Origin: Candidatus Poribacteria bacterium | GTDB taxonomy: Bacteria > Poribacteria > WGA-4E > WGA-3G | Length of the DNA: 64,000 nt | Reading direction: 5' to 3' | NCBI GenBank assembly: GCA_009839745.1 | Contig: VXPE01000117.1 | Location: 6,059-70,058, forward strand | Notes under the pieces: model-generated | Told to the model about the DNA's origin: nothing | Seen by the model: the letters and a program-made list of their open reading frames with translations, nothing else | The model's database searches: none | Shown: positions 1 through 64,000 of the stretch, in pieces | Position numbering within the stretch: the first letter of the stretch is position 1 | Layout of the letters: the number at the start of each line of letters is the position of its first letter | Made by a program: the position numbers and the translations under genes

Positions 1-321
1 AGACAATTCTTAAAATCCGCGTCATCCGTCTAATCCGTGGTAATCCGTGATTCAGACAGACAATAGGCAATAAGACTTACGCCGAGTCCTCTTTTATAGC
101 ATAAAACGCATGTTCAAACGATTCATGTTCGGATACAAAAAAAGTTACACTTTTCACCAAATTATTTTTTTCCCAACAGAGAATCGCGACCGAGAAAAAC
201 ACAAGAACCCCACGTATCTACTGGGTTCTCAACCGAAAACCTGCACCGAAATGCCAATTTAAAAATGTTATAAAAACGTAACATTTTTGAGGAATCAGGC
301 GTCGGGATTCGGAGTTCCCTC

Positions 322-1782
322 CTACAAATCATCTAACGGAAATACCGGGCGGCGGATGTCGTGGTATTCAAAATGTAGCGGGTTCACGGCAGTCAAGCCG
401 GGTGTGTCTACCTCGATAATCTGTCCTGCGATGGGTTCGTAGGCGGCACGATAGGCGACAGCGGCTTTGACGACGATCATCCGCATCTCCGTCGGATCGA
501 TGCCGAGACTGTAGAGCTGCTGGAGACTAAACGGGGTCTGTCGCCGACTCGTCAAGACAACCAGAGAATCCCCCACTGCCACGACAGTCGTTAATCCCTG
601 ATCGTGGTATCTCACGCCACCGTGCCGAGGTTGCGTTTCTATGTACTGACCGTCATGGATAAGCCGGACAGTGCCGCGAATCGGGACGGGATCGCCATGC
701 AGGTCGTCCGCTTTCCCACCCACTTCGAGGGAAACCGTCCCACCGACACCCGTCTGAATGCACGTTTGGACAGCCTCTGGATCGTAGACGACCACAACGA
801 ATCCGGAGGCGTTCTGCTGGATCAATTCCGTTAAGATGAAGGTGCTATCCCCAGGTGAACCACCACCGATGTTATCCCCCATTTCAACAAGAATAACGGG
901 AGGACTTTCAGATTGGATGGCTTGCTCGACCGCCTGCGCAGCATCGGGGAGATCGAGTGTGAGGTGTCCACGGACATCCCAGAGCATATCGGATAACCGA
1001 TTTGCTTCACGTTGCGCGAGTTCTGGATCGTCATCCGTAACGACAACAAAAGCGGGGCCAGCCTCATGGACATCGGCATACGGATACCCCACGGCGACGT
1101 TTCCGACAAGGATATTCGGATCTTCTTCTAACTGCTTCGCGGCGTTGAGAATAGGCGCCATCGGTGGGACGCTGGTGACATGATACAGGATATTGAGGAG
1201 CATCGGGGGTTTGGCGAGTGCTTGTGTCGGTGTAATCCCTTCTCGGAGTATCCGCATCATCAATTCCGCTGCCTGTAGTCCACGTTGGCGTTGATCGATG
1301 TGGGGCGTTGTCTTATAAATCACGAGTGCCGTCGATTCGGTGACCATCTGCTCGGAGACGTTGGCGTGCTGATCAAGCGTAACAACGATCGGTAAGTCGT
1401 AACCCAATGCATCGCGAAGTCGTCGTAAAACCTCACCATCACCATCGGGATAACTTTCAACGACCATCGCGCCGTGCAGAGCGAGGAGGATCCCTTCATG
1501 TTTCGGCGCGGCTTTGAGGTGCTGGATCAACATCTCGGTCATGCGGTCGAAGACATCGTCTGTTACTGGGCCTGCGGGCATTGCAGTCGCCATGAACGTC
1601 GGATAAATCGTATAATCGTACTGCGTCGCGCCTTGAATAAATCCACTTATTTCGTGATGTGCTTCTCCCCAGGTTTTTATTATATTATTCGCATGGGTTT
1701 GAGAGAACGCAGCAGCATCGGTGGGGGTGCCGCTAAATGTGTTGGATTCGTGCATGATTCCGGCGATAGCAAGTGTTGTCAT
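322..1782 (-). CDS. M81 family metallopeptidase (MlrC-like)
   Basis: 486-aa ORF. The N-terminus MTTLAIAGIMHESNTFS and the overall length and architecture match the MlrC/DUF1485 family as I recall it. Confidence 0.75.
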   Translation of the reverse strand: MTTLAIAGIMHESNTFSGTPTDAAAFSQTHANNIIKTWGEAHHEISGFIQGATQYDYTIYPTFMATAMPAGPVTDDVFDRMTEMLIQHLKAAPKHEGILLALHGAMVVESYPDGDGEVLRRLRDALGYDLPIVVTLDQHANVSEQMVTESTALVIYKTTPHIDQRQRGLQAAELMMRILREGITPTQALAKPPMLLNILYHVTSVPPMAPILNAAKQLEEDPNILVGNVAVGYPYADVHEAGPAFVVVTDDDPELAQREANRLSDMLWDVRGHLTLDLPDAAQAVEQAIQSESPPVILVEMGDNIGGGSPGDSTFILTELIQQNASGFVVVVYDPEAVQTCIQTGVGGTVSLEVGGKADDLHGDPVPIRGTVRLIHDGQYIETQPRHGGVRYHDQGLTTVVAVGDSLVVLTSRRQTPFSLQQLYSLGIDPTEMRMIVVKAAVAYRAAYEPIAGQIIEVDTPGLTAVNPLHFEYHDIRRPVFPLDDL

Positions 1783-1796
1783 GATGTTACCTCAAT

Positions 1797-2030
1797 TGGG
1801 TGTAGGTTATGGGTTATAAGTTATTGGTTCTTACTAGCTCTGATACGCTTTAGTAGAGCGATAAGCATTTTCTTCACGCGATAAGTTTCTGAAATTCTGC
1901 AATATATGTTCCTTTTTAGTTGTTGGTTTATGGTTATAAGTTAAGAGTGCTTGTGTCGTGCTAAACCTTCCCAACTGCTATAAGGCCTAACTTACAACTT
2001 ATAACCTATAACTTATAACCCAAATCACCC
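1797..2030. repeat. Inverted arrays of GGTTATN-type heptamers with an AGTTAAGAG core (intergenic element, copy A)
   Basis: Left arm gggtgtaggttatgggttataagttattggttc. Right arm cttacaacttataacctataacttataacccaaatcaccc is its approximate reverse complement. Centre contains gttataagttaagag. Confidence 0.7.
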
Positions 2031-2039
2031 AAAAAAGTC

Positions 2040-2069
2040 TTGACGGATACAGTGGAAATAGTGTATCAT
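2040..2069 (+). promoter_or_regulatory. Possible sigma-70 promoter for the HD-domain gene
   Basis: TTGACG at 2040-2045, an 18-nt spacer ending in TG, then TATCAT at 2064-2069, about 58 nt upstream of the start at 2128. Confidence 0.35.
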
Positions 2070-2127
2070 TTAACAATCTTTAAGTCTCTTATTTTTTACC
2101 GGCACGATAAGACAATTACAAGCACGA

Positions 2128-2841
2128 TTGGAAAGCATGACGCAGAACGGTACCCGCAAAAACCAAATCGAAGAAGCCATAGAAGTCGCCGCTGAAGCCC
2201 ATCAAGGGCAATATCGGAAAGGCACGCGCACGCCCTATATCACACACCCCTACGCCGTCGGTCTTATTTTAATGGAAGCAGGATGCACCGAAGCCGTGAT
2301 TATTGGCGGTATCCTGCACGACACCGTTGAAGACACCGATCTGACGCTGGAATTCATTCGGGAACGCTTTGGTGATTCTATCGCAGCCATCGTTGACGGG
2401 TGTTCGGAGAACAAAGCGTTGCGATGGCGAGCACGCAAGACCGAACGGATTGAGGCGTTACGCACTGCAAGCCCCGAAGTTTGCACCGTAACATGTGCCG
2501 ACAAACTCCATAACCTACGCACTATTATTTCAGAATATGATGTCATCGGCGATGCCGTCTGGGAGCGGTTCCACGGCGGGGTTGAGGATCAGGCGTGGTA
2601 TTACCGCAGTATCCTCGGTGCCATCGCTGATCGAGACGCATCTTTACAAAAAAGTGTCGTCCGTGCTAAACTGTCTAAACACGACAGCGATGTGAACACC
2701 GAATCCGATGGAAATGACCCCGTGCCTCAACAAGCGTCCGAGGCTCGGAAGACACCCGCAGCAATAGAGGCTGTGAATCCTCAACTCTTTCACCAGTTTC
2801 AGCAGGCTGTAGCATACCTATTTGAAGGAGAGACTCAATGA
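2128..2841 (+). CDS. HD-domain phosphohydrolase, RelA/SpoT-type (p)ppGpp hydrolase-like
   Basis: AHQGQYRKGTRTPYITHPYAVGLILMEAG...IGGILHDTVEDTDL matches the SpoT/Mesh1 HD hydrolase signature (HP...HD..ED). There is no synthetase domain. Confidence 0.75.
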   Translation: MESMTQNGTRKNQIEEAIEVAAEAHQGQYRKGTRTPYITHPYAVGLILMEAGCTEAVIIGGILHDTVEDTDLTLEFIRERFGDSIAAIVDGCSENKALRWRARKTERIEALRTASPEVCTVTCADKLHNLRTIISEYDVIGDAVWERFHGGVEDQAWYYRSILGAIADRDASLQKSVVRAKLSKHDSDVNTESDGNDPVPQQASEARKTPAAIEAVNPQLFHQFQQAVAYLFEGETQ

Positions 2842-3749
2842 AAATTGCCTACGCTTTTAGACGATGTGCCTCGTATCCCTACAACGGTGGCGAGTTACCC
2901 ACCGATGCAACAGATCGACGACGATTTTTGGATCATGCCAAAGCGATTGGGTTCGACGGGATTGAACTTCCCGCGATGAACCTCCCTGAAGCCGAAACCA
3001 AGGCCCTCCGTTTGGAGCTTGAAGGTGCCGGTATGCCATGCGTTGCGATCCGTGGCGGTGGTGGTGCCGCGCACCCGCGTGTTGCTGCTGCGAACAAGCA
3101 AAGTATGATAAACGCTGTGAATTTCGCCGCGAATGTCGGTGCCGGCGTTGTGAATTCCACGGTTACCACGCCACCCCGCGACCCGAACGGTAAAGGCACG
3201 TATCGGGGTGAATCCGTCTCGCAAGGGTCAAGCCGTCTCGCGAGTGCCGTGGATTATGAACGCACTGCGAAAGCCGTCAGCGAAGTCGCTGGTATCGCCG
3301 CGGATCAAGGGGTAGAGATCTCCATAGAAATCCATCAAAACTCGATTGTGGATAACAGTTGGTCGGCATTGCATCTGTTAGAATTAATCGATGCACCCAA
3401 TGTGGGTGTGAACCCGGACTTAGGCAACATCTATTGGACTTACGATATTCCAGAGGAATCATGCGAAGATGCGATCGTCGCGCTTGCGCAACACGTCAAC
3501 TATTGGCATTGCAAGAGTCTCTATCGTGTGCATATCCCGAATCTGGAAACCGCTATCTACGTCCAAGCCCCGTTGCCTGACGGTGAAATCGACTACCGCT
3601 TCGCGATTGCGGCGTTGTTAGAGGTCAACTACGAAGGGTATCTGGCAATCGAAGGGATACGCGACGGCGACCAGTTCCACCAAGATGGTCGGAGTGTGGC
3701 GTATGTGAAATCTGTTTTGTCGGAGCTGACCGAACCCGTTAGGGGATAG
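2838..3749 (+). CDS. Sugar phosphate isomerase/epimerase (xylose isomerase-like TIM barrel)
   Basis: 303-aa ORF overlapping the upstream stop by 4 nt (ATGA). IGFDGIELP...ISIEIHQNS...NPDLGN...YLAIEG pattern is typical of the AP_endonuc_2 / TIM-barrel family. Confidence 0.65.
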   Translation: MKIAYAFRRCASYPYNGGELPTDATDRRRFLDHAKAIGFDGIELPAMNLPEAETKALRLELEGAGMPCVAIRGGGGAAHPRVAAANKQSMINAVNFAANVGAGVVNSTVTTPPRDPNGKGTYRGESVSQGSSRLASAVDYERTAKAVSEVAGIAADQGVEISIEIHQNSIVDNSWSALHLLELIDAPNVGVNPDLGNIYWTYDIPEESCEDAIVALAQHVNYWHCKSLYRVHIPNLETAIYVQAPLPDGEIDYRFAIAALLEVNYEGYLAIEGIRDGDQFHQDGRSVAYVKSVLSELTEPVRG

Positions 3750-3757
3750 TAAAAAAA

Positions 3758-4801
3758 ATGACAGAAGAGAAAATCCGGCTCACCGCGACCGTCAAATGTG
3801 CCGGGTGAGCGTCAAAACTCGCTCCGGGTGAGCTTGCACACATTTTAGGGAAAATCCCGAAATCTACGGATCCGAACCTACTTGTCGGGACTGAAACCTC
3901 CGATGATGCCGGGATCTATCGTATTTCTGAGGAACTCGCGCTCGTTAACACGGTGGACTATTTCACGCCTATCGTGGACGACCCGTATACCTTCGGTGCA
4001 ATCGCTGCGACGAACTCGTTGAGTGATGTCTACAGCATGGGCGGCGTGCCGAAAACCGCGTTGAACATCACGTGTTGGCCCAAGGCTGATTTGGACCTGT
4101 CTATCCTCGGCGACATCGTCCAAGGCGGGACCGAAAAGGCTATTGAAGCGGGCGCAGCACTTGTGGGAGGGCATACCGTGGATGCCCCAGAGTTGATGTA
4201 TGGACTCGCGGTCACGGGGATCGTGCATCCGGAGAAATTCGTCAAGAACTACGGGGCGCGTCCGGGTGAAGTGCTTATCCTCACGAAAAACCTCGGTATC
4301 GGTATTCTCACCACAGGGCTGAAATTCGATAAAATCAGCGATGCCGTCTTACCACAACTCGTTGAATCCATGACTCGACTCAATGCCTCCGCAGCATCTG
4401 TCATGCTGAAGCACGGGGCGAGTGCGTGCACAGATGTTACAGGATACGGCTTGCTGGGGCATGCCTCGGAGATGGCAGCCGGTAACGATGTTCGCCTCAA
4501 GATTGATAGCAGTGCAGTGCCATACTTCGCCGATGCCCCCGCACTCGTTGCCCAAGACACTTACACGCAAGCCTACCTTGCGAATATGTCGTTCCTCGTC
4601 GATAAGGTTACCTTCCACACGGAGAGTGAGGCGATGCGGCATATTTTGATGGAGGCGGAAACGTCTGGCGGTCTGTTATTCTCACTTCCTGCCGAGAACG
4701 CCGATGCCGCGATAGCCGACCTCCATGCCGCGGATTGCCCAGAGGCAGCTGTTATCGGGGAAGTGGTGGCGGAGGATACCGCGCATATTGAAGTGTTTTA
4801 A
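3758..4801 (+). CDS. selD: Selenide, water dikinase SelD, selenocysteine-containing (UGA 3806-3808 recoded)
   Basis: Track ORF 3953..4801 (DYFTPIVDDPYTFGAIAATNSLSDVYSMGG, AIR-synthase fold) is N-terminally truncated. The same frame is open back to ATG 3758 with a single TGA. This gives MTEEKIRLTATVKCAG-U-ASKLAPGEL...LLVGTETSDDAGIYRI, so the TGA sits in the N-terminal Gly-rich loop where SelD carries the catalytic Cys/Sec. Confidence 0.85.
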
Positions 4802-4802
4802 T

Positions 4803-5012
4803 GGTTGTCAGTTATCGGTTCGGTTTTTCTCCGAAAAACCTTTAGGTTGTAAGTTAAGAGGTTATCGTTTAGTGAGAGACTCTTAACTTATAACCAATAA
4901 CCAATAACTTAAAGCGAGCGCAGCGAACGTACCTACAACCGAAAGTGGAGCGAAGCGGAACACACCGACAACCATTCTTCCGACAACTGGCAACCGGTAA
5001 CTGGTAACTATA
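4803..5012. repeat. Heptamer-array inverted-repeat element (copy B) with an internal hairpin
   Basis: ggttgtcagttatcggttcgg ... aagttaagag / ctcttaacttataaccaataaccaataactt ... ccgacaactggcaaccggtaactggtaac. Begins at the selD stop codon (TTTTAATGGTT). Confidence 0.7.
4822..4843 (+). terminator. Possible intrinsic terminator after selD
   Basis: 8-bp stem ggtttttc/gaaaaacc with loop tcc, followed by ttt. Confidence 0.4.
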
Positions 5013-5016
5013 AAAT

Positions 5017-5532
5017 ATGACAAAAACAGAACTTGCGGAACAGATACACGCGGTTTCATATCTTACAGGTGAATTCGTGCTCCGCTCAGGAAATATCAGC
5101 AACTTCTATTGGGACAAATACCGGTTCGAAAGCGATCCGAGACTTCTCACTGCGATTGCTGCAGAGATGGCGAAACTCCTACCGGTTTCCGAATGTGACG
5201 GTTTAGCAGGTTTAGAATTGGGGGGTGTCCCACTCGCAACTGCCCTCTCGTTGCAAACCGGAGTGCCCTGTTTTTACGTGCGGAAGGAAGCAAAAACGTA
5301 TGGCACTTGTAATCTTATTGAAGGTGGCGTTAAGGAAGGCAGCAAACTTGTTGTGATAGAAGATGTAATTACGACTGCGGGACAGGTCTGCACATCGATT
5401 GAACAGATCCGAGCAGCGGGATATACGGTGGAACACGTTATAGCAGCCATTGATCGCCAAGCAGGGGGCGCGGCGAAAATTAATGAGATCGGGTGTTCGT
5501 TCGCAGCCGTTTTTACGCTTGCGGATTTTTAA
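5017..5532 (+). CDS. pyrE: Orotate phosphoribosyltransferase
   Basis: 171 aa. The PRPP-binding motif KLVVIEDVITTAG and an N-terminal region typical of short PyrE (FVLRSGNISNFYWDKY). Confidence 0.85.
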   Translation: MTKTELAEQIHAVSYLTGEFVLRSGNISNFYWDKYRFESDPRLLTAIAAEMAKLLPVSECDGLAGLELGGVPLATALSLQTGVPCFYVRKEAKTYGTCNLIEGGVKEGSKLVVIEDVITTAGQVCTSIEQIRAAGYTVEHVIAAIDRQAGGAAKINEIGCSFAAVFTLADF

Positions 5533-5721
5533 TTTTACCTTGTGGTTCGGTCAGGTGGGTTTGATGCATAAAGGGTCTTTCCGTATATCCGCCTGCGCCG
5601 ATGTTGCAGGCTACGGGTTTGTTTAAAGGGCGCATAGCCCGTAATGAAATGGAGGGCGGATATACGGAAAGGAACGTCAAATTTGAGATCGACCTGACCG
5701 AACCGCAGGGAACATTAAAAA
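5527..5721. mobile_element. MITE-like palindromic element, full copy (family TTTTAATTTTACCTTGYGG...CCGCCTGCG...TTGCAGGCTAC)
   Basis: Left end ttttaattttaccttgtggttcggtcagg pairs with right end cctgaccgaaccgcagggaacattaaaaa. Inner arms ctttccgtatatccgcc / ggcggatatacggaaag. The element fills the whole pyrE-ymdB spacer, touching the TAA of pyrE and sitting 1 nt from the ATG at 5723. Confidence 0.75.
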
Positions 5722-5722
5722 T

Positions 5723-6499
5723 ATGAAAATATTGTTTATCGGGGATATAGTTGGCAGACCGGGCAGATCAGCAACAGTGAGGTTTTTGGAAGAACATCGT
5801 CACAAATACGACTTTATCGTTGCAAATGGAGAGAATACAGCTGGGGGGAAAGGGTTAACGTTTGACATCGTTGACCAACTTTTGGCTTCCGGGGTTGCCG
5901 CGATTACAACTGGAAACCATGTCTGGGATAACAGAGATATTTTCCACTTTATAGATACAACGCCGCAATTGATACGTCCTGCGAACTATCCGACCGAGGT
6001 CGCTGGGCGAGGTGTAACCATCGTTACATCCAATGACGGAGAAACGCAACTCGGTGTTATCAATCTCGCCGGACAAATTTTCATGAATCCTTACACCAAC
6101 CCGTTTCATGCGCTCAATTCGATTTTACCTGAAGTGAAAGCGGTGACCCCCTATATCCTCCTCGACTTTCATGCGGAGGCGACCTCTGAAAAGATTGCGA
6201 TGGGCTGGCACGCAGATGGCAGAGTAGGGGCAGTGGTCGGCACGCATACGCACGTTCAGACAGCAGATGCCCGCGTCCTGCCACAAGGCACGGCTTACAT
6301 TACAGATGTCGGCATGACGGGACCCTATGACTCGGTGATTGGCACAAGAATTGACGATGCGCTGGAACGGTTTCTGACGATGATGCCCACCCGATTCACT
6401 GTCGCTTCAAAGAACGTCAAACTCTGCGGTGCCGAGATAGAACTCGACGCAGAAACGGGGTTGGCAGTGAGTATCGTGCCGTTGCAAGCGCAATATTAA
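5723..6499 (+). CDS. ymdB: YmdB-like metallophosphoesterase (TIGR00282 family 2',3'-cyclic-nucleotide phosphodiesterase)
   Basis: MKILFIGDIVGRPGR...ANGENTAGGKG...GNHVWD...DFHAEATSEK is the characteristic YmdB motif series. Confidence 0.85.
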   Translation: MKILFIGDIVGRPGRSATVRFLEEHRHKYDFIVANGENTAGGKGLTFDIVDQLLASGVAAITTGNHVWDNRDIFHFIDTTPQLIRPANYPTEVAGRGVTIVTSNDGETQLGVINLAGQIFMNPYTNPFHALNSILPEVKAVTPYILLDFHAEATSEKIAMGWHADGRVGAVVGTHTHVQTADARVLPQGTAYITDVGMTGPYDSVIGTRIDDALERFLTMMPTRFTVASKNVKLCGAEIELDAETGLAVSIVPLQAQY

Positions 6500-7729
6500 T
6501 TGAAAACTATTATGCAATTAGAAATACCCATGGCAACACGGACTGTTCACAGTGTCAGTGAAATAACAGATCTGTTGAAAAATCTGATAGAACAGCAGCC
6601 ACACCTGCAAAATGTATGGGTTCAGGGACAGGTGTCGAATTACAGTCGATCTGGTGCTGGGCATATCTACTTCACGCTCAAGGATGACAGAAGCCAAATC
6701 CAAGTTATTATGTTTCGGAGCAGTGCCGCAGGTCTCAGATTTGTGCTGAAGGACGGGGAAGAGGTGCTCGTGCAAGGGCGACTGAATCTTTATCCTGCCA
6801 GAGGACAGTATCAGATTAACGCCAATAAGGTAGAACCGCTTGGGATTGGCGCGTTGCAAAGAGCCTTTGAAGATTTGAAACAGCAGCTGGCAGATGAAGG
6901 GTTGTTTGCGGAACATCACAAAAAACCGTTGCCGGTCTTCCCCTTAAAAATCGGCGTGATAACGTCTGCGACGGGAGCGGCGTTTCAGGATATCTGTCAA
7001 CAACTTCGTAAACGGTATCCATTAGCTGAAGTGTTCCTACACCCGACGCTTGTTCAAGGCGATGGCGCGGCAGAAGGGATCGTCCATGCGCTACAAGCGA
7101 TGAACCAACGGGGCGACATAGATGTGTTAATTGTGGGGCGCGGTGGGGGTTCCATTGAGGATCTCTGGGCGTTCAACGAGGAAGTCGTTGCGCGTGCGAT
7201 TTTCGCGTCTGCAATACCAGTGGTTTCCGCTGTCGGGCATGAAACAGATTTTACCATCGCCGATATGGTGGCGGATCACCGGGCACCGACCCCTTCGGCA
7301 GCAGTTGAACATATCGTTCCAGATCAGGGTGAACTTCTCACACAATTGAAGGGATACGACACCTGGCTGCGTAGAATCATAAATGACCGATTTGACACAC
7401 TCAAAACACGGCTCCAAGACCTTGAGACACGGTTCTCACCGACACGGCGAAAGGACGCAATTTATCAACTTCACCAAACATTAGATACTTTGGACCTTGC
7501 GTGTCGGAGTGCTGTAGGACAGAAACTCGCTAATGGTGAACGCGATCTTCACACATTTGCGCAACGCTTAAACGCACTGAGTCCGTTAGCCACGTTGAAA
7601 CGGGGGTATAGTATCAGTCGGAAAACAGATGGAGCGGTACTCACCTCGGCTGAACAGGTGTCGATAGGCGATAGGGTGGAGATTCAACTCGCGGATGGAC
7701 ATCTCGCCTGCCGCGTTGAGGATTTTTAA
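6500..7729 (+). CDS. xseA: Exodeoxyribonuclease VII large subunit
   Basis: SVSEITDLLKNLIE...VWVQGQVSNY (OB fold) and a catalytic core with GRGGGSIEDLWAFNEE. The true start may be ATG 6512 or 6530. Confidence 0.9.
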   Translation: MKTIMQLEIPMATRTVHSVSEITDLLKNLIEQQPHLQNVWVQGQVSNYSRSGAGHIYFTLKDDRSQIQVIMFRSSAAGLRFVLKDGEEVLVQGRLNLYPARGQYQINANKVEPLGIGALQRAFEDLKQQLADEGLFAEHHKKPLPVFPLKIGVITSATGAAFQDICQQLRKRYPLAEVFLHPTLVQGDGAAEGIVHALQAMNQRGDIDVLIVGRGGGSIEDLWAFNEEVVARAIFASAIPVVSAVGHETDFTIADMVADHRAPTPSAAVEHIVPDQGELLTQLKGYDTWLRRIINDRFDTLKTRLQDLETRFSPTRRKDAIYQLHQTLDTLDLACRSAVGQKLANGERDLHTFAQRLNALSPLATLKRGYSISRKTDGAVLTSAEQVSIGDRVEIQLADGHLACRVEDF

Positions 7730-7754
7730 ACTATTAAATCTGGGCATCGTTCCA
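7724..7754. repeat. 32-nt repeat TTTTAAnnnATTAAATCTGGnCATYGTTCYA, orphan copy
   Basis: ttttaaactattaaatctgggcatcgttcca directly after the xseA stop. Near-identical copies at 39120-39152 and 40847-40877 carry the start codons of minus-strand ABC genes. Confidence 0.7.
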
Positions 7755-7847
7755 CTACGTTCCACGATGGTATCTGGTTAAGTCTGAAGGATGCCAGCGA
7801 ATCCGCTCCGCGTAAATTGGTGCCTAAAAAGGAGTCCATAGTAAAAG

Positions 7848-8033
7848 ATGACATTTGAAGAAAAACTTAAAAAACTCACACAAATTGTTGAACACCTTGA
7901 AGAGGGGAACGAATTACCGCTTGAGGATTCCCTTAAACTCTTTGAAGAAGGCATCGGTTTGATCTCATCGTGTAGACAGATGCTCGAAAGTGCTGAACAG
8001 CGGGTAGAAAACGTTCTCAAAACAGATTCTTAA
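7848..8033 (+). CDS. xseB: Exodeoxyribonuclease VII small subunit
   Basis: 61 aa, MTFEEKLKKLTQIVEHLEEGNELPLEDSLKLFEEGIGL: canonical XseB helical hairpin sequence, adjacent to xseA. Confidence 0.85.
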   Translation: MTFEEKLKKLTQIVEHLEEGNELPLEDSLKLFEEGIGLISSCRQMLESAEQRVENVLKTDS

Positions 8034-8046
8034 CGATTGCGTCTGA

Positions 8047-8071
8047 GCTGCTGCGTCCGTTGTCCTTGCAG
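8047..8071. repeat. 25-nt exact repeat GCTGCTGCGTCCGTTGTCCTTGCAG (copy 1)
   Basis: Identical 25-mer at 37972-37996, same orientation, both intergenic. Confidence 0.8.
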
Positions 8072-8177
8072 ATTTATAATCGTTGAGAAATTTTTTCAAA
8101 CCTAAAACTGGTTCTTTAACCAATTTTATATCGGTGTTGACAACGGAAACACCGACCAGAAGCCCGTAGTTAAAAAT

Positions 8178-10031
8178 ATGTTCTTAGAAAAAGTTAACAC
8201 CCCAGCAGATTTAAAAAAACTTGAACTTGAGGAACTGAAAGTGCTTGCTGAAGAGATGCGCGCCTATCTATTGGCGGTGCTCTCTGAACATCCGGGACAT
8301 TTTGCCCCGAACTTCGGGACAGTCGAACTGGCAATAGCTTTGCACAAAGTGTATGACACACCGCGCGACAAAGTCGTCTGGGACATCGGGCATCAGGCGT
8401 ATCCGCATAAACTGCTCACCGGCAGGCGTGACGCGTTCCCAACGCTCCGACAAAGCGGGGGCATCAGTGGATTCCTCAGTAGAGCGGAGAGTGAATACGA
8501 TGTCTTTGGTGCGGGACACTCCAGCACTTCTATCGCCGCGGCTTTGGGGATTGCCACCGCCAGAGACCTTATCAATGAGCATTACAAAGTCGTGGCTGTC
8601 ATCGGAGATGGCGGGTTAACAGGTGGGATGGCATTTGAAGCCTTGAACACCGCCGGGGACTTTAGGAACGATATGACCGTCATTCTCAATGACAACAACA
8701 TGTCCATTTCAGCAACCGTCGGGGCATTCTCTAAACATTTTCATAAACTCACGAGTTCACCACAATATAACCTCCTACGCTCTGGTGCGAAGGGGTTGAT
8801 GAACCTGATTTCAGAGGATGCCAAGCAGATAGCGCGGAAGATTGAGGCATCATTGAAACCCGGCACGCTGTTTGAAGAATTCGGATTCCGCTACTTCGGT
8901 CCGCTTGATGGTAACGATTTAGAGGCATTGATACCCGTTTTGACGGGTATCCGCAGTCTCACGGGCCCTATTTTACTGCATGTCGTAACCGAAAAGGGAC
9001 GCGGTTATACGCCGGCGGAAGAAGATCCGGTCGGGTTCTATAGTGTCAGTGGTCCCTTCAATCTGAAAACAGGAAAGACAACTAAACCGAAACCTGAAAC
9101 CCCGACGTATACGGAAGTGTTCAGCAAAACGTTGATTGAATTGGCGAAACGCGATGCACGGATCGTGGGTGTGACGGCAGCAATGCTTGGCGGGACGGGG
9201 CTGGACAAGTTTGCGAGCGCATTTCCGAGTCGATGCTTTGACATCGGCTTGGCGGAACAGTGTGCGGTTACGTTCGCGGGTGGACTTGCGACACAGGGCA
9301 TGCGTCCCGTTGCCGCTATCTATTCTACCTTCCTCCAGCGGAGTTACGATCAGGTTTTACACGACGTGTGCATCCAAAACCTTCCGGTTGTTTTTGCATT
9401 GGACAGAGCCGGACTTGTCGGGGCAGACGGTCCAACACATCACGGCGTTTTCGATTTCGCTTTCCTCCGCTCTATTCCAAATATGGTTGTCATGGCACCC
9501 AAAGATGAAAACGAACTCCAGTCTATGGTGAAGACGGCTGTGTCGTATCAAGAGGGTCCCATTGCCTTCCGTTACCCGCGTGGCACCGGTATGGGGGTGA
9601 AAATGACTTCAGAACCGCAAGTGCTACCGATTGGAAAAAGTGAGATCGTTAGAGAGGGTGAGGATGTGCTCGTGATTGCCGTCGGCAACCGCGTCTATCC
9701 TGCCCTTGAAGCGGCACAAACGTTAGCGGACTCTGGAATCTCAGCAGCGGTTATTAACGCACGGTTTGTCAAGCCTTTGGACACCGAGACAATTCTTCCG
9801 CTCGCAGAACGGATCGGTAAGGTAATTACGATTGAAGATGGCGTGATAATGGGCGGTTTCGGTAGTGCCGTTTTGGAGGCGATTGCTGCAGCAGGTCTCA
9901 AAGACGTGCAGATCAAAAATCTCGGTATCCCAGATGAATTTATTGAGCACGGCGATATCCAGCATCTCTATGCCCTCTGTCAATGCGATGCGGATGCCGT
10001 TGTTCGCACGGCGCAAGCGATGCTCCAATAG
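8178..10031 (+). CDS. dxs: 1-deoxy-D-xylulose-5-phosphate synthase
   Basis: 617 aa. GHFAPNFGTVELAIALH, WDIGHQAYPHKLLTGR and IGDGGLTGGMAFEALN (TPP motif) are unmistakable Dxs motifs. Confidence 0.95.
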   Translation: MFLEKVNTPADLKKLELEELKVLAEEMRAYLLAVLSEHPGHFAPNFGTVELAIALHKVYDTPRDKVVWDIGHQAYPHKLLTGRRDAFPTLRQSGGISGFLSRAESEYDVFGAGHSSTSIAAALGIATARDLINEHYKVVAVIGDGGLTGGMAFEALNTAGDFRNDMTVILNDNNMSISATVGAFSKHFHKLTSSPQYNLLRSGAKGLMNLISEDAKQIARKIEASLKPGTLFEEFGFRYFGPLDGNDLEALIPVLTGIRSLTGPILLHVVTEKGRGYTPAEEDPVGFYSVSGPFNLKTGKTTKPKPETPTYTEVFSKTLIELAKRDARIVGVTAAMLGGTGLDKFASAFPSRCFDIGLAEQCAVTFAGGLATQGMRPVAAIYSTFLQRSYDQVLHDVCIQNLPVVFALDRAGLVGADGPTHHGVFDFAFLRSIPNMVVMAPKDENELQSMVKTAVSYQEGPIAFRYPRGTGMGVKMTSEPQVLPIGKSEIVREGEDVLVIAVGNRVYPALEAAQTLADSGISAAVINARFVKPLDTETILPLAERIGKVITIEDGVIMGGFGSAVLEAIAAAGLKDVQIKNLGIPDEFIEHGDIQHLYALCQCDADAVVRTAQAMLQ

Positions 10032-10106
10032 AAGCGATTCTTGGCTTGCTGCTGACTGTTGCAATATCATCATTGAAGCGGTGTCTTAAACCAATCTTGA
10101 AGGGAT

Positions 10107-10778
10107 GTGGTAAAGATTACAAGAGAAGATTTCATAAAATACTACGATTCAGCGACCTATTCGGCAAGGTTACGGGTTCCAAGGTCGGGTCCCAACTTAG
10201 CGGTGATAAATACAACCCGTATTAACGACTCGGTTCCTTATGGGCAGAGCGTTTATGCCATTGCCTTGGACCTTTTAGTTGACAGAGACGCTGCGAATTT
10301 GGTGCAACATGAGGTGTTCTGTCGTGCGATAGGGCAGACTTATAACTTTACTGTCGTCGATGTATGGAGCGGAAACGAATATTGGGAAGGACTCCAAAAC
10401 CTCACTATCGCTGCGGCAGTCGATGTCTTGTGCCTACCTGAAGAGGACAATCCACTATCGCGCCCGTTGATTGGCGGCGTTCAATTGGTTGAGGAAGTGA
10501 ACAGCAAATGGTGGGGGACGCTCGCGCTAACGCTTCGTCTCAGGAACTTGCTTGAATTTCAGGTAGGGTGCCTCACCGTTCTAAAAAAGCCTACCCAAGA
10601 GATATCGAAACTCCTTTCTAAGACAGAAACCGAGATTCAATCCCCCTACGAGATGGTCATCAAAGAAATAAGCAACGCTATTAACCAATGGGCTCAAACT
10701 GAGATCTCAGCAGTAAACGAACGCCTATCTGAAATAGAGGACTTGAAGAGGTATTACGATTATGGGGGGGCACTATGA
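10107..10778 (+). CDS. Hypothetical protein
   Basis: 223-aa ORF (GTG start) with no motif I recognise. Its stop overlaps the next start by 4 nt (ATGA). Confidence 0.5.
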   Translation: MVKITREDFIKYYDSATYSARLRVPRSGPNLAVINTTRINDSVPYGQSVYAIALDLLVDRDAANLVQHEVFCRAIGQTYNFTVVDVWSGNEYWEGLQNLTIAAAVDVLCLPEEDNPLSRPLIGGVQLVEEVNSKWWGTLALTLRLRNLLEFQVGCLTVLKKPTQEISKLLSKTETEIQSPYEMVIKEISNAINQWAQTEISAVNERLSEIEDLKRYYDYGGAL

Positions 10779-11920
10779 GGATCGGTGTCGTTTACTCTGG
10801 GGAGCAGAGTCAACCGGGATTTTTTCAGGCTTTGTACCCTATCCAATTGCGCGTGAACTGCATTGCGAGTTCCAGTGCTATTCCCGAAAATCGTGCGCGT
10901 GTTGAGGAATTTGCATCGTTTCTTGAGTGTGATTTCTTTGACAGTCCTGAAGAAATGTTCACCACAGCGAGACCGAAATTGGAAGGCGTCATTATTATCT
11001 CAGATGAAACCGCAAGCGTGCCTATTGCTCAACTCATTGAATCTGCACTTGCTGCGGGTGTCAATGTCTTATCTCCAGCTCCCCTCAATTCTTTAGCAGA
11101 CGGACTGCACCTTGCCGCAGCCTCTGAAAAATATAACCGGCTTGTTATGACGGGGACACGGTTTATATTCGGTAGATGCGTTCAGGAACTCTTACGTATC
11201 GTAAGCGATGCCGAGTTTGGCGTGATTCAAGACATGCGATTCTTACTTGGAATCGGGCGGGTGCCATATTTAAACGATCTGTTGAAATTGGGAGCGCCGC
11301 ATTTTCAGATTGTTTTTGAGATAGCCCGTCGCCTCTTTGTGGAATATACTGTGCTACCTGAGGAAGTGACTGTGATGGCTTCCAAAACTGGGGCACCCAA
11401 CATAAGCAGTACTATCAGATTTCCGCAGGGAGCACTTTGCACCTTCTGCCAGACTTCTAATCGTCAGTGGGGCAACGACTCCTACCATACCATCGAAATT
11501 ACCGGGAGAACTTCCCATATCTGGAGCGATCTGCAAACGTGGCGGTATTTTGCTAACGAGAACACTTTCCGAATGGGTGGCGGAGATGAGGAGATTTCGG
11601 CGAATATACAGGGTTTTTCGGGACAACTACGCGAGTTCTGTTTAGCGATTGAAGGGGATCGCCAGCCCTATGCAGGCACGCTCCGAAGCGTTTTGCCTTC
11701 TTTATGGTTTCGAGAAAGATTACAAGACTGTATTGAACGGAAACAGACGAGTCTAAAAATGAGCGAGTTTCGCGTCAGTTTAGACGACGAAATTCAACGG
11801 TTGGCATCCAAACGCGATGTCAACCCACAAGACAAAAAACACCGACGTGAGAAGGCATTCCTCTTGGGTAAAAGAGGCGATTTCTCACAAGCTCTCATAG
11901 AGTACGGCGAAACTTTGTAA
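10775..11920 (+). CDS. Hypothetical protein, weakly Gfo/Idh/MocA-like N-terminus without a GxGxxG dinucleotide motif
   Basis: MRIGVVYSGEQSQPG... has the beta-strand start and later EEMFTT...LEGVIIIS spacing reminiscent of Gfo/Idh/MocA proteins, but the glycine-rich loop is absent. The C-terminal tail is basic. Confidence 0.45.
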   Translation: MRIGVVYSGEQSQPGFFQALYPIQLRVNCIASSSAIPENRARVEEFASFLECDFFDSPEEMFTTARPKLEGVIIISDETASVPIAQLIESALAAGVNVLSPAPLNSLADGLHLAAASEKYNRLVMTGTRFIFGRCVQELLRIVSDAEFGVIQDMRFLLGIGRVPYLNDLLKLGAPHFQIVFEIARRLFVEYTVLPEEVTVMASKTGAPNISSTIRFPQGALCTFCQTSNRQWGNDSYHTIEITGRTSHIWSDLQTWRYFANENTFRMGGGDEEISANIQGFSGQLREFCLAIEGDRQPYAGTLRSVLPSLWFRERLQDCIERKQTSLKMSEFRVSLDDEIQRLASKRDVNPQDKKHRREKAFLLGKRGDFSQALIEYGETL

Positions 11921-12010
11921 TTTCACCTATCATCGTAGCAAACAAGTGATTTCTCCAATCAGTAATGCTTATTGAAGCGATTACCCGCCAAAAAGACAAG
12001 GGAAAACAAA

Positions 12011-13099
12011 ATGATTGAGAGAACCGCAACGCAGGCACACGGCGTTACCAGGGATATTATCTCCGAATCTGCTCAGATGCAAGCGGTCTTCCGATATGTT
12101 AAGCGAGTTGCTCCTACAAAGGCGACTGTCCTCATCACAGGTGAAACGGGAGTTGGCAAAGAAGTCGTCGCGCAAGCAATTCACGATAGCAGTCCGCGTA
12201 GAAAGGCTCCGTTCAAAATCATGAACTGTAGTGCGATTCCACCGGAACTCATTCAAAGTGAGCTCTTTGGACACGAAAAAGGAGCCTTTACCACGGCTCT
12301 TCGGCAGCATCGCGGGGTGTTTGAACAAGCGAATCGAGGCACGTTGTTTTTGGATGAGGTAGCGGAAATGCCGCTTGGTGCCCAAGCGAATTTTCTCCGT
12401 GTCTTGGAGGGACGAGAATTCTCTCCGGTCGGCGGGGAAAAAACAATCAAAGTGGATGTCCGAGTTATTGCAGCGACAAATGTTAACCTTAAAACTGCGG
12501 TCAACGAAAAAAAATTTAGAGAAGACCTCTATTATCGAATTAATCTCTTTCGCATTCAGATTCCGCCGCTCCGCCATCGACGTTCAGACATAGGACCTTT
12601 AGCTTTCAATTTCATCTCGCAATTAAGCAGTGAACATAACAGATCAATTAACAGTATAACGCCTGAGGCAATTAACTATCTCCAAAATGTCGATTGGTAC
12701 GGTAACGCGCGCGAACTCAGAAATGTAATAGAGACCGCAATTATCTTGACTGAAGGTGAAGAATTGAAAAAGGAGGATGTGGAAATAGCCGTGGAAATGT
12801 TAAATGAGCATGATGCAAACTCGGCAGGATTATCAGACGCAATTCGTGTCGGAGCAGAAAATTCGAAAGAATTCAATGGGAACTCACATATAATACCTGA
12901 AGACGATAAAAACAGATTCTGGGAGTTAATCCAGACCGGAACAATGTCCGAAATAACCTCTCATGTTACCCTTATGAGATACCGATCAGAAAGTTCTCAC
13001 TGTTCAAAACGGGATATTGCAAAAAGTCTCCAAATATCTGTGCCTACCTTGGACAAGTATTGTGCTTTAGCCGAGGAAAACACTGAAGAAAGAAAATAA
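12011..13099 (+). CDS. Sigma-54-dependent transcriptional activator (bEBP), AAA+ core plus C-terminal HTH, no N-terminal sensor domain
   Basis: Walker A ITGETGVGKE, L1 loop ELFGHEKGAFTTA (GAFTGA variant), Walker B LFLDEV, RVIAATN, C-terminal SKRDIAKSLQISVPTLDKY. ATG 12011 follows AAGGGA. The track ORF starts at TTG 11972. Confidence 0.85.
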   Translation: MIERTATQAHGVTRDIISESAQMQAVFRYVKRVAPTKATVLITGETGVGKEVVAQAIHDSSPRRKAPFKIMNCSAIPPELIQSELFGHEKGAFTTALRQHRGVFEQANRGTLFLDEVAEMPLGAQANFLRVLEGREFSPVGGEKTIKVDVRVIAATNVNLKTAVNEKKFREDLYYRINLFRIQIPPLRHRRSDIGPLAFNFISQLSSEHNRSINSITPEAINYLQNVDWYGNARELRNVIETAIILTEGEELKKEDVEIAVEMLNEHDANSAGLSDAIRVGAENSKEFNGNSHIIPEDDKNRFWELIQTGTMSEITSHVTLMRYRSESSHCSKRDIAKSLQISVPTLDKYCALAEENTEERK

Positions 13100-13130
13100 A
13101 AACATCATAGAATCGACAGAAAACTGATAC

Positions 13131-13170
13131 AAAACCGCGGTGGCACTTATTGCTATTGCGGTTTTTTCAC
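13131..13170 (+). terminator. Possible terminator after the bEBP gene
   Basis: aaaaccgcgg ... ccgcggtttttt: stem aaaccgc/gcggttt with a large loop, followed by a T-run. Confidence 0.45.
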
Positions 13171-13397
13171 GCCTGCACGTGCTTAGCATGTTGTGGGCTA
13201 TTTTTGTTTGTAAGAATTTTTGTAAAAACAAAAAAATTTAGCAAGGGGCATAAATATTTTGGGGTTTTTCCAGAAACCACGAAATAGGAAATCTATCGGA
13301 TTTAGCGTAGGCTTTCGGTTAGAAACCCTGACGTTACAAGGTCATACGGTATGTAAAACGGAAAATATCCAATGATGATTCAAAGGATTCAGGAGAT

Positions 13398-13412
13398 TGG
13401 CACGGTTCTTGC
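13398..13412 (+). promoter_or_regulatory. Sigma-54 promoter (-24/-12)
   Basis: TGGCACGGTTCTTGC: exact TGGCAC-N5-TTGC with canonical GG-to-GC spacing, in a non-coding gap about 300 nt downstream of the bEBP gene. Confidence 0.75.
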
Positions 13413-13482
13413 TCAAGTATATCTTGTAGACACGTAGCAAACTCTCGCTCAACTGGCGTTCGATTTTTAAAAGGGGTACATA

Positions 13483-13750
13483 ATGTCGGACTGAGATAGA
13501 CGGTAAACTTGTTGAAGGTGCTGGAACACTGCGCCTTACTGAAACAACGTTTATCCAAGAATTTGAGAACGGAAATCAATTTTTAGCGGGTTCGTACCAA
13601 TTGATTGAACCGTATACCAACAGACAGGGAACGATTCATTGGTTTATTGATGGAAACGCGAAGCCTTCGATAAGTACGTATACGTCCGATGGAAAACTTT
13701 TGGTCCTTTTTTGCGAAGTTAACTCTATACGGTATGTTTACCAAAAGTAA
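13483..13750 (+). pseudogene. Small ORF with a disrupted start (ATG-TCG-GAC-TGA, then an 85-codon open frame at +1)
   Basis: AAAAGGGG-N7-ATG at 13483 is followed after 3 codons by TGA. The +1 frame reads EIDGKLVEGAGTLRLTETTFIQEFENGNQFLAGSYQLIEPYTNRQGTIHWFIDGNAKPSISTYTSDGKLLVLFCEVNSIRYVYQK* and looks protein-like, but has no usable ATG/GTG/TTG start near its 5' end (first in-frame TTG about 38 codons in). Confidence 0.3.
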
Positions 13751-13995
13751 ATTAACGTGAGTTTGATAAAAGTGGGATGTCGGATTTCGCTACTGCTATT
13801 TCGTTAAAAAGTCGTTTGAAAAAGGGTGTATCTGCCCATATTTTGCGTTTTTTCGGTCGTTTTACCGCTCTACCTGGGGAAACACCCAAGCAAAAACACC
13901 TACAGATTTATTTTCAAACTCACGTTAGGTATGGAGGTATTGAGGACATGCGGTTTCTCGTACCTCCCTAACCTTTTTCAAGGAGAAATTTGAAC

Positions 13996-14895
13996 GTGAA
14001 AAAAAATGTTCTTGGAATTGTATCTACTTGGGTCGGTGTATTTGCGATTATTGTTCTGGGTATTCTACTCTATGCAGCTTCAAAGAAACTTGGGCAGGTT
14101 CAGGTTGAGTTAGTGTCCACCGAACGGACTTTGCAAACTGTGGAAAGCGAGAAAACCGATCTTAAAAAACGGTTGGGAGAAACTCAAAGTATACTTGAAG
14201 CAGCACGTTTAGACCTCAATCAGACCCAAGAAATATTGCAAAACGCCAGTGAAGCCTCCCAAAAAATCGCTGCCGAACGTAATGCGCTTAGACAGGAAAA
14301 ACGCTCACTTGAAAGCGAAAAAGAGGGCCTTCGGGCAAAATTAGCCGAAATCGAGTTTGAACTCCAACAGATTCGTATCCAATCGCAACGTTCAATCGCC
14401 GCTATCCAAGCGAAATTTAAAGATTCAGTCGGTGCGGTATTGGATGACGCAGGACGCCTGAAGCTTGATGTCAAAGGGAAAATCCTGTTCGAAACTGGGA
14501 AGGCGACTTTAAGTCCAGAAGGAAAAACACTCCTTGAGGCGATCGCTGCGGAAGTCTTGCTCAGCACGAACTATCTGGATTACGCCGTGCGGGTTGAAGG
14601 ACATACCGATGACGCGCCGATAGGAGGATCAGCGTTACGAAATTGGAATCTGTCAACCGAGCGGGCAATCGCTGCTGTTAAATACCTCCAGGAGCATGCG
14701 GGCATTAAGGCCCAACGTTTGGCGGCAACAGGATATGCTTTCTATCAACCGATAGACGCTGCCGACACACCCGAGGCGAAAGCGAAAAACCGGAGAATTG
14801 AAATTATACTGGTGCCACCGCAGGATTTTTTATCCGAGCTGCTGACTTCACTTCAAAATGTAATGGCATCTATTGAGAATCAGGCGAGTCAGTAG
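13996..14895 (+). CDS. OmpA/MotB-domain protein with N-terminal TM helix and coiled coil
   Basis: C-terminal RVEGHTDDAPIG...NWNLSTERAIAAVKYL...NRRIEIILVP is the OmpA-like peptidoglycan-binding motif. N-terminal hydrophobic helix, then a heptad-rich region. GTG 13996 lies 9 nt after AAGGAG (the track uses TTG 13990). Confidence 0.8.
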   Translation: MKKNVLGIVSTWVGVFAIIVLGILLYAASKKLGQVQVELVSTERTLQTVESEKTDLKKRLGETQSILEAARLDLNQTQEILQNASEASQKIAAERNALRQEKRSLESEKEGLRAKLAEIEFELQQIRIQSQRSIAAIQAKFKDSVGAVLDDAGRLKLDVKGKILFETGKATLSPEGKTLLEAIAAEVLLSTNYLDYAVRVEGHTDDAPIGGSALRNWNLSTERAIAAVKYLQEHAGIKAQRLAATGYAFYQPIDAADTPEAKAKNRRIEIILVPPQDFLSELLTSLQNVMASIENQASQ

Positions 14896-14984
14896 TTTTG
14901 TGATAGCAAACTACTGACAGGGAAATGGCACTACAAGTATCTGTTGATATTCCGACTTACATTCAAACGAGAGGAAAACGCATA

Positions 14985-17246
14985 ATGTTTTCAAAGAGCA
15001 AACAACAATCTGGATCCAAAACTGTGCCATCTCAACGAGGTCACGGCTTTGGGACGGCTCCAGTGTTTCTGACTTCAATCACAACGATCTTGGGTGCCAT
15101 TCTCTTTTTACGCTTCGGTTATGCTATCGCGAATGTCGGACTCTGGGGTAGCCTCATTATTATCCTCCTCGGGCATTTGGTTACGATTCCGACAGTGTTA
15201 GCAGTATCGGAAATTGCAACCAATCGCCGTGTGGCAGGCGGGGGTGCCTATTATATTGTGAGCCGCTCCTTTGGCACGAGCATTGGAGGCGCGATCGGAC
15301 TTGCCCTGTATTTTTCCCAAGCGATCTCGGTCGCTTTCTATATGGTAGCATTTGCCGAGGCTTTTGTCCCCATCTATCAGTGGATCTTAGACACCTATGA
15401 GTTGGGTCTTGACCCACGTTGGGTGAGTGTCCCGTGTACCGTATTGCTCATCGCACTCATGTTAACGAAGGGCGCGGATATAGGGGTGTCGGCACTCTGG
15501 GGTATCAGTGCCATCCTTGCTGCATCGATAGCAACTTTTTTTTTGGGTCAGGGGCCTGAATCCATACAGCCCGATGGTCTGAATATTACGGCGCGCATTG
15601 AAAACGGCGATAGCTTCGGTACGGTTTTCGCGACCTGTTTTCCCGCCTTCACTGGGATGATTGCGGGTTTGGGACTCTCCGGGGACTTGAAAAACCCTCA
15701 GAGAAGCATACCCCTTGGCACGATTGCGGCGACACTCACAGGTATGGTGGTCTATATTTTTGTTGCCTTTAAATTGTGTCAGAGTGCGACACCGGAGGCA
15801 CTCGCCGGTGATCAGTTTATCATGGCACAGATTTCCTTATGGGGACCGGCTATCTATATTGGGTTGGGAGCCGCTGCGCTCTCATCCGCTCTCGGCTCAA
15901 TCCTCGTGGCGCCCCGAACACTGCAGGCACTTGCTCGTGACAATGTACTGCCGATTCCGAAGCTGAACCGCCTCATGGAAAAAGGGTTCGGAAAGAATGA
16001 AGAACCCGTATACGCGACGTGTGTATCAGGCGCAATCGCTATAGTGTTCACTGTCGTAGGCGGTGTGGATTTTATCGCGCAGATCCTCAGTATGTTCTTC
16101 ATGGTAATGTACGGAGCACTCTGTGCTGTTTCATTTCTTGAGCACTTCGCGGGTAATCCGTCCTATCGCCCGACTTTCCATTCTCGGTGGTACCTGTCTC
16201 TGCTCGGAACTATGATGTGTGGATTGATGATGATTCAAATAAGTGCCCTATACGCGTTCATCTCAATTTTTCTCATGGCGATCACTTATCTGGGGCTTCG
16301 CCGCAGCAGTAGAGGCCAACGCGATTTGACAGCGATCTTCCAAGGAACGATGTTTCAATTAACTCGGTGGTTGCAGACGACTCTGCAGAAGAATCGCGTC
16401 ATTACATCAGAAGGGGGATGGCGTCCTTCGATTATCGCTATAACTCGATTCGGAGAACGTCGGCTGGGTCATTTTGACTTACTCCGTTGGATTTGCCACC
16501 GACACGGATTCGGTCAGTTTATGCAGTTCCTGCCTGTTGATTATTCGTTTACCAGCGATAGAGAAGCGCGTAGCCAGGTTGACGGGTTGATTCAGCGAGC
16601 GGAGATGAGTAAAGCAGGTATCTTCGTTGATTCCGTAATTTGCCCGACGTTTCCACTTGCTATGGCGCAAATACTACAGATGCCTGGGATTTCTGGCTTA
16701 CCAAACAACTGTGTCCTCCTTGAGTTTAAAGGTGAGAGTCCTGAGGAGTTCGAAGAAGTTAAACAAGGCGCGCGTCTCGCAGCGAGCTTAATGTCCAACG
16801 TCTTGATCCTGCGATCAACAGAATATCGATTCGGGTATCGCGCCTCGATCCATGTGTGGGTGACAGAGGATAACTTGAAGAATGCACCCCTGATGCTGCT
16901 GCTTGCATATATCATTGTGGGACATCCGGAGTGGAAACGTGCTGAGATCCAACTGTTCGCCTGCTCCGAGGCAAGAGACGCTGAACGTGAGGCTGACGAA
17001 CTCTCGACACTGATGGAGGAGGGTCGGATCCCGATTTCAAGGCAGAATGTGACCTCTATTTCCTATAACAGCCCAGAGGTTTTGGAAAAAGAGGTGGCGC
17101 AACGCTCTTTTCAGGCTGACCTGGTTATCGCGGGTTTAACAGAGGAACGCCTTAATTCTGAGGAATTAGCCCAAACGTTACTATCTTACGAAGGCGTGAA
17201 CGACGTACTGTTCGTCCATTCAATTGAGGAGATTGTCATTGATTAA
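14985..17246 (+). CDS. APC-superfamily transporter, cation-chloride cotransporter (SLC12)-like, with a large cytoplasmic C-terminal domain
   Basis: About 12 TM segments (FGTAPVFLTSITTILGAILFLRFGY..., AFTGMIAGLGLSGDLKNP) followed by about 300 soluble residues, the architecture of CCC/SLC12 homologues. ATG 14985 has a GAGAGGA RBS. The track ORF starts at 14925. Confidence 0.75.
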   Translation: MFSKSKQQSGSKTVPSQRGHGFGTAPVFLTSITTILGAILFLRFGYAIANVGLWGSLIIILLGHLVTIPTVLAVSEIATNRRVAGGGAYYIVSRSFGTSIGGAIGLALYFSQAISVAFYMVAFAEAFVPIYQWILDTYELGLDPRWVSVPCTVLLIALMLTKGADIGVSALWGISAILAASIATFFLGQGPESIQPDGLNITARIENGDSFGTVFATCFPAFTGMIAGLGLSGDLKNPQRSIPLGTIAATLTGMVVYIFVAFKLCQSATPEALAGDQFIMAQISLWGPAIYIGLGAAALSSALGSILVAPRTLQALARDNVLPIPKLNRLMEKGFGKNEEPVYATCVSGAIAIVFTVVGGVDFIAQILSMFFMVMYGALCAVSFLEHFAGNPSYRPTFHSRWYLSLLGTMMCGLMMIQISALYAFISIFLMAITYLGLRRSSRGQRDLTAIFQGTMFQLTRWLQTTLQKNRVITSEGGWRPSIIAITRFGERRLGHFDLLRWICHRHGFGQFMQFLPVDYSFTSDREARSQVDGLIQRAEMSKAGIFVDSVICPTFPLAMAQILQMPGISGLPNNCVLLEFKGESPEEFEEVKQGARLAASLMSNVLILRSTEYRFGYRASIHVWVTEDNLKNAPLMLLLAYIIVGHPEWKRAEIQLFACSEARDAEREADELSTLMEEGRIPISRQNVTSISYNSPEVLEKEVAQRSFQADLVIAGLTEERLNSEELAQTLLSYEGVNDVLFVHSIEEIVID

Positions 17247-18054
17247 CCTAAGCACACCAACGATATGGGGAATAACAAAGGGCCACAGTCCCGTTGTAGC
17301 AGCAGCGATTCATGATGGACATCACGTGCGTGAGGAAGTCTCGAGAATTCTGGCTTTAACCGATGCAGAAAGGCTCAGAGAAGAGGATCCCTTTACTGCC
17401 ATCTGGACTGAGGTCGCAGAAACACGGATTATAGGCTCACAATCCCGCTTTGAGGTAGATCTGAATCGTCCGCGTGAGAAAGCCGTTTATATTAGACCGG
17501 AGGATGCTTGGGGACTCCGTGTTTGGCAAGAGCGTCCGGATGAACAACTGATCAGCAGGTCCTTAGCAGGATACGATGCCTTCTATTCGGAAGTCCACAA
17601 CCTATTGACAGATATTGCGCGGCACTTTGGACATTTTGTTGTTTTTGATCTACATTCGTACAATCATCGTCGCGACGGTCGTAATGCCCCACCGGCGGAG
17701 CAAGAAGAGAATCCAGAAGTTAATATTGGCACAGGGACGGTGGTTAACGAGAAGTGGACTCCGCTGATTCAGCGTTTCATGGCAGACCTTCGGGCTTTTG
17801 ACTTTATGGGGAGACATCTCGATGTCAGAGAAAATGTCAAATTCCGAGGTGGACAGTTCGCACGATGGATTCATGAATCGTTTCCAAATTCTGGTTGTGC
17901 GATTGCCATCGAATTCAAAAAATTCTTCATGGATGAGTGGACAGGTGAGCCAGATATGATGGGAATCAACACGATTCAACATGCTTTACAATCCACACTG
18001 TTAGGTGTAGAAGAAGAAATTGACATATTGAATAGAGCCGAGAAAAAAATATAA
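17224..18054 (+). CDS. N-formylglutamate amidohydrolase (FGase) family protein
   Basis: SRFEVDLNRP and VVFDLHSYNHRR match the FGase/HutG-type metal-site motifs. The ORF overlaps the transporter gene end by 23 nt. Confidence 0.7.
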   Translation: MRRLSLINLSTPTIWGITKGHSPVVAAAIHDGHHVREEVSRILALTDAERLREEDPFTAIWTEVAETRIIGSQSRFEVDLNRPREKAVYIRPEDAWGLRVWQERPDEQLISRSLAGYDAFYSEVHNLLTDIARHFGHFVVFDLHSYNHRRDGRNAPPAEQEENPEVNIGTGTVVNEKWTPLIQRFMADLRAFDFMGRHLDVRENVKFRGGQFARWIHESFPNSGCAIAIEFKKFFMDEWTGEPDMMGINTIQHALQSTLLGVEEEIDILNRAEKKI

Positions 18055-18076
18055 AACCCGAGGAAAAATTAGCAAG

Positions 18077-20002
18077 ATGGCAGATCAACCCAAGGTATCT
18101 CCTAAAATTATCAGTGATCGATTCATTAGGACAGTTTGTGATCGACTTGCAGAAAACAAGGCGGTTCGTCGGACTCTCCCGGATCGTGGACGGTTGCATA
18201 TTGATCGGCAATTGCCATTTCTGTGTGTCTATCGGTATCCACCAAAGTATAAAGATACTGGCACGGAGCGTCTTGTTATGGGTCAACCGTCCTACTTAAT
18301 TGCTTCAGGGGACAGTCGAATGGGTGCGAGTCTATCCGAACTTATCCAGAATATTGCCCGAACATTATCCCGTGAGTTTGGGGCTTTTCTGATTTTGGAG
18401 ATCTGGAGCGGAAAGAAAAATGAGGACGGCAACGATTCCGCTCAACTCACGCGGGTACCCGAATTCCGGATTGCAACACAATCAACCGTGAGTCCCTTTG
18501 GAACCGTTGAGACACTCGCGGAGGCACTTCGCCGTGTTCGCGTTCGCAAACAGGAAGCTGTGGTCAAAATGACGCGGCATCGGAAAATAGCCCCCTCCGG
18601 TTTACCTGCCCTGTTGCCAACCCAAGTTTGCAAGGAAATAGGATGTGCTATAATCGGTCTTGAGGTGTCTCCTATCTATCGCTCACCTGAAACGGATGAA
18701 GTTTTTCCGATAATTCGACGGGCACTCGCGCGTGAAATCACTGGGGCGTTGCAGAAAACCTTTTTTCAGTTCTCACGAGCAGAAACGACGCATCGCCCTG
18801 CACATTTTCATGTTTTGGGACGTCGGGCAGTTGTTAAGGCGGTTTGGGAAGTAGACAAACAGCTCGCAGAAATCAGTAATGCATTTGGTTTTCTGCTACA
18901 GGTAACACCGATCAATACAGAAGACGCGTATGCATCATTTAGACGTTCACATTTTGAACGGACACCGGTTTTTTATTACCGTCCACGTGCTTTTGATCCT
19001 GCACTGCTCAAGCGTAAACTTTGGAATATTGGGTTAGAACGGATAGAAGACCCAACACTTGCACACCTTTTCCGAGAAAAGCGCGATGAACTTGATATAC
19101 AACTCACGATGCTGAGTCATGTTGATACACCACGATTCTTGCCCGGCAGTTTGCAGCTTTTTGGTGATGTAAACGATAACCTTTTGCAACTTGCCCAAGA
19201 AATTGTAGCTTATGTGCCCTCCCAGAGTCGTGAGAGGAAACCGAGTATTAGACTTGATGCCACGGCTTTTGCGAAACGCGTTGAAAAGGAACTTCAATAC
19301 TACCGACACCAATTCCCCGAATTTTCTGCGAGCGTTGAGATACGCGATGATATTTACGCGGGACTTATGGTGTCTAACGGAAACCTACTCATCGGCAAAA
19401 AAGCACGAATCCCAGTTTCTCGTGCAGATGCGTTGATTCAGCACGAAGTCGGTACGCATATACTCACCTACTTCAACGGACGTGCCCAACCGTTCCAAAT
19501 GCTCTATACTGGACTCGCGGGTTACGAGGAAATGCAGGAAGGCATTGCTGTCCTTTCAGAATACCTTGTGGACGGTCTGAGCCTTCCGCGGCTACGACTT
19601 TTGGCGGGACGCGTAATCGCTGTGCGTTGTTTAATAGATGGTGCTTCTTTTATTGAGACTTTTCGAATCCTCACAGAGACTTACGCATTCACACAACGAA
19701 CAGCCTTCACTGCGACAATGAGAACTTATCGCAGTGGTGGTTTAACTAAAGATGCAGTTTATCTCAGAGGACTCATCGGGCTGTTAGATTATTTAAAAAA
19801 AGGAGGTGCATTTGAGCCGCTCTTTGTCGGGAAAATCGCAGTTGAACACATTCCTATCATTCAAGAATTACAGTGGCGTAAGGTTCTAAAACCAGCACCG
19901 CTACGCCCAAGGTATATGGAAAATCCAAGTGTAGAAGAGAAAATCAATGCGTTACGCAAAGAAGCCTCTGTTCTTGGTTTAATCAAAAAGGAGAAAAAAT
20001 GA
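18077..20002 (+). CDS. DUF1704 / QEGLA-motif protein (MATCAP-type gluzincin carboxypeptidase-like)
   Basis: HEVGTH (HExxH) at 19442-19459 and MQEGIAVLSEY (QEGLA-type motif) at 19535-19549. 641 aa. Confidence 0.75.
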   Translation: MADQPKVSPKIISDRFIRTVCDRLAENKAVRRTLPDRGRLHIDRQLPFLCVYRYPPKYKDTGTERLVMGQPSYLIASGDSRMGASLSELIQNIARTLSREFGAFLILEIWSGKKNEDGNDSAQLTRVPEFRIATQSTVSPFGTVETLAEALRRVRVRKQEAVVKMTRHRKIAPSGLPALLPTQVCKEIGCAIIGLEVSPIYRSPETDEVFPIIRRALAREITGALQKTFFQFSRAETTHRPAHFHVLGRRAVVKAVWEVDKQLAEISNAFGFLLQVTPINTEDAYASFRRSHFERTPVFYYRPRAFDPALLKRKLWNIGLERIEDPTLAHLFREKRDELDIQLTMLSHVDTPRFLPGSLQLFGDVNDNLLQLAQEIVAYVPSQSRERKPSIRLDATAFAKRVEKELQYYRHQFPEFSASVEIRDDIYAGLMVSNGNLLIGKKARIPVSRADALIQHEVGTHILTYFNGRAQPFQMLYTGLAGYEEMQEGIAVLSEYLVDGLSLPRLRLLAGRVIAVRCLIDGASFIETFRILTETYAFTQRTAFTATMRTYRSGGLTKDAVYLRGLIGLLDYLKKGGAFEPLFVGKIAVEHIPIIQELQWRKVLKPAPLRPRYMENPSVEEKINALRKEASVLGLIKKEKK

Positions 20003-21045
20003 AAATCGGATTCCTCGTCAATGATCTGGAAACTGAACAAGCCGGATACACAACGACTCGGCTGGCAATGCAGGCGATCAACATGGGACATGAGGCGTGG
20101 ATAATAGCAGTCGGCGATCTCGCTTACGATCCAGATGAGTATATTCGTGCGACGGCTCGTATGGCACCGCGCAGTAATTATAAATCCCACCAAACCTATT
20201 TCAATGACCTGCAGAGCAAACGGGCAAAAGTGGAGCGTATTACGGTCGATGATTTAGATATTTTGCTCCTACGAAACAACCCAGCGGATGATGCGATGGC
20301 AAGACCTTGGGCTCAAAACGCTGGACTCATTTTCGGGAGAGTCGCAATGCGACACGGTGTCATTGTGCTCAATGACCCGAATGGACTTGCCAAAGCACTC
20401 AACAAAATGTACTTCCAACTTTTCCCTGAGGAGGTGCGACCGAGAACCCTAATTACGAGAAGTCAAAGCGAGATCAAAACATTTGCTCAAGAACAAGGTG
20501 GGACAGTGGTATTGAAACCGCTGCAGGGATCCGGTGGACAAAGTGTCTTTCTTGTTAGACCGGATGACCTTCCGAATATCAATCAGATGATTGATGCTGT
20601 CGCCAGGGATGGATATGTCATCGCACAGGAATATCTACCCGCGGCAGCAGAGGGAGACATGCGCTTGTTCGTTCTCAATGGACTGCCGCTGCGTTACCGT
20701 GGCAGATATGCGGCTTTCCGGCGGGTTCGCATGGGCGGCGACATGAGAAGTAACATTCACGCAGGCGGGAAACTTCGGCAGGCGGAAATTACCGATACCG
20801 CCTTAGAACTCGTCGAAATGGTACGCCCTAAATTAGTTCAAGATGGCATGTTCTTGGTAGGTTTGGACATTGTAGGAGACAAACTTATGGAGATTAATGT
20901 CTTCAGTCCAGGCGGGTTGGGAAGTGCACAAAGGTTTGAAAAAGTGAATTTTAACGTCGCTGTTATTGAGGCACTTGAGAAAAAAGTGCAGTACATGAAA
21001 TACTACCGGCGAAATTTTGACAATGTGGAAATGGCAGTCCTGTAA
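19999..21045 (+). CDS. ATP-grasp ligase, glutathione synthetase (GshB)-like
   Basis: N-terminus MKIGFLVNDLETEQAGYTTTRLAMQAINMGHEAW resembles the prokaryotic GshB N-domain. LKPLQGSGGQSVFLV and the MEINV... ATP-grasp motifs are present. ATGA overlap with the DUF1704 gene. Confidence 0.75.
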   Translation: MKIGFLVNDLETEQAGYTTTRLAMQAINMGHEAWIIAVGDLAYDPDEYIRATARMAPRSNYKSHQTYFNDLQSKRAKVERITVDDLDILLLRNNPADDAMARPWAQNAGLIFGRVAMRHGVIVLNDPNGLAKALNKMYFQLFPEEVRPRTLITRSQSEIKTFAQEQGGTVVLKPLQGSGGQSVFLVRPDDLPNINQMIDAVARDGYVIAQEYLPAAAEGDMRLFVLNGLPLRYRGRYAAFRRVRMGGDMRSNIHAGGKLRQAEITDTALELVEMVRPKLVQDGMFLVGLDIVGDKLMEINVFSPGGLGSAQRFEKVNFNVAVIEALEKKVQYMKYYRRNFDNVEMAVL

Positions 21046-21262
21046 AATTCACATGACGGGGTTGTCAACATCTTGGACATGGGGATGGCGAACGGATTTG
21101 GCACAGATCAAAATGTAATGGAATCTATTGTTCAGTAGGACTACGGCTAATGTAACTTTTTGATGATTCTATTCGTCATAAATTATAGTAAATTATCAAA
21201 AAATGAAATTTAGAACAAGCAGATAGTATTACTGACTCGTATGATTTTCGGGAGGCTATACA

Positions 21263-22339
21263 TTGAGAATTCCGCTGTTAAATCCGTTCAAAAGATATTC
21301 GCAAAAAGTTGGGCTTCCGCCTGGAACACTTATTTATGTGGGTGAAGAGCGGACAGAACCCGTTAGGATTACCATCACTGATTATGATGAAAAACACCTT
21401 CACGAAGAAGAGGTTCAAACGGTAGAGGCGTGTCTACCTTTCAAAGATACGGCGACTGTTACTTGGATTCACATTGAAGGCGTTCATGATACAGATATCA
21501 TTGAAGAGATTGGAGAGCATTTCGGGGTTAATTCGCTTGTGCTTGAAGATTTGATGAGCCCTACTCAACTCTCCAAAATAGAGGTATATGAGGACTATGT
21601 CTTTGTTATCCTCAAGCATCTCGATTCTGATAGGGCATCTCTAAAGGTCTCAAGGGAACAAATCGGTCTTATTATTGGCGAGAGATTTGTAATTTCACTC
21701 CAAGAAAATTCCGGATCACTCTTCGCGCCTATTCACAATAGACTCAAAAACGTCAATGGTAGACTTCGAAAGATGCGGTCCGATTATCTTGCGTATGCGT
21801 TAATAGATGTTATTGTTGATAACTACTTCATCGTGTTGGAACATCTCAGTGATCAAATTGAATCGGTGGAGGAAGAAGCCATTACGAACCCGACATCAGA
21901 AATTCTCGCGAGAATCAATGAATTGAGAAGGAAGTGTCTACTTTTACGTAGACCAATTCTTCCGCTGCGCGATGTTCTCAATGATGTGTTAGATGACGAA
22001 ATTCCGCTATTTACGCAAGAAACATCTCTATATTTCCGAGATGTCTACGACCATCTGGCGCAAGTGATACACACGTTAGAAACGCTTCGCAGCGCGGTTT
22101 CAGGGCTGTTTGATACCTATACCTCGGCGGTGAGTCATCGGATGAATGAAGTCATGAAGGTACTAACCATTGTGGCGACATTTTTTATTCCACTGACCTT
22201 CATCGCCGGTATTTATGGGATGAATTTCAAATCCATGCCCGAACTTGAAGCCGAATGGGGATACCCGGTTGTTTTGTTAGTGATGGTGGGCATTGGCATC
22301 GCTATGTTTCTCTATTTCAAGTTCAGAAAATGGTTCTGA
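21263..22339 (+). CDS. corA: Magnesium/cobalt transporter CorA
   Basis: C-terminal YGMNFKSMPELE (GMN motif) plus two TM helices. TTG start 8 nt after GGGAGG. Confidence 0.9.
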   Translation: MRIPLLNPFKRYSQKVGLPPGTLIYVGEERTEPVRITITDYDEKHLHEEEVQTVEACLPFKDTATVTWIHIEGVHDTDIIEEIGEHFGVNSLVLEDLMSPTQLSKIEVYEDYVFVILKHLDSDRASLKVSREQIGLIIGERFVISLQENSGSLFAPIHNRLKNVNGRLRKMRSDYLAYALIDVIVDNYFIVLEHLSDQIESVEEEAITNPTSEILARINELRRKCLLLRRPILPLRDVLNDVLDDEIPLFTQETSLYFRDVYDHLAQVIHTLETLRSAVSGLFDTYTSAVSHRMNEVMKVLTIVATFFIPLTFIAGIYGMNFKSMPELEAEWGYPVVLLVMVGIGIAMFLYFKFRKWF

Positions 22340-22485
22340 ATTTTGAAGAGTAGCAGTTCAAAACAGCATTTGGCTTATATAGGGGTCGTAGCACACATGT
22401 GCCTCTCGGTGAGAGTTTTCATCTCACAGGAAACCCAATTTAACAGACTACTATTGCATCAAGATTGAGTTTTAGAGTCAGTTCA

Positions 22486-22518
22486 CCGTAGGGACGAGGT
22501 CTCCTCGCCCGTACAGCC
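22486..22518. repeat. REP-like hairpin GTAGGG-stem-loop-stem-CCGTACAG (copy a)
   Basis: ccgtagggacgaggtctcctcgcccgtacagccc; stem cgagg/cctcg. Confidence 0.65.
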
Positions 22519-22616
22519 CATAAGTTCAAAGTTGAAATAATACTACGCTACGAAGTTAGCAACCTGTGTTAATTACAGTAAATTTTTTAAGGAGGAGAAT
22601 AAAAAATATAATAAAC

Positions 22617-23354
22617 ATGCGATTGTCTTTAATTCACCACAATGTTTCAGTCAGTAAATTGTATATATCCGCCATTGTGGCGGTTTTCGGGGTTTTTTAT
22701 TCAATACCGGTATATGCCCAGTTCGCCGATTTGCCGCAGGATGCCAAAACGGTAGACATCGGTGTAAATGGCGACAGAACTTCACAGACACTCATCCTAA
22801 CTGCTGTTGTTCCGATTCAGGATATTAATGGGTGGGTCGGGATTTTTGGTTCGCGAGCGTCAAGTGAAGAAGAAGTGCTCTCTGAGATTGCCAAAGCGCG
22901 TGCCCAAGGCGGTTTTCGGATAGGCACTTTCGGGATTGAAGCGTTCACAGATTTGGAACGTAACATTAGTAAAGGGAGCACGCTAACATCCCAAATCGGT
23001 AGTTATATCCGTCCTGCGATTTATGAACGCGGGACACTTCGCGTATCTGGTGGTGTCGGTGCCTTCATTGAAAATATTCGACCTCAAAAAGACCTGGTGC
23101 TAAAGAATTTTGATCCGACAACGTTCCGATGGTTGGCATTCTCGTCGGTAGGATGGCGGAAACTGAATATTTTGTTGAAGTTCACGCCGGAAGTTGGATT
23201 CACAAACTATAAATTTTTGGCGGAGCCCGCGATTACTTTCAGCCTCTCTACCCGATTAAGTCTGCGTTTGAGTGGTTCCCTAACTTATAATAGCGATCCG
23301 TTAACGGAGAGATGGCATTATAAGTATCTGACGATTTTGCGAGTTACGTTATAG
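22617..23354 (+). CDS. Hypothetical secreted/outer-membrane beta-barrel-like protein
   Basis: MRLSL...ISAIVAVFGVFYSIPVYA-QF resembles a signal peptide. The alternating-hydrophobicity C-terminal region ends in an aromatic-rich strand. Start uncertain (the track gives GTG 22566). Confidence 0.45.
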   Translation: MRLSLIHHNVSVSKLYISAIVAVFGVFYSIPVYAQFADLPQDAKTVDIGVNGDRTSQTLILTAVVPIQDINGWVGIFGSRASSEEEVLSEIAKARAQGGFRIGTFGIEAFTDLERNISKGSTLTSQIGSYIRPAIYERGTLRVSGGVGAFIENIRPQKDLVLKNFDPTTFRWLAFSSVGWRKLNILLKFTPEVGFTNYKFLAEPAITFSLSTRLSLRLSGSLTYNSDPLTERWHYKYLTILRVTL

Positions 23355-23437
23355 CCGTATAATGTTCCTAAATGTGAATCACAACGTAGTCGAATAGTCT
23401 TAGTGCTCCCAAACAAACTTCAAGAAAGGGGAATAGA

Positions 23438-23753
23438 ATGTTTTTGGAAGCCATCGCACGTTTAGCAGAACGGATTTTTGGTTGACGCAGCAAAGGTCGT
23501 TACAGCGGATGTCATCGAAGAGATTGCGGAAGAACCGTTTATTCGTGCGGAATTGTTTGATGCGGGTGTGATGATGCGGTTACGCTACAAGACGCGCCCG
23601 GTGGATCGTGCGAAAAGTCTCAGCGACATTGTCAAAATTGTTTTTCATGGCTTCTCCGGGAGTAAGAGAGTTGAGTTCTGCTATGCACATTCAGAAATCA
23701 TTTACTCATGGAAAGACCAACCCGCATTATCGGCAAGTCTTTCAGAGGAGTAG
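23438..23753 (+). pseudogene. Remnant of an MscS-family C-terminal domain (frame-disrupted)
   Basis: ORF 23478..23753 (VVTADVIEEIAEEPFIRAELFDAGVMMRLRYKTRP...VEFCYAHSEI) is collinear with the C-terminal domain of the next gene (AAEVTADICEETGESPYVRFEFIPSGVVAKLRYRVSA...IEFAYVKSET) but has no TM/channel part. An RBS plus ATG at 23438 is in a different frame and stops after 15 codons. Confidence 0.45.
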
Positions 23754-23755
23754 TT

Positions 23756-24631
23756 ATGTCTTCAGAAGTCTGGCAGGCGATACTCAATTTCAAATACATA
23801 TCCGTGGTGTGGATGGTCTTGGTGGGGATAGGGACGGTCATTGTTTACTTTCGTCTGACCTCGCAGCTCCGCAAGTTTACAGAGGCGCACGCCTATAAGC
23901 CTGAGAATGCTGACCGCTTCTTTTTTATGTGGCGTTACGTGTTCATGTTTTCGATGGGTGTGCTCATCATTTTTCTTTTTTCCGATGTCTTTGGGATCAT
24001 CGGACTGTCATTAGCGTTTATAATGACGCTGATGGGGTGGGGTATCCGAAACCCGATCATGAACTTAGCCGCGTGGTTGTTGATTATCCTTCAGAAACCG
24101 TATCGGATTGGGGATAGGGTTATCTTGGGAACGACTATTGGTGACGTGCGGGACATCTCGATCATGTATACACAGTTGGATCAGGTTGGCGGAACGATTG
24201 GTGGGGAGGAGAAATCTGGGCGGAGTGTTATGATTCCGAACCAACATCTTTTTCGATGGAATGTGATTAACTATACACGAGACGAGAAATATATTCTGGA
24301 TGAGGTAATTATTCGGTTGACATATCGTTCAGATATAACGCGTGCCGAGCAGATTATGTGTGAGCAGGCGGCTGAAGTGACAGCTGACATCTGCGAGGAA
24401 ACAGGGGAATCGCCATACGTGCGGTTTGAGTTTATACCCTCCGGCGTGGTCGCCAAACTCAGGTATCGCGTCAGTGCTGTGAAGCGGCAAAGCACTTCGA
24501 CATTAATCGTGGAACGGATTTCCAAGGCGTTTAGGCACGCGGAGCAGATTGAGTTTGCCTATGTCAAGAGCGAGACACTACTAATCCCAAAGAACGATGA
24601 ATTGCCGCCACAGTATCTGCATATCCAATAG
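23756..24631 (+). CDS. Mechanosensitive ion channel family protein (MscS-like)
   Basis: TM helices followed by PYRIGDRVILG (MscS beta-domain motif). ATG 23756 lies 7 nt after GAGGAG (the track starts at 23708). Confidence 0.8.
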   Translation: MSSEVWQAILNFKYISVVWMVLVGIGTVIVYFRLTSQLRKFTEAHAYKPENADRFFFMWRYVFMFSMGVLIIFLFSDVFGIIGLSLAFIMTLMGWGIRNPIMNLAAWLLIILQKPYRIGDRVILGTTIGDVRDISIMYTQLDQVGGTIGGEEKSGRSVMIPNQHLFRWNVINYTRDEKYILDEVIIRLTYRSDITRAEQIMCEQAAEVTADICEETGESPYVRFEFIPSGVVAKLRYRVSAVKRQSTSTLIVERISKAFRHAEQIEFAYVKSETLLIPKNDELPPQYLHIQ

Positions 24632-24668
24632 TTCCCAGAACGTCCATTGACAGATAGGATAGAATAAA

Positions 24669-25877
24669 ATGAATGAATTAATCCAACAGGTCCGTGATTT
24701 AGTTGAAACACCGGTAAACATTTTGGGGGAACCCATAAAAGTTTTCCAAATTGTTTCGTTAATCCTGACTTTGACCGCCACATTGCTGGTAGCAGGATCT
24801 TTACATCGATGGTTCCGGCGTCTTTTCAATCGTCTCCGGATATCCAAAGATATCCAAAATCGGTTACTGGCGTTGCTATTTCTCATCATTGTGATTGTCG
24901 GAGGAGGTTTGGCTTTCAGATTCGCAGGAATTAGCACGGGTTTCCTTGGTAAAGTTTTTCATTACCCACTTACAGAGTTGTTCCAACCGCCTAAAAAAGC
25001 TGTCGAGATTGGTGAATCTGGAGAAGTATCACCGATTGAAACCGTTGAAGATAGTGGTAACTTAACGTTAGCGAGGCTATTCTATGCGTTTGTGATCATC
25101 TTCGGGATGTTTATCCTCTCTAAATACCTGCAATGGGTGCTCAGGCGGCAGGTGCTCCAAGATTTCCAAATTGCGAGACATACCCAGTTCATCTTGCTTC
25201 GATTTTTCCATTTTACGCTTATCAGCATTGGGAGCCTTCTGGCTCTCAGTGCCGTTGGCGTGAGTTTCACAACGCTGGCGATAATTTTCGGTGGGTTGAG
25301 TATCGGTATCGGTTTCGGTTTACAGAATATTGCCTCGAATCTGATTTCAGGATTTATCCTTATTTTTGAGCGTCCTATCAAAATTGGAGATCTCGTGGAG
25401 ATTATGGATGTCGACGTATTTGGAAGGGTGAGTAGTATCAATCTCCGTTCAACCGTTATCGTTTCGCTTGATGAAAAGGAGATTATTGTTCCTAACTCGC
25501 AGTTGATTACCGAGTCCGTTCATAACCTCACACACGATAGCCATCGCTTCCGTCTTCGGGTTCCCGTCGGGGTGTCGTATGGTTCAGATGTCGAGATTGT
25601 GAGAACAGCCCTGATTGAAGCGGCACATGAGCATCCGATGGTAATTAAAGAGTCCAATCCTACTTTGGAAAACGTCACGCCCCCCTTCGTGCGTTTTGTT
25701 AGTTTTGGTGAATCTTCTCTCGATTTTGAATTATTAGCGTGGATTCCTGACTCCTTTCGGCGTTTTGATATTGCCAGCGATCTCCATTTTTCGATTTGGC
25801 GCAAATTTAAAGCATACAATATTACAATTCCATTCCCGCAACGAGATGTCCATTTTTACCCGAAGGAAGCGGAATAA
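24669..25877 (+). CDS. Mechanosensitive ion channel family protein (MscS-like)
   Basis: GFGLQNIASNLISGFILIFERPIKIGDLVEI is the canonical MscS TM3/beta-domain junction. Confidence 0.85.
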   Translation: MNELIQQVRDLVETPVNILGEPIKVFQIVSLILTLTATLLVAGSLHRWFRRLFNRLRISKDIQNRLLALLFLIIVIVGGGLAFRFAGISTGFLGKVFHYPLTELFQPPKKAVEIGESGEVSPIETVEDSGNLTLARLFYAFVIIFGMFILSKYLQWVLRRQVLQDFQIARHTQFILLRFFHFTLISIGSLLALSAVGVSFTTLAIIFGGLSIGIGFGLQNIASNLISGFILIFERPIKIGDLVEIMDVDVFGRVSSINLRSTVIVSLDEKEIIVPNSQLITESVHNLTHDSHRFRLRVPVGVSYGSDVEIVRTALIEAAHEHPMVIKESNPTLENVTPPFVRFVSFGESSLDFELLAWIPDSFRRFDIASDLHFSIWRKFKAYNITIPFPQRDVHFYPKEAE

Positions 25878-26117
25878 AATCTTGACCGCTAACAATTTCT
25901 TGTGATACTATATACAACGCGAGTTCAATATTAAGCCCGCAGGGCATCAACACCGAATGCGCGGATAGTATTCAGCAGGGTTGAACGGGAATCCACTGAA
26001 AATCGGACATAGACCGGATGACGGTTTGCGTTATAATATTTTGTCAGTTCATACCTTTCCCGAATTCAGATTTTCCAGCAATGCTGACGGAACCCTTTCT
26101 ATAGAACAACTTAAGAA

Positions 26118-26996
26118 ATGCAACGGATAGACACCTTTCTGGTAGAACACAACTTGGTAGAGAGTCGGGAACAGGCGAAACGGCTCATTCTTGCGGGTGC
26201 AGTGACTGTTAACGGGAACGCCAGAATTAAGCCGGGGCAACGGATTCCCGCCGATGCCGAGGTGGTCGTCCAGCAGCAACAAAAATATGTGAGCCGAGGC
26301 GGGTTCAAGTTAGAAAAGGCGTTACACACCTTTGATATAAACGTTCACAATCGGGTTGCGCTCGATGTTGGTGCGTCAACAGGGGGATTCACAGACTGCC
26401 TCCTCCAGCACGGTGCGAAATTCGTCCATGCGGTTGATGTCGGTTACGGGCAACTGGCGTGGAAACTCCGCACGCATCCACAGGTACAACCGATTGAGAA
26501 AACGAATATCCGGCACCTAACGCCAGCACATCTCAAAACATCGGTGTTGAATGCCCCAGAAGACTTTGCCTCCATCGCCGTGATTGATGTCTCCTTCATC
26601 TCTTTGAGAACGGTTCTGCCGAGTGTAATCAAACTTCTCATACCAAATAGTCGTCAGTCATCCGCTATTGACATCATCGCACTCTTGAAACCGCAATTTG
26701 AAGCCGGGAAAGCGTACGTGAAAAAAGGGGGAATTGTGTCTGACAAACGGGTGCATATCCAGACGATAGATAACCTTAGTGCCTTTGTGACGGAAAAACT
26801 CGGAGCCATAGTGAAAGGTCTGACCTATTCGCCAATCCACAAGGACATCGGAAATATTGAGTACCTGCTTTGGCTTGCGGTCGATGGTGAGTGCACGGAT
26901 TCCTATCAACTTCAGCACACGACTGCAGAGATTGTAGAAGCCGCGCATGAGTCTTTTGGAAATAGCAGTCAGCAGGTAGTAAAGATGTTTTGTTAA
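26118..26996 (+). CDS. tlyA: TlyA-family rRNA 2'-O-methyltransferase
   Basis: N-terminal S4 domain RIDTFLVEHNLVESREQAKRLILAGAVTVNG, YVSRGGFKLEKAL and the SAM motif LDVGASTGGFTDCLL. Confidence 0.85.
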   Translation: MQRIDTFLVEHNLVESREQAKRLILAGAVTVNGNARIKPGQRIPADAEVVVQQQQKYVSRGGFKLEKALHTFDINVHNRVALDVGASTGGFTDCLLQHGAKFVHAVDVGYGQLAWKLRTHPQVQPIEKTNIRHLTPAHLKTSVLNAPEDFASIAVIDVSFISLRTVLPSVIKLLIPNSRQSSAIDIIALLKPQFEAGKAYVKKGGIVSDKRVHIQTIDNLSAFVTEKLGAIVKGLTYSPIHKDIGNIEYLLWLAVDGECTDSYQLQHTTAEIVEAAHESFGNSSQQVVKMFC

Positions 26997-27060
26997 ACCC
27001 AAAACAGTAGCCTGCAACAATACGCAGAAATACCCTATCAAAAACACGCAGGCGGATTTG
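26997..27060. repeat. MITE-family core fragment, reverse orientation
   Basis: gtagcctgcaacaatacgcagaaataccctatcaaaaacacgcaggcgg is the reverse complement of the core at 36897-36944, with two mismatches. Confidence 0.7.
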
Positions 27061-27074
27061 AGAGAAGAACGCTA

Positions 27075-30000
27075 ATGTCGAAACACACGTTATTTACCCG
27101 CAAGGTAAAATTAAAAATTTTCGTTGGGTTATTTTTTATTGTCGGGTTATGCGGGGCTTTTTTCTTTATCCGATCAAGCACCTTCTTGGATTGGGTAGAA
27201 GGACGACTCGAGACTGAACTGAAAAATCGGATAGACGCTACCTACACGGCAAACGTCGGTAAAATAGAGGGAAATATCTTAGGGAGCGTCAGCATTAGAA
27301 GTGTTGAGATTTCTAAGGAAAACAAACCGGTAATCTCCACAGGGAAAGTCGTACTCAAATATAATCTCTTAGGATTGCTAACCCGGAAATTTGAGGTAAA
27401 GGAACTGCAGGTAGACAAACCGGAAATTCACGCCCGCAGGAACCCCGAGGGTGCCCTGAATCTATCAGATATTTTGGGTGACCAGACGACACAAGCGTCC
27501 CCACAATCGCAAGATTCTCCACAATTCGGTTTCGCTGTCAAATATATTAAATGTGAGAATGGGACAATTGATTACATCGACACACAACGCAGCTGGGACC
27601 TCCGGATTGATGGAATTACGATTGAGGTAAAAGGTCCCCTCAACACATGGCAGCATGAAGGGACGTTTGAAATTAAGAGGGGCAGTTTCACGGTCAACGG
27701 TGCCGAAACGGCAATTGACAAATTTAATGCTGATTTTCATATTTTAGCCAGCGGTAGCACGTTAGATGAACTTCGATTGGAATTTGGGAGCTCCACTTTG
27801 GAGGTTACGGGTGAATTTACCTACGGAGAAACCGATCCGCCTTGGAACAGTAAAGTTGACTTAGACCTGAACCTTGCAGATATAGATCCGTTTTTTGGTG
27901 AAGACATCGAACTTGAAGGCGATGTTGACGCGACGCTGGCGGTGGAGGGAACAGGTTCCGCCTTAGCCGGAACCCTCTCTGTGGAAATACCAACCTTCTC
28001 CGCTGTCACAGCAAAGAAGGATATCCCCAAGATAACGTTGACAGCCGGACACATTGACGCCGATTTCAACGCTGAACCCATCCCAATATTCACGTTAAAA
28101 CAACTCAGTTTCCAAGTCGCCGATGGCACCGTGGTCGGTGATGGAAGTATCACGTCGGAAAATGCCTTAGAAGGCGATCTGCTCAAGCAATTTCAACAAT
28201 TGCTAACCCACCCTATGACTTACCGCGGAAAATGGGACGCTACAGAAATACAACTGATCCCACTGTTGTCAATGTTCGTCCAACTGCCCGAAAACCTCGC
28301 AGACAGCACAGGACGCCTCTCAAGCAGTGGAGAATTCAGCGGAAATCACACAGACCCCTCAAGCCTCGAACTCGCCAGCAAGATCTTACTCACAGAGACA
28401 ATCCTTGACGAGGTGAAACTTAACGATTCAACGCTCAAGTGCACAATAGGCGCGGGTGAATTAAAAATCGACGGAAACTTAGATGAAACCGGGATTAATG
28501 TCACGGGTCCCTTTCCTGTAGGCAGACAAGATATTTTGGAGATCCAGGTGTCGGGTATCGATGTCGATGACCTGATGAAGATTGCCAATAGTGCGGACAT
28601 CGGTGGGATAGGGGCATTATCTGCGCAGTTATCGGACGGGACGCTGAAAGGGTTTATGGAGATACCGAATGCGACTTTTAACGACATTCCGATCGGAACT
28701 CTGTCGGGGGATTTCCGCTATCAAGAGGGACGGGTATTCATCGAAAACGGATTGATGACGAAGAATACCATAGAAGGCACATCGGGGGTACAAACCCCTC
28801 CCACAAAGGAATTTCTTAGCAGAACGACAATTACGGGAACTGTGGAGGTTGAAGGCGAGTTTCCTGCGGATATCAGCGTTGTCGCTGATCCGGTTTATGT
28901 TCAACATTACCCGAAACTATTGTTAGGTGCCGAGTATCCTATAGAGGGTGAGATCAGAGGTGAACTCAAATTAGATGGAACGCTCGTCAATCTGGATGGC
29001 ACTGCCGACTTCAGTGTTACCGAAGGCGTGGCATGGGGTATCCATTTGGATCCGCTGGTACTTCCTTTGGAGGTTGAGGATTACAATCTTACGATACCGG
29101 ATTTCAAGATAACGACTCGCGGGCAGCAGGTTACACTCAATGTTGCAGTAGCCTCTAATGCTGACTATGACCTACTTCTCGAAAATAATTCGCCTGTTCA
29201 CTTAGAAGAAATTGCGAAGGCGGCAAACCTTCCCGATTTTCCCTTTGAAGGACAATTCGATGTTCGGGTCGTTGGAAAACTCAAAAAACCGGAAGATGCG
29301 GATTTTCAGGTTGAACTCGATTTTTCAGGCGTAACCTTCTTGCACACCGAGCGCGGAACGAAATATCCACTCGGTGATGTCCATCTCCTCGGCAAACTCG
29401 TGGAGAGTAGTTATCAGTCGTCAGTTAACAAGGATCAGTTAACAGAGGGTTTGGTTAAATCAGATTCCGCTTCAACTGAGAACCCGAACCTCCCACTCGA
29501 TGCCGATACAAAACAACAAAGCACGAGTGCGGCGTCCGAACTGATAACGGATGCCTATTTTGATTTTCATGGACACGGCTTTGAGAAAACGAGTCGGATT
29601 CAAGGATACGTCAGCCTGGCTCTGGGGAATCCCTACCGATTTACTGCGGAAGGTGAGAAATTTGATATTACGCCGATCCTGCCTATATTACACCCAACAC
29701 TTGAAGCGGTTACGGGGACGGCTGATGGGAATGCATCAATAAGCGGAACAATAGCGGATCTTGTCGCACCAACCGCGAACATAGCCTCTGAATCCCAAAG
29801 ACAAAAGATTTATCCGTATGATGTGGATATTCTTGTTAGTACCTCCCAACTACGCTATGAGACCACTGTGACGCGGAGAATTGCGTTCACAAATGCTGAA
29901 CCGATCCGTCTGAATCTCAAAGACGACACATGGACAATCGAGACGCTTTCCTTGAGGGCATCCGAAAATAAAGTCCCATTTCTTGAATTGATAGGGACCT

Positions 30001-33000
30001 TGGATTCCAAAAATGAGATGATGGACCTGCACGCTGTATCTGACGGGTTCGCGCTCCCACCCTTTTCGGAGGTATTGGGACTCCCGCGTGGCATGCTACA
30101 AACCGGCACCCTCCGTTACGACTTGAAAGTGACCGGAACACCCACCCAACCCAACCTTCAGTTAGAATGGGCAACCCCGACGCTAACATTGGAAACAGAA
30201 GCAGGTGATATTGACATCACCGATGCAGGGGGTGCCATAACATATCAGGAGGAGACGCTGCGTTTTGAGGAATGTGCTTTCACAATCTTCGGTAACGACG
30301 GGCATTTAGAAGGATACGTTGATGTCCAACCCGAAGCGGTCGACAGTTCGGAGTTACACCTCCGCGTCGATACCATCGCTTTGGATCTCACTACTTTGCC
30401 GGTGGAGGCTATCAATAATTTCGGCTCTGGGAACGGGATAACTGGAATTTTAGAGGCATCTATAGAGATCGGTGGCACGCTCGCTGAGCCCCTTGTGCTA
30501 TTATACGCTGAAACAGCCGGACAGCATCCAATCCGCTTTGTTTCTTATATTCCTTCTATTACGCTGGAGCGACTTCGTGTAGACATTCGCCTCGATTCAG
30601 AATTCGTACGTGTTGAAAGAATAGAGGCGAACGGTCAGATAGGAGAGGGTCCCTACCATATCCAAGGGGAAGCCGTGTTCTCACGTCAGGATAGAGAGGC
30701 GATGCGATTCGATATTAATGTATCAGCGTCACAAGTAGAAATTGGGGACTATGGATTCACGTCAGGATATATTAATCTCAGCGGGACAGGCTTAGACCTA
30801 CAGCAGGTTACGGTTATTGGCGAAATAAACGAACTGGAACTTGACGGATATGATTTCCGTCTTATCAACAGGGCACCACTCCGATTTAGATCTGATCCAA
30901 GGGGAACGACTGAGGATACCGAGCCTCTCGTTGTGGAGATTCCGTTACAACTCACATCCCCTACGATGACCGCGGCAATGGCAGTCAACGTTGCAGGCAC
31001 CTTCACTTCCCCTGAAATCGCGATAGACTGGCAGGGGACGCTGAATCAAAAGGAGTGGACAGGCAAAATCCAGTATCAAGATGAACGCATAAACGTCACG
31101 GGTATAGAACTCAAAAATAGTGAAGGGGTGTTAACCCTTGCGGGTGTTATTCCGTTTAATCTGGCATTTGAAGCCATGGATATATCTGAACGGTTTATTG
31201 CTGCCCCCATTGACGTGCGCCTTCGCGGGAGTGAACTGCCTCTCAGTTTTTTTCCGGAGATTGATACCGCCTTTTCAGAGATGGACGGCACCGTTGACAT
31301 AGATTTAGGTATACAAGGCACAAGTCAATCTCCCTATGTGGTGGGTAACGTGTTTGTTGAAGCGTTGCAACTGCGTCTTAAAGACTTCCACGGGTTTCCA
31401 CTTCAGAATATGCAAATACACCTCAGCGCGCGGAAAGACTGGATTGATTTTACGGAGTTCCGATTTGACATAGGGGATGGCTCCTGTAGACTTGAACATG
31501 GACAGATAGCATTAGACAGCTTAACCCCAACATCATTGATACTACGAGGATTGAGATTAGAACGATTTCCCCTGGGTTCAACTGCCCGTCAATCCTTACC
31601 GCCATACCTTGTAGAAGAGGTGGAAGGGCATATAACAATGACCTTGCGGACCTTAACAGTCCCGTTCGATAGTTTCTTAGCGGCTGGAGAGGGGTTGCCT
31701 TTTGCGCAGGTCCGAGATGTTCCCTCACTCACCGATTTGGTCTCGGTTTCAAATGCCGATGTATCAATTAATAGCGTTCGCCTCGCTTTCAAGGCAATGG
31801 ATCGGCACTATGACTTTCAAAATCTCCAACCGACTCCGATAATTCTCAGTAATGGAACTTTGGTTCTAACGGAAACTTTCAGGTTTGAAAACCAAGCCGA
31901 ATTTTCAGTCAAACAGACTTTTACCGACGAGGATACAAAACCTGAAGGGTTACTCGGTAATGAACAGACCATTTCAGCGAAGACAATGCTAAGTATCGAT
32001 GCTGAAAGCAAGTGGTCGATGAACGGGGAGTTTGACGGCGCGCTTCGGCTCAAGAATTTTGATGTTTCAACGATAACTAACACGTGGCCTACGCAGTATC
32101 GGGTTACCGGGGCGTTGTCCGGAAGTCTACAGATGAGCGGGACGAGCGAGAATCCAAAGATAACCCTGCGACGGCACGAAAACGAACCTGCTGAGCTCTA
32201 TCTACACGACATCCCGATTGACCCTCGATGGAGAATCCGGTATCAGAACCGGAAATGGGAAATAACAGAGAAACGATACGTTGAAGTTACATTCGGGAAA
32301 AATCAGCTGACTTTCTCATGGACAATGCCCTACAAGTTTGAAATTATTCCATTTCTTACGGCATTGCAACAGTCTCCAGAAGAAGTTTGGATAGAGTTCC
32401 AGCAGGCCCCGATGCGTGGAACTTTGGATATAAAAGTAAACGACCTTACCATGCTGCCGTCTGTGGTCCCAGGGCTTAGCACTGCAACAGGCACTAGCGA
32501 AATTCACGTTGAACTGACAGGGACGATGGATGCCCCACAAGCCGACGGGAGTGTCCTTTTTAATGATATTGGATTTGAACTTCCGGAAGCTAATATTCAA
32601 GTTAAAGGGGTAGAAGGCGACATTAAGTTATCGGAAAAAGGCGTAAATATTAGGAGACTTGATGGCACCTTGAATGATGGAAGATTTTTGGTCACGGGCG
32701 GCGTCACAGCCCCATTAGATAGACATATATGGGAGACACCACCAACATTGAATGTGTCCACCGGTCTCACATCAACGGTTTTTGAACAAACCGGACAGTA
32801 CCGGATTGACCTCGCTTCCACCTCATTTCGTCTGCACGGGGAACTGCTTCGCCCGCGTCTAACAGGGGATATCCATATCAACGGCGGCTACTATCAACAA
32901 AATTGGGAAAATGTTCAGGATTGGCTCACAGGGGCATCGGTCAAGGAAACAGAACTTGTATTGGACTACCCTATTCTGCGTGATTTACATCTCGATGGGG

Positions 33001-33590
33001 TAGATATTAACATCCCTGATAATTTTCGTTTGCTTTCATCTTTCATAGGACCCACAGATATTGAAATCGCCTGCTTCGGTAAACTCTTCGGTTCACTGCG
33101 TCAACCCGTTTTCAGCGGGAACGTCTCGATGCTCAATGGAAAAATTGGGATTCCTCCCCAGACCTTTGAATTCATTGAAGGATCTGCAATCCGGAACCAG
33201 AGCACTGTCGATTTTAATCCTGACCTCAATATTTTTCTTCGCACACCGGACCGCGTTCGAGGCGTCTTACCGAGAGATGGAAGCACAATTGATCTTCAGG
33301 TGTATGCCTCCCTTACCGGCACTCTCAGCAATCCTAACTTTATTCTCAGTGCTCCCCCTGAAGCGACCACTGAAGTCCTCTCACATGATGAGATTATAGA
33401 TTTCCTCTTACGCAACGCTGCACTTTCAGGCGCGCTCGGTGGGTTCACATTTAGTTTCCATCGTCCGCTTGATGAAGATGCGCGATATATAAGTGCGGAG
33501 TATCCACTCGGAAAGAATGTATCCATTAAAATTGAAACCAATGAAAAAAGGGAACACGGGATTGACGTTGAATTCAAAGGACGGTTCTAA
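27075..33590 (+). CDS. tamB: Translocation and assembly module protein TamB-like (AsmA-like, DUF490 C-terminus), 2171 aa
   Basis: N-terminal signal-anchor helix, a very long beta-rich repetitive body, and a C-terminus ...YISAEYPLGKNVSIKIETNEKREHGIDVEFKGRF typical of TamB. Sits immediately upstream of an Omp85 gene. Confidence 0.8.
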   Translation: MSKHTLFTRKVKLKIFVGLFFIVGLCGAFFFIRSSTFLDWVEGRLETELKNRIDATYTANVGKIEGNILGSVSIRSVEISKENKPVISTGKVVLKYNLLGLLTRKFEVKELQVDKPEIHARRNPEGALNLSDILGDQTTQASPQSQDSPQFGFAVKYIKCENGTIDYIDTQRSWDLRIDGITIEVKGPLNTWQHEGTFEIKRGSFTVNGAETAIDKFNADFHILASGSTLDELRLEFGSSTLEVTGEFTYGETDPPWNSKVDLDLNLADIDPFFGEDIELEGDVDATLAVEGTGSALAGTLSVEIPTFSAVTAKKDIPKITLTAGHIDADFNAEPIPIFTLKQLSFQVADGTVVGDGSITSENALEGDLLKQFQQLLTHPMTYRGKWDATEIQLIPLLSMFVQLPENLADSTGRLSSSGEFSGNHTDPSSLELASKILLTETILDEVKLNDSTLKCTIGAGELKIDGNLDETGINVTGPFPVGRQDILEIQVSGIDVDDLMKIANSADIGGIGALSAQLSDGTLKGFMEIPNATFNDIPIGTLSGDFRYQEGRVFIENGLMTKNTIEGTSGVQTPPTKEFLSRTTITGTVEVEGEFPADISVVADPVYVQHYPKLLLGAEYPIEGEIRGELKLDGTLVNLDGTADFSVTEGVAWGIHLDPLVLPLEVEDYNLTIPDFKITTRGQQVTLNVAVASNADYDLLLENNSPVHLEEIAKAANLPDFPFEGQFDVRVVGKLKKPEDADFQVELDFSGVTFLHTERGTKYPLGDVHLLGKLVESSYQSSVNKDQLTEGLVKSDSASTENPNLPLDADTKQQSTSAASELITDAYFDFHGHGFEKTSRIQGYVSLALGNPYRFTAEGEKFDITPILPILHPTLEAVTGTADGNASISGTIADLVAPTANIASESQRQKIYPYDVDILVSTSQLRYETTVTRRIAFTNAEPIRLNLKDDTWTIETLSLRASENKVPFLELIGTLDSKNEMMDLHAVSDGFALPPFSEVLGLPRGMLQTGTLRYDLKVTGTPTQPNLQLEWATPTLTLETEAGDIDITDAGGAITYQEETLRFEECAFTIFGNDGHLEGYVDVQPEAVDSSELHLRVDTIALDLTTLPVEAINNFGSGNGITGILEASIEIGGTLAEPLVLLYAETAGQHPIRFVSYIPSITLERLRVDIRLDSEFVRVERIEANGQIGEGPYHIQGEAVFSRQDREAMRFDINVSASQVEIGDYGFTSGYINLSGTGLDLQQVTVIGEINELELDGYDFRLINRAPLRFRSDPRGTTEDTEPLVVEIPLQLTSPTMTAAMAVNVAGTFTSPEIAIDWQGTLNQKEWTGKIQYQDERINVTGIELKNSEGVLTLAGVIPFNLAFEAMDISERFIAAPIDVRLRGSELPLSFFPEIDTAFSEMDGTVDIDLGIQGTSQSPYVVGNVFVEALQLRLKDFHGFPLQNMQIHLSARKDWIDFTEFRFDIGDGSCRLEHGQIALDSLTPTSLILRGLRLERFPLGSTARQSLPPYLVEEVEGHITMTLRTLTVPFDSFLAAGEGLPFAQVRDVPSLTDLVSVSNADVSINSVRLAFKAMDRHYDFQNLQPTPIILSNGTLVLTETFRFENQAEFSVKQTFTDEDTKPEGLLGNEQTISAKTMLSIDAESKWSMNGEFDGALRLKNFDVSTITNTWPTQYRVTGALSGSLQMSGTSENPKITLRRHENEPAELYLHDIPIDPRWRIRYQNRKWEITEKRYVEVTFGKNQLTFSWTMPYKFEIIPFLTALQQSPEEVWIEFQQAPMRGTLDIKVNDLTMLPSVVPGLSTATGTSEIHVELTGTMDAPQADGSVLFNDIGFELPEANIQVKGVEGDIKLSEKGVNIRRLDGTLNDGRFLVTGGVTAPLDRHIWETPPTLNVSTGLTSTVFEQTGQYRIDLASTSFRLHGELLRPRLTGDIHINGGYYQQNWENVQDWLTGASVKETELVLDYPILRDLHLDGVDINIPDNFRLLSSFIGPTDIEIACFGKLFGSLRQPVFSGNVSMLNGKIGIPPQTFEFIEGSAIRNQSTVDFNPDLNIFLRTPDRVRGVLPRDGSTIDLQVYASLTGTLSNPNFILSAPPEATTEVLSHDEIIDFLLRNAALSGALGGFTFSFHRPLDEDARYISAEYPLGKNVSIKIETNEKREHGIDVEFKGRF

Positions 33591-36500
33591 GGGAAAAAAG
33601 TTTGCGAGTGTATCTAAAGTTGCGAAGTGCCTAAGGTTATTGACAACTTTACCGACCTTAGCACACTTTATAAACTTTGGCACACTTTACGCAGTTTGTC
33701 TTATTCTCTGGTTTCCTTGCTGCTTTTTCCTCCAGTCTGTAGGCGCACAGGAAAAAGCGATGGAAGAGCGGAACGGTGGAAGGATGGGCACCCAATCTTC
33801 CAGACTTCCAAGCTTCCAACCCAACGATTCCTCTCAGAAACCGATTGCGAAGATAGAATACTACATTGGCACAACCCCTGCAGAAGAAACCTCAGAATAC
33901 CCGAGTATACTTAGAAACCAGACAGTCGTATCAATTGGCGACACACTTTCTCGTCAGACGATTCAACAGAGCATTAAAGCACTCTATGCAACACAGCAGT
34001 ATTCCCAAATTCAGGTATACTCGCAGGACACTTCCGATGGTATTGTTTTAACCTACCAGCTGACACCTTTCGCGCGTATTGAACAAATTGTGCTCTCCGG
34101 CATCCCTGAAAACGAGATCAAAACCGCTATTGAGAATGAGATGCGATCAAGACGGGGAGGAAAGTATGTGCCCACAATTGTCAACACCGACATCCAGCGG
34201 ATCAAAGGCGTATGTGAAGCGTATGGCTATTTTGACGCAAAGGTCACAGTCTCCGATACGCTCACCGAAGCGGGGACGTTAACCTACCAGATAGCCGTGG
34301 GAGATGCCTCACAGATCAAAATATTGCAAATTCAAGACAATGTTGCTCTCTCAACGAACAGCCTTAAAGCCGTGTGTAACTTTAGTCGACTCCTCCCGAT
34401 TTACAACAAAACCGGTGTGGAGACGGATGTGGCATCTATGGTGGTACTTTACCGTAAAAACAACTATCCTACCGCTGAGATCGTCCCAAACTTTAATCAT
34501 GAGACGGGTGTGCTCCTATTTCAGGTCAATGAAGGGAGAGAGGTTCGGTTTAACTTCGTTATGGATGTTGGGGAGCTCCCTTTATCACTCCAGGAGACGT
34601 TCAGAGAAGATATAGTTTCTTTAATAAACACAGCCTCTCCTTCTATATGGGAGCACCGGATAAGATCCTATTTCAAAGCCAAAGGCTACCACGACACCAC
34701 CATTCATGAGGAAATACCGGATGCATCCAGGGTTCGACTTACGATTAATCCCGGGGTGCGTTATGTCGTTAAGGATGTCACTTTCTCTGGGAATAGGGCA
34801 TTTTCGGAGGCGCAACTGAAGCGAGAGATGACGATGAAACCGATAGGCGGATTTCTACGAAACTTGCAAGCAGACCTCGCAAGAGTGTTATTTCAGCACG
34901 AACAGAGACCCTTTTTTTATGAAGCAGAACTCGATACAGATATACATCGGCTCAACATTTTATATGGAAAAGCGGGGTATCCGAAGGCGGTTATCACGAC
35001 AACGCTCGATAAACAAAATCCAAACGACCGGAGTATTGGCGAAGTGGGGATACATGTCGCAATCACTGAAGAACACAAAGAGATGATTCACCGATGCGAC
35101 ATTAGCGGGAACAACGCGTTAGATACGGCTACGCTCCTGGCACGTTTGGCGCGTGAACTCCCGCTTCCGCAGCCAAATGCCTCACTTGCGCGGAAAGCCT
35201 ACGGCAACGCAATCTTGAAAGCCTATTATGAACGCGGATACATTGATGCAGTGGTAAGTAACTCGTATATATTAGAAACAAGTGATCCAGTTTTTCGAGT
35301 AACGGGCAATTTCTCGGAACCCCTTGAGAGAGGTAAACTTCCACAGGAAATCCGATCGGAATTCAAGAGACATGACCTTACACTTACAGGCGTTTACATA
35401 GCCACCTACATCGGCAACCGTTGGAGCCTCCAAGACATTGAGGGGAATCCACGGTATACGCTTAAACAGGAAGCGACACATCTTGCGGTATATGAACACG
35501 GGGTGCTACATCTCACCGTAGATACAGAAGGTGAGCAGGTCGTGTTTGGTAAATTCTATTTTCAAGGGGACACGGATGTTGTGAAACAACATGTGCTTCA
35601 ACGAGAAGTCGGCCACCTTGAGGGAACGCTTTGGACATCAAAAAAGTTAAGCAGTGTCTTGCAAAATCTATATGGCTTAGGACTTTTTCGCAGCGTCCAG
35701 TATGAACGCTTCTCACAGTCTACCCGTAGCACAGGGACACCGCAATCCTCGAAGGTTACGGATCCCTCTGACCCGCGTCTCCGGAAGATCAATGATGTTT
35801 TAATAACCGTCGAAGAACAGAAGCCACGGACCTACAGTATGAGCAGCGGTTACAGTTTCGCAGAGGGGTTTCGCGGAACGTTGGGGTTAACGGATAGCAA
35901 CTTTCTCTTTAAGCGGAACATTCGCGGACGGACACGCGCCAGACTGGGATGGCGAGACGAGTTGGGTTATCTTTTTGATGCGACGTTGACTGAACCGTGG
36001 TTGATTGGACGGACGCGGGGGAGTCTACAGATATTAGCCAAGAAGTTAGAAGTAGACGATAACGTCCGCGCCCTTCAGGGGAGTTTTATCCTCAGCAGAG
36101 ACGTGTCCGAGTCGCACCACCTGGATCTAAGATATAGTTACCGGGACTTGACCCAACCCGTTCCACCGGTGCGGGGCTCTCCAGCAGGTATCGGTGCCCA
36201 TATAGAGCAGAATCCTTTCAGCACAACCGTGAGCAGTATTCGATTCTCTTGGACCTACGACAACCGAGAGCGTTATTTGAATCCTACCGGTGGCATGTTG
36301 AACGATCTCACGCTTGAATACGCGGGCGGCAACTTCTTGCGGGGTGAAACCAGTTTTATTAAGACAACAACGGATACCCGATATTACCAAGAACTCATCG
36401 GCGGACTTGTCGTAGCCACCGCCGTCCGATTCGGTATTACGACCGAATTGCGATCAAACCGGCGTGCGGAACTGATCTCTTTTGAGCGGTTTTGGGCAGG

Positions 36501-36840
36501 TGGCGGGACAACGGTTCGCGGTTATGCTGAGCGTTCTCTCGGTCCCAAAGATAGCACGGGCATCCATCGCGGCGATGTGCAATTCATCTTTAACACGGAA
36601 CTCCGCTTCCCAATCTATCGGATCGTTCGCGGTGCCCTCTTTTTTGATGCTGGTAATGTTTGGGATGCCTTAGAGGATATCAATACGACGCAACCGCTCC
36701 CCTCCTCTGTCGGTGCTGGACTTTACTTGGATCTTGGTGCCCTCACAGCTGGTATCGATTACGCTGTCCCACTCGTGTCCACGCCGGGTGCTTTAGATCC
36801 AAACAGAGCCGTTCACCTTCGTGTGGGGAGTACGTTTTAA
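33541..36840 (+). CDS. Omp85-family outer membrane protein assembly factor (BamA/TamA-like)
   Basis: POTRA-like repeats and a C-terminal bacterial surface antigen barrel (RFWAGGGTTVRGY, ...HLRVGSTF ending in F). Start uncertain: the track gives 33493, ATG 33541 overlaps tamB by 50 nt, and TTG 33640 gives no overlap. Confidence 0.85.
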   Translation: MKKGNTGLTLNSKDGSKGKKFASVSKVAKCLRLLTTLPTLAHFINFGTLYAVCLILWFPCCFFLQSVGAQEKAMEERNGGRMGTQSSRLPSFQPNDSSQKPIAKIEYYIGTTPAEETSEYPSILRNQTVVSIGDTLSRQTIQQSIKALYATQQYSQIQVYSQDTSDGIVLTYQLTPFARIEQIVLSGIPENEIKTAIENEMRSRRGGKYVPTIVNTDIQRIKGVCEAYGYFDAKVTVSDTLTEAGTLTYQIAVGDASQIKILQIQDNVALSTNSLKAVCNFSRLLPIYNKTGVETDVASMVVLYRKNNYPTAEIVPNFNHETGVLLFQVNEGREVRFNFVMDVGELPLSLQETFREDIVSLINTASPSIWEHRIRSYFKAKGYHDTTIHEEIPDASRVRLTINPGVRYVVKDVTFSGNRAFSEAQLKREMTMKPIGGFLRNLQADLARVLFQHEQRPFFYEAELDTDIHRLNILYGKAGYPKAVITTTLDKQNPNDRSIGEVGIHVAITEEHKEMIHRCDISGNNALDTATLLARLARELPLPQPNASLARKAYGNAILKAYYERGYIDAVVSNSYILETSDPVFRVTGNFSEPLERGKLPQEIRSEFKRHDLTLTGVYIATYIGNRWSLQDIEGNPRYTLKQEATHLAVYEHGVLHLTVDTEGEQVVFGKFYFQGDTDVVKQHVLQREVGHLEGTLWTSKKLSSVLQNLYGLGLFRSVQYERFSQSTRSTGTPQSSKVTDPSDPRLRKINDVLITVEEQKPRTYSMSSGYSFAEGFRGTLGLTDSNFLFKRNIRGRTRARLGWRDELGYLFDATLTEPWLIGRTRGSLQILAKKLEVDDNVRALQGSFILSRDVSESHHLDLRYSYRDLTQPVPPVRGSPAGIGAHIEQNPFSTTVSSIRFSWTYDNRERYLNPTGGMLNDLTLEYAGGNFLRGETSFIKTTTDTRYYQELIGGLVVATAVRFGITTELRSNRRAELISFERFWAGGGTTVRGYAERSLGPKDSTGIHRGDVQFIFNTELRFPIYRIVRGALFFDAGNVWDALEDINTTQPLPSSVGAGLYLDLGALTAGIDYAVPLVSTPGALDPNRAVHLRVGSTF

Positions 36841-36990
36841 TTTTACCTTGCGGTTCGAACAGGTCGTTTGTATCTATGGCGTTCATTTCCGTATATCCGC
36901 CTGCGTGTTTTTGCTTGGGTATTTCTGCGTATTGTTGCAGGCTACGGGGTTTGATGCTCTACCAAAAGGTGTCTTGTGTGAAGGGACCCT
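36835..36990. mobile_element. MITE-family copy (long-core variant) followed by a heptamer array
   Basis: ttttaattttaccttgcggttcgaacagg...tttccgtatatccgcctgcgtgtttttgcttgggtatttctgcgtattgttgcaggctacggggtttgatgc. Starts on the stop codon of the Omp85 gene. 36988-37027 continues as ctcttaactgaaaaaaactgataaccgataactgacgac. Confidence 0.75.
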
Positions 36991-37026
36991 CTTAACTGAA
37001 AAAAACTGATAACCGATAACTGACGA

Positions 37027-37950
37027 CTATTCCGCGTAGGGTTTTCCTAAGGCAAGAGGGGCTTCGGCGCGCCCGACAAAGCCTGCTAAGACTGCCAAAC
37101 AGAGCACATAGGGCAACATTAAAAATACCTGATACGGCACTTCCCACCCCAACGCTTGGAATCGCGCATCGAGTGCTGAACCGAGTCCAAAAAGCAAGGC
37201 AGCCCCACACGCCTTCACAGGATGCCATTTCCCGAAGATAACGATTGCTAAAGCAATGAACCCGCGTCCGACCGTCATACCGGGTGTAAAATAGGGCACG
37301 TCAGCGAGGGAGAGATAACCGCCCGCCATTCCTGCCATCGCGCCAGCGAAGAGTAGACAGATCGTTCGCAAACGGAGAACGTTCGCGCCGGCAGCAGCAA
37401 TCGCTCTCGGATGCTCGCCACACGCACGGACCCTCAGTCCCTGTTGTGTATGATAGAGGAAAAAATAGACGCACGGCACCAGCAGAAACGTGATGAAGAC
37501 GAGGATGTTGTGCGAAAACAGGGCGCGTCCCAAGAAAGGGATTTCGGAGAGCAGTGGAATGTCAATCTGCTGAAACGCTGGCACTCCCTGGGCGATTCCC
37601 GTTACGCCGAAAAGCCGTTGATAGACGACTTCTGTCAAACCTAACGCCAAGAGGGTCATCGCCGTGCCGATGATAACTTGGTCACCCCGGAGTCTTATCG
37701 CACAGAGCGCGAACAGCGCGGCGGCGATCAGGCCACTGAGACCCGCCATTAACAGTCCGAACCACGGCGCGATCACCGCGAATTCCGCGGTATAGAAGGA
37801 GCCGACCATCCCGAAAAACGCACCGATGAGCATCATACCCTCGATACCAATGTTAAGCACACCCGCACGCTGAGAGATGACCTCGCCTAATGCGGCAAAT
37901 AGGAGCGGGGTTGCCCCGCGTATCGTCGCTGAAAGAATCTCTTCAAACAT
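37027..37950 (-). CDS. ABC transporter permease (BMP/nucleoside-type, YufQ/NupQ-like)
   Basis: 307-aa polytopic membrane protein with GIEGMMLIGAF, in an operon with a second permease and a duplicated ATPase. Confidence 0.85.
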   Translation of the reverse strand: MFEEILSATIRGATPLLFAALGEVISQRAGVLNIGIEGMMLIGAFFGMVGSFYTAEFAVIAPWFGLLMAGLSGLIAAALFALCAIRLRGDQVIIGTAMTLLALGLTEVVYQRLFGVTGIAQGVPAFQQIDIPLLSEIPFLGRALFSHNILVFITFLLVPCVYFFLYHTQQGLRVRACGEHPRAIAAAGANVLRLRTICLLFAGAMAGMAGGYLSLADVPYFTPGMTVGRGFIALAIVIFGKWHPVKACGAALLFGLGSALDARFQALGWEVPYQVFLMLPYVLCLAVLAGFVGRAEAPLALGKPYAE

Positions 37951-37971
37951 ATTTTAATTTATTGCTCCTGG

Positions 37972-37996
37972 GCTGCTGCGTCCGTTGTCCTTGCAG
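37972..37996. repeat. 25-nt exact repeat GCTGCTGCGTCCGTTGTCCTTGCAG (copy 2)
   Basis: Identical to 8047-8071. Lies between the two permease genes. Confidence 0.8.
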
Positions 37997-38085
37997 GTTT
38001 TCTGTCACTTATGCCTCGTCTTTTTTACTCAGCCTATAAATTGAGGTGAGCGAATTAAGTAAACACTATTCCTGACTGCTGATGA

Positions 38086-39144
38086 CTATTCCTGTGAGGA
38101 TACGCGTCTACGGAAAAGTTGAACAGAACTATAGCCGATGACGAACAATAGGATCGTCGCTTGCATGACCAGCGTCACCTTATCGGAGATACCGACCTCT
38201 CGCTGCATGCTATACGAACCCGTCGTCAGCGCGCCAAACAACAATGCAGCAGCAACCGTCACCAATGGATTCAATTTTGCTAATAAAGCGACAGCAATCG
38301 CAGTATAGCCGTATCCCGGCGAGAAGTTGAGGAACAGTCGACGCGTCAGTGCTGTGAGTTCGAGTGCCCCGCCGAGTCCCGCGAGGGCCCCACTGATGAA
38401 AAAGACGCGGAGCGTATTCTGCACAATCGAGATCCCCGCGGCTTCTGCAGCAGCCGCCCCTTCTCCCACGGCGCGGAGTTGAAACCCGAACGCCGTTCGG
38501 AAGAGAACAAATGTAAGAACAATCGCTAATACAACGGCGATAACAATGCCGAGGTGGACCCGATGCGGTGGGAAAAGTCGAGGCAGAAATACCCATTGGA
38601 CGATCCGATCGCTCTGCGGACCGCGTTGCGCTGCCTCCTGCAGTGGTCCCCCATCTATCATCATACTCACCAGATGGAGCGCGACGTAGTTCAACATAAT
38701 CGTGCTGATAACTTCGTTGACCCCGCGCGCCACTTTGAGGATCGCAGGGATGAGTCCCCAGACGCCACCCGCGGCTGTGGCGAGTCCGAGGCACAACGGC
38801 ACTGCAATCCACGGGGTTTGCGGAAAAATTGGAGCGAGTTTCGTACCAAACCATGTCGCCGTTAGCGCGCCTATTAGAAATTGCCCTTCAGCACCGATGT
38901 TCCAAATCCCGCACCGAAACGCCATAGCAACGGAAAGCCCTGCCATCAGAAACGGCGTGCTTTTCACGAGCGTCTCTCCGAACTTCCTCCCTGTCCCGAA
39001 CGCGCCACTCACCGCGGCTTGGTAAGCCTCTAATGGGTTATAGTGACAGAGCACCATGATGATGGCGTTTACGACAAACGCGCTTACGAGAATCAAAACG
39101 GGCGTTGCGATCCATTGAATTTTTAAGGTATTAAATCTGGACAT
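38086..39144 (-). CDS. ABC transporter permease (BMP/nucleoside-type, YufP/NupP-like)
   Basis: 352-aa polytopic membrane protein with NIGAEGQFLIGAL, adjacent to the ATPase and second permease. Confidence 0.85.
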   Translation of the reverse strand: MSRFNTLKIQWIATPVLILVSAFVVNAIIMVLCHYNPLEAYQAAVSGAFGTGRKFGETLVKSTPFLMAGLSVAMAFRCGIWNIGAEGQFLIGALTATWFGTKLAPIFPQTPWIAVPLCLGLATAAGGVWGLIPAILKVARGVNEVISTIMLNYVALHLVSMMIDGGPLQEAAQRGPQSDRIVQWVFLPRLFPPHRVHLGIVIAVVLAIVLTFVLFRTAFGFQLRAVGEGAAAAEAAGISIVQNTLRVFFISGALAGLGGALELTALTRRLFLNFSPGYGYTAIAVALLAKLNPLVTVAAALLFGALTTGSYSMQREVGISDKVTLVMQATILLFVIGYSSVQLFRRRVSSQE

Positions 39145-39148
39145 TGTT

Positions 39149-39180
39149 CTATACGGGCTGGGAAACCCAGCCCCTACGAC
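39149..39180. repeat. REP-like hairpin (copy b, opposite orientation)
   Basis: ctatacgggctgggaaacccagcccctacgac. Its reverse complement gtcgtaggggctgggtttcccagcccgtatag aligns with copy a, with compensatory stem changes. Confidence 0.65.
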
Positions 39181-39260
39181 TCCACAATGGTTTTGGGTAA
39201 ATTCCCACGCGACTAAGGATCTATTTGATTCTCAAGAGTCTCTCTGCTCTGTATGCTCCG

Positions 39261-40871
39261 TTATTTCTCCGTGTGGGTTTCTCCAGTCATTAACAATCCG
39301 AGTGCCTCGATGTCGTTGCGTTGCGCTGTTGCTTCGATCAGTTTGCCTCTCGACATGACATAGAGTCGATCACTCAACAATAAAACCTCATCTAACTCTG
39401 TTGAAATTAACAGGATAGATTTTTTTGCGTCGCGTTGTGCCAACAAATTCTCATGGACATAGCGAGCGGCGTTGACATCTAAACCGCGTGTCGGATTCAC
39501 AGCAATAAGGAGATCGGGGTGCAGCGAGATTTCTCGGGCGAGGACGAGCTTCTGTTGATTGCCGCCGGAGAGTGAAGAAGCGGGTGTATCGGCAATGGGT
39601 GGACGGATGTCGTAATCCGCGATGAGTTGGTCTGCTGTCTCCTGCTTCCGCTTCTGGTTGAGGATATTCCACTGCGCTATGTTTTGCAGGTGGGTCACGT
39701 TCAATAAGAGGTTTTCCGTAACTGAAAACGCGGCAATAACACCTGTTGTCTGTCTATCTTCAGGGATATAGCCGACCCCGCGCTGTCGCACTGCCTTGAT
39801 CCCTTTCGGAGTGGCACCCAAAATACCTATTGTCCCAGCGGTACTGGGGCGTAAGCCCATGATCGCCTCGGCGAGTTCACGCTGCCCATTGCCATCTACG
39901 CCTGCGATACCCACAATTTCACCGCGATGTGTCGTCATTGAGACATCCGATACCGCAACCTCATCACGATTGCCGAGCACCGTCAAGTTTGAAAGCTGCA
40001 GCACACGCTCTGGGGAATCGCTTTCGAGATGCGGACTGGAAACCGAGCGTTCAACGTCAGTGAGGTCTTCTCCGATCATCTCCCGCGCCAACTCACGAGC
40101 CGTCAGTTCTCCCGTTGGACCGAGGTAAACTTTCTTGCCACGTCTTAAGACGGTAATTCGATCGCTGATGCTCAAGACCTCTTTCATTTTGTGGCTGATG
40201 AAGATAATCGCGCGACTATCGGCTTGGAGTTTGCGCAGAATTGTGAAGAAACCTTCTACCTCCTGTGGGCTCAGAACCGCGGTGGGTTCATCGAGTATCA
40301 GGATCCGGGCATCAACGGCGAGTGCCTTGAGGATTTCAACTCGCTGTTTTAAGCCGACTGAGAGTGTCCCGACCAGTGCGGTTGGATCCACGGTGAGACC
40401 GAACCGCTCCGAGAGTTCTTCAGTAATACGAATAGCGTCCTCTTTCTTAAAGCGAAATTTCCGAAACCATTCCTTGTAATTGTTGTCTACTGACGCGCCT
40501 CCTGCACGATTGGAACGTAATTGTCCAAGAGCCAAAGCGATATTCTCAGCGACCGTCAGGTTCTCAATCAGCATAAAGTGCTGATGCACCATGCCGATAC
40601 CGTTCGCAATCGCATCCCGTGGAGACTTTGCCCGAAACCGGTGCCTCCAGTTTTCGCGATCGGTAACGTAGATGCGTCCCGAAGACGGTTGGTAAAGCCC
40701 ATAAATGAGATTCATCAGTGTGGACTTCCCTGCGCCATTCTCTCCCAGAATCGCGTGGATTTCACCGGCTTGGAGTTCAAAATCTACAGTGTCAACCGCG
40801 ACGAGATCGCCGAAGGTTTTCGTAACGTTCCGAAGTTCAAGTATGCTTTTTAAATTATTTAATCTGGTCAT
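39261..40871 (-). CDS. ABC transporter ATP-binding protein with two fused ATPase domains (sugar/nucleoside type)
   Basis: Walker A GENGAGKST, signature LSVGLKQRVEI, Walker B ILILDEPT, and a second domain with LSGGNQQKLVLARE. Confidence 0.9.
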   Translation of the reverse strand: MTRLNNLKSILELRNVTKTFGDLVAVDTVDFELQAGEIHAILGENGAGKSTLMNLIYGLYQPSSGRIYVTDRENWRHRFRAKSPRDAIANGIGMVHQHFMLIENLTVAENIALALGQLRSNRAGGASVDNNYKEWFRKFRFKKEDAIRITEELSERFGLTVDPTALVGTLSVGLKQRVEILKALAVDARILILDEPTAVLSPQEVEGFFTILRKLQADSRAIIFISHKMKEVLSISDRITVLRRGKKVYLGPTGELTARELAREMIGEDLTDVERSVSSPHLESDSPERVLQLSNLTVLGNRDEVAVSDVSMTTHRGEIVGIAGVDGNGQRELAEAIMGLRPSTAGTIGILGATPKGIKAVRQRGVGYIPEDRQTTGVIAAFSVTENLLLNVTHLQNIAQWNILNQKRKQETADQLIADYDIRPPIADTPASSLSGGNQQKLVLAREISLHPDLLIAVNPTRGLDVNAARYVHENLLAQRDAKKSILLISTELDEVLLLSDRLYVMSRGKLIEATAQRNDIEALGLLMTGETHTEK

Positions 40872-41048
40872 CGTTCCAAATGTAAAGCAAAGACAAATTA
40901 TGCCATTTAAGGAAACCTAATTTCATTTCACGATGGTTTTCGGTTAAGTTTAACTGTCTCTGAACGATGAAAGGCTTCTTAACAATTGGAATATTGGCAG
41001 CAACTTCGAATCCATCGTAAAAAAAGACTAACCGCTGACAGTTTCTAT

Positions 41049-41903
41049 TCATGAAGACACCCACTCCTCTGCTCTTGCCGGTGTTAATTCTCCATCGTAA
41101 GCGATAACCCGAAGTGCGACTTTCCAGCGCTCACCCGCTGGTGTTGATACGGCACCCGTCCACGTCGGGTTATAGAGTGCCATCCCGTAATCCCGAATGA
41201 ACCATGGACCCCGAACATCTTCATTAAGGATGCTCATAAAGACCCCAAACGCTCCATGTCCTGCCAATACGTTCTGATAGGCAACAAAGTCGGAGTCGCC
41301 TTCGTGAACGACCTCGACACCCCCTTTGCGTCTGTTGTCACCCAGCACAATGCCGCCCATAACAGGCAGGAGTCTCGGTTCAACACGGATACCGATGCTT
41401 CCGAACTTCGTCTGCGGGTATGTCACAGCACCGTAAGCCGCTATTTTTTCGCTCGTCATATCGCAGACGGTAGCATCCTCAAGGGTGAAAAGATTGACAG
41501 TGCGGATTTCGTCAATCATCGGTTCTTCGTTCTCATCTCGCCAGATAACATTTTGAACGAACTGCACGCCATCGGTATGGGGTGTGATGTCAATTGCTTT
41601 CTGTGTATCCATCCGTCCCAATTTCTCAAAGACTTTATCTGTAAAGGAGCGGCGCGGCGGTGATGCCCAGAAACCCGCCTCTCTGTCGCCGACCTGCACG
41701 GGTCCCTGCCCGACGAAAATTCCGTTGTGGAACGGATGGTCGAAGGCGAATTCCTGAACAACGGTATGTCCCGCTGGCGTATAGAACGGGAAGACGAACG
41801 GACGATAAAAATTCGCACCGACACCCCCCAAACAGCGACCTGTCTCGCTTTGGACGACTAAATGTGTTCTCGCATTTACCTTGACTTCAAAATTGTTTTT
41901 CAT
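41049..41903 (-). CDS. PmoA-like / DUF6807-family protein (tentative)
   Basis: 284 aa, FAFDHPFHNGIFVGQG resembles the HPxHxG motif of the so-called PmoA family found in sugar-utilisation loci. The assignment is from memory only. Confidence 0.4.
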   Translation of the reverse strand: MKNNFEVKVNARTHLVVQSETGRCLGGVGANFYRPFVFPFYTPAGHTVVQEFAFDHPFHNGIFVGQGPVQVGDREAGFWASPPRRSFTDKVFEKLGRMDTQKAIDITPHTDGVQFVQNVIWRDENEEPMIDEIRTVNLFTLEDATVCDMTSEKIAAYGAVTYPQTKFGSIGIRVEPRLLPVMGGIVLGDNRRKGGVEVVHEGDSDFVAYQNVLAGHGAFGVFMSILNEDVRGPWFIRDYGMALYNPTWTGAVSTPAGERWKVALRVIAYDGELTPARAEEWVSS

Positions 41904-42070
41904 ATCGCCTCATCAGAATTATCGCGTTGTGTTTCGCGTTGCGTATTCCTAAAAAGTATACGTTATTCGTGCAGACGCGTCAACAGAATTGTTGTAGATT
42001 TTTCAATTTTCGGAAGGAGTCGCGGGGTAAAACCGGAATCGGAGAGCCTTCTACAGTGACCAATCATTGC

Positions 42071-42099
42071 TTGACAAAATATTTTTTTCACGTTATTTA
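42071..42099 (+). promoter_or_regulatory. Probable sigma-70 promoter of the BMP substrate-binding protein gene
   Basis: TTGACA (42071-42076), 17-nt spacer, TATTTA (42094-42099). Followed by the shared motif TTATCAAACTCACGTTAA. Confidence 0.45.
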
Positions 42100-42199
42100 T
42101 CAAACTCACGTTAAAAATATTTCCACACCCCTTTACTTTTTTCGTCTAAACATGCTATACTTTATGAAACATTTCTGTGAAGTAAGGAGAAATTTTGAC

Positions 42200-43243
42200 G
42201 TGATAAAAATATCCTATAAGTTACGAAATAACATTACAATCCAGGCATTATACCTATGCCTTTGCATCAGTGGACTCATGCTGATCGGGAACCCGAACCT
42301 TGCGGCAAAAGGACATGAAAAATTTAAAGTCGCTATGCTACTTCCGGGTTCAATCAGCGATGCGGGGTGGAACGCTTTAGCGTATGAAGGCCTCAAAGCG
42401 ATTGAAGAACAGCTCGGTGCGGAAATCAGCCACGCCGAGACCCGAACCCCAACAGACCAAGAAGAACAATTCCGCGCGTATGCACTCGACGGTTACAACA
42501 TCGTGTTCGGACACGGATACGAGTTCCAAGATCCCGCAAAAGCGGTTGCCCCTGATTTTCCTGAGACGATTTTCATTACCTCGTCGGGTGGCACAATCAC
42601 CGATAACATCTCACCTGCCAATTTCCGTGTTGAACAGGCAGCTTATCTATTAGGGGTGATCGCAGGTATGATGACCAATACAAACAAACTCGGTGTCATG
42701 GGCGGACAGAACATCCCATCTGTCAATAGCACGTTTATGGCGTTTGAAGGTGGTGCGAAAAGTGTGAATCCCAAGGCAGAGGTATCTCGGGTATATGTTG
42801 GGAACTGGGAGGACATCGGCAAAGGGAAGGAACTCTCACTTGCCCAAATTAATGAAGGCGTTGACTTCCTTTTTCCGAATGCAGATGCAGCAGGACTCGG
42901 TGCTTATGAAGCCGCTGAAGCTGCCCAAAAACAGGGAAAAACTGTTTACGCCTTCGGCGCGAACCGAGACAAAAGCGATATTTCCCCAGAAGTCGTCATT
43001 GCAAATGCTGTGATTACGCCCAATGCGTTTGTGCAGATTGCCAAGATCATTAAGGAAGGCGAGTTTAAGCCCCAGATCTATACGTTCAACATGCTCACGG
43101 ACGAGGCGATCACGCTCACCTATAACCCCGTCTTGAAGGATAAGGTGCCGGAAGACGTGCAAAAAGCGGTTGAAGCAGCGAAAGCCAAAATCCTCGCTGG
43201 CGAGTTGAAGGTGCCGCAAATTGATTTCAGTGAAGAGGAGTAA
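42200..43243 (+). CDS. BMP-family ABC transporter substrate-binding lipoprotein-like protein
   Basis: KFKVAMLLPGSISDAGWN...GYNIVFGHGYEF...GVMGG is the Med/PnrA (BMP) pattern. GTG 42200 lies 9 nt after AAGGAG and gives a signal-peptide-like N-terminus. The track ORF start at 41927 runs through the promoter region. Confidence 0.85.
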   Translation: MIKISYKLRNNITIQALYLCLCISGLMLIGNPNLAAKGHEKFKVAMLLPGSISDAGWNALAYEGLKAIEEQLGAEISHAETRTPTDQEEQFRAYALDGYNIVFGHGYEFQDPAKAVAPDFPETIFITSSGGTITDNISPANFRVEQAAYLLGVIAGMMTNTNKLGVMGGQNIPSVNSTFMAFEGGAKSVNPKAEVSRVYVGNWEDIGKGKELSLAQINEGVDFLFPNADAAGLGAYEAAEAAQKQGKTVYAFGANRDKSDISPEVVIANAVITPNAFVQIAKIIKEGEFKPQIYTFNMLTDEAITLTYNPVLKDKVPEDVQKAVEAAKAKILAGELKVPQIDFSEEE

Positions 43244-43324
43244 TCTATTTTATCAGCCTGAATCTCGGATTTATAGGAGTTTGGCTGGAAGAATGGAAGA
43301 GGGAAGGATGGGAGGTTTAGTGCA

Positions 43325-46051
43325 ATGACGCACACAATGGAAATTGACGGTGTTGAAGTTGCTTTTTCCGAGGGTGAAACCATCCTTGAAATAGCGCAAC
43401 GCTATCAGACAGAGATTCCAACGCTCTGCTATGACCCAAGGCTTGAGCCTTTCGGTGGGTGTCGCCTGTGTATCGTCGAATTAGAAGGTGCGCGAAATCC
43501 GGTGGCATCTTGCACGACGGAAGCGACACCGGGGATGGTCGTCCGAACAGCAACGGATACAATAGAGGCGTATCGGAAGACGCTGCTTGAAATGGTGATT
43601 AGCGAGAATCGCGAAGTCGATGTGTCTCCACTGCGCGGTTATGCGTCTGGCGAACTCACAGACCTTCGGGATAGATATGGACTTAACGACACCCGTATAA
43701 CAGGAGCGACATCTGGCACGAGCAAAACCGATGAAAACCCTTTCATTCTCAGGGATTACGAACTCTGCATTTCCTGCTATCGGTGCGTCCGCGTTTGTGC
43801 TGAACAGGAAGGCGATCACGCGATCAACGTTATGAATCGCGGTTTCCATACGCAGATTACGACTGAATTTGATGGAGCTCTCAAGGATTCTGCTTGCACT
43901 TTCTGTGGACAGTGTATTCAGACCTGTCCGACTGGAGCACTCGGCGACAAGAAGGCGCTACGGCATGCGGAGTCGGAATTACAAATCCCGTCTACTGAAC
44001 CCGATATTGAGAAAACACGCACAATCTGCCCCTACTGTGGGGTCGGCTGTTCTGTCGATATACTGACGAAAAACGAAAAAATCGTCGGTATCCATCCGGC
44101 AATGGACGGACCCGCCAATCAAGGTGCGCTCTGTGTTAAAGGGCAGTTCGCTTACGACTTTGTGCAGCATTCCGATCGACTGAAAGCCCCACTCATCCGC
44201 GGTGACGATGGAGAACTCCACGAAGCCACATGGGAAGAGGCACTTGACAGAGCAGCTGAGGGGTACCGGAAAGTCCACGCTGAACACGGTAGGTATAGCA
44301 TTTACGGGATTGCCTCTGGACGCGCACCGAGTGAAGCTGCGTATCTCATGCAGAAGTTTATCCGTGCTGGGTTCGGGACGAATTACATCGACAACTGTAG
44401 CCGTGCCTGACACGCCCCGACCGTTGCCGGTCTGGCAGCGACAATCGGACGTGGGGCGATGTCGAACCCGCTCGTTGATATGCAAAAGCCGGATGTAATT
44501 TTCTGCATCGGTACGAATATGACGGAGTGTCATCCCGTCGCGGCAACGGGGTTGAAAAAGGCTGTCGCCCGCGGTGCGAAACTCATCGTCGCGGATCCGA
44601 GACGTATCGGGTTAGCGGAGATGTCGGATCTCTATCTGCCGCTCCGTGTCGGTTCGGACACCGCACTACTTCTCGGAATGGCGCACGTGATTGCCCGTGA
44701 AGGCTTAATTGACGAAACGTTCGTCAAAAACCGAACCACAGGGTTTGATGACTTCTTTGAGCATATCAGCCAGTGGACACCGGAATGGGCGGAAGCGATC
44801 ACAGAGGTGCCAGCGAAGGATATTGAGACCGCAGCGCTGTGGTATGGCACAGCGAACAGGGGTGCCATCTACTATACGTTAGGGATTACGGAGCATATCT
44901 GTGGTGTTGAGAACGTGCAAAGTCTCTGTAATCTCGCTCTGATGACGGGCAATATCGGGCGTGAAGGAACGGGTATCAACCCGATGCGGGGTCAAAATAA
45001 CATTCAAGGCGCGGGAGACAGCGGTGCGTTGCCAAACAACTACCCCGGTTTCCAAGCCGTCACCGACCCAGAATATCAGGCGAAATTCAAATCGGCATAC
45101 GGCAGAGAGGTTGACTTGGAGAAAGGTATCACCAAAGTCACCGCCTTAGAACTCTGTGGCGATAGCATCCACGCGATGCTGATTGATGGCGAGAATACGT
45201 TGCTATCCGATCCCGATCGGGAACACTGTGAACACGCGCTCCGCTCATTGGAGCATCTCGTTGTCATTGACATCTTCCTCACTGAAACGGCGGAACTCGC
45301 CGATGTCGTGCTGCCAGCAACGGCATGGGGGGAAACGGACGGAATCTGCACAAATACGGAACGTCGCGTCCAACGCCTCCGCGCTGCAGTCCCGGCGCCC
45401 GGCGACGCGAAACCCGATTGGTGGATTATATCTCAAATTGCGCAACGTCTCGGCTTTAAGGGCTTCGATTATAACACGCCAGAACCGATTTTCAATGAAC
45501 TCTGCGAACTTTCACCGATTTATGCGGGATTGGATTGGGAACGTATCGACAAAGGTGCCACGGACACCTTCAACAACCAGTGGCCCGTGCCGCACAAAGC
45601 GCATCCCGGCACACCGAGATTACACGAAGAAACGTTCGTGAACGGACGCGGTATCTTTTCCAATGTGCACTACCGAGATCCCGCGGAGACGATTAGCGAT
45701 GATTTCCCGGTATGGCTCACAACAGGGAGACGCTTGCAATCCTATCACACGCGCACGCAGACCGGCAGATCCGAGGGAATTGACTACCTATTGCCAGAGG
45801 AATCCTTGGAGGTGAACCCGACTGACATCGAGGAATGGAACCTCACAGACGGGGAATGGTGTAAAATGAGCAGTGCCCGTGGAAGTATCACTATCAAAGT
45901 GAAATCGACAAACCGTTCTCCGCGCGGCACAGTTTTTGCGAGTTTCAGCTTCGCGGATGTCCCCGTCAACCTATTGACGGGTTCTGGTTACGACCCAATT
46001 ACGCACACCGCTGAATTGAAGGTGTGCCCTGTCCGGTTGGAGCCTCTTTAG
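43325..46051 (+). CDS. fdhA: Formate dehydrogenase alpha subunit, selenocysteine-containing (UGA 44408-44410), with N-terminal 2Fe-2S/4Fe-4S domains
   Basis: Track ORFs 43325..44410 and 44459..46051 are in the same frame, separated by a single TGA. The junction reads NYIDNCSRA-U-HAPTVAGLAATIGRGAMSNP, the conserved Mo-ligand Cys/Sec position of FdhF/FdhA. Cys clusters CYDPRLEPFGGCRLC, CISCYRCVRVC, CTFCGQCIQTCP and CPYCGVGC are present. Confidence 0.9.
44417..44448 (+). promoter_or_regulatory. Bacterial SECIS hairpin of fdhA
   Basis: cgttgcc-GGTCT-ggcagcg (7-bp stem including one G-U, 44422-44440) extended by ccga/tcgg. Starts 7 nt after the UGA. The sequence parallels E. coli fdhF (UGACACGGCCCAUCGGUUGCAGGUCUGCACCAAUCGG) as I recall it. 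Confidence 0.8.
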
Positions 46052-46094
46052 TTGGTTGCCAGTTATCAGTTGTCGGTTAAGGGCGGTTTGTGCC

Positions 46095-46196
46095 ATGAAA
46101 GACGTTGTATGGGTTGGGGATTCGCGTGAACGGCTGAGGCGATTTCCCAAAGAGATCAGACGATCAAATGGAGGGGACATATGTGTGATGATGTGA
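46095..46196 (+). pseudogene. Truncated HigB/Gp49-type toxin remnant (33 codons)
   Basis: MKDVVWVGDSRERLRRFPKEIRRSNGGDICVMM* keeps the N-terminal V.W.G.S...L..FP..vR..hG pattern of phage Gp49/HigB toxins but ends after 33 aa, overlapping the start of the antitoxin-like gene. Confidence 0.5.
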
Positions 46197-46522
46197 AGTT
46201 TGAGAAAAGCAGCGGTAACGTGTTTAAGAATATAGGTTTTTCTGATGAAGAGGCCGAAGCCTTGTCGTTTCGGACGAAGCTAACTTTTGAAGTATTTACA
46301 CTTCTCAAGAAGTCTCAGTTGAAACACGCGAAGGCTGCGAAACTATTGGCGGTTGACCTGGCAGACATCTTGAAACTCAAGAACGGGGACGATGATCATT
46401 TCAGCTTGGCACACCTTGCTGATTTTCGGGACCGGTTAAAAGGTTATATGGAAAGTCGGGTTCAGCTATCAGAGAACGACGATATGCAAAATGCAACAGA
46501 CGGACTTGGAGTTGGAAGATGA
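46181..46522 (+). CDS. XRE-family HTH protein, HigA-type antitoxin-like
   Basis: KSSGNVFKNIGFSDEEAEAL..KL...I......L.HAKAAKLLAV...ILKLKNG....FSLAHL matches the N-terminal SSGNVFADLG pattern plus HTH of antitoxins partnered with Gp49-type toxins. Confidence 0.6.
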   Translation: MCDDVKFEKSSGNVFKNIGFSDEEAEALSFRTKLTFEVFTLLKKSQLKHAKAAKLLAVDLADILKLKNGDDDHFSLAHLADFRDRLKGYMESRVQLSENDDMQNATDGLGVGR

Positions 46523-46824
46523 GTTGGAAATCACGCTGGTCAGAAGAGCACCCGGATGCTGAGGCTTTAAAACAACAGTTAACATCTGAAGGCTTTGATG
46601 CCTATCAATGGACAGGCCGTCCCGGTGGTGCCTATCTCGATTATATTCACACGCAAGATGAAGTCGTTTGTGTGTTGTCCGGCACGGCTGATGTGAAAGT
46701 TGCCGATGAACAGGGAACCGTTGAACCCGGGGACAGGATGGATGTTCCCGCAAACACCTATCATTCAATCACTGTCACAGGCGGAGAACCTCTCGTTGTT
46801 CTAACAGGAATGCGAAGCAATTAA
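46519..46824 (+). CDS. Cupin domain protein
   Basis: 101 aa. H.QDEVVCVLSGTADVKV...VEPGDRMDVPANTYHS is a two-motif cupin pattern. ATGA overlap with the HTH gene. Confidence 0.65.
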   Translation: MSWKSRWSEEHPDAEALKQQLTSEGFDAYQWTGRPGGAYLDYIHTQDEVVCVLSGTADVKVADEQGTVEPGDRMDVPANTYHSITVTGGEPLVVLTGMRSN

Positions 46825-46825
46825 G

Positions 46826-47139
46826 ACTTTTAATTTATGGTTCTCTGCCCCGCTCTCCATTTCATTACGAGCGGATTTCTGGTGAAGTCGCAACTGATAT
46901 AATACCACTTCTAAAAGTTTATATTGCATTAGCAGCCCCTGAGTGCACAGACTAACAGTCTATGCTACAAGCATGCACGAACTGAAGTTTATGCTACAAT
47001 TTCAATCAGAAATGGTATAAGAATATGTCCGGAAACCTATCATCAAAAACCAAGCCTGTAACGTAGTGGAAGGCGACTCGAACACGAAAACTGTTCAGAC
47101 CTGAGACACCGTTACTTATCCGCAAGGAAAATTAAAAAT
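46826..47139. mobile_element. MITE-family copy (degenerate) filling the cupin-pepA spacer
   Basis: Left end cttttaatttatggttc...ccgctctccatttcattacgagcgg matches the reverse complement of 5638-5660. Right end ccgcaaggaaaattaaaaat (47120-47139) is the reverse complement of the family terminus and abuts the pepA ATG. Confidence 0.6.
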
Positions 47140-48627
47140 ATGAATATTATTGTTAAAACGGGTGGGTTTGCCCAAGAGCAGACGGATGTCATTGCCCTCG
47201 GTATCTTGGAAAACCCAGATTTCTATAGCGCGCCTCTCCAGAACATAGAACAGGCACTCGGTGGGCGGATTCGTGAAGTGATGAACCTCGGCGATTTCAC
47301 AGGTAAACACAAAACCACCAATTGGCTCTATACAAACGGCACTATCACGGCACCGCGGGTGCTGTTGGTCGGGTTGGGTGAATATCACGATCTTACTGTC
47401 GAGAAGGTACGTGAGGCAGCAGGAACTGCCGCGAAAGCGATCCGCGATAAGGGGTTGCGGACCGCCGCAATTCCGATTCCCATCGAAGCGACGCCTGAAA
47501 TGATTCAAGCTGCCGCAGAAGCAAGCCTTCTTGCACTCTACCAGTTCAACGAACACAAAACGGACACCGATGATGACGATAAACAAAAGAAACTTGAATC
47601 TATTACGTTTTTAGTTGACAACGATCAAATTAAAACAACCGTAGAAGATGCCGTGGCGCGCGGACAAACGATAGCCAACGGCACGCTTCTCGCTCGAGAC
47701 CTCAGTAACCAACCCGCGAACTATCTCACACCGATACAACTCGCTGAAAAGGCACAAACTGTCGCAGAAACAGCAGGACTCAATTGCGAAATATTTGACA
47801 AAGCGACCCTTGAGGAGAAAGGGTTCCGGACGCTCCTCGCTGTCGCACAGGGGAGTGTAGAAGAACCGAGATTCATCATTCTGGAATACACGCCGGATGG
47901 CGAAGGTCAAGACACTGTCGTGCTTGCTGGAAAAGGGATTACTTTCGACACGGGGGGTATCTCGCTCAAAGGTGGAAGTGGTATGCACGAGATGAAGCAC
48001 GATATGTCGGGTGCGGCTGCAGTGCTCGGGGCAATGCAGGCGATCGGTCATCTGAAGCCAAACGTCCGCGTCATCGGTGTGATTGCGGCGACTGAGAATA
48101 TGCCGAGTGGGACTGCTGTGAAACCGGGTGATGTCGTTACTTCTTACGGTGGCAAAACGATTGAGATCCTCAACACTGATGCTGAGGGACGGTTGGTGTT
48201 GGCAGATGCGCTTGGATGGGTGACGCAGTATAATCCGAAGGGGGTTGTTGACTTAGCCACGCTCACGGGTGCCGTAATTACCTGTTTAGGACATATCGCG
48301 GCAGGCGCGATGACTACGGATCCCGAACTCATGGCGAAAGTGAAATCGGCAGCCGTGAAGACACATGAACGGGTCTGGGAATTACCGCTCTGGGACGATT
48401 ACGATGAAGGGGTTAAAAGCAAGGTCGCGGACGTTCAGAATATCGGTGACGGCACTGCTGGGACGATTGCGGGCGGTGCGTTCCTGAAGAAATTCGCGGA
48501 AGGCTATCCGTGGGTTCATCTCGATATCGCTGGCACTGCTTGGGGGATGAAAGGTTCCTCCTATATCCCTGAAGGTGCGTCCGGCTACGGCGTGCGGTTG
48601 CTGGTGCAACTGGTCGAGGATTGGTAG
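47140..48627 (+). CDS. pepA: Leucyl aminopeptidase (M17)
   Basis: VLAGKGITFDTGGISLK, NTDAEGRLVLADAL and HLDIAGTAW are canonical M17 motifs. Confidence 0.92.
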   Translation: MNIIVKTGGFAQEQTDVIALGILENPDFYSAPLQNIEQALGGRIREVMNLGDFTGKHKTTNWLYTNGTITAPRVLLVGLGEYHDLTVEKVREAAGTAAKAIRDKGLRTAAIPIPIEATPEMIQAAAEASLLALYQFNEHKTDTDDDDKQKKLESITFLVDNDQIKTTVEDAVARGQTIANGTLLARDLSNQPANYLTPIQLAEKAQTVAETAGLNCEIFDKATLEEKGFRTLLAVAQGSVEEPRFIILEYTPDGEGQDTVVLAGKGITFDTGGISLKGGSGMHEMKHDMSGAAAVLGAMQAIGHLKPNVRVIGVIAATENMPSGTAVKPGDVVTSYGGKTIEILNTDAEGRLVLADALGWVTQYNPKGVVDLATLTGAVITCLGHIAAGAMTTDPELMAKVKSAAVKTHERVWELPLWDDYDEGVKSKVADVQNIGDGTAGTIAGGAFLKKFAEGYPWVHLDIAGTAWGMKGSSYIPEGASGYGVRLLVQLVEDW

Positions 48628-48629
48628 TC

Positions 48630-48760
48630 TATAGTTGTCGGTTATTGGTTATCGGTTATCAGTTAAAGAGATTCTTGACTGAACCAAACCGCCTCTTTAA
48701 ACGACGACCGAAAGGAAATCTGCTGCGCAGATTTCCGTACTGACAACCGACAACCATCCA
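48630..48760. repeat. Heptamer-array inverted-repeat element (copy E) with a central strong hairpin
   Basis: agttgtcggttattggttatcggttatcagttaaagag ... ctctttaa ... gtactgacaaccgacaaccatcc. Lies between convergent pepA and leuA. Confidence 0.7.
48714..48736. terminator. Possible bidirectional terminator hairpin between pepA and leuA
   Basis: Perfect 10-bp stem ggaaatctgc/gcagatttcc with a 3-nt loop. There is no clear U-tract on the plus strand and TTTC on the minus strand. Confidence 0.4.
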
Positions 48761-50314
48761 CTATCCTTCGGAACGGATCTGGATTAACTTATTAACAGCG
48801 TGGATGTAAGCCCGCGCGCTCGCCTCAATGATGTCCGTGCTGGCACCGTGCCCCGTGATGATGTTTCCGTTGTCCTGTACCTTTAGCGAAACTTCACCGA
48901 TAGCGTCTTCACCTTCGGTTACGGAACGGATCTGATAGTCGATGAGGTTTAGTTGAATATCGACAATTTGGCTAATCGCCTTAAACGCCGCATCCACCGG
49001 TCCATCTCCAGTTGAGGCTCTCTCGACCACACCATTTTCCGTCCGAACACCGACCGTCGTTGTCGGTGAGATTCTCGTTCCACTGACGACTTGGATATAA
49101 TCCAACTCAAAAACAGCCGGGATCGAGCGAATCTCATCGCTCATGATCGCCTCAAGGTCGGCATCCTGGACTGCCTTTTTCTTATCAGCGACCCTCAGGA
49201 ATCTTTCATAGACTTGGTCCAACTGATCCGCGTCCACTTCGTAGCCGAGCTCGTTGAGTCGGTGTCGGAGGGCATTGCGTCCGGAACGCGGGCTGAGAAC
49301 TAGTTGACTCTCTTTCCAGCCGATCTCTTTCGGATCAATGATTTCAAAGGTCACGCGCGATTTGATAATACCGTCCTGATGGATACCCGAACTGTGTGCG
49401 AATGCGTTTGCACCGACGATCGCCTTGTTGGGTTGAACGGCAATACCCATCGTCCGACTCACACGTCGACTGATCGGGACGATTTCCTTCGCGTTAATCT
49501 CTGTGTAATACGCTTTGAAGTAATCCCGTCGGGTTCGGATTGCCATGACAACCTCTTCCAGTGAGGTATTACCAGCACGTTCTCCGAGTCCGTTGATCGT
49601 GCACTCCACCTGCCGCGCCCCTTGCTCAACCGCTATGAGACTGTTCGCGACTGCTAAACCGAGGTCGTTATGACAGTGAACACTAATAATGGCATCGTTA
49701 ACATTCGGGACATTCTCCATGATGCCTTTAATCAAGTCCCCGAATTCTGTCGGCACTGTCCATCCGACGGTTTCTGGGATATTGACGACGGTTGCCCCCG
49801 CTGCGATGGTTGCTTCAACGACTTCATAAAGAAACGCTAATTCCGTGCGTCCCGCGTCCATCGGTGAGAATTCAACATTCGCGTCTGGGTGTCCTTCACA
49901 CAAACTCTTTGCATAAGCGACTGCGTCGGTTGCCATTCGAAGTGTATCTTCAGGGGTCGTCCGTGTGATACGTCCCATGTGAATCGGTGATGTTCCCACA
50001 AAAGTGTGGATACGGGCACGTGGAGCGTCCTTAATAGCTTGCCATGCGGCAGTAATGTCCTTCTCCACAACACGAGAGAGGGCACAGATCTCCGGTCCTT
50101 CAACTTCGTTAGCTATCCGTTCGACGGCATCGAAATCTCCCGGTGACGAGATCGGGAATCCGGCTTCAATAATATCAACATTTAATTTGGCGAGGTGCTT
50201 GGCAATCTCCAGTTTTTCCGCAATACCGAGAGCAGCACCGGGGGTCTGTTCAGCATCGCGAAGTGTTGTATCGAAAATATAGACTTTCTGCGGGTTGTTT
50301 TGAAAATCGTCCAA
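48761..50314 (-). CDS. leuA: 2-isopropylmalate synthase
   Basis: VYIFDTTLRDAEQ, HCHNDLGLAVANSL and the C-terminal LeuA dimerisation/regulatory domain. I place the start at TTG 50314 (GGAGG 9 nt upstream). The 57-codon extension in the track (to 50485) runs through repeat sequence and overlaps aroF. Confidence 0.9.
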   Translation of the reverse strand: MDDFQNNPQKVYIFDTTLRDAEQTPGAALGIAEKLEIAKHLAKLNVDIIEAGFPISSPGDFDAVERIANEVEGPEICALSRVVEKDITAAWQAIKDAPRARIHTFVGTSPIHMGRITRTTPEDTLRMATDAVAYAKSLCEGHPDANVEFSPMDAGRTELAFLYEVVEATIAAGATVVNIPETVGWTVPTEFGDLIKGIMENVPNVNDAIISVHCHNDLGLAVANSLIAVEQGARQVECTINGLGERAGNTSLEEVVMAIRTRRDYFKAYYTEINAKEIVPISRRVSRTMGIAVQPNKAIVGANAFAHSSGIHQDGIIKSRVTFEIIDPKEIGWKESQLVLSPRSGRNALRHRLNELGYEVDADQLDQVYERFLRVADKKKAVQDADLEAIMSDEIRSIPAVFELDYIQVVSGTRISPTTTVGVRTENGVVERASTGDGPVDAAFKAISQIVDIQLNLIDYQIRSVTEGEDAIGEVSLKVQDNGNIITGHGASTDIIEASARAYIHAVNKLIQIRSEG

Positions 50315-50339
50315 GGCTCTATTCCTCCAAATATTTGAT

Positions 50340-50456
50340 TTTGTATTTCTTGGGTGGCAGTCAGTTGTCGGAAACCATCGGCAGTCGATAACTTGCTCGT
50401 GAGAGTTAGAAACATTCGTAACTCCCACGAATTTCCTGCTGACCGCCGACCGCCAT
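50340..50456. repeat. Heptamer-type inverted repeat in the aroF-leuA spacer
   Basis: ggcagtcagttgtcggaaacc ... cctgctgaccgccgaccgcc (approximate reverse complements). Confidence 0.5.
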
Positions 50457-51482
50457 TTACATTTCGCGACCAACGGCGACAGCAATCGCTTTCAATTCCT
50501 GCATCAAGGTCTCAAACTGATCTGGGAACAGCGACTGCGCCCCATCCCCCGTCATTGAATGATCTGGATCGTGATGAACTTCCAGTAGCAAACCATCAGC
50601 GCCTGCTGCCACAGATGCCTTTGTCATATCACACACGAGACTTCGGATACCGGTGCCGTGGCTCGGGTCAACGATAATAGGCAGATGGCTCAGTTCGTGA
50701 ATAACAGGCACAGCATTCAGATCAAGCGTGTTGCGGGTGTGCGTTTCAAAGGTTCGAATACCGCGTTCACAAAGAATGACATCGGGATTGCCTTCTGCGA
50801 GGATATACTCAGCAGCAAGGAGCCATTCCTCAATTGTCGCGGACATCCCACGCTTGAGGATGACAGGTTTCTGTGCGCGTCCGACTTCACGCAACAGATA
50901 GAAGTTCGTCATGTTCCGCGTGCCGAGTTGGAACATATCTGTATATTCACCGACGAGTTCGACTTCGTGGGGTGTCATGACCTCGGTGACGATGCCAAGC
51001 CCGGTTTCGGCTTTCGCTGCCTCCAGCATTTTAAGAGCTTCTTCGCCGTAGCCTTGGAAACTATACGGTCCGGTTCTGGGTTTAAAGGCACCCCCTCTGA
51101 TGAAACTCGCGCCGGCGTGTCGGACCTGCCGTGCAATGGTTACGATCTGTTCCGTGCTTTCTACTGCACACGGACCGGCAATGACGGGGACCTGACGTCC
51201 CCCGATTTTTGTGCCGTTGACGCCAATAACCGTCGGTTCATCCCGAAACTCACGGCTTGCCAATTTGAACGGTGCCGTAATTGGCATCGTTCGATCGACA
51301 CCAGACATTGACTCTATCGGAATATCACCAAGCAATGTTTTATCTCCTATGACACCGATGACAGTGTGTCTTTCACCGACTGAGACTTGTGCCTTCAATC
51401 CGGCGTTTTCGATCCGTTTTACAACGGCATCGACATCTGCTTGTGTCGCATCGGTCTTGGTAACGATTACCATGCTTTTCAA
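50457..51482 (-). CDS. aroF: 3-deoxy-7-phosphoheptulonate (DAHP) synthase, type I-beta with N-terminal ferredoxin-like regulatory domain
   Basis: [21 protein letters not shown] and IVDPSHG (KDO8P/DAHP I-beta family) preceded by an ACT/FL-like domain of about 70 aa ([26 protein letters not shown]). Confidence 0.9.
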
Positions 51483-51592
51483 CTACCTCCGCCTTTTTAA
51501 TGGTTTTCAGTTTTCAGTTAAGAGGTTTTTCGTTTACCAATTCTCTCTTTATACTGATGACTGACAACCGATAACCATTCTTTCGATAAATG
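51483..51592. repeat. Heptamer-array element (copy G) upstream of aroF
   Basis: tttttaatggttttcagttttcagttaagag ... ctgatgactgacaaccgataaccatt. Confidence 0.6.
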
Positions 51593-52417
51593 ATGACCAG
51601 TACACCGAAAAATAATTCTGTCTGTCGCAAATCAAACTCGGTTAAAAAAAATACCCAACATTGAAATCTATTTCAACGCCGGGTGGTGATAATTGAATCC
51701 GTTAGTTTTTGTATTATGGGCATCGCCTACGAACCTTCACCACCTGTCGTTGCTGTACAAATATAAGTACAGATAAAGATACAGATACAATCCAAAAAAG
51801 CCTGCAAACACGCCACGGCTTGTAAACGGGGTAAAAAGAGACCATACGTAGCGGGAAGTGTTCCGTGAAGAGACTGGAGCCATCCGGACATGAGGTATCT
51901 GTACTGTGGTTGTATTCCGTTGAAGCGTTCGCATTATCAAGTTCCTAAAAATGAGGCAGTCAAAAGCCTCGCCCTTAATGTTCTGCAAGCAAAGTCCGCT
52001 ATTAGCGCGGATATTTTTATTATTATAACCCAACTTGCTACCTATGTGATTTTAGACGCATGAACACCGTTCTTCAGCCAAAAGCGATCATTTTTGTGAA
52101 AAACTGAGTGCATTCCCTGCCATTTTCAGCACGAAGAGGCACAGGCTAACGGTCTCCTATGCTACAAACTGGCAACTTAGGTTATTATAACGTAAGACGT
52201 TATTTCTGGAAAAGCGTTTAAAATTTCGCAGGGAATAGCGTTTTGAAAAGGGACGCTGTGATTTCCTGTAAAACAGTTAAATCTATTATATAATAACACA
52301 CTTTTTTATGCAAGTCAAATTTCTTTTTTCCAACCGTAGGCGTGAAGTCAATCCGCACCTAATAAAATAGCATTGACTCGTAAATTGAGATGTGCTAATA
52401 TACCAAAAGAGGAAACT

Positions 52418-53080
52418 ATGGAGAGAACTATGCCGAAACAAGAACATTTTACACCGATTACCCTTGGGATTATGGGCGGGTCTGCTTCTGGAAAGACAAC
52501 GTTCGCGAGTGCCTTAGCGGAACAACTCACGGAATACTCGCCTGTCGTGCTAAATCAGGACTCCTATTTTCGCGACTGGTCGGAATACTCCGAGGCAGAA
52601 CGGGAACGCGTCATTACTGCGAATCACCCGGATGCCGTTCTATGGGATGCTCTCATCGCAGACATCAAGAAACTCCGCGATGGCGATGTGATCTACACAC
52701 CCACCCCGGGCACGCGTGCCGCGCAACGCAGTGCAGAAAAAACGAGCGTGCAACCGAGCGAAGTCGTCATTGTGGAAGGACACCTCATCTTCTGGAGTGA
52801 AGATTTACGAGACTTGATGGATATCAAACTGTTCCTTGATGTAGATGCGCATGAACGGGTCCTGCGACGAATGCTCCGTGATGTCGCACAACGCGGCGGT
52901 GATTTGGAGTGGGCTATCAACTGGTATCGGCGCGATGTCCTTCCTAATTTTCCAGTCTATACCGAACCCTGCAAGCAATACGCTGATCTGATTATCCCCT
53001 TTCAAGATGAAAACCCGGTTGCCTTGCGCACGCTTGTTGCCGGAATTCGCGCTCGAATCAAAGAAAATGGATCGGCTTAG
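52418..53080 (+). CDS. udk: Uridine kinase
   Basis: IMGGSASGKTTFA (P-loop) and ...VIVEGHLIF... are the typical Udk/PRK family layout. ATG 52418 follows AGAGGA (the track starts at TTG 52373). Confidence 0.8.
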   Translation: MERTMPKQEHFTPITLGIMGGSASGKTTFASALAEQLTEYSPVVLNQDSYFRDWSEYSEAERERVITANHPDAVLWDALIADIKKLRDGDVIYTPTPGTRAAQRSAEKTSVQPSEVVIVEGHLIFWSEDLRDLMDIKLFLDVDAHERVLRRMLRDVAQRGGDLEWAINWYRRDVLPNFPVYTEPCKQYADLIIPFQDENPVALRTLVAGIRARIKENGSA

Positions 53081-53303
53081 CGGTTAAGAGTCGCGGCAAA
53101 AATTTCTATCTCTCCCTTTCTACCCATCAAAGTCATTTTGACATCCACCCAATGCCATAGCGGCACAGACGATGCCAATTTGGCAAACCCGTTTTTCCGT
53201 CCTATTCTCTCAAGGTTCCCATGTTTTCGGCAGGGCTGAGTCCCACTCGCGCCTTCTACCATGCTTTATTGGTGGGTTTTAGAATTAATTGAACACGCTA
53301 CAC

Positions 53304-53336
53304 CACAGCGAGGTTAGGCAACCTCGCCTACCGGGG
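53304..53336. repeat. REP-like hairpin (copy c, divergent)
   Basis: cacagcgaggttaggcaacctcgcctaccgggg; 8-bp stem gcgaggtt/aacctcgc. Confidence 0.5.
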
Positions 53337-53414
53337 ACGGTGACGCTGCGGTGCAAGTTCCCGATGAAATGTTCACGTATTTTCGGACTTTACTAGAAAA
53401 ATAAAAGGCAGTTT

Positions 53415-53429
53415 TGGCACGGAATTTGC
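53415..53429 (+). promoter_or_regulatory. Sigma-54 promoter 1 upstream of hsp20
   Basis: TGGCACGGAATTTGC, exact TGGCAC-N5-TTGC. Confidence 0.7.
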
Positions 53430-53479
53430 TCTATATGCAAACAGTGAGGCAAATACCTTCAGATTGCCTCAGAAAAGAT

Positions 53480-53494
53480 TGGCACGAAAATTGC
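53480..53494 (+). promoter_or_regulatory. Sigma-54 promoter 2 upstream of hsp20
   Basis: TGGCACGAAAATTGC(A), exact TGGCAC-N5-TTGC. Confidence 0.7.
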
Positions 53495-53502
53495 AATCCA
53501 TT

Positions 53503-53517
53503 TGGCATAGAACTTGC
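53503..53517 (+). promoter_or_regulatory. Sigma-54 promoter 3 upstream of hsp20
   Basis: TGGCATAGAACTTGC(A). GG and GC are correctly spaced. Lies 42 nt upstream of the hsp20 ATG. Confidence 0.65.
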
Positions 53518-53558
53518 ATCTAACATCTACAGAAACAAAAATCAAAAGGAGAAAGAAA

Positions 53559-54011
53559 ATGACTTACTTGACCTTACGCAGACCGATGAGAAATCCGTTC
53601 AGTTTCCACAACGAGGTGGGACGGATTTTTGGAGACTTCTTCGCTTCTCATGAAGGGCGGACAGATACAGAGGAAACCTCTTGGATACCCACGGTGGACA
53701 TCTCTGAAACGGAAAACGGATATGAAATTCGAGCCGAACTTCCCGGTGTCTCCGAAGATGATGTCAATGTCTCCGTAACCGACAACGTCCTCACCCTTAA
53801 AGGCGAGAAACGGCAGGAAGCGGAAACGGAAGGCAAAAATTACCGCCGTGTAGAAAGACGATACGGCAGTTTCCAGCGGAGATTCACACTCCCATCGGAA
53901 GTAAAGACGGACGACATCAAAGCCGAATTTGGCGACGGTGTGTTGACGCTCTCCATCCCGAAGCCGGAAGCCGTGAAACCGACCGAGATTCCTATCACAA
54001 CTGCATCCTAA
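53559..54011 (+). CDS. Hsp20/alpha-crystallin family small heat-shock protein
   Basis: WIPTVDISETENGYEIRAELPGVSEDDVNVSVTDNVLTLKGEK...ERRYGSFQRRFTLP...GVLTLSIPK is the classic ACD sequence. ATG 53559 follows AAAGGAG. Confidence 0.92.
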   Translation: MTYLTLRRPMRNPFSFHNEVGRIFGDFFASHEGRTDTEETSWIPTVDISETENGYEIRAELPGVSEDDVNVSVTDNVLTLKGEKRQEAETEGKNYRRVERRYGSFQRRFTLPSEVKTDDIKAEFGDGVLTLSIPKPEAVKPTEIPITTAS

Positions 54012-54033
54012 TACGTTTACCATAACACAAAAT

Positions 54034-54080
54034 AAAGAAGGCTGGCGCGTGAATGTGCCAGCCTTCTTTATTTTAATTTT
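54034..54080 (+). terminator. Rho-independent terminator of hsp20
   Basis: 13-bp perfect stem aaagaaggctggc/gccagccttcttt with a 10-nt loop, followed by attttaatttt. Confidence 0.85.
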
Positions 54081-54175
54081 ACCTTGCGGAGGAACAACGT
54101 GCGTTCTATCTATTACGTGCGTTTCTTAAACTCGCCTGCGCCGTTGTTGCAGGCTACCCGATGCCTGCTACGCCT
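54071..54175. mobile_element. MITE-family copy (left end plus short core)
   Basis: ttttaattttaccttgcgg...ctcgcctgcgccgttgttgcaggctacccg. Same terminus and GCCTGC/GCAGGC hairpin core as 5527 and 36835. Confidence 0.65.
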
Positions 54176-54600
54176 CTCCTTTGTCTTTGACACTCCCACA
54201 CGTAAACGAGTAGGATTCTTGCTTCCGTCTCTCGTGCCTCTGATTGAGGACTTACTTGGACTCCACAAGCGTTTAGACTCTCGGTCTGCCCGACCGCGAG
54301 GTATTTGGCGAGAAACGAAAGAGGGGTAAAGGTATTTTAACCGAAATATATGTTCTTCGTTTCTCTAATGTTTTGAGTGATTTCGCACCAGCACCACACA
54401 CCTTTCCACGGGTGAGGGATAGGACCCAATCAGAGATTGATTGGGGTGGAAACCCTATCCACGATGCTGGTATCATTATACCACAAAAGCGCGGTGTTTG
54501 TCGAGTTTTTTTACTCGAAAAAGTACGAATCACGTGGGTTGGACCCCGGGGAATGCCATAAGGCATTCATACCGTTGATTTGTCTAAAGCATTCGGATTG

Positions 54601-55263
54601 TTAAGTGCTATCCTTCAAGACGCCGATATAGAGAAGTGCGGCGAGGATTGCCCCGATAAACGGTCCTACGAAATAGAGCCAGATGTCTGCGTAGTTACCA
54701 CTGACAACAGCAGGTCCCAGCGTCCGCGCCGGATTGAGCGAAGCTCGTGTCAAGGGTCCCCCCATGACGATGCAAAACATCAGACCTAACCCGATAGTGA
54801 GTCCTGCGAAGTTCCCCGCTTTTCCGCTCACGGCGGTATTGAAAATGGTATTGACGAGGAAGAAGGTGAGTACGATTTCGACGATAAGCCCTTGTGTTGC
54901 AGTAACCGTGAAGGCCCCACCATTCGCCTCTGTGGTTAGAATCGTCACGCCCAGATCGCCAGGATCAGGTAGCACGACGTTAAGCAGCACTGCCCCCAAA
55001 ATTCCGCCAAGAAACTGCCCAATCCAATAGCCGATAGCTACGACAAATTCTATTTCACCTGCTATCAAGAAGCCCAGCGTCACAGCTGGATTGATATGTG
55101 TACCGGAGATATGCCCATACGCGTAAATAAACGCTATAACAACGAAGCCGTGGGCGAATGCTGCCCCGATTAAGCCACCTGCACCTATCGCTACTGCGCC
55201 TGCACCGATGAAGATCAGTGCGAAGGTTCCAACAAACTCGGCAATTAAGTTTTTCGTATTCAT
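54601..55263 (-). CDS. aqpZ: Aquaporin (MIP family)
   Basis: Two NPA boxes (HINPAVTLG and SLNPARTLGP) and six TM segments in 220 aa. Confidence 0.92.
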   Translation of the reverse strand: MNTKNLIAEFVGTFALIFIGAGAVAIGAGGLIGAAFAHGFVVIAFIYAYGHISGTHINPAVTLGFLIAGEIEFVVAIGYWIGQFLGGILGAVLLNVVLPDPGDLGVTILTTEANGGAFTVTATQGLIVEIVLTFFLVNTIFNTAVSGKAGNFAGLTIGLGLMFCIVMGGPLTRASLNPARTLGPAVVSGNYADIWLYFVGPFIGAILAALLYIGVLKDST

Positions 55264-55585
55264 GAAACTCCGCTATGAGTATCCTACTCTAAAATGGTAA
55301 AATCTGTTGGATTGATACCTTCTTGTTTCGGTTATTCCAGCCTTCCAGTGTTGGAATAACTTGTGTACTGCATCCATTGAAACCCAATTGTTTCCCAATA
55401 TGTGCGATGATAAATTTATTATACCTTAATTTTACATCAAACTTTGGACAATATTATAGCATTTATGTGGCTTCGTCAAAAGTTCCAATGGTATCGCGTA
55501 GTTAAAAATTGTGGACATTCAATCTATGCTATGCTATGCTAAACACCACAGAATTTCATAGATATTACACAACAGAGGAGAAACG

Positions 55586-57145
55586 ATGGCAACCAACGAA
55601 GACTACACTTCGCGTGTGCCGCATTATACGTTCCCAGATACATTAGAGGAGCAGGAAGCAGCATTGGAGACGAATCCACTGATGCAACGGCTCAACGCTT
55701 ATCGGAAAACGTATGAAGGCGATCCGCACCGTCCGATTTATCACTATATCAATCCTGAAGCGATGCTCAATGACCCGAACGGTCTCTGTTTCTGGCAGGG
55801 ACGCTGGCATCTCTTCTATCAGGCATATCCGCCTGAAGATACACGACAGCACTGGGGACACGCAATCAGTGATGACCTTATCCACTGGCGCGACTTACCC
55901 TATGCGATATATCCGAATCCGGAAAGATGCTGCTTCTCCGGCGCGACGGTTGTGGAGAAAGATCGTGTCATTGCGATGTATCACGGAACGGTTGTCGGTA
56001 ATATGGTAGCAGTGTCAAGTGACCCGTTGCTGCTCAATTGGGAAAAAGTCGCTGGCAAAGCGGTTATCCCATCGCAACACGCCGACGGCACAACACCGGT
56101 CTATCGCGTTTTCGACCCATGCATCTGGAAAAAAGACGGAATGTATTACTCGCTGTCGGGTGGCACACTCCCACACGGACCGGGCGGTAAACGGGTGCGT
56201 GCGAATTTCCTGCTCCGTTCAGCAGACCTCGCAAATTGGGTCTACCTACATCCCTTCCTTGAAGATGATATGTACACCTTAGTCGGCGATGACGGCGCGT
56301 GTCCCTACTTTTGGCCCATCGGCGACCGGCACATGCTCCTTTTCTTTAGTCACATGAGTGGCGGTCAGTATCTGCTCGGTGATTATGACACCGAACGCGA
56401 CAAGTTCATCGTGACAGCAGGTGCGAAAAACAATTTCGGAGCGGCATCACCTGCGGGTGTTCATGCCCCGTCTGCCACACCTGATGGTAATGGGGGGCTT
56501 ATCGTTATCTATAACATGAATCCGGCGAAACCTACCAAGGGGTGGAATCAGATTATGACGTTGCCGCGTCGTTTGACGCTCCTCTCCAGAGATGAAGTCG
56601 GAGTTGAACCTGCTGGCGACATCGAATCGTTGCGGTATGCGCACCAGCATGTCGATGCGATGACACTCCCCGCAAACGAAGAGGTCGTGCTGGAAGGCAT
56701 AAACGGCAATGCCATGGAACTTGAGTTGAAAATTGATGTAAAATCAGCACCGATGGTTGAACTCAACGTTCTCCGGTCACCGCAGAAGGAAGAGTTCACC
56801 CGCATCGCCTTTTACAGAGAGCGCGGTATGCGTAACCCGGATATACCCGATCGCGTTCGCGATAGTTTACTCACGATCGACTCATCGTATTCATCGCTCG
56901 CATCGGATGTTCTCTCACGCGCGCCCGAAACCGGAGCTGTCTCCATTGCACAAGACGAGACGCTGAAATTACGGGTGTTCGTTGACAAGAGTGTTGTAGA
57001 AGTCTTCGCGAATGGGAAGCAGTGTGTAGCGATGCGCGTTTATCCCGACAAGGAAGAGAGTGTCGGTGTATCACTGCGATCACAAGGGCAATCCTGTGAA
57101 CTTAAATCGTTGGACGCTTGGCAGATGCAGAATATATATGAATAA
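55586..57145 (+). CDS. Glycoside hydrolase family 32 protein (beta-fructofuranosidase-like), no signal peptide
   Basis: RPIYHYINPEAMLNDPNGLCFWQGRWHLFYQ and WGHAISDDLIHW are the GH32 N-terminal propeller signature, with a C-terminal beta-sandwich. The position of the WECP acid/base motif reads GACP. Confidence 0.8.
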   Translation: MATNEDYTSRVPHYTFPDTLEEQEAALETNPLMQRLNAYRKTYEGDPHRPIYHYINPEAMLNDPNGLCFWQGRWHLFYQAYPPEDTRQHWGHAISDDLIHWRDLPYAIYPNPERCCFSGATVVEKDRVIAMYHGTVVGNMVAVSSDPLLLNWEKVAGKAVIPSQHADGTTPVYRVFDPCIWKKDGMYYSLSGGTLPHGPGGKRVRANFLLRSADLANWVYLHPFLEDDMYTLVGDDGACPYFWPIGDRHMLLFFSHMSGGQYLLGDYDTERDKFIVTAGAKNNFGAASPAGVHAPSATPDGNGGLIVIYNMNPAKPTKGWNQIMTLPRRLTLLSRDEVGVEPAGDIESLRYAHQHVDAMTLPANEEVVLEGINGNAMELELKIDVKSAPMVELNVLRSPQKEEFTRIAFYRERGMRNPDIPDRVRDSLLTIDSSYSSLASDVLSRAPETGAVSIAQDETLKLRVFVDKSVVEVFANGKQCVAMRVYPDKEESVGVSLRSQGQSCELKSLDAWQMQNIYE

Positions 57146-57203
57146 ATGCCAGTAGACACAGTATTATACCGATTATGGAAGAACTAAAATAGGAGAAATT
57201 ACC

Positions 57204-57944
57204 ATGATTAGACGGTTTATCTTTCTATACTTCTGTTGCGTGCTTGTGTCCTCAGCTTATGCCGCTGATACACCTAAAATCTTTACGAAAGATAATGTGC
57301 TTGCCGCAGGATGTTATAATGACGGGTTCAGCAGTAGTGATATGACGCTTATTATTCAACTCACTGTCGGAAAGGATGTTATATTTGATGAGGGCGTTGA
57401 GGTAAAATACCATGTTCCTGACAAAGATGTTGAGGGTTGGACTGAACTCGAATTTGACGATAAGAACTGGAAGAAAGGTATCACCAGCATTGGTTACGGT
57501 GATGGTGATGACAATACAGAAATTAAATCGGGTGAAGTTGGTTCACTGTACACGCGTTATCACTTTGATGTTCCTGAAGCTGCTACAGCGAAAAAAGTTA
57601 TGTTTCGGATTGACTATGACGATTCTTATATATTGTGGTTGAATGGGGTTGAAATTGGACGGACAGCCAATATTGCCACACTCTCTCCTGTAGGCGAAAT
57701 TCCTGAATGGGATGTGTCAAAAATTGTGGACTCGATGCCCGATGTTGAAGCGACGAAAGTCCCTAAGGGAAAGCCTAACAAGGATCGTTGGAAGAAACCT
57801 GTAACACCGAGAGAGCGGGACGTGCACGAAACAATTCATGAATTTGAGATTGATGTTAAATTTGGCGGGGGTTCAGGGTTATCAGTTGAAGCTGCAAACA
57901 AGTTAACGACGACATGGGCACAACTTAAAGGTCATTTATGGTGA
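57204..57944 (+). CDS. Secreted protein with a galactose-binding-like (CBM-type) beta-sandwich pattern
   Basis: Signal peptide MIRRFIFLYFCCVLVSSAYA-AD. W.ELEFDD.NW..G....GYGDGDD.T.....G....TRYHF.V.........F.IDYDDSYILWLNG.EIGR is a pattern I associate with carbohydrate-binding jelly-roll domains. Confidence 0.5.
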   Translation: MIRRFIFLYFCCVLVSSAYAADTPKIFTKDNVLAAGCYNDGFSSSDMTLIIQLTVGKDVIFDEGVEVKYHVPDKDVEGWTELEFDDKNWKKGITSIGYGDGDDNTEIKSGEVGSLYTRYHFDVPEAATAKKVMFRIDYDDSYILWLNGVEIGRTANIATLSPVGEIPEWDVSKIVDSMPDVEATKVPKGKPNKDRWKKPVTPRERDVHETIHEFEIDVKFGGGSGLSVEAANKLTTTWAQLKGHLW

Positions 57945-57979
57945 ATTATATAAATAATGTGAATAAAAGGTAATCCGAT

Positions 57980-59602
57980 ATGGCAGAGGCATGGGAAAAA
58001 CTCCGAGGTAAAACCTATCCCGACACAGAGGCGGCGCAACTCGCTGTCCTTGAGACGGATGAGACGGTGCAGGACTACAAGAAACGTAGAGAGGTGTGGG
58101 CATCGGACCCGTACCGTCCCATCTATCATATCTCCTCTCTCTACGGCATGGGGGATGCGAACGGATTTTGCGAATGGCAAGGTAGGTATCACCTGTTTTA
58201 CCAATTCGGTCCCCCGGATGCCGATCGTGTGCACTGGGGGCACTGTTATAGCGAGGATTTGGTGCACTGGCAGGATCTCCCACCTGCGTTGTATCCGGAT
58301 ACCGAACTCCACTGCTATAGTGGTCAGTGCCTCGTGGAAGATGAACGGGTTATCGCTCTCTACCACGGCAAAATGTCGGGGAATAGCATCGCCACTGCGA
58401 GTGATCCGCTCCTGCTCAACTGGGAAAAGCACCCGAACAACCCGGTCATTCCGAACATTGAAACCAACGCATACGAGCAACCCTACAACGTCTTTGATCC
58501 GTGTATCTGGAAAGAGGAAGACGGGTATTATTCGATCTCAGGAACATCGGCGAACGGTTGGATTCGTGAACGGCGCAGATCCGCGTCCCACCTTTTTTAT
58601 TCAAAGGACTTGACGCACTGGGAATATCTCCATCCGTTGCTGATTGACGATGTTTTCTGCGACTTGGGTGAAGACGGTGCGGTGCCAAATTTCCTGCCTA
58701 TCGGAAATGATAAGCACATTCTGCTCCTCTTCAGCCATAAGCGTTCGGCGCGCTACTACATCGGTGAATACGATTACGGAACACATAGGTTTACCCCTGA
58801 ATACCACGGTAGAATCAACCACGGCACCTTCGGTGGTGGGATGGTCTCCTGTCCCTCTGCAACAATAGATTCCCGCGGTCGCCTCATCGCTATTTTAAAT
58901 TGCTCGGACGGAAGGCAGGGTGAAGAGGCCGCATCAGGATTGTGTATGACGCTCCCGTGGCACCTGACGCTGAAAGCGGACAACGCGTTGGCGATAGAAC
59001 CCGTAGAAGAGGTGAAAGGTCTACGGGGCACACACACTCGGCTCACCGATATTGGGCTATCGGCAAATGAAGAACGCGTCCTTGACGCTGTAGCCGGCAA
59101 AGCGATTGAGATAGACATGACCGTAGAGATCGGGACAGCACGGGAGTTCGGTTTGTATGTGTTCCGCTCCCCTGACGGGAGTGAACGGACAAAAATCTCT
59201 ATCTACAACCACAGACACGGCAAGACCAACGATAGTTTACAGATCGACACCTCCACTTCCTCCCTGCGGACGGATCTTGTCGGTAAACCGCCTGAAATTG
59301 CACCCTTCCGTCTGAGCGGGGACGGTAAGGTGCGTCTTCGCATCTTCCTCGACCGAAGTCTTATCGAAGTCTTTGCTGACAATGGAGAGTGTCTGCCGGA
59401 ATGGGCGTTTCCGAGAAAGGGTATCGACAAATTATTCCCACTGTTCTCACGGCAGTGTGCCGTTGCGCGCGTCTACCCACAGCAAGCAGAGAGCAACGGA
59501 CTCTCGCTTTTCGCGATCGGTGGGGACGCGAAGGTGGTTTCGATGGATGTGTGGCAAATGCGTGCTATCTGGCCGGAGTTAAAGTATCGGGAAGGGGAGT
59601 AA
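57980..59602 (+). CDS. Glycoside hydrolase family 32-like protein (divergent paralogue)
   Basis: RPIYHISSLYGMGDANGFCEWQGRYHLFYQ and WGHCYSEDLVHW. NDPNG is replaced by GDANG (Asp kept), and the WECP position reads GAVP. Confidence 0.75.
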   Translation: MAEAWEKLRGKTYPDTEAAQLAVLETDETVQDYKKRREVWASDPYRPIYHISSLYGMGDANGFCEWQGRYHLFYQFGPPDADRVHWGHCYSEDLVHWQDLPPALYPDTELHCYSGQCLVEDERVIALYHGKMSGNSIATASDPLLLNWEKHPNNPVIPNIETNAYEQPYNVFDPCIWKEEDGYYSISGTSANGWIRERRRSASHLFYSKDLTHWEYLHPLLIDDVFCDLGEDGAVPNFLPIGNDKHILLLFSHKRSARYYIGEYDYGTHRFTPEYHGRINHGTFGGGMVSCPSATIDSRGRLIAILNCSDGRQGEEAASGLCMTLPWHLTLKADNALAIEPVEEVKGLRGTHTRLTDIGLSANEERVLDAVAGKAIEIDMTVEIGTAREFGLYVFRSPDGSERTKISIYNHRHGKTNDSLQIDTSTSSLRTDLVGKPPEIAPFRLSGDGKVRLRIFLDRSLIEVFADNGECLPEWAFPRKGIDKLFPLFSRQCAVARVYPQQAESNGLSLFAIGGDAKVVSMDVWQMRAIWPELKYREGE

Positions 59603-59612
59603 GATACAAATT

Positions 59613-62600
59613 ATGGCAACAGACTATAAAAAAATAAAACCAATCATAAATCTGCGTAGTACCCGTGAGCAACGTGGCGACAAAACGCACTTCGTCTATG
59701 AACTCGCTCAAAATGCTGATGACAGTAAAAGTAAACGGCTTGAATTGCATCTGTGTGAGAAAGAGTTACTTGTTTGGAACGATGGATGCAAGTTCCGTGA
59801 AGAGGATGTACTCAGGATTAGTTCAGTCGGTTTTAGTGATAAGGATCTGACACAAATTGGCAATTTTGGCACTGGCTTCAAGGCGGTTTACAACTACACG
59901 GATCGCCCAGAAGTCTATTCTGGTGATGAACGTTTTTGCTTACCAGATCCTACGAGTATTTCTAAAACTTTCGAAGATTTCGCTTCTTCACCTTTGGTAG
60001 AAGGCGTTGATAGGGTCCCTCCAAGAATTGCAGAGTTGGTAGAAGAAGGTAGAACAGTCTTTCGTCTACCTTTCAAGGAGAACCTGCGTCAAGAAGACCT
60101 GACGCTCTTGAAAGATCAACTTCGTGAGTTATTGAAAAAGCGACCTTTGCTCTTTCTACCTCATCTTGAAACGATTCAATGGCATGATGTATGCAGCGGA
60201 CAGGCAGGAACCTATTGCCGCTGTCAATATGGAAAGATACAAGGTGCTGACCAAGTTGAGTTAAAAGCATCAATGAATGGCGAGGTTCAAAAATCTGAGA
60301 GATTCCTCATTTTTTCCAAGAAATTTCAACCTCCACCAGATGTCATTGATGAACTTTTGCAAATAGAATATGATCCAGAACGACGGAAACGCATTCAAGA
60401 AACTGCGGATAAACTTCAACCTATTGAAGTCGCCTTCAAACTACAAGATGGTAAAATTATAGCAATGGATAATTGTGTATTATTTGCCTACCTTTCGACT
60501 GAAAAGGAAACTCATCTGCGATTTTTCATTCAGGCACGCTATCAAACGAATCCTGCTCGTAACGATATTGAAAAAACGGAGCAGAATCCATGGAACAGAT
60601 GGCTGGTGAAAGAAACAGCAGGATTTCTTCCTGAAATTTTGGAACAGTTGAAGGCAAGCGATTTACTTGAACCAGCGTTCTTTAACGTAGTACCTTTGAA
60701 CGAAGATAATGTGCCAAGTGAATTTTTACCTATTGCTGAGGCACTCCAAAAAGCGATGCAGGAAAGAGCGTTTGTACCGACACAAAGCGGAGGATATGCC
60801 AAAGCTGAAAGTGTGTTTCATGTTAACAGTAAAGGTGTTACCATCCCGCGCGGCATAGAGTATAGATACGCAAAAGCTCAGAACGTGTACTACCCCGATG
60901 ACGAAATCCTGCGACAATTGATTGAAAATAATTGGTTGCATTCTGAGAGTGATTGGTTACACCCTGAGATCCAAGATACAGAAGAGTTTCGCCGGTGTTT
61001 CAAAGTTATGCAAGAGGCAGGCGTAAAATCAGTAGATATCAGTCGGATTTTGGGACGGTTAGAAGAACAAGGTTCTGATTGGTGGAAGGAGCAACCCAAC
61101 AAATGGCTGCATTTCTTGTATACCTATTTGAAAGATCAAGGAACCCAATTGGATCGAATAAAGAAACTGCCATTGATTCGACTTGAAAATGGGCGACATG
61201 TGCGTGCCAGCGAGGCATTCTTTCCGCCAGAAACAGATGAAGAATATGAAGAAATTGCTCCTTTCCTTGATGAGTTGCCCATCCTTCAGTCAACCCTGCT
61301 TCAAGGAGAAAAAGGGCATGACATCAAATCTTTCCTCGAGAAGCTCGGCGTTAGGGGTTTAGATCCTCAAGAGATGATTGGCAAATGGATTCTCCCGCAA
61401 TATTCTCGGTGTGACAAACCCTCTAAAGAACAAAATCGCTTGCATGTCCGTTATATTTTCAAGGTTTGGGACAAACTTGACAAATATGAGCATAGGCAGT
61501 TGAAGGCAGAACTCTGCGGGACTCCAATCTTAAGAGCTTATAACAACGGTCAACCAGAAACCTATGATTTTGTAAAACCTTACGATGCGTATCTACCGGA
61601 AGCCTACACAGGTGATACTCACTTGGAAACCTATTTTTCAGTCTCCGATAATGATGTATGGTTTGTAGATAGTGGATATCTGGATGGCAACTCTAATGCA
61701 AAAGAATGGATCCAATTTTTGAAAGCGATTGGTGCTATGGATACGCCGCCGGTTGTGGAAAAGAAAATTCTTGCCAATGATGAAAACCAACAAGAATTTA
61801 CCAAAAAACTTGAGGAGAGAGGAGTTAAGAGACGACATTGTACCCAAGAATATATTAAAGACTTTTACTTCCATGGCCTGCCGGAAATATTGGCCAAGAT
61901 AAGTAATCACAGCGAAGTAAACTTGTCGCGGGGGATCTGGTATCTGTTGATTAAAGCAGTAAAATCAAGATCGTCAAGCGAATCGGCGCGCGATGCGTTC
62001 TTTCAAGGTGACTATTATCACTTTTATTACAGTTGGAAACAACCGATTCCTTTTGATGCAAGATTCTACCGTCAACTCAAGGAAACTGGTTGGCTGCCTG
62101 ACGAACACGGTAAACTGCATAAGCCTTCTGAACTGTTTGCTCCAACTGATGAGAATCGTAGGGTATTAGGTGATAATATGCGTTACTTACACCCGGATTT
62201 CGATGTTAGCACACAAACTGCCCAATGGTTGGCTAAGAAATTGAAAATCGCTCTGGAGCCAAAGATAGAAAATGTAATGAACAGCCTCCGAACCTTGAGC
62301 AATACAAAAGTGAGCATGGAAGAGGTTGAACCACTTTATCGTTTTCTTAATCAACAGGGATACCGCTTATTTACCTCTACCACTGATGGAGGAGGGACTG
62401 AAGAATTCAAACAAAAACCCCTTATCTTTACGCCTAATCCAGAGTCGCGCTGGTGGCGAACAGATGAGGTGTTTTGGGAGGATAAGAGCGAGGTCCTTGA
62501 AAGTGATCATCGTTGTCTTAAAGCACATTACCCAGCAACCCTCAAATCTTTTTTCAAAAATACTCTCCGAGTTTCGGAGCAAGCATCTCAACGAGATTAC

Positions 62601-64000
62601 GCTCATCGCATTCAAGAGATTGCAGAAAATCCAGAGCAAGCTGCGGACAAGAAGGTGCGTGAACGCCTTCGAAGGCTTTACAAGTTTCTAACTTCCGAGT
62701 GGCAAAAAGACGAATGGAAGAAAATAATATATGACGATAAATGCTGGCTCGGCAAAAGGGGAAAGGAGTGGGGGTTTTTCACCCGACAAGAGTTAGTTTT
62801 GAAAGATCATCCCCATATTGGTGAGATTTTTGAAGGCGAGGTACCTTTTTGGACATTTGACGATGATTTGTCGAGTCTTGCTTCGACTCTGAAGATAGAA
62901 GGGTGCTCTCAGGCACAACTCAAATCCCACCCGGAGGGAGATCCAGAAGAAGACCCAGATTGGTCAGAGAGGGTGCGAAACCTACATCCTTATATTTATG
63001 CCTTCCTCAAGTCCCCGCGCCTTTCTGAAGAACCTGAAAAAGAAAAACTTGCGGGGGTTTTGGAGCAAGTGTCAGTTTGCCGCGTTAAGGAAGTAAAAGG
63101 GACATATAACTTGAAAGGGATTCCTGTTACTGATTCGGATCCGCGTCTGAGTTTTTTGGATGAACAGGAAGCGAAACTCTGGTTAGGATTAGAGGCACAC
63201 AAAGATGAATATGCTGAGCTTATTGGCGATGCTTTGCAGGATTACTTTGGTATCAAAGTACTGGGTAAATTTGTTGAGGATTTGCTGACACCGACAAAAA
63301 AACGAGACAGGGTTCTCTCTAATTGGAAAAGAAGAGGTCTTGATACCAAATTTCTCAATGAAGATCCTAAAGATAATGAGGAAAAACAGATAGAGGCTCT
63401 TGATGAGAAACGCCCTGATGTGCCTAACAGTGAAGACGTTGATCCTGCAGTTGATGAATCCAATATGAGAATTCCAACGGACAATGAGGATCATTATACC
63501 GTAGCAGCGGGAGTAGATGATTCTGGAGACCATTTCTCTAACGATGGAAGCACGGATGCTACAGCAGATGGATATGAGGTCGAAACGCCGATGGATAGCG
63601 AAGAACCTGAAATAGGTAAAGTAGATAGCAATTCAACCTTAGAGGACTCTGAAACCCTTGTAGATTTGCCATCTGATATGGAAACTCTGACTACAACCAG
63701 AATCTCTACTACCCAAACAACTGACGATGGATCTGAACATGAAATACCAGAGATCAACGAGAATCCTAAAATAGGCAGCGGAGATCCTAATTCAACAACA
63801 AAGGGATCTGGGACCGGAACGTATAATCCATTCCGGACGAGCAGGACAAGTCGATCCGGTGGGCATTCACTGAATACATCCAACAATAGAGAAAGTAGTG
63901 GCGGTGGTCACGGCGGTAGCGGTGGCGGTGGTGAAGGTCAAGAGCATGAGAATTTAAAGAAAGACTTAGCAAATAATCCCTCCCAATTGGGTGAAGGATT
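59613..64000 (+). CDS. Large sacsin-like GHKL (HATPase_c-type) ATPase protein, partial (open at the 3' window end, at least 1462 codons)
   Basis: Not in the supplied track because no stop is reached. I translated 59613-64000 codon by codon and found no stop. The N-terminus THFVYELAQNADDS (Bergerat N-box ExxxNAxD) and IGNFGTGFKAVYNYTDRPEVYSG match the sacsin/Hsp90-like ATP-binding module. 63350-63900 is an acidic/Ser-Thr-rich linker, then a Gly-rich tract, then EHENLKKDLANNPSQLGEG. Confidence 0.75.
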   Translation, partial: MATDYKKIKPIINLRSTREQRGDKTHFVYELAQNADDSKSKRLELHLCEKELLVWNDGCKFREEDVLRISSVGFSDKDLTQIGNFGTGFKAVYNYTDRPEVYSGDERFCLPDPTSISKTFEDFASSPLVEGVDRVPPRIAELVEEGRTVFRLPFKENLRQEDLTLLKDQLRELLKKRPLLFLPHLETIQWHDVCSGQAGTYCRCQYGKIQGADQVELKASMNGEVQKSERFLIFSKKFQPPPDVIDELLQIEYDPERRKRIQETADKLQPIEVAFKLQDGKIIAMDNCVLFAYLSTEKETHLRFFIQARYQTNPARNDIEKTEQNPWNRWLVKETAGFLPEILEQLKASDLLEPAFFNVVPLNEDNVPSEFLPIAEALQKAMQERAFVPTQSGGYAKAESVFHVNSKGVTIPRGIEYRYAKAQNVYYPDDEILRQLIENNWLHSESDWLHPEIQDTEEFRRCFKVMQEAGVKSVDISRILGRLEEQGSDWWKEQPNKWLHFLYTYLKDQGTQLDRIKKLPLIRLENGRHVRASEAFFPPETDEEYEEIAPFLDELPILQSTLLQGEKGHDIKSFLEKLGVRGLDPQEMIGKWILPQYSRCDKPSKEQNRLHVRYIFKVWDKLDKYEHRQLKAELCGTPILRAYNNGQPETYDFVKPYDAYLPEAYTGDTHLETYFSVSDNDVWFVDSGYLDGNSNAKEWIQFLKAIGAMDTPPVVEKKILANDENQQEFTKKLEERGVKRRHCTQEYIKDFYFHGLPEILAKISNHSEVNLSRGIWYLLIKAVKSRSSSESARDAFFQGDYYHFYYSWKQPIPFDARFYRQLKETGWLPDEHGKLHKPSELFAPTDENRRVLGDNMRYLHPDFDVSTQTAQWLAKKLKIALEPKIENVMNSLRTLSNTKVSMEEVEPLYRFLNQQGYRLFTSTTDGGGTEEFKQKPLIFTPNPESRWWRTDEVFWEDKSEVLESDHRCLKAHYPATLKSFFKNTLRVSEQASQRDYAHRIQEIAENPEQAADKKVRERLRRLYKFLTSEWQKDEWKKIIYDDKCWLGKRGKEWGFFTRQELVLKDHPHIGEIFEGEVPFWTFDDDLSSLASTLKIEGCSQAQLKSHPEGDPEEDPDWSERVRNLHPYIYAFLKSPRLSEEPEKEKLAGVLEQVSVCRVKEVKGTYNLKGIPVTDSDPRLSFLDEQEAKLWLGLEAHKDEYAELIGDALQDYFGIKVLGKFVEDLLTPTKKRDRVLSNWKRRGLDTKFLNEDPKDNEEKQIEALDEKRPDVPNSEDVDPAVDESNMRIPTDNEDHYTVAAGVDDSGDHFSNDGSTDATADGYEVETPMDSEEPEIGKVDSNSTLEDSETLVDLPSDMETLTTTRISTTQTTDDGSEHEIPEINENPKIGSGDPNSTTKGSGTGTYNPFRTSRTSRSGGHSLNTSNNRESSGGGHGGSGGGGEGQEHENLKKDLANNPSQLGEG

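Follow-up and report, generated by a model that had tools for sequence, protein, structure and literature searches.

What function is encoded by four closely spaced genes that run in one direction at positions 14985-21045 of a Candidatus Poribacteria genome? A sequence-only reading had described them as a tightly packed operon for a transporter, an FGase-family amidohydrolase, a DUF1704 (MATCAP-type) carboxypeptidase and a GshB-like ATP-grasp ligase. In the 64-kb window, by which we mean the whole stretch of DNA analysed, all four open reading frames were found on the + strand, and Pfam and NCBIfam profile scores upheld each family assignment. The genes, and the two domains of the 641-residue protein, are as follows.

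14985-17246, + strand: SLC12-type cation-chloride cotransporter homologue (ORF; AA_permease), accessory and outside the conserved core
17224-18054, + strand: FGase-family amidohydrolase (PF05013), core gene 1; start at TTG 17224 or TTG 17239
18077-20002, + strand: MATCAP/DUF1704 protein of 641 aa (PF08014, TIGR02421), core gene 2
18077-18871, + strand: FGase-like N-terminal domain of this protein, about 260 aa, probably non-catalytic (Foldseek, hhalign)
18935-19939, + strand: MATCAP/DUF1704 gluzincin carboxypeptidase domain (PF08014, aa 287-621)
19999-21045, + strand: GshB-like ATP-grasp ligase of the PRK12458 subfamily, 348 aa (NF009110), core gene 3

The 22-nt gap between the FGase and MATCAP genes contains GAGGA, and the MATCAP gene meets the ligase gene at aaaaaATGAaaa, where an ATGA overlap is preceded by GGAG. 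Both junctions are as first described, and through the overlap the ligase is translationally coupled to the MATCAP gene. The 23-nt overlap reported between the transporter and FGase genes holds if FGase translation starts at TTG 17224, but shrinks to 8 nt if it starts at TTG 17239, which is preceded by GAGGAG (17225-17230); the two genes are coupled whichever start is used. A longer alternative start for the transporter lies at 14925, although GAGAGGAA upstream of ATG 14985 is the better Shine-Dalgarno-like match.

We surveyed 80 loci and their neighbourhoods, which together represent at least a dozen bacterial phyla. In about 70 of them the FGase, MATCAP and ligase genes were neighbours in the same orientation, and in most the FGase gene immediately preceded the MATCAP gene; the recurrence of this order in so many independent loci indicates that the arrangement is more than chance. 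The ligase gene adjoined the MATCAP gene in 79 of the 80, the lone exception being a truncated contig. The trio is also carried by Shinella and by the Sinorhizobium meliloti plasmid pSymB. The pairing proposed for DUF1704 is conserved for the long form, but the short forms at the two plasmid loci covered, one in Pseudoalteromonas and one in Legionella, are paired with neither ligase nor FGase. No fourth conserved gene accompanied the trio in the 80 loci, and small ORFs beside the cassette in three genomes were unrelated to each other. The conserved unit consists of three genes only: those for the FGase, the 641-residue MATCAP/DUF1704 protein and the 348-residue ligase. Extra tandem ligase and MATCAP paralogues accompany a single FGase in five loci (L023, L029, L059, L065 and L079), which looks like stepwise peptide assembly.

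The transporter, claimed as an operon partner, lies outside this unit. Only 11 of the 80 loci have it at a distance of 10 kb or less from the trio, and its position shifts even within Poribacteria. It scores 144 bits against AA_permease and, under the respective cut-offs, 281.6 bits against TIGR00930 and 21.8 bits against the SLC12 C-terminal domain; in the PDB it matches NKCC1 and KCC best (E 3e-53), compared to E 1e-9 for amino-acid transporters. Since the gene changes position and its product is closer to NKCC/KCC, the dedicated peptide or osmolyte carrier suggested earlier is unlikely. It is a local accessory gene, and by its sequence it encodes an inorganic cation-chloride cotransporter homologue. 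It forms part of a recurrent setting of CorA, MgtE, CNNM and MscS genes under predicted sigma-54 control.

The 641-residue protein matched PF08014 at 312.6 bits, far above the cut-off of 27, confirming its place in DUF1704, and TIGR02421 (QEGLA) at 347.9 bits (cut-off 338.65). Its proposed relationship to human MATCAP is borne out by both sequence (PDB 7Z5G, E 3.8e-6) and fold (7Z6S, E 1.6e-8, TMt 0.70). The zinc motif HEVGTH is present at 19442-19459, but is not the HExxH for which it had been taken; it reads HExxxH as in human MATCAP, the unusual extended motif of TMCP1/MATCAP (PMC10499314). The QEGLA-type motif QEGIA is at 19535-19549, as noted. Residues H456, E457, H461 and E488 were invariant across 62 MATCAP homologues, and the domain also holds invariant basic residues (R505, R507, R512, R549, R552, K558, K586 and R601).

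The stand-alone FGase scored 74.5 bits against PF05013 (cut-off 28.9), while no NCBIfam equivalog matched it. It carries the SRFEVDLNRP and DLHSY motifs pointed out previously, and its putative metal ligands and catalytic residues (H30, E77, D79, H144 and E230) were the same in all 48 homologues compared. Members of the FGase family are amidases of small molecules and have N-acyl amino acids as substrates.

An additional FGase-like domain in the 641-residue protein had been overlooked. This N-terminal region gave no Pfam match even at E 10 and no match in a PDB sequence search. Its AF2 model is confident, and Foldseek matched it to the FGase 2Q7S (E 5e-3, probability 1.0; TMt 0.35-0.39 for the FGase fold) and to M14-like putative metallopeptidases. 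When aligned by hhalign to a profile of the neighbouring FGase (E 2.5e-4, 178 columns, probability 43%), RLHIDRQLP paired with RFEVDLNRP and LEIWS with DLHSY. FGase H144 is replaced by an invariant W110, and H30 has no counterpart. With moderate confidence, these comparisons suggest that the first 260 or so residues adopt a degenerate alpha/beta FGase fold, which is probably non-catalytic.

All annotation pipelines label the ligase 'glutathione synthase', and much in the protein fits that name. It carries both GshB Pfam domains (GSH-S_ATP, 171.9 bits), its closest fold is 1GSA (E 2.4e-22, TMt 0.83), and an alignment with E. coli GshB shows that both loops and the equivalents of the catalytic residues K125, K160, D208, R210, R225, D273, E281 and N283 are kept. 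The KPLQGSGG motif and the likeness to GshB and RimK seen earlier are confirmed, RimK being the next fold match (1e-14), followed by PsnB and LysX/ArgX; RimK-family models score 74.7, far under their cut-off of 143.4. The suggested likeness to TTL holds at the level of the ATP-grasp superfamily only, as the ligase has no TTL Pfam match and TTL is absent from its best 50 fold matches.

Against the glutathione synthase label, the ligase falls below the cut-offs of both true-GshB equivalogs (211.7 against 272 and 196.7 against 299) and above that of NF009110 (PRK12458; 481.4 against 408). Its N-terminal substrate domain is unlike that of GshB, with insertions in the region of residues 44-110 or so and AGYTTTRLAM at the position of KKDSSFAM in E. 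coli GshB. Identity to plasmid-borne homologues is bimodal, at 46-50% for the PRK12458 type and about 30% for true gshB, so that the ligase falls in a discrete class. As had been remarked, no gshA was found within window positions 1-44 kb. In S. meliloti, which also carries a PRK12458-type paralogue on pSymB, disruption of chromosomal gshB (SMc00419) alone leaves the mutant without GSH by HPLC (PMC7063052). Because of the sub-cut-off scores, the bimodal identity, the lack of a gshA in those 44 kb and the S. meliloti mutant, we regard the ligase as distinct from GshB, and its database label is probably wrong. The trio is a functional unit, and its function is not glutathione synthesis.

The initial reading had also missed that, in the Poribacteria window, a same-strand island at 11972-25877 combines a sigma-54 activator and predicted promoter with genes for the SLC12-type cotransporter, for CorA and for two channels of the MscS family. 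Its further features are listed below.

11972-13099, + strand: sigma-54 enhancer-binding activator (Sigma54_activat, 235.7 bits)
13398-13413, + strand: predicted sigma-54 promoter, perfect -24/-12 consensus element (TGGCACGGTTCTTGCT)
13990-14895, + strand: OmpA/MotB-like protein with N-terminal coiled coil (OmpA, 71.4 bits)
21263-22339, + strand: CorA Mg2+ channel (PF01544, 258 bits)
22566-23354, + strand: 262-aa protein of no assigned family (no Pfam match)
23708-24631, + strand: MscS-family mechanosensitive channel homologue (MS_channel_2nd, 55.7 bits)
24669-25877, + strand: second MscS-family mechanosensitive channel (MS_channel_2nd, 79.9 bits; MS_channel_3rd, 52.4 bits)

The AAA+ domain of the activator begins at residue 29 and is preceded by no sensor domain. 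Homologues are encoded immediately upstream of the trio in Poribacteria loci L001, L002 and L004, and sigma-54 activators occur near it in 13 loci overall. The site at 13398-13413, to which promoter function is ascribed by its sequence, is one of only three 0-mismatch sigma-54 sites in the window. Perfect sites also precede the FGase gene in L002, L004 and L026, and sites with at most two mismatches were present in 11 of 64 upstream regions, where the background rate predicts about 0.04 sites per region. The OmpA/MotB-like gene, the first after the site, is not conserved beside the trio elsewhere among the 80 loci. The 262-residue protein, 68-71% identical in L002, L003 and L004, is conserved in Poribacteria between CorA and the SLC12-like gene; the Poribacteria loci retain the gene set in shuffled order.

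A CorA gene accompanied the trio, no more than 10 kb away, in 13-15 of the 80 loci, MscS-family genes were near it in 17 loci (23 copies), and the operon of L026 contains an MgtE gene that separates MATCAP from ligase. Ion genes (MscS, CorA, MgtE, CNNM/CorC, SLC12 and CitMHS-TrkA_C) made up 88 of 905 flanking ORFs (9.7%), compared to an expected frequency below 1% that is a general-knowledge figure and not a computed genome-wide background. At least one was present in 24 of 51 fully flanked loci, about half having none nearby. In Photobacterium damselae, adjacent 'GshB'- and QEGLA-named genes were up 38-fold and 27-fold at 1% relative to 3% NaCl, with RimK up 52-fold and MgtE up 5-fold (PMC10308900).

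The searchable literature yielded no biochemical function for DUF1704 clusters, as the earlier reading had supposed. We hypothesize, with a probability of roughly 0.4, that the trio builds a small acidic peptide at the expense of ATP and hydrolyses it step by step, in connection with ion and osmotic balance. Using ATP and Mg2+, the ligase would turn a carboxylate into an acyl-phosphate and extend a small acidic acceptor by an amino acid, the acceptor being likely a Glu-containing, N-blocked or gamma-linked di- or oligopeptide; this is the chemistry by which GshB joins Gly to gamma-Glu-Cys. The MATCAP-type carboxypeptidase would take off the added C-terminal residue, its degenerate N-terminal domain would recognise that molecule by its N-acyl-Glu-like end, and the stand-alone FGase would hydrolyse the N-acyl-amino-acid amide that is left. 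Acting together, the enzymes would determine the size of a pool of anionic peptide, serving as solute or counter-ion, that tracks K+/Cl-/Mg2+ fluxes and osmotic state.

A small-molecule product is favoured because the nearest relative of the ligase, in sequence and fold, is the small-peptide ligase GshB, because the FGase family acts on N-acyl amino acids and a domain resembling it is fused to the carboxypeptidase, and because ligase and MATCAP paralogues multiply with a single FGase. The link to ions rests on the genes that flank the trio and on the P. damselae salt response. Counting against a peptide product, the ligase is co-transcribed with two enzymes that would hydrolyse what it makes, which implies a futile cycle unless regulation is post-transcriptional, and RimK and LysX/ArgX, the next-closest ligase folds, act on protein C-termini. 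The ligase is also the most conserved member of the trio (65-78% identity across phyla; its best 120 matches are all of 348 aa and at least 74% identical), a degree of conservation that small-molecule enzymes do not usually show and that could reflect a macromolecular partner. Finally, eukaryotic MATCAP enzymes have protein tails, not small peptides, as substrates (PMC10499314).

These points lead to the main rival, reversible modification of a protein C-terminus, which we consider somewhat less likely. The ligase would add one or more residues (Glu, Tyr or other), the MATCAP-type enzyme would trim them and the FGase would process the released products, as a bacterial counterpart of RimK/RimB acting on ribosomal protein S6 or of TTL/MATCAP acting on tubulin; a ribosomal protein, or channels and transporters encoded nearby, could be the targets. 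The 641-residue protein shares its catalytic motifs with MATCAP/TMCP carboxypeptidases, which trim acidic protein tails and include deglutamylating enzymes (PMC10499314), and the many invariant Arg and Lys residues of its MATCAP domain fit such a substrate. The ligase folds ranked after GshB, including the RiPP ligase PsnB, all use peptide or protein carboxylates, the fixed length and high identity of the ligase fit a conserved macromolecular substrate, and RimK was co-induced with the P. damselae pair. However, with no fourth conserved gene and only unrelated small ORFs beside the cassette, the loci offer no candidate target. In addition, it is not obvious what small-molecule amidases of the FGase family would do in a cycle on protein tails, the ligase is clearly closer to GshB than to RimK, and RimK-family models stay well under cut-off.

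It is improbable that the trio serves only to degrade or salvage a peptide-like compound, whether imported or stored; candidates would include poly- or oligo-glutamate, cell-wall peptides and N-acyl dipeptide osmolytes such as NAGGN. Two of the three enzymes are hydrolases, which would perform the breakdown while the ATP-grasp enzyme re-ligates or activates an intermediate; however, the ligase surpasses the other two in conservation and constancy, which would not be expected of an auxiliary step. A second recurrent neighbour set, in 5-7 loci, comprises an enolase-type (MR_MLE) epimerase, DUF1611, a PLP-dependent enzyme and a creatininase fusion and points to dipeptide or amino-acid metabolism. 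The short-form DUF1704 genes beside betIBA-BCCT in Pseudoalteromonas and murI in Legionella also favour this reading. Yet the second neighbour set occurs in fewer than 10% of loci, and no conserved uptake system for an organic substrate accompanies the trio, the recurrent transporters being those for inorganic ions. That the ligase is a genuine glutathione synthetase, served by a gshA at some other place in the genome and flanked by FGase and DUF1704 genes that are incidental, is very hard to credit, since unrelated genes would have separated across at least a dozen phyla in which the ligase nearly always lies beside the MATCAP gene.

For the preferred reading, a small acidic peptide built and hydrolysed by the trio, the closest working analogy is the mammalian N-acetyl-aspartyl-glutamate cycle, which consists of the ATP-grasp ligase RIMKLA/B, the carboxypeptidase GCPII and, as N-acyl-amino-acid amidohydrolase, aspartoacylase.

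The trio under study consists of genes for an FGase, a 641-aa MATCAP/DUF1704 protein and a GshB-like ATP-grasp ligase, and it follows an SLC12-like transporter gene.

Open reading frames of the four-gene stretch
14985-17246, forward strand, SLC12-like transporter, 753 aa
17224-18054, forward strand, FGase, 276 aa
18077-20002, forward strand, MATCAP/DUF1704 protein, 641 aa
19999-21045, forward strand, ATP-grasp ligase, 348 aa

The closest homologues are Poribacteria MAG proteins (80-95% identical). The transporter and FGase genes overlap by 23 nt, or by 8 nt if the real start is the TTG at 17239 behind GAGGAG. A 22-nt gap with GAGGA inside separates the FGase gene from the MATCAP gene, and the latter joins the ligase gene through an ATGA overlap that has GGAG ahead of it. 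On re-reading, these junctions were as the sequence-only reading had described them, and all of the motifs that it quoted were found in place. A scan for sigma-70 promoters and intrinsic terminators was uninformative, with counts equal to the shuffled expectation.

The 641-aa protein had been assigned to DUF1704, and it scores above both curated cut-offs for this family: 312.6 bits against Pfam PF08014 MATCAP (cut-off 27) and 347.9 bits against NCBIfam TIGR02421 'QEGLA' (cut-off 338.65). Its HEVGTH (aa 456-461) and QEGIA (aa 487-491) motifs align with HEIGTH and EEGLA of the human protein, and H456, E457, H461 and E488 do not vary among 62 homologues. HEVGTH had been taken for an HExxH zinc motif but is HExxxH, the unusual extended motif of TMCP1/MATCAP (PMC10499314). 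In the AF2 model (pLDDT 86.6), the C-terminal half matches human MATCAP (7Z6S_C; Foldseek E 1.6e-8, TMt 0.70), as the proposed relationship leads one to expect. This protein is a putative metallocarboxypeptidase.

TIGR02421 and PF08014 reach only residues 260-625. The first 260 residues, which are kept in all long-form homologues, gave no Pfam match at E <= 10 and no PDB sequence match, and leads on this N-domain came from fold search and profile-profile comparison only. The AF2 model shows an alpha/beta domain whose fold matches N-formylglutamate amidohydrolase 2Q7S (E 5e-3, prob 1.0); further fold matches are M14-like putative metallopeptidases (3IEH, 3B2Y, 2QVP) and PNP/MTAN-fold proteins. 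Profile-profile alignment with the family of the neighbouring FGase gave E 2.5e-4 over 178 columns, and the aligned N-domain/FGase segments include RLHIDRQLP/RFEVDLNRP, FLILEIWS/FVVFDLHSY and GLEV/AIEF. FGase H144 is replaced by an invariant W110 in the N-domain and the segment bearing H30 is missing, so the domain is probably degenerate and non-catalytic. We infer, with moderate support, that an FGase-like domain of this kind is fused to the carboxypeptidase.

The FGase itself scores 74.5 bits against PF05013 (cut-off 28.9) over profile positions 1-214 of 219, and H30, E77, D79, H144 and E230 are invariant in its family. It gave no PDB sequence match at E <= 1. No NCBIfam model at all matches it, so that none points to HutG, and neither the annotated genes of the window nor the recurrent neighbour families that were examined included hut genes. 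The transporter scores 144 bits against AA_permease, 21.8 against the SLC12 C-terminal domain (cut-off 27) and 281.6 against TIGR00930 (cut-off 953.4). Its PDB matches to NKCC1 and KCC1-4 (E 3e-53) reach residue 682, compared with E 1e-9 for amino-acid carriers. By these sequence matches the transporter is probably a cation-chloride cotransporter homologue, and the reading of it as a dedicated peptide transporter was rejected.

The ligase carries both GshB Pfam domains, GSH-S_N and GSH-S_ATP, and 1GSA is its top match both by sequence (E 1e-37) and, using an AF2 model with a pLDDT of 77.7, by fold (E 2.4e-22, TMt 0.83). RimK comes next by fold (E 2.5e-14), then PsnB and LysX/ArgX. No likeness specific to TTL was seen: the TTL model PF03133 gave no ligase hit at E <= 0.01, and the 50 best Foldseek matches do not include TTL. 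Among the models compared, the ligase fits the PRK12458 subfamily only (NF009110, named 'glutathione synthetase'; 481.4 bits, cut-off 408, residues 1-348 on model positions 1-349), because it falls below the cut-offs of both GshB equivalogs (NF003573, 211.7 versus 272; TIGR01380, 196.7 versus 299.05) and of the RimK models (TIGR00768, 74.7 versus 143.4; NF007764, 29.9 versus 331). In the 1GSA alignment, the equivalents of E. coli GshB K125, K160, G164-G167, D208, R210, R225, R233, D273, E281 and N283, which we take to be its catalytic, ATP-binding and Mg-binding residues, are conserved, as are the Gly-rich loop and the large flexible loop. Since the equivalents of the catalytic residues are all conserved, the ligase is very likely still active.

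Plasmid-borne homologues of the ligase form two discrete classes: identity is 46-50% for those of the PRK12458 type and about 30% for those annotated as gshB. As noted before, gshA is not nearby: none of the ORFs at window positions 1-44 kb has a gshA-type domain (Glu_cys_ligase or GCS2). S. meliloti carries a pSymB paralogue of the ligase besides its chromosomal gshB, and disruption of the chromosomal gene (SMc00419) abolishes GSH by HPLC (PMC7063052), a loss that the paralogue does not make good. Because of the HMM cut-offs, the two classes, the lack of a nearby gshA and the GSH loss of the S. meliloti mutant, we conclude that the ligase is distinct from GshB and not a redundant copy of it.

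A profile of long-form MATCAP homologues, those with the extra N-domain, was run against species-representative genomes and gave at least 571 confirmed stretches, and 80 loci formed the survey sample in which the window proteins were compared by tblastn. These loci span at least a dozen phyla (Poribacteria, Chloroflexota, Planctomycetota, Acidobacteriota, Bacteroidota, Ignavibacteria, Calditrichota, Gemmatimonadota, Verrucomicrobiota, Myxococcota, Actinomycetota and others). The gene neighbourhood proved to be conserved, FGase, MATCAP and ligase genes being adjacent and co-oriented in this order in about 70 of the 80 loci. The ligase gene adjoins the MATCAP gene in 79/80, the lone exception being a truncated contig, and in three loci (L058, L061, L077) the FGase gene stands after the ligase gene rather than ahead of the MATCAP gene. 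Identity across phyla is highest for the ligase (65-78%), against about 50% for the MATCAP protein and about 55% for FGase. The best 120 ligase hits in a large protein database are nearly all exactly 348 aa long and at least 74% identical, and 'glutathione synthase' is the only source name given for them. The trio also occurs on S. meliloti pSymB and on replicons of Shinella, Ensifer and Rhizobium, and an Ensifer plasmid carries a solo PRK12458-type ligase.

Some Planctomycetota/Verrucomicrobiota loci (L023, L029, L059, L065, L079) have tandem extra ligase and MATCAP paralogues, and expansions were also seen in L033, L055, L066 and L076. The arrangements include FGase-MATCAP-ligase-ligase-MATCAP-ligase, three ligases in a row and three MATCAP-ligase pairs. 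Each expanded locus has a single FGase, except L076, where none was found within 10 kb, and the ligase paralogues share 55-74% identity with the query ligase. The pairing does not extend to all DUF1704 proteins: short forms (about 426 aa) in Pseudoalteromonas (L082, 6938-8218) and Legionella (L085, 4968-6257) lack the FGase-like N-domain and stand alone, with no ligase or FGase gene adjoining. The former lies beside betI-betB-betA and a BCCT transporter (glycine-betaine osmoprotection), the latter beside murI (glutamate racemase).

In the window, the transporter and trio belong to a larger island whose genes are all on one strand, in the order activator, promoter, OmpA-like gene, SLC12-like gene, trio, CorA, 262-aa protein and two MscS genes.

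Further features of the window island
11972-13099, forward strand, sigma-54 activator
13398-13413, forward strand, predicted sigma-54 promoter, perfect match, TGGCACGGTTCTTGCT
between the sigma-54 site and the SLC12-like transporter gene, forward strand, OmpA-like gene
21263-22339, forward strand, CorA, after the trio
22566-23354, forward strand, 262-aa protein without a Pfam match
23708-24631, forward strand, MscS-family channel 1
24669-25877, forward strand, MscS-family channel 2

The same genes are kept, in shuffled order, in Poribacteria loci L001-L005. We extended these observations by clustering the crude ORFs of the 80 loci and checking representatives with Pfam.

Recurrent neighbour families in the 80 loci
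MscS, 17 loci (23 copies)
CorA, 13 loci
Sigma-54 activator, 13 loci
MgtE, 11 loci
SLC12-like, 10 loci
CNNM/CorC, 7 + 5 loci
MscS-like, 7 loci
MgtE_N-CBS, 5 loci
CitMHS-TrkA_C, 4 loci

Ion-transport and channel families make up 88/905 flanking ORFs (9.7%), against an assumed general expectation of under 1% of genes. At least one such gene is present in 24 of the 51 fully flanked loci, and they account for 16/146 immediate neighbours. Sigma-54-like sites lie ahead of FGase in 11/64 loci, compared with about 0.04 sites expected per region at the background rate. In a Planctomycetota MAG (L026, 2828-8224), a complete MgtE gene (5767-7161) is placed between the MATCAP gene, which ends at 5750, and the ligase gene, which starts at 7181; all three are on the same strand, and FGase is preceded, at a distance of 34 nt, by a perfect sigma-54 site. 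In P. damselae, adjacent 'GshB' (RS17020) and QEGLA (RS17025) genes are up 38-fold and 27-fold, respectively, in 1% versus 3% NaCl, together with RimK (52-fold) and MgtE (5-fold) (PMC10308900). This salt response, in genes that are putative PRK12458-type and long-form counterparts of the trio genes, is independent experimental support for an ionic/osmotic context.

The 262-aa protein may be part of the ion-homeostasis island. Its homologues (68-71% identity; L002 17735-18487, L003 8103-8864, L004 15716-16477) are placed between CorA and the SLC12-like gene in Poribacteria. A second recurrent set, seen in 5-7 loci (L018, L043, L052, L054, L056, L062, L071), comprises a 770-aa creatininase-domain fusion, DUF1611, a PLP-dependent (PALP) enzyme and an MR_MLE enolase-superfamily epimerase, and four further loci have Ddl-like ATP-grasp genes near the trio. 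A search of region 13100-14000 for a precursor or target peptide gave no convincing small gene, and no relationship links the small ORFs that lie beside the cassette, or beside members of it, in S. meliloti, Ensifer and Legionella. The stretch at 13414-13989, about 575 nt from the sigma-54 site to the OmpA-like start codon, has no convincing ORF; it might serve as a long leader or encode a regulatory RNA. A defence system was considered and rejected, with no PADLOC hits for any of the proteins.

Elsewhere in the window, three sigma-54-like sites lie within about 100 nt on the forward strand (53415-53430 and 53480-53495, perfect; 53503-53518, one mismatch), just upstream of ORF 53514-54011; the two perfect ones and the site at 13398 are the only perfect matches in the window. 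Two overlapping forward-strand ORFs, 10107-10778 (223 aa) and 10775-11920 (381 aa), with no Pfam or PADLOC hit, immediately precede the same-strand sigma-54 activator. An M81 metallopeptidase (DUF1485 and MlrC_C), related to microcystinase C, is encoded at the window start (322-1782, reverse strand), a 2171-aa TamB/AsmA/DUF748-like giant protein at 27075-33590 (forward strand), and an ORF at 59613-64000 (forward strand), more than 1460 aa long, continues past the end of the window.

Altogether, the trio is a conserved three-enzyme unit with intact catalytic motifs and a recurrent ion/osmotic genomic context. We hypothesize, with a probability of about 0.4, that it builds and stepwise hydrolyses a small acidic peptide whose pool is tied to ion fluxes. 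The ligase would add an amino acid to a small acidic acceptor, probably Glu-containing and either N-blocked or gamma-linked; the MATCAP-type carboxypeptidase, guided by its FGase-like N-domain, would take the added residue off, and FGase would then cleave the residual N-acyl amino acid. Together the three steps would hold an anionic peptide solute or counter-ion at a level that follows the K+/Cl-/Mg2+ fluxes.

The main rival, which we hold to be possible but somewhat unlikely, is that a protein is reversibly modified at its C-terminus, much as by RimK/RimB or TTL/MATCAP. Speaking for it, eukaryotic MATCAPs act on protein tails, RimK and LysX are among the fold neighbours of the ligase, the ligase is extremely conserved and the peptidase has many invariant basic residues; speaking against it, the nearest relative of the ligase is GshB, an FGase belongs to the unit and no conserved target gene was found. 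The trio might represent a bacterial 'C-terminal tail code', which we think doubtful; if it did, the MATCAP arm of the tubulin tyrosination/glutamylation cycle of eukaryotes would have evolved from this bacterial pairing of ligase and carboxypeptidase. Under such a code, the two enzymes would reversibly add and remove acidic or aromatic residues on a conserved protein under ionic stress, and the targets might be the Mg2+/K+/mechanosensitive channels encoded nearby or a ribosomal protein. Catabolism or salvage is improbable, and true GSH synthesis by the ligase is very improbable indeed.

Whether the product is an anionic peptide solute, as in the preferred model, or a protein modification, the repeated linkage to CorA, MgtE, CNNM, MscS and SLC12 genes and the salt-responsive expression suggest that the trio is an unrecognised player in Mg2+/K+/osmotic homeostasis. 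All three enzyme families and their database names (TIGR02421, PRK12458) are already known. In the searchable literature we found no description of the bacterial cassette, the FGase-like N-domain or the ion-homeostasis context, an earlier comparative-genomics mention being possible. The trio is an ancient, widespread ATP-grasp ligase and peptidase module with a tractable model host; its reach of at least 571 stretches in species-representative genomes includes the model organism S. meliloti, and both S. meliloti and Photobacterium are genetically tractable. If the label 'glutathione synthase' is wrong, inferences about thiol metabolism from genomes and metagenomes are contaminated. MATCAP is a recently discovered eraser of the tubulin code, and the pairing of its bacterial relatives with an ATP-grasp ligase makes the origin of ligase/carboxypeptidase cycles approachable by experiment.

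Compared to E. coli GshB, the ligase is longer, at 348 versus 316 aa, and its N-terminal substrate domain has insertions. Its identity to true GshB is about 30%, and within its own class 46-78%; no gshA was seen with the ligase genes here, and a MATCAP homologue adjoins them in all but one of the surveyed loci. The 641-aa protein shares Pfam family, HExxxH, the downstream EG(L/I)A glutamate and fold with the human tubulin tail carboxypeptidases MATCAP/TMCP1 (KIAA0895L) and TMCP2, but it is only 17-20% identical in sequence, has in its long form the extra FGase-like N-domain of about 260 aa, would lack a microtubule substrate, and shares its operon with genes for an ATP-grasp ligase and an FGase. 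The TTL/MATCAP tubulin tyrosination cycle likewise couples an ATP-grasp ligase with a MATCAP-family carboxypeptidase; however, the trio ligase has no specific TTL affinity, no tubulin-like target is evident and the two genes are unlinked in eukaryotes.

RimK/RimB, which carries out poly-alpha-glutamylation of ribosomal protein S6 and its removal, is likewise a pair: its ATP-grasp ligase is of the same clade, and its peptidase undoes the ligation. RimK is the second-best fold match of the ligase and is co-induced with the 'GshB'-QEGLA pair at low salt in P. damselae. In contrast to that system, the trio ligase is below the RimK cut-off, FGase is also in the unit, and the eraser is a gluzincin rather than a RimB-type protease. 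The mammalian NAAG/beta-citrylglutamate cycle, with the ligase RIMKLA/B, the carboxypeptidase GCPII/III and aspartoacylase, would provide a one-to-one functional analogy to the roles proposed for the trio: the ligase joins an amino acid to an N-acyl amino acid, the metallo-carboxypeptidase takes it off again and the zinc amidohydrolase deacylates the N-acyl amino acid. The enzyme families differ, the carboxypeptidase being M28 there and MATCAP in the trio, and the amidohydrolase AstE_AspA there and FGase in the trio. Links have been made between NAA or NAAG and osmolyte roles, and between beta-citrylglutamate and the chelation of metals.

What the first reader, a model, noticed from the sequence alone, without database searches (positions are those of the whole stretch)
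53415..53561. Three tandem consensus sigma-54 promoters upstream of an hsp20 gene
**What the sequence shows.** Within 103 nt of the hsp20 upstream region, and on the same strand, there are three -24/-12 elements with correct GG/GC spacing:

- TGGCACGGAATTTGC (53415-53429)
- TGGCACGAAAATTGCA (53480-53495)
- TGGCATAGAACTTGCA (53503-53518)

**Why chance is unlikely.** An exact TGGCAC-N5-TTGC match fixes 10 positions, so it is expected roughly once per million positions per strand. Two exact copies and one single-mismatch copy stacked in one leader are therefore not chance.

**Context.** Sigma-54 control of a small heat-shock gene has a precedent: E. coli ibpB has been reported to have a sigma-54 promoter. 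A triple tandem arrangement is unusual. It could give graded or multi-activator input, or act as a sigma-54 holoenzyme sink. Promoters 2 and 3 are only 23 nt apart, so they cannot be occupied at the same time.
Basis: partly seen in the sequence, partly recalled or inferred. Interest (0 to 1): 0.6.

Follow-up and report, generated by a model that had tools for sequence, protein, structure and literature searches.

The report
Tandem sigma-54 promoters driving poribacterial hsp20
Three sigma-54-type promoter boxes in a row, served by one upstream enhancer, precede the only small heat-shock gene of this uncultured Poribacteria genome; the layout is conserved across the family and belongs to a sigma-54-run chaperone regulon, an unusual variant of a control already known in Flavobacterium.

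Summary
Three co-oriented -24/-12 boxes lie at 53415, 53480 and 53503, upstream of hsp20 (ATG 53559). A matrix trained without them scores them 22.7, 26.3 and 23.2 bits out of 28.6. They are the only strong cluster in the 5-Mb genome.

The genome is a Candidatus Poribacteria MAG. It has an intact rpoN and about ten activator (bEBP) genes. No HrcA or bona fide RpoH was found.

The hsp20 boxes belong to a regulon. All five intergenic copies of the palindrome TGCCA-N3-TGGCA lie upstream of sigma-54 boxes, at hsp20, dnaK, groESL, clpB and lon. This enhancer-plus-promoter module is present in 44 of 45 genomes of the genus.

The tandem layout is conserved:
- Two or three boxes precede hsp20 in 43 of 45 genus genomes and in sister genera.
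- The third box arose by a 23-nt duplication here and by a ~64-nt duplication elsewhere.
- Box spacings lie near whole helical turns.

Best reading: an enhancer-dependent promoter battery giving strong but tight stress induction of the sole sHSP.

The closest known system is the set of TSS-mapped sigma-54 chaperone promoters of Flavobacterium psychrophilum. I class this as a new variant of a known kind.

The parts
53132..53142 (.). GTCATTTTGAC palindrome (G-Y-CA-N3-TG-R-C type). Putative third, distal activator site of the enhancer.
   Evidence: Read. Conserved as GTCATTTTGAC or GCCATTTTGAC in the hsp20 loci of 20 species. GTCAAATTGAC occurs at the same relative place upstream of dnaK and lon.
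53153..53165 (.). UAS1, TGCCATAGCGGCA (one mismatch to TGCCA-N3-TGGCA). Putative bEBP binding site.
   Evidence: It lies 20 bp from UAS2. clpB has the same 20-bp pair. Conserved as TGCCACAGTGGCA in relatives.
53173..53185 (.). UAS2, TGCCAATTTGGCA. Exact copy of the regulon palindrome and putative bEBP binding site.
   Evidence: there are 8 exact copies in the genome. All 5 intergenic ones lie upstream of sigma-54 boxes of hsp20, clpB, groESL, lon and dnaK; the palindrome-plus-promoter module is found in 44/45 genus genomes, and the reversed control pattern in 0/121.
53186..53414 (.). Variable spacer between enhancer and P1. It includes a copy of a short interspersed repeat at 53278-53340.
   Evidence: The spacer is absent in the close relatives L003 and L020, where UAS2 is 9 nt from P1. 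Other sequences fill this position in other species. The 53278-53340 segment matches 20 or more other places in the genome.
53415..53429 (+). P1, sigma-54 box TGGCACGGAATTTGC. Predicted start near A53441.
   Evidence: PWM score 22.7 bits. Present and almost invariant (TGGCACGnAATTTGC) in 20 of 21 species sampled through Hsp20 homology. The transcription start is inferred from the usual 11-nt distance after the -12 GC.
53445..53471 (+). Hairpin TGAGGCAA-N11-TTGCCTCA at about +5 to +31 of a P1 transcript. Proposed 5' stem-loop of the P1 mRNA.
   Evidence: MFE -10.3 kcal/mol, z = -3.3 against shuffles. Kept in most genus members, and in both units of the genomes that duplicated the 64-nt module, with different stem sequences. 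Covariation within the close set is weak. The hairpin is absent in genus g2.
53480..53494 (+). P2, sigma-54 box TGGCACGAAAATTGC. Predicted start near 53506. It is the 5' copy of a 23-nt tandem duplication.
   Evidence: PWM score 26.3 bits. The 23-nt unit is present in 10 of the 20 aligned leaders that carry P1 and absent in the other 10. The -24 element is degenerate (TGGTAC) in L002.
53503..53517 (+). P3, sigma-54 box TGGCATAGAACTTGC, the proximal box. Predicted start near A53529.
   Evidence: PWM score 23.2 bits. Every species has a box at this proximal position, followed by the conserved leader ATCTAACATCTACAGAAACAAAA.
53546..53551 (+). Shine-Dalgarno sequence AAGGAG in an A-rich, unstructured leader.
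   Evidence: Predicted pairing of this sequence does not change with temperature or with which promoter is used.
53559..54011 (+). hsp20 (150 aa). The only small heat-shock protein gene found in the genome.
   Evidence: PF00011, E 2.4e-27. tblastn of the protein against the whole genome finds this copy only.
54029..54074 (+). Intrinsic terminator of hsp20.
   Evidence: A 20-bp stem followed by a T-run.

Best explanation
**What it is.** The three boxes are genuine sigma-54 (RpoN) promoter elements of hsp20. They form a promoter battery that depends on one upstream enhancer.

**The enhancer.** It consists of three palindromes of the type G-Y-CA-N3-TG-R-C at 53132-53185. An unidentified enhancer-binding ATPase (bEBP) would bind them. 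The same enhancer type plus a sigma-54 box precedes dnaK, groESL, clpB and lon. In this Poribacteria lineage the core protein-quality-control (heat-shock) regulon is therefore run by sigma-54 plus one activator. The genome lacks HrcA and a recognisable RpoH.

**How it would work (inferred).**
- Sigma-54 holoenzyme sits in silent closed complexes at P1 and at either P2 or P3.
- P1 and P2 are 65 bp apart and can both be occupied. P2 and P3 are 23 bp apart and exclude each other.
- Under proteotoxic stress the activator, looping from the enhancer, opens whichever complexes are present.
- Sigma-54 promoters have essentially no activator-independent activity. Stacking them therefore raises induced output of the single sHSP gene without raising the basal level.
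- Transcripts from P1 carry a 5' hairpin that probably stabilises the longer leader.

**Shown versus inferred.**
- Shown: the sequence elements, their genome-wide specificity, and their conservation and turnover.
- Inferred: promoter activity of each box, heat induction, the identity and regulation of the activator, and the benefit of multiplicity.
For: **Quality and uniqueness of the boxes.**

**Sigma-54 machinery.** rpoN is intact, with the RpoN box ARRTVQKYR. About ten bEBP genes are present, four of them sensor-less. The same box precedes glnA.

**Regulon.**
- All 5 intergenic copies of TGCCA-N3-TGGCA lie upstream of sigma-54 boxes of hsp20, clpB, groESL, lon and dnaK.
- hsp20 and clpB have paired sites 20 bp apart.
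- The palindrome-41 nt-promoter module is in 44/45 genus genomes, in sister genera and in family f3. The reversed control pattern hits 0/121 genomes.
- No HrcA was found. No RpoH reached the family cut-off. There is no credible sigma-70 promoter in the leader.

**Conservation of the tandem layout.**
- P1 is present in 20/21 species, and a proximal box in 21/21.
- A tandem pair is present in 43/45 genus genomes and roughly two thirds of the genomes from the other genera of the family. The reversed control hits 0/121.
- In every sister-genus locus whose layout matched the hsp20 leader, the gene downstream is an hsp20 orthologue.

**Selection for multiplicity.**
- A third box arose by a 23-nt duplication here and by a ~64-nt promoter-plus-hairpin duplication in G070, G083, G091, G111 and G112.
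- An independent, perfect 24-nt duplication precedes hsp20 in a different family (G002).
- Box number changed at least 3-4 times on the hsp20 tree.
- Start-to-start spacings cluster at 23, 41-42, 52, 61-65, 72-73 and 84 bp, near whole helical turns.

**Precedent.** 5'-end-mapped sigma-54 promoters precede groESL, lon, dnaK, grpE-dnaJ, htpG and clpB in Flavobacterium psychrophilum (PMC9723704). A PSSM survey predicts the same for Planctomycetota and Bacteroidota (PMC12316311).
Against: - There is no transcript evidence of any kind.
- The activator is not identified. No bEBP gene carries the palindrome nearby.
- One of the P2/P3 pair is degenerate in L002, L007 and L014, and half of the species manage with two boxes. 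The third box is therefore dispensable and could be nearly neutral.
- In L003, L020 and G079 the enhancer abuts P1 with a 9-nt gap. That is too close for ordinary looping, so P1 may not always be activated in the same way.
- The helical-phase statistic is not corrected for shared ancestry.
- The hairpin shows little covariation within the genus and is missing in genus g2.
- Closed complexes at P2/P3 could act as roadblocks for transcription from P1, which would work against simple additivity.
Confidence: 0.7

Rival explanations
1. Only one box, most likely the proximal one, is the working hsp20 promoter. The other boxes are by-products of local tandem duplication that are tolerated but add nothing.
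For: The 23-nt unit is present in only about half of the species. One member of the P2/P3 pair has decayed in L002, L007 and L014. L014 lacks P1 altogether. Perfect 21-24-nt promoter duplicates also turn up at unrelated genes, which suggests a frequent mutational process.
Against: P1 is almost invariant in 20/21 species, while the sequence just upstream of it is unalignable and Hsp20 itself drops to 67% identity. A second box at 41-88 bp is kept in four genera. A third box was gained by two different duplication routes, and again in another family, always at hsp20.
Confidence: 0.15
2. The upstream box or boxes act mainly as regulatory holoenzyme-binding sites rather than as productive promoters. 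P1 could be a docking or competitor site next to the enhancer. Closed complexes at P2/P3 could block read-through from P1 (transcriptional interference, or a 'sink').
For: In the short-form species the enhancer is 9 nt from P1, so the activator and the holoenzyme at P1 would touch or compete. P2 and P3 overlap sterically. Sigma-54 closed complexes are known to be long-lived.
Against: Most species separate the enhancer and P1 by 150-260 bp of variable sequence. The sequence around the predicted start (A-CAG) and a 5' hairpin follow P1, as expected of a transcribed unit. Three sites cannot titrate a cellular pool of holoenzyme.
Confidence: 0.1
3. The repeated motif is the operator of a different DNA-binding protein, such as a heat-shock repressor, and only resembles sigma-54 promoters.
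For: The half-site TGGCA also occurs in the upstream palindrome TGCCA-N3-TGGCA. One protein recognising TGGCA could in principle read both.
Against: The boxes keep the exact GG-N10-GC geometry and the full TGGCAY-N5-TTGC consensus. The same consensus precedes glnA and about 30 other genes at promoter distance. The variable positions are the ones sigma-54 does not read. rpoN is present and HrcA is absent.
Confidence: 0.03

Closest known systems
Sigma-54 ('SM4') promoters of the protein-quality-control genes of Flavobacterium psychrophilum (Guerin et al. 2021, PMC9723704)
   Same: The same set of genes (groESL, dnaK, lon, clpB) lies behind -24/-12 promoters, in a bacterium outside the Proteobacteria. 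There the transcription starts were mapped by 5'-end RNA-seq.
   Different: That paper's table of selected sigma-54 promoters lists a single start position per gene or operon, does not include hsp20, and describes no enhancer; the activator is likewise unnamed. Here hsp20 carries two or three boxes in a row, and a defined palindromic enhancer is shared by the regulon. The phylum is different (Poribacteria).
Predicted sigma-54 control of GroEL/ES, IbpA, GrpE and DnaJ/K in Planctomycetota and Bacteroidota (PSSM survey, PLoS One 2025, PMC12316311)
   Same: Computational inference that chaperone genes, including the sHSP (COG0071), belong to the sigma-54 regulon in these phyla.
   Different: Poribacteria are not covered. 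Tandem promoters and enhancers are not described (the terms 'tandem' and 'Poribacteria' occur 0 times).
E. coli ibpB sigma-54 promoter (cited in PMC4370416: sigma-32 transcribes ibpAB and sigma-54 transcribes ibpB)
   Same: A small heat-shock gene read from a sigma-54 promoter.
   Different: In E. coli it is a single secondary promoter inside an operon whose main control is sigma-32. Here sigma-54 appears to be the only control, the box is multiplied, and the whole chaperone set shares the enhancer.
HsfA/HsfB of Myxococcus xanthus
   Same: A bEBP activates a heat-shock protease gene through a sigma-54 promoter.
   Different: HsfA is a response regulator with a cognate kinase and a narrow target set. 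The activator here is unidentified, and the best candidates are sensor-less.
Classical sigma-54 enhancers (NtrC at glnAp2, PspF at pspA, NorR at norV; textbook knowledge)
   Same: Two or three palindromic sites about two helical turns apart lie upstream of a -24/-12 promoter and act by DNA looping.
   Different: One enhancer here faces an array of promoters instead of one. The enhancer-to-promoter distance at hsp20 varies from 9 to about 260 bp among species.

Membership tests
Sigma-54 (-24/-12) promoter | TGGCAC-N5-TTGC consensus with GG-N10-GC spacing | tested here: met
   All three boxes fit. They score 22.7-26.3 of 28.6 bits with a matrix trained on other sites of the genome.
Sigma-54 (-24/-12) promoter | rpoN and bEBP genes present in the genome | tested here: met
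   PF04552 match at 196 bits, in a 601-aa intact ORF with an RpoN box. There are 9 full-length PF00158 proteins plus fragments.
Sigma-54 (-24/-12) promoter | Upstream activator sites (enhancer) | tested here: met
   Three palindromes at 53132-53185. The same palindrome lies upstream of four other sigma-54 boxes and nowhere else in intergenic DNA.
Sigma-54 (-24/-12) promoter | Transcripts start about 12 nt after the GC element and depend on RpoN and on ATP hydrolysis by a bEBP | not testable with these tools
The organism is uncultured.
Sigma-54-dependent protein-quality-control regulon (Flavobacterium type) | Sigma-54 promoters in front of groESL, dnaK, lon and clpB | tested here: met
   The arrangement is conserved in relatives.
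Sigma-54-dependent protein-quality-control regulon (Flavobacterium type) | Induction by heat or proteotoxic stress | not testable with these tools
   No expression data could be reached.
Sigma-32 or HrcA/CIRCE heat-shock control | RpoH or HrcA encoded in the genome; sigma-32-type or sigma-70-type promoter, or CIRCE, in the leader | tested here: not met
   No PF01628 hit. The best TIGR02392 match is 140 bits against a cut-off of 323. One weak sigma-70-like match in the region is no more than chance gives. The genome is 96% complete, so absence is likely but not proven.
RNA thermometer of sHSP genes (ROSE / fourU) | Leader structure that masks the SD/AUG and melts with temperature | tested here: not met
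   No Rfam match above noise. Predicted pairing of the SD is 0.57-0.63 at 20, 37 and 45 C for all three predicted transcripts.
PspF-like sensor-less bEBP as the regulon's activator | An AAA+ sigma-54 activator without a sensor domain that binds the palindrome | tested here: inconclusive
   Four sensor-less bEBPs exist. None has the palindrome near its gene. Binding specificity cannot be read from the sequence.

The most novel reading that the evidence does not exclude
Poribacteria have repeatedly and independently multiplied the sigma-54 promoter of their single sHSP gene: by 23-24-nt duplications, by 64-nt promoter-plus-hairpin duplications, and again in a second family. They keep the copies roughly in helical register. 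This would make the leader a selected 'promoter array' in which one enhancer-bound activator fires several pre-loaded closed complexes. It would be a way to gain output without leak that is specific to activator-dependent sigma-54 promoters and has not been described.
Probability: 0.35. Interest if true: 0.6.

Novelty: new variant of a known kind. Interest (0 to 1): 0.45.

Why it matters
- **Extends a little-known heat-shock control.** Textbook bacterial heat-shock control is sigma-32, HrcA, HspR or CtsR. This locus adds an uncultured phylum, best known from marine sponges, to the short list of lineages where sigma-54 plus an enhancer-binding ATPase appears to run the chaperone regulon. It also supplies a precise enhancer motif with which the missing activator can be sought.
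- **An evolutionary experiment on promoter dosage.** The multiplied promoter shows how output of an activator-dependent promoter can be raised. Copy number changes by clean 23- or 64-nt steps, and the spacing looks phased.
- **Practical use.** A leak-free, stackable sigma-54 promoter module could be useful in synthetic biology.
- **Limit.** Everything rests on comparative sequence evidence. The basic idea, sigma-54 in front of chaperone genes, is already published for Flavobacterium.

Tried and rejected
- **Known RNA families.** An Rfam scan of 52000-55000 gave only sub-threshold noise. The leader is not a known RNA element.
- **RNA thermometer.** Folding the three predicted transcripts at 20, 37 and 45 C shows no temperature- or promoter-dependent masking of the SD. 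Rejected.
- **Leader peptide.** The 79-codon ORF 53414-53653 overlaps the boxes. Its frame is broken by the 23-nt and 8-nt indels among species, and its ATG lies upstream of the predicted P1 start. Rejected.
- **Hairpin covariation.** Within the close species set, only 1 of 5 pairs shows a double change. In genus g2 the equivalent spacer does not fold better than shuffles. The hairpin is therefore a genus-level feature, not a requirement of the tandem layout.
- **Activator identification.**
  - No palindrome or sigma-54 box lies next to any of the nine full-length bEBP genes, apart from the local targets of the C82 and C67 bEBPs.
  - In G062 a bEBP gene ends right next to a TGCCAAAATGGCA-plus-promoter module. 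The downstream gene there is not a chaperone, so it gives no usable link.
- **Hidden fourth box.** The spacer holds none at 11 bits or more. Part of it is an interspersed repeat.
- **Literature.** A phrase search for tandem or overlapping sigma-54 promoters returned nothing relevant.
Full report
**1. The observation**

- P1, TGGCACGGAATTTGC, 53415-53429
- P2, TGGCACGAAAATTGC, 53480-53494
- P3, TGGCATAGAACTTGC, 53503-53517

All are on the + strand. Downstream lie:
- the Shine-Dalgarno sequence AAGGAG (53546-53551);
- a 150-codon gene starting at ATG 53559, which Pfam identifies as Hsp20/alpha-crystallin (PF00011, E 2e-27);
- a strong intrinsic terminator at 54029-54074.

Chance does not explain the cluster:
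- The window has only one other exact TGGCAC-N5-TTGC.
- The whole 5.04-Mb assembly has 39 exact matches against 8.9 expected.
- A weight matrix trained on 29 other intergenic sites of this genome scores the boxes 22.7, 26.3 and 23.2 bits out of a possible 28.6.
- Genome-wide, 42 sites reach 19 bits, against 6 in shuffled sequence. This is the only place where strong sites cluster.

**2. Organism and sigma-54 machinery**

Hsp20 relatives place the window in Candidatus Poribacteria. Twenty species have 67-95% identical proteins.

The assembly is 96% complete. It encodes:
- an intact 601-aa RpoN with the RpoN box ARRTVQKYR;
- nine full-length enhancer-binding proteins plus fragments. Five are response-regulator types and four lack any sensor domain.

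No HrcA was found. No sigma factor reaches the RpoH family threshold: the best score is 140 bits against a cut-off of 323.

The only sigma-70-like match in the hsp20 upstream region is weak and no more than shuffles give.

**3. The boxes belong to a regulon**

I listed every TGGCAY-N5-TTGC in the genome with its downstream gene. Intergenic copies lie in front of dnaK, clpB, groES-groEL, lon and glnA, besides hsp20 and many small secreted proteins.

The chaperone and protease promoters share an upstream inverted repeat, TGCCA-N3-TGGCA.
- The genome has eight exact copies.
- Three lie inside genes, about what chance gives.
- All five intergenic copies lie upstream of the sigma-54 boxes of hsp20, clpB, groESL, lon and dnaK.
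- hsp20 and clpB have a second, one-mismatch copy exactly 20 bp away.
- A further GTCA-N3-TGAC palindrome lies about 20-45 bp further upstream at hsp20, dnaK and lon.

At hsp20 the three sites are at 53132-53142, 53153-53165 and 53173-53185.

Several palindromes about two helical turns apart, upstream of a -24/-12 promoter, is the classical architecture of a bEBP enhancer (established knowledge: NtrC, PspF, NorR).

The module is conserved. The pattern TGYCA-N3-TGGCA, 35-60 nt, TGGCAY-N5-TTGC occurs:
- in 44 of 45 genomes of the genus, mostly with an invariant 41-nt gap;
- in sister genera;
- in family f3.

The same pattern read backwards occurs in none of 121 genomes.

**4. The tandem layout is conserved, and its copy number moves**

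In the 20 species fetched through Hsp20 homology, an unbiased sample:
- P1 is present in 20 of 21 sequences including the window, and is nearly invariant (TGGCACGnAATTTGC).
- A proximal box followed by the conserved leader ATCTAACATCTACAGAAACAAAA is present in all.
- The sequence upstream of P1 cannot even be aligned.

The extra 23-nt unit that makes P2 in the window is present in 10 of the 20 aligned leaders that carry P1 and absent in the other 10. P2/P3 are thus a 23-nt tandem duplication. One of the two copies has decayed in L002 (TGGTAC), L007 (TGGTAT) and L014.

On an hsp20 tree, the number of boxes changed at least three to four times.

A phylum-wide scan for two boxes 5-80 nt apart gave these hits:

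| Group | Genomes with a hit |
|---|---|
| Same genus | 43 of 45 |
| Other genera of the family | roughly two thirds |
| The order's other families | 3 of about 30 |
| Reversed control pattern | 0 of 121 |

I fetched 20 of these places.
- The gene downstream is an hsp20 orthologue in every fetched locus of genera g2, g3 and g5. In genus g4 the two tandem pairs fetched precede other genes.
- Five genus-g1 genomes (G070, G083, G091, G111, G112) reach three boxes by a different route: a duplication of the ~64-nt unit 'promoter plus hairpin'.
- G002, from another family, has an independent perfect 24-nt duplication in front of its hsp20.

Counting exact boxes, 48 genomes have two and 21 have three.

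Start-to-start distances fall at 23, 41-42, 52, 61-65, 72-73 and 84 bp, close to whole helical turns (mean phase 0.6 bp, R = 0.57). This suggests a same-face constraint. The sample is not corrected for shared ancestry, so I treat it as a lead.

**5. Other anatomy**

*The spacer.* The 229 bp between enhancer and P1 (53186-53414) are variable.
- The close relatives L003 and L020 lack them, leaving 9 nt between UAS2 and P1. So does G079 of genus g5.
- Other species carry unrelated repeat-rich sequence there.
- In the window, 53278-53340 is a copy of a short interspersed repeat with at least 20 copies in the genome.
- The enhancer therefore works, if it works, over 9 to about 260 bp at this gene. 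At dnaK and lon the gap is fixed at 41 nt.

*The hairpin.* Just after the predicted P1 start (about 53441) lies a hairpin at 53445-53471, with -10.3 kcal/mol and z = -3.3.
- Most genus members keep a hairpin there.
- Both copies of the 64-nt duplicated unit keep one, with different stems.
- Covariation within the close set is weak.
- Genus g2 has no comparable structure.
- It has no T-run, so it is not a terminator.
- I read it as a 5' stem-loop of the P1 transcript. This is inference.

*No thermometer.* There is no Rfam family and no temperature-dependent masking of the ribosome-binding site.

**6. Mechanism proposed**

*Shown:* the elements, their specificity, and their conservation and turnover.

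*Inferred:*
- Sigma-54 holoenzyme forms closed complexes at P1 and at one of P2/P3. A 65-bp separation allows both to be occupied. The 23-bp offset makes P2 and P3 mutually exclusive, given the roughly 30-bp closed-complex footprint known for sigma-54.
- An activator hexamer assembled on the three palindromes loops to them and opens them under proteotoxic stress.
- Because sigma-54 promoters are silent without their activator, adding promoters raises the induced ceiling of the cell's only sHSP gene without adding leak.

The repeated, independent gains of a further box at this one gene are what one would expect if multiplicity is advantageous. The frequent loss or decay of the third box shows the advantage of the third copy is small.

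*The activator is unidentified.* My weak favourite is the sensor-less, HTH_8-bearing 478-aa bEBP at C22:110724-112160. It has no local sigma-54 target of its own. A PspF-like control by a titratable partner, for instance a chaperone, is speculation.

**7. Comparison with what is known**

- Flavobacterium psychrophilum has 5'-end-mapped sigma-54 promoters in front of groESL, lon, dnaK, grpE-dnaJ, htpG and clpB (PMC9723704).
- A 2025 PSSM survey predicts sigma-54 control of GroEL/ES, IbpA, GrpE and DnaJ/K in Planctomycetota and Bacteroidota (PMC12316311).
- E. coli ibpB has a secondary sigma-54 promoter (PMC4370416).

The kind is therefore known. What I did not find in the literature searched is:
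- an array of two or three sigma-54 promoters on one gene;
- its conservation over a bacterial family;
- its stepwise copy-number evolution;
- the poribacterial enhancer motif.

Earlier notes of this scan on other genomes (e1-1235571, e1-550733, e1-933568, e1-5158527) describe the same layout and enhancer. I reproduced their main claims independently here. They are not independent evidence.

**8. Verdict**

- This is a new variant of a known kind.
- Interest is moderate: a neat, conserved and evolvable regulatory architecture in an uncultured phylum, so far supported only by comparative sequence analysis.

Noticed in passing
G000:C91, about 7830-8060 (minus strand; outside the window): The clpB leader, between its sigma-54 box and the start codon, holds two tandem ~100-nt repeats. 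Each has a terminator-like hairpin (CCTGCAACA..GCGCAGGG followed by a T-run) and ends in 'ACCGAACCGCAAGGAAAA(A)TTAAAA' just before the ATG. This could be an attenuator or a repeat insertion.
   Followed up: no
window 53278-53340: A short interspersed repeat with a core of about 29 nt (roughly 53308-53336), which includes the hairpin GCGAGGTT..AACCTCGC. It has at least 20 copies across the genome. Here it sits in the enhancer-to-promoter spacer.
   Followed up: partly
G000:C110:26808-26876 and C98:6988-7056 (outside the window), and orthologues: Between the palindrome and the sigma-54 box of dnaK and lon, a GGAATTTCC-like inverted repeat sits at a fixed position within the invariant 41-nt gap in dozens of genomes. 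It could be a bending-protein site or a second regulator's site.
   Followed up: no
L039 (G100), L040 (G085), L035 (G061), L045 (G111): Perfect 21-24-nt tandem duplications of a sigma-54 box also precede glnA, a sigma-70-family gene, a porin-like gene and a small Cys-rich secreted protein in other Poribacteria. Promoter-sized duplications are recurrent in the phylum.
   Followed up: partly
window 11972-13099 and 13398-13412: A sensor-less bEBP (375 aa) whose sigma-54 contact loop reads GAFTTA instead of GAFTGA. Pfam finds no HTH_8 domain in it. An exact sigma-54 box follows on the same strand.
   Followed up: no
G000, many contigs: Most other intergenic sigma-54 boxes precede small or medium-sized proteins with N-terminal signal-like segments. 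Two of them lie next to sensor-less bEBP genes (C82, C96). This fits the 'cell exterior' theme proposed for sigma-54 regulons.
   Followed up: no
G000:C89:about 7150-7350 and 8770-8810 (outside the window): A repeated element ending in 'CCGCCTGACCGAACCGCAAGGAATAATTAAA' occurs twice upstream and once downstream of the NtrC-type bEBP gene, and also in the clpB leader. It seems to bring its own ribosome-binding region to gene starts.
   Followed up: no
G000:C94:50562-50696 (outside the window): The groESL enhancer-to-promoter gap is 107 nt in this genome but 42 nt in relatives (G055, G068, G087, G120). There is a ~65-nt insertion containing further GTCA-type half-sites.
   Followed up: no

Follow-up and report, generated by a model that had tools for sequence, protein, structure and literature searches.

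A probable one-protein phage-defence enzyme of the Tiamat (TmtA) family, encoded by a Candidatus Poribacteria chromosome

Introduction

Tiamat is described in the literature as a single-gene PD-(D/E)XK system of defence hotspots, and its HMMs are reported to match plant genomes. The system, whose protein is TmtA, reportedly received its name from Millman et al. 2022 (Cell Host & Microbe). No published account of the Tiamat mechanism was found in the literature searched, and all mechanistic steps proposed below therefore rest on analogy. Here we analysed a 64,000-nucleotide stretch of Candidatus Poribacteria DNA (the window) which ends inside a large gene. The product is, in our judgement, likely a chromosomally encoded anti-phage defence enzyme of the TmtA family which works as a single protein, and it constitutes an effector-swapped variant of the known Tiamat system in a sponge-symbiont genome.

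Several other proteins resemble parts of this enzyme. Sacsin (SRR/SR1 Hsp90-like, PDB 5v44-5v47) comes nearest to its N-terminal domain in both sequence and fold, but the window protein has one ATPase module and not three SRRs, and is devoid of ubiquitin-like, DnaJ and HEPN domains. Plant NO VEIN, with its sacsin-like ATPase, displays the ATPase and NOV_C layout common to the sister alleles of our gene; unlike sacsin and NO VEIN, the window protein is bacterial, hypervariable and nuclease-tipped. The GHKL machines (MutL N-terminal domain, MORC, Hsp90/TRAP1, topoisomerase II/GyrB) have in common with it the Bergerat fold, motif I ExxxNxxD and the glycine-rich lid; a transducer-like second domain is probably shared as well. 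However, identity to them amounts to only 9-12%, the window protein retains just NDG of the DxGxG box, as does sacsin, and its remaining parts have no equivalent there. As for the other end, the orthologue tail has the fold of NucS/EndoMS (2vld, 5gke) and of PD-(D/E)XK effectors (Card1, Can2, Cap4, Avs4), with the D, E and Q...Y residues aligned. In contrast to NucS/EndoMS, the N-terminal DNA-binding domain is absent, Glu stands in for the catalytic Lys in the window's subtype, and a 1440-residue regulator precedes the nuclease domain in the same polypeptide.

Results

Translation of the plus strand from the ATG at 59613 gives 1462 codons without a stop, through 63998 of the 64000 nucleotides, as the earlier note had claimed; the chance of such a run is ~ 1e-42 from base composition. 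The frame opens after a 10 nt intergenic gap from the GH32b stop (TAA, 59600-59602), the distance given in that note, and its start MATDYKKI is kept in homologues. The note was also right that the ORF list holds only short frames at 59.6-64 kb (nothing above 130 aa), which is because ORFs exiting the window go unlisted. The TmtA-like gene (59613-64000, +, codons 1-1462) is thus truncated by the window edge; its closest, syntenic orthologue (locus L001) has 97 further codons past this point and the predicted full length is ~ 1559 aa. The gene is more AT-rich than its neighbours, in agreement with the note, with a GC of 0.429 and a GC3 of 0.375 against gene means of 0.495 ± 0.037 and 0.508 ± 0.065; the two GH32 genes stand at 0.52-0.535. 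However, CorA and a sigma-54 activator, also encoded in the window, have almost as high an AT content, so low GC is weak evidence for acquisition. A purine-rich Shine-Dalgarno-like GGGGAG (59594-59599, +) lies inside the end of GH32b, 13 nt upstream of the ATG. Between GH32b and the gene no terminator and no promoter better than chance was found, the counts of both not exceeding those of shuffled sequences, which makes co-transcription with the fructan-utilisation genes likely. Such an arrangement would be unusual for a defence gene and was counted against our best explanation.

A PADLOC search, which the earlier note had advised, was performed with the TmtA models (PDLC03964-03972). PDLC03972 matches the window protein with E=1.2e-114 and PDLC03968 spans its residues 18-1191, while an intact relative (P0002) matches TmtA with E=1.9e-123 over profile positions 39-1292 of 1302. 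We assign the gene to the Tiamat defence family with high confidence. As in Tiamat, a single large protein bears a GHKL/sacsin-like ATPase at its N-terminus and a PD-(D/E)XK nuclease at its C-terminus, in a defence island or hotspot, and the profiles run the full length of the ATPase and the ~ 1200-residue body. The nuclease cassette differs, being NucS_C/DUF91-like and not DUF3883/NOV_C: none of the TmtA profiles reaches over the NucS_C-type tail in P0001, whereas the NOV_C tail of P0002 is covered. Further differences are the unusually long acidic Ser/Thr/Gly linker and the Poribacteria host, in which the gene is a recombining one at a fixed locus in most loci fetched.

The N-terminus (residues ~ 20-240; 59670-60332, +) is, by both sequence and fold, a sacsin/Hsp90/MutL-type GHKL ATPase of sacsin SR1 type with its nucleotide-binding motifs intact. 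Indeed, it is matched by Pfam SACS (54.9 bits, cutoff 32.8) and NCBIfam P_loop_sacsin (E=4e-22), a PDB sequence search retrieves sacsin 5v44-47, and Foldseek matches sacsin SR1 (E=2e-6, ~ 228 columns), MutL N40 and Hsp90/TRAP1. This bears out the sacsin/Hsp90-like Bergerat module of the earlier note, and the motifs quoted there are present: motif I ExxxNxxD at 59691-59726 (FVYELAQNADDS, residues 27-38), followed by the NDG motif (59772-59795) and the G2 box GxFGxGF at 59856-59903 (IGNFGTGFKAVYNYTD, residues 82-97). Across 56 homologues, conservation reaches 90% or more at each of E30, N34, D37, D57, G58, G83, F85, G86, G88 and F89. The Foldseek alignments extend into a second domain (residues ~ 241-400; 60333-60812, +), over 332-359 columns for MutL N40 (1b62, 1bkn), 363-376 for topoisomerase II ATPase domains and 701 for TRAP1. 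A transducer-like domain is therein probable in the model, the assignment being tentative because the rmsd values of these alignments are high.

The ~ 1200 residues which the earlier note had described as helical-looking are not simply so, since the AlphaFold model displays mixed alpha/beta domains. A first conserved, mixed alpha/beta block (residues ~ 401-714; 60813-61754, +), modelled with good confidence to residue ~ 640, had no hit to a described family in Pfam, and neither had the conserved C-terminal body (residues 819-1248; 62067-63356, +), which is spanned by the TmtA HMMs PDLC03968 and PDLC03966. The model is poor at 917-1110, with pLDDT below 50 for 917-977 and 1025-1105. Between these blocks lies a hypervariable core of ~ 100 residues (715-818; 61755-62066, +), the least conserved stretch of the 56-sequence alignment. 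It shows only 42% residue identity to the otherwise near-identical L001 orthologue, has zero nucleotide-level matches among 42 related loci, and its dS is 1.5-2.2 against every allele. It is nonetheless predicted to be folded (AlphaFold pLDDT 75-83), and we propose that it is a specificity or sensor module. In the predicted model its secondary-structure order is winged-helix-like.

The body is followed by an acidic Ser/Thr/Gly-rich low-complexity linker of ~ 195 aa (residues 1249-1443; 63357-63941, +), whose beginning fits the earlier estimate of ~ 63350 and which ends in the Gly run GGGHGGSGGGGEG (residues 1430-1442; 63900-63938). Residues 1291-1443 contain D+E 0.20, K+R 0.05, S+T 0.27 and G 0.15, with a hydrophobic fraction of 0.14 against 0.32 in the remaining protein, and GGCGGT Gly codons are the sole tandem repeat. 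The linker is 99% identical to that of L001 and only 37-45% to other alleles. It is probably a flexible tether for the nuclease, and possibly its autoinhibitor.

The last residues of the window, EHENLKKDLANNPSQLGEG (1444-1462; 63942-64000, +), form the first helix of a NucS_C/DUF91-type PD-(D/E)XK nuclease, and align with the conserved start of NucS_C-type and not NOV_C-type tails. A nuclease-type effector had been anticipated, and the segment at the window edge is indeed the start of one. The catalytic core is encoded past the window edge, and we infer that of the window protein from the L001 orthologue, from which the missing ~ 97 residues were read and which itself has an in-frame stop at codon 935. 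The pattern D...E-x-(K/E)...Q-x-x-x-Y, which lines up with the catalytic residues of NucS, is kept in the orthologue tail and in 75 distinct homologous tails, and the tail profile matches NucS 2vld. In Foldseek, the modelled orthologue tail (pLDDT 92) hits NucS/EndoMS at E=5e-8 with a TM of 0.73; next come Card1, Can2, Cdn1, Cap4 and Avs4, all nucleases of defence systems. A NucS/EndoMS-fold PD-(D/E)XK nuclease is therefore the predicted C-terminus, seen in full only in orthologues. At the Lys position of E-x-K, 39 of the 75 tails have Glu (VEVE) and 27 have Lys (VEVK); the window's subtype has the Glu, and activity would therefore depend on a BamHI-like D/E/E site or on a relocated Lys.

In most Poribacteria loci fetched the gene is likewise found in this slot downstream of the GH32 genes, and for this reason it is a long-resident chromosomal defence locus and not a recent insertion. 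In relatives the slot also holds a HindVP-type REase (E=3.5e-118), a C5 MTase (5e-146) and the candidate system PDC-M56A/B (1.4e-145 / 1.5e-46), so that the gene lies there within a defence island. Together with the family assignment, this supports the conflict-system reading of the earlier note. Sister alleles at this locus have a DUF3883/NOV_C nuclease in place of NucS_C; the DUF3883-type effector also suggested earlier hence exists among them, and not in the window protein.

Neighbouring genes are mostly 87-99% identical in amino acids across loci (HSP20 76-79% in two), whereas the TmtA segments are 55-79% identical in all loci except the closest, and dN/dS is 0.12-0.59 compared to 0.03-0.10. 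No TmtA segment exceeds 1, which counts against our best explanation. Against L001, dS goes from 0 at codons 171-500 to 1.75 at codons 715-818; in the flanking GH32 genes it is 0.38-0.41. Blocks resembling L001 and others resembling L006 are joined in the window allele: the sub-block 61148-61755 has 92.8% nucleotide identity to the L006 allele, which over its first 500 residues shares just 55% of the amino acids with the window protein. Sequence comparison thus indicates that the alleles are recombinant mosaics, and that horizontal movement would be that of gene segments; the horizontal acquisition suggested in the earlier note holds for such segments and not for the gene. With divergence and dN/dS above those of its neighbours, and with its mosaic alleles, the gene appears to evolve as is typical of immune genes. 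Chimeric metagenome assembly could partly inflate the mosaic pattern.

Discussion

We tentatively propose, and with somewhat less than even confidence in its details, a mechanism with a clamp, a sensor and a tethered nuclease. Given the Bergerat fold, its motifs and the probable transducer common to GHKL machines, ATP binding would drive dimerisation or closure of the N-terminal domain as in MutL, MORC, Hsp90 and topoisomerase II. The hypervariable core would recognise some property of the invader, DNA being the likeliest target, and an ATP-dependent conformational switch would then release or position the tethered nuclease, which would cut the invading DNA.

Abortive infection is an unlikely alternative. 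With the same family and parts, the variable body would sense a phage protein or an infection-induced state and not foreign DNA, and the activated nuclease would degrade all DNA including that of the host, hence killing the infected cell. Indeed, the structures nearest to the tail after NucS are abortive or signalling effector nucleases, Hsp90/sacsin-type GHKL modules handle proteins in eukaryotes, and a long tether with possible autoinhibition would fit a dangerous non-specific nuclease. Furthermore, no cognate methyltransferase is consistently linked, and modification-based self/non-self discrimination is therefore not evident. The predicted secondary-structure order of the core, however, hints at a DNA-binding winged helix, and the GHKL relatives MutL, MORC and topoisomerase II work on DNA; at the sequence level nothing separates abortive infection from direct DNA targeting.

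That the window genome's copy is a decaying, non-functional remnant is improbable, since all 1462 visible codons are open, the near-invariant family residues checked are all present and dN/dS is well below 1. Decay does occur in the family, the gene being broken in ~ 7 of 42 loci; it is split in L029, L030, L034, L036 and L037 and has the in-frame stop in the closest orthologue. The last ~ 97 codons of the window copy lie outside the window.

We give still less credit to the gene being the restriction half of a restriction-modification-like pair with a C5 cytosine methyltransferase. The latter starts 10 nt past the TmtA stop in L001, the closest orthologue, and in L005, both without the HindVP endonuclease, and such an orphan arrangement is found in six loci with NucS_C-type alleles. 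However, many alleles of this type have no methyltransferase at all (L002, L015, L017, L020, L023, L025-L027, L034), and the enzyme is best read as a remnant of a HindVP type II system because its identity to the partner of the bona fide HindVP REase in NOV_C-type loci is 86-94%. Tiamat is also treated as a single-gene system, and the region downstream is outside the window.

A housekeeping role, be it non-canonical mismatch repair by a MutL-like ATPase with a NucS/EndoMS-like endonuclease or a sacsin-like chaperone, is very improbable despite the nearest solved structures of the two ends (MutL N-terminal domains, NucS/EndoMS) and the shared locus, since repair genes are conserved while this gene is mosaic, far more diverged than its neighbours and broken in several loci, its nuclease is interchangeable with DUF3883/NOV_C, the NucS DNA-binding domain, DnaJ, HEPN and the repeated SRR of sacsin are absent, and it has defence genes as neighbours and matches TmtA defence profiles.

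In our reading, the gene in its fixed chromosomal defence slot would acquire new specificities through recombination among old allele classes, including the swap of the whole nuclease cassette, of NucS_C or DUF3883/NOV_C type.

Reading frame and start of the gene

The stretch 59613-64000 (+) translates into 1462 sense codons with zero stops, a stop-free frame for which the base composition of the segment gives a chance of about 1e-42; hence the frame open to the window edge that had been described from sequence is borne out. The mechanical ORF list does contain only short entries in this stretch (≤130 aa), as was also noted at that stage, and the gene is missing from it because ORFs running off the window go unlisted. 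The start at ATG 59613 is backed by homologues, the consensus of which opens with MATDYKKI too. Upstream lies a GH32 gene (57980-59602, TAA at 59600-59602), separated from the ATG by a 10-nt gap, and a GGGGAG stretch is found 13 nt before the ATG. Scans for promoters, terminators and tandem repeats gave no excess over shuffled controls, with the exception of a Gly-codon repeat, and no paralogue of the gene was found elsewhere in the window.

The gene is AT-rich, as the earlier note had it, with a GC of 0.429 and a GC3 of 0.375 that are ~ 2 SD below the window's genes. The CorA, sigma-54 activator and MscS genes and a 246-aa ORF are AT-rich as well, and since the first three are ordinary genes of similar GC, the use of low GC as a sign of foreign origin is weakened. 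The 246-aa ORF, located between the two GH32 genes (57204-57944, +), is the most AT-rich gene of the window (GC 0.424, GC3 0.372); its N-terminus looks like a signal peptide, its conservation in relatives is 90-97%, and it matches no Pfam or PADLOC family.

ATP-binding domain and protein body

A GHKL/sacsin-type N-terminus had been proposed for this protein, and both profile searches and fold matches agree with it. Residues 24-115 match the Pfam sacsin domain SACS (54.9 bits, cutoff 32.8), and NF047352, the NCBIfam model of the ATP-binding domain at the sacsin N-terminus, is matched with 78.4 bits (cutoff 50, E=4e-22). The motifs quoted in the earlier note, in the N-terminus and further along, were all found where it placed them. 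The Bergerat motifs ExxxNxxD (E30/N34/D37), the Asp-Gly box (D57/G58) and the Gly-rich lid (G83/G86/G88) are present, and residues E30, N34, D37, D57, G58, G83, F85, G86, G88 and F89 are each conserved in at least 90% of 56 homologues. From this motif conservation we infer that the window protein would bind and hydrolyse ATP and would dimerise in an ATP-driven manner.

An AlphaFold model of residues 1-1200, built from 56 homologues, has a mean pLDDT of 66.6, with good confidence at ~ 30-640 and 710-900 and poor confidence at 917-1110. It displays mixed alpha/beta domains, so that the description of the body as helical-looking is the one detail of the earlier note that proved inaccurate. A Foldseek search of the PDB pairs the N-terminal ~ 230 residues with the sacsin SR1 Hsp90-like domain (E=2e-6) and gives longer alignments with the MutL 40-kDa N-terminal fragment and with the TRAP1/Hsp90 and topoisomerase II ATPase domains. 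The model indicates a GHKL fold followed by a predicted transducer-like domain, the longer alignments being of high rmsd. Beyond the GHKL region, ~ 800 residues of the 1200-residue model gave zero matches in the PDB or the viral structure library, and Pfam searches with residues 690-840 and 901-1296 returned nothing usable. The sole solved sequence relatives of the protein are the sacsin SR1 crystals.

Sacsin itself is built of repeated SRRs with DnaJ and HEPN domains (PMC3710099). The window protein shares with it the SACS/SRR Hsp90-like domain, and the likeness is confined to this first domain, because there is a single SACS match (residues 24-115) and neither DnaJ nor HEPN was found by Pfam at E≤1.

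Membership of the Tiamat family

When the window protein was compared with the nine TmtA profiles of the PADLOC library, eight gave long and very strong matches and the ninth a marginal one. The best is PDLC03972 (E=1.2e-114); PDLC03968 spans residues 18-1191 (profile positions 69-1197 of 1486) and PDLC03966 spans residues 11-1225. P0002, an intact full-length relative, matches the same profiles over positions 39-1292 of 1302. A search of 1.84 billion cluster representatives recovered 4121 relatives at E≤1e-3 and 514 at E≤1e-30, and the family is therefore large. No obligatory partner is seen, since flanking genes vary across ~ 35 related loci: immediately upstream of TmtA a ~ 100-aa ORF is present or absent, and immediately downstream are HindVP with a methyltransferase (MTase), an MTase alone or a NUDIX gene; the window stops short of its own downstream neighbour.

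Tiamat is a known single-gene defence system with a PD-(D/E)XK domain, found in defence hotspots. It was named in 2022; the literature searched on Tiamat/TmtA consists of surveys and reviews in which no mechanism is described, and neither the name nor the domain terms appear in the 2022 bioRxiv preprint of Millman et al. The window gene agrees with Tiamat in its profile matches, its single-gene organisation and its GHKL domain. The C-terminal nuclease of Tiamat as originally described is reportedly of the DUF3883/NOV_C type, whereas the start of the tail visible in the window gene is of the NucS_C type, and its orthologues would give it a PD-(D/E)XK nuclease in the broader sense. Judged from sequence, it is thus an effector-swapped Tiamat variant rather than a plain member, because the nuclease cassette differs.

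The C-terminal nuclease cassette

The body is joined to the nuclease by a linker of ~ 195 residues which is acidic, rich in Ser/Thr/Gly and poor in hydrophobic residues, with a glycine run at its end. The closest, syntenic orthologue (L001), on a 177-kb metagenomic scaffold, was read as one frame with final codon 1579; it is 99% identical to the window gene through the linker to the window edge and then adds 97 residues. The visible tail start aligns with the NucS_C-type cassette and not with the NOV_C type. The pattern of the former, EGxxHxxLK..NPSxxG..EY.F.SGDRVDIL..VTVEV[K/E]..WQAVKY, was followed in 75 distinct homologous tails, with VEVE in 39 and VEVK in 27; in the window's tail subtype the Lys of E-x-K is replaced by Glu, the catalytic core being beyond the window and read from orthologues.

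Several searches relate this tail to NucS. Pfam NucS_C is matched by two homologous proteins, P0001 and P0004 (27.5 and 29.6 bits, cutoff 24), and a profile of 23 tails matches Pyrococcus NucS at E=0.009, in an alignment where the catalytic positions D, E-x-K and Q...Y coincide. The tail model (pLDDT 92.3) matches NucS/EndoMS (E=5e-8, TM 0.73), and the next structural matches are Card1, Can2, BstEII, Cdn1, Cap4 and the Avs4 nuclease. NucS/EndoMS is a small (~ 250 aa) dimeric repair enzyme with an N-terminal DNA-binding domain. As this N-terminal domain was absent from the window protein and its full-length relatives in Pfam scans, identity as NucS was rejected. The public names of ~ 1500-aa relatives (P0001, P0085 and similar proteins), namely 'DUF91 domain-containing protein', 'endonuclease NucS' and 'DUF3883 domain-containing protein', rest on the ~ 100-residue tail alone, which hides their Tiamat-like nature; for proteins of this length 'endonuclease NucS' or 'DUF91 domain-containing protein' is misleading.

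A wholly different cassette, NOV_C/DUF3883 with GYD...IEVKA, is found in other alleles of this locus. These sister alleles parallel plant NO VEIN, and Tiamat HMMs have been reported to match plant genomes. The TmtA profiles cover the NOV_C tail, and none reaches over the NucS_C tail. The presence of a NucS-type nuclease in place of DUF3883 at the same position argues for a plug-in effector role of the C-terminal domain, with the ATPase body as sensor or regulator.

A recurrent chromosomal slot

The best homologues and all syntenic loci belong to MAGs and closed chromosomes of the sponge symbiont Candidatus Poribacteria. One scan of species-representative genomes gave 36 loci, at least 29 of them from Poribacteria, and more distant copies occur in Latescibacteria, Acidobacteriota, Anaerolineae, Verrucomicrobia and Armatimonas. 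In Poribacteria the gene recurs in a slot preceded by DAHP synthase, PRK, HSP20, MIP, GH32a and (246-aa ORF, GH32b). On its 3' side it is followed variably by a HindVP-type REase and a C5 MTase, by the MTase alone or by neither, and then by a ~ 296-aa ORF with weak, below-threshold similarity to Zn-metallopeptidases, a NUDIX gene, an AAA_21/AAA_15 ATPase and a 152-aa ORF. The last three lie beyond the window end (L004 18148-20485, with equivalents in L001-L006) and are kept in most Poribacteria loci. According to PADLOC, the REase and MTase are type II R-M components, and the ATPase and 152-aa ORF match the candidate system PDC-M56A/B over their full length (E=1.4e-145 and 1.5e-46).

Given the same slot and the defence neighbours across Poribacteria, this is a chromosomal defence island that predates the divergence of these species and no recent insertion beside the fructan genes. 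The suggestion that the gene is a horizontally acquired conflict-system gene therefore holds for the defence family, as indicated by the TmtA profiles, and fails as regards a recent insertion.

The two cassette types differ in what follows them. The NOV_C-type alleles are followed by the HindVP REase and C5 MTase in 9 of 10 loci (L004, L006, L007, L009-L011, L018, L021, L039), whereas HindVP never directly follows NucS_C-type alleles (compared in L001, L005, L008, L024, L028 and L037), where the same MTase (86-94% identical) is found without the REase, or neither gene. We read this association as linkage of adjoining segments in recombination blocks and not as functional coupling; it suggests that the TmtA 3' end and the REase were exchanged as one block, leaving orphan methyltransferases behind. 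The MTase was considered as a partner of TmtA since it starts 10 nt 3' of the gene in L001 and L005. This partnership was rejected, as the MTase is absent from many loci and forms part of the R-M pair wherever HindVP occurs.

The 296-aa ORF is upstream of TmtA in several further loci, so the island is rearranged between genomes. In L014 (1-9394), a complete NucS_C-type TmtA has upstream of it a NOV_C tail fragment together with HindVP, the MTase and the 296-aa ORF, which suggests that this genome holds a tandem pair of TmtA genes differing in cassette type. Many relatives have an ORF of 94-105 aa without family match between GH32b and TmtA (L002 9684-9968 and equivalents); it is absent in the window (59603-59612), L001 and L011, where TmtA starts 10 nt after GH32b.

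Mosaic alleles and a hypervariable core

Across six syntenic loci the neighbour proteins are mostly 87-99% identical to those of the window (HSP20 76-79% in two loci); identity over the TmtA segments is 55-79%, the closest locus excepted. Compared with L001, the window gene is a nucleotide mosaic: identity is 100% over 60074-60973, 62705-63004 and 63599-63898, falls to 55-81% over 61274-62110 and is ~ 89-92% in the flanks. Correspondingly, dS is 0 over codons 171-500 and 1291-1462, 0.35 over 501-714 and 1.75 over 715-818, against 0.38-0.41 for the adjacent GH32 genes. Over 61148-61755 the closest allele is that of L006 (92.8% nt), yet over its first 500 residues L006 is only 55% identical at amino-acid level. 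The core (61756-62062) has zero nucleotide-level matches among 42 loci. No other stretch of the family alignment is as poorly conserved as this hypervariable core, residues 715-818, which is nevertheless predicted to be folded; residues 745-815 display a predicted order of strand, three helices and beta-hairpin that would resemble a winged helix.

A diversity-generating retroelement or internal template was rejected as the source of the core, because nothing in the window repeats 61101-62500 apart from 16 nt that match by chance, and because indels and saturated dS form part of the divergence. The dN/dS ratio is 0.12-0.59 along TmtA versus 0.03-0.10 in the neighbours, and it exceeds 1 in no TmtA segment. 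The signal in these comparisons is one of recombination with relaxed or diversifying constraint. The pattern is the signature of an immune gene diversifying by recombination among old allele classes, a mosaicism that chimeric metagenome assemblies could inflate.

Split TmtA copies occur in ~ 7 of 42 loci. In L001 (10001-14737) one in-frame stop, at codon 935 (FLE*QKYR; FLNQQGYR in the window), has caused the orthologue to be called as a pair of genes (934 and 607 aa); either it has recently become a pseudogene or the sequence contains an error.

Other genes in the window

The ORFs 43325-44410 and 44459-46051 (+) share one frame (43325-46051) that is split only by a TGA at 44408-44410 in the context NCSRA-TGA-HAPTVAGL, the canonical site at which formate dehydrogenase alpha carries selenocysteine. 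Because of this context, the stretch is probably one Sec-containing molybdopterin FDH gene split by ORF calling; a hairpin directly 3' of the UGA (-24.1 kcal/mol) is only slightly more stable than its shuffled counterparts (z=-1.7). The two largest complete ORFs, within 27075-36840 (+), encode a 2172-aa TamB/AsmA/DUF748-like protein and a 1116-aa Omp85/POTRA protein, which look like an ordinary outer-membrane biogenesis pair.

Proposed mechanism and significance

The GHKL domains of MutL, MORC, Hsp90 and topoisomerase II dimerise upon ATP binding. By its motifs and fold, the window protein may likewise contain an ATP-driven switch controlling a tethered nuclease. The hypervariable core would act as the recognition module, recognition together with ATP-dependent closure would license the PD-(D/E)XK nuclease, and the acidic linker may keep the nuclease inactive. 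In the reading we prefer the nuclease would target invader DNA specifically; alternatively, it would cut all DNA in an abortive response.

The locus is no new kind of system, and PADLOC would flag the gene routinely; what is added is the cassette swap, the hypervariable core and the fixed-locus allelic series. A Tiamat lineage is seen with a NucS-type nuclease at the usual DUF3883 position, and at least 29 Poribacteria species provide a natural allelic series in one chromosomal slot, whose recombination breakpoints set apart a hypervariable folded core of ~ 100 residues as the leading candidate for the specificity determinant. Furthermore, Tiamat, type II R-M and PDC-M56 are recorded together as a conserved defence island in an uncultivated sponge-symbiont phylum. 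We tentatively propose, with somewhat less than even confidence, that Poribacteria Tiamat is a quasi-core immune gene at a fixed locus, whose alleles are recombined from anciently diverged modules (ATPase classes, the ~ 100-residue core 715-818 and two nuclease cassettes), the core being the specificity or trigger-sensing determinant. Such recombination may be likened to the target-recognition-domain shuffling of type I R-M systems. If this is true, the natural chimeras would pinpoint where to seek the trigger of Tiamat.
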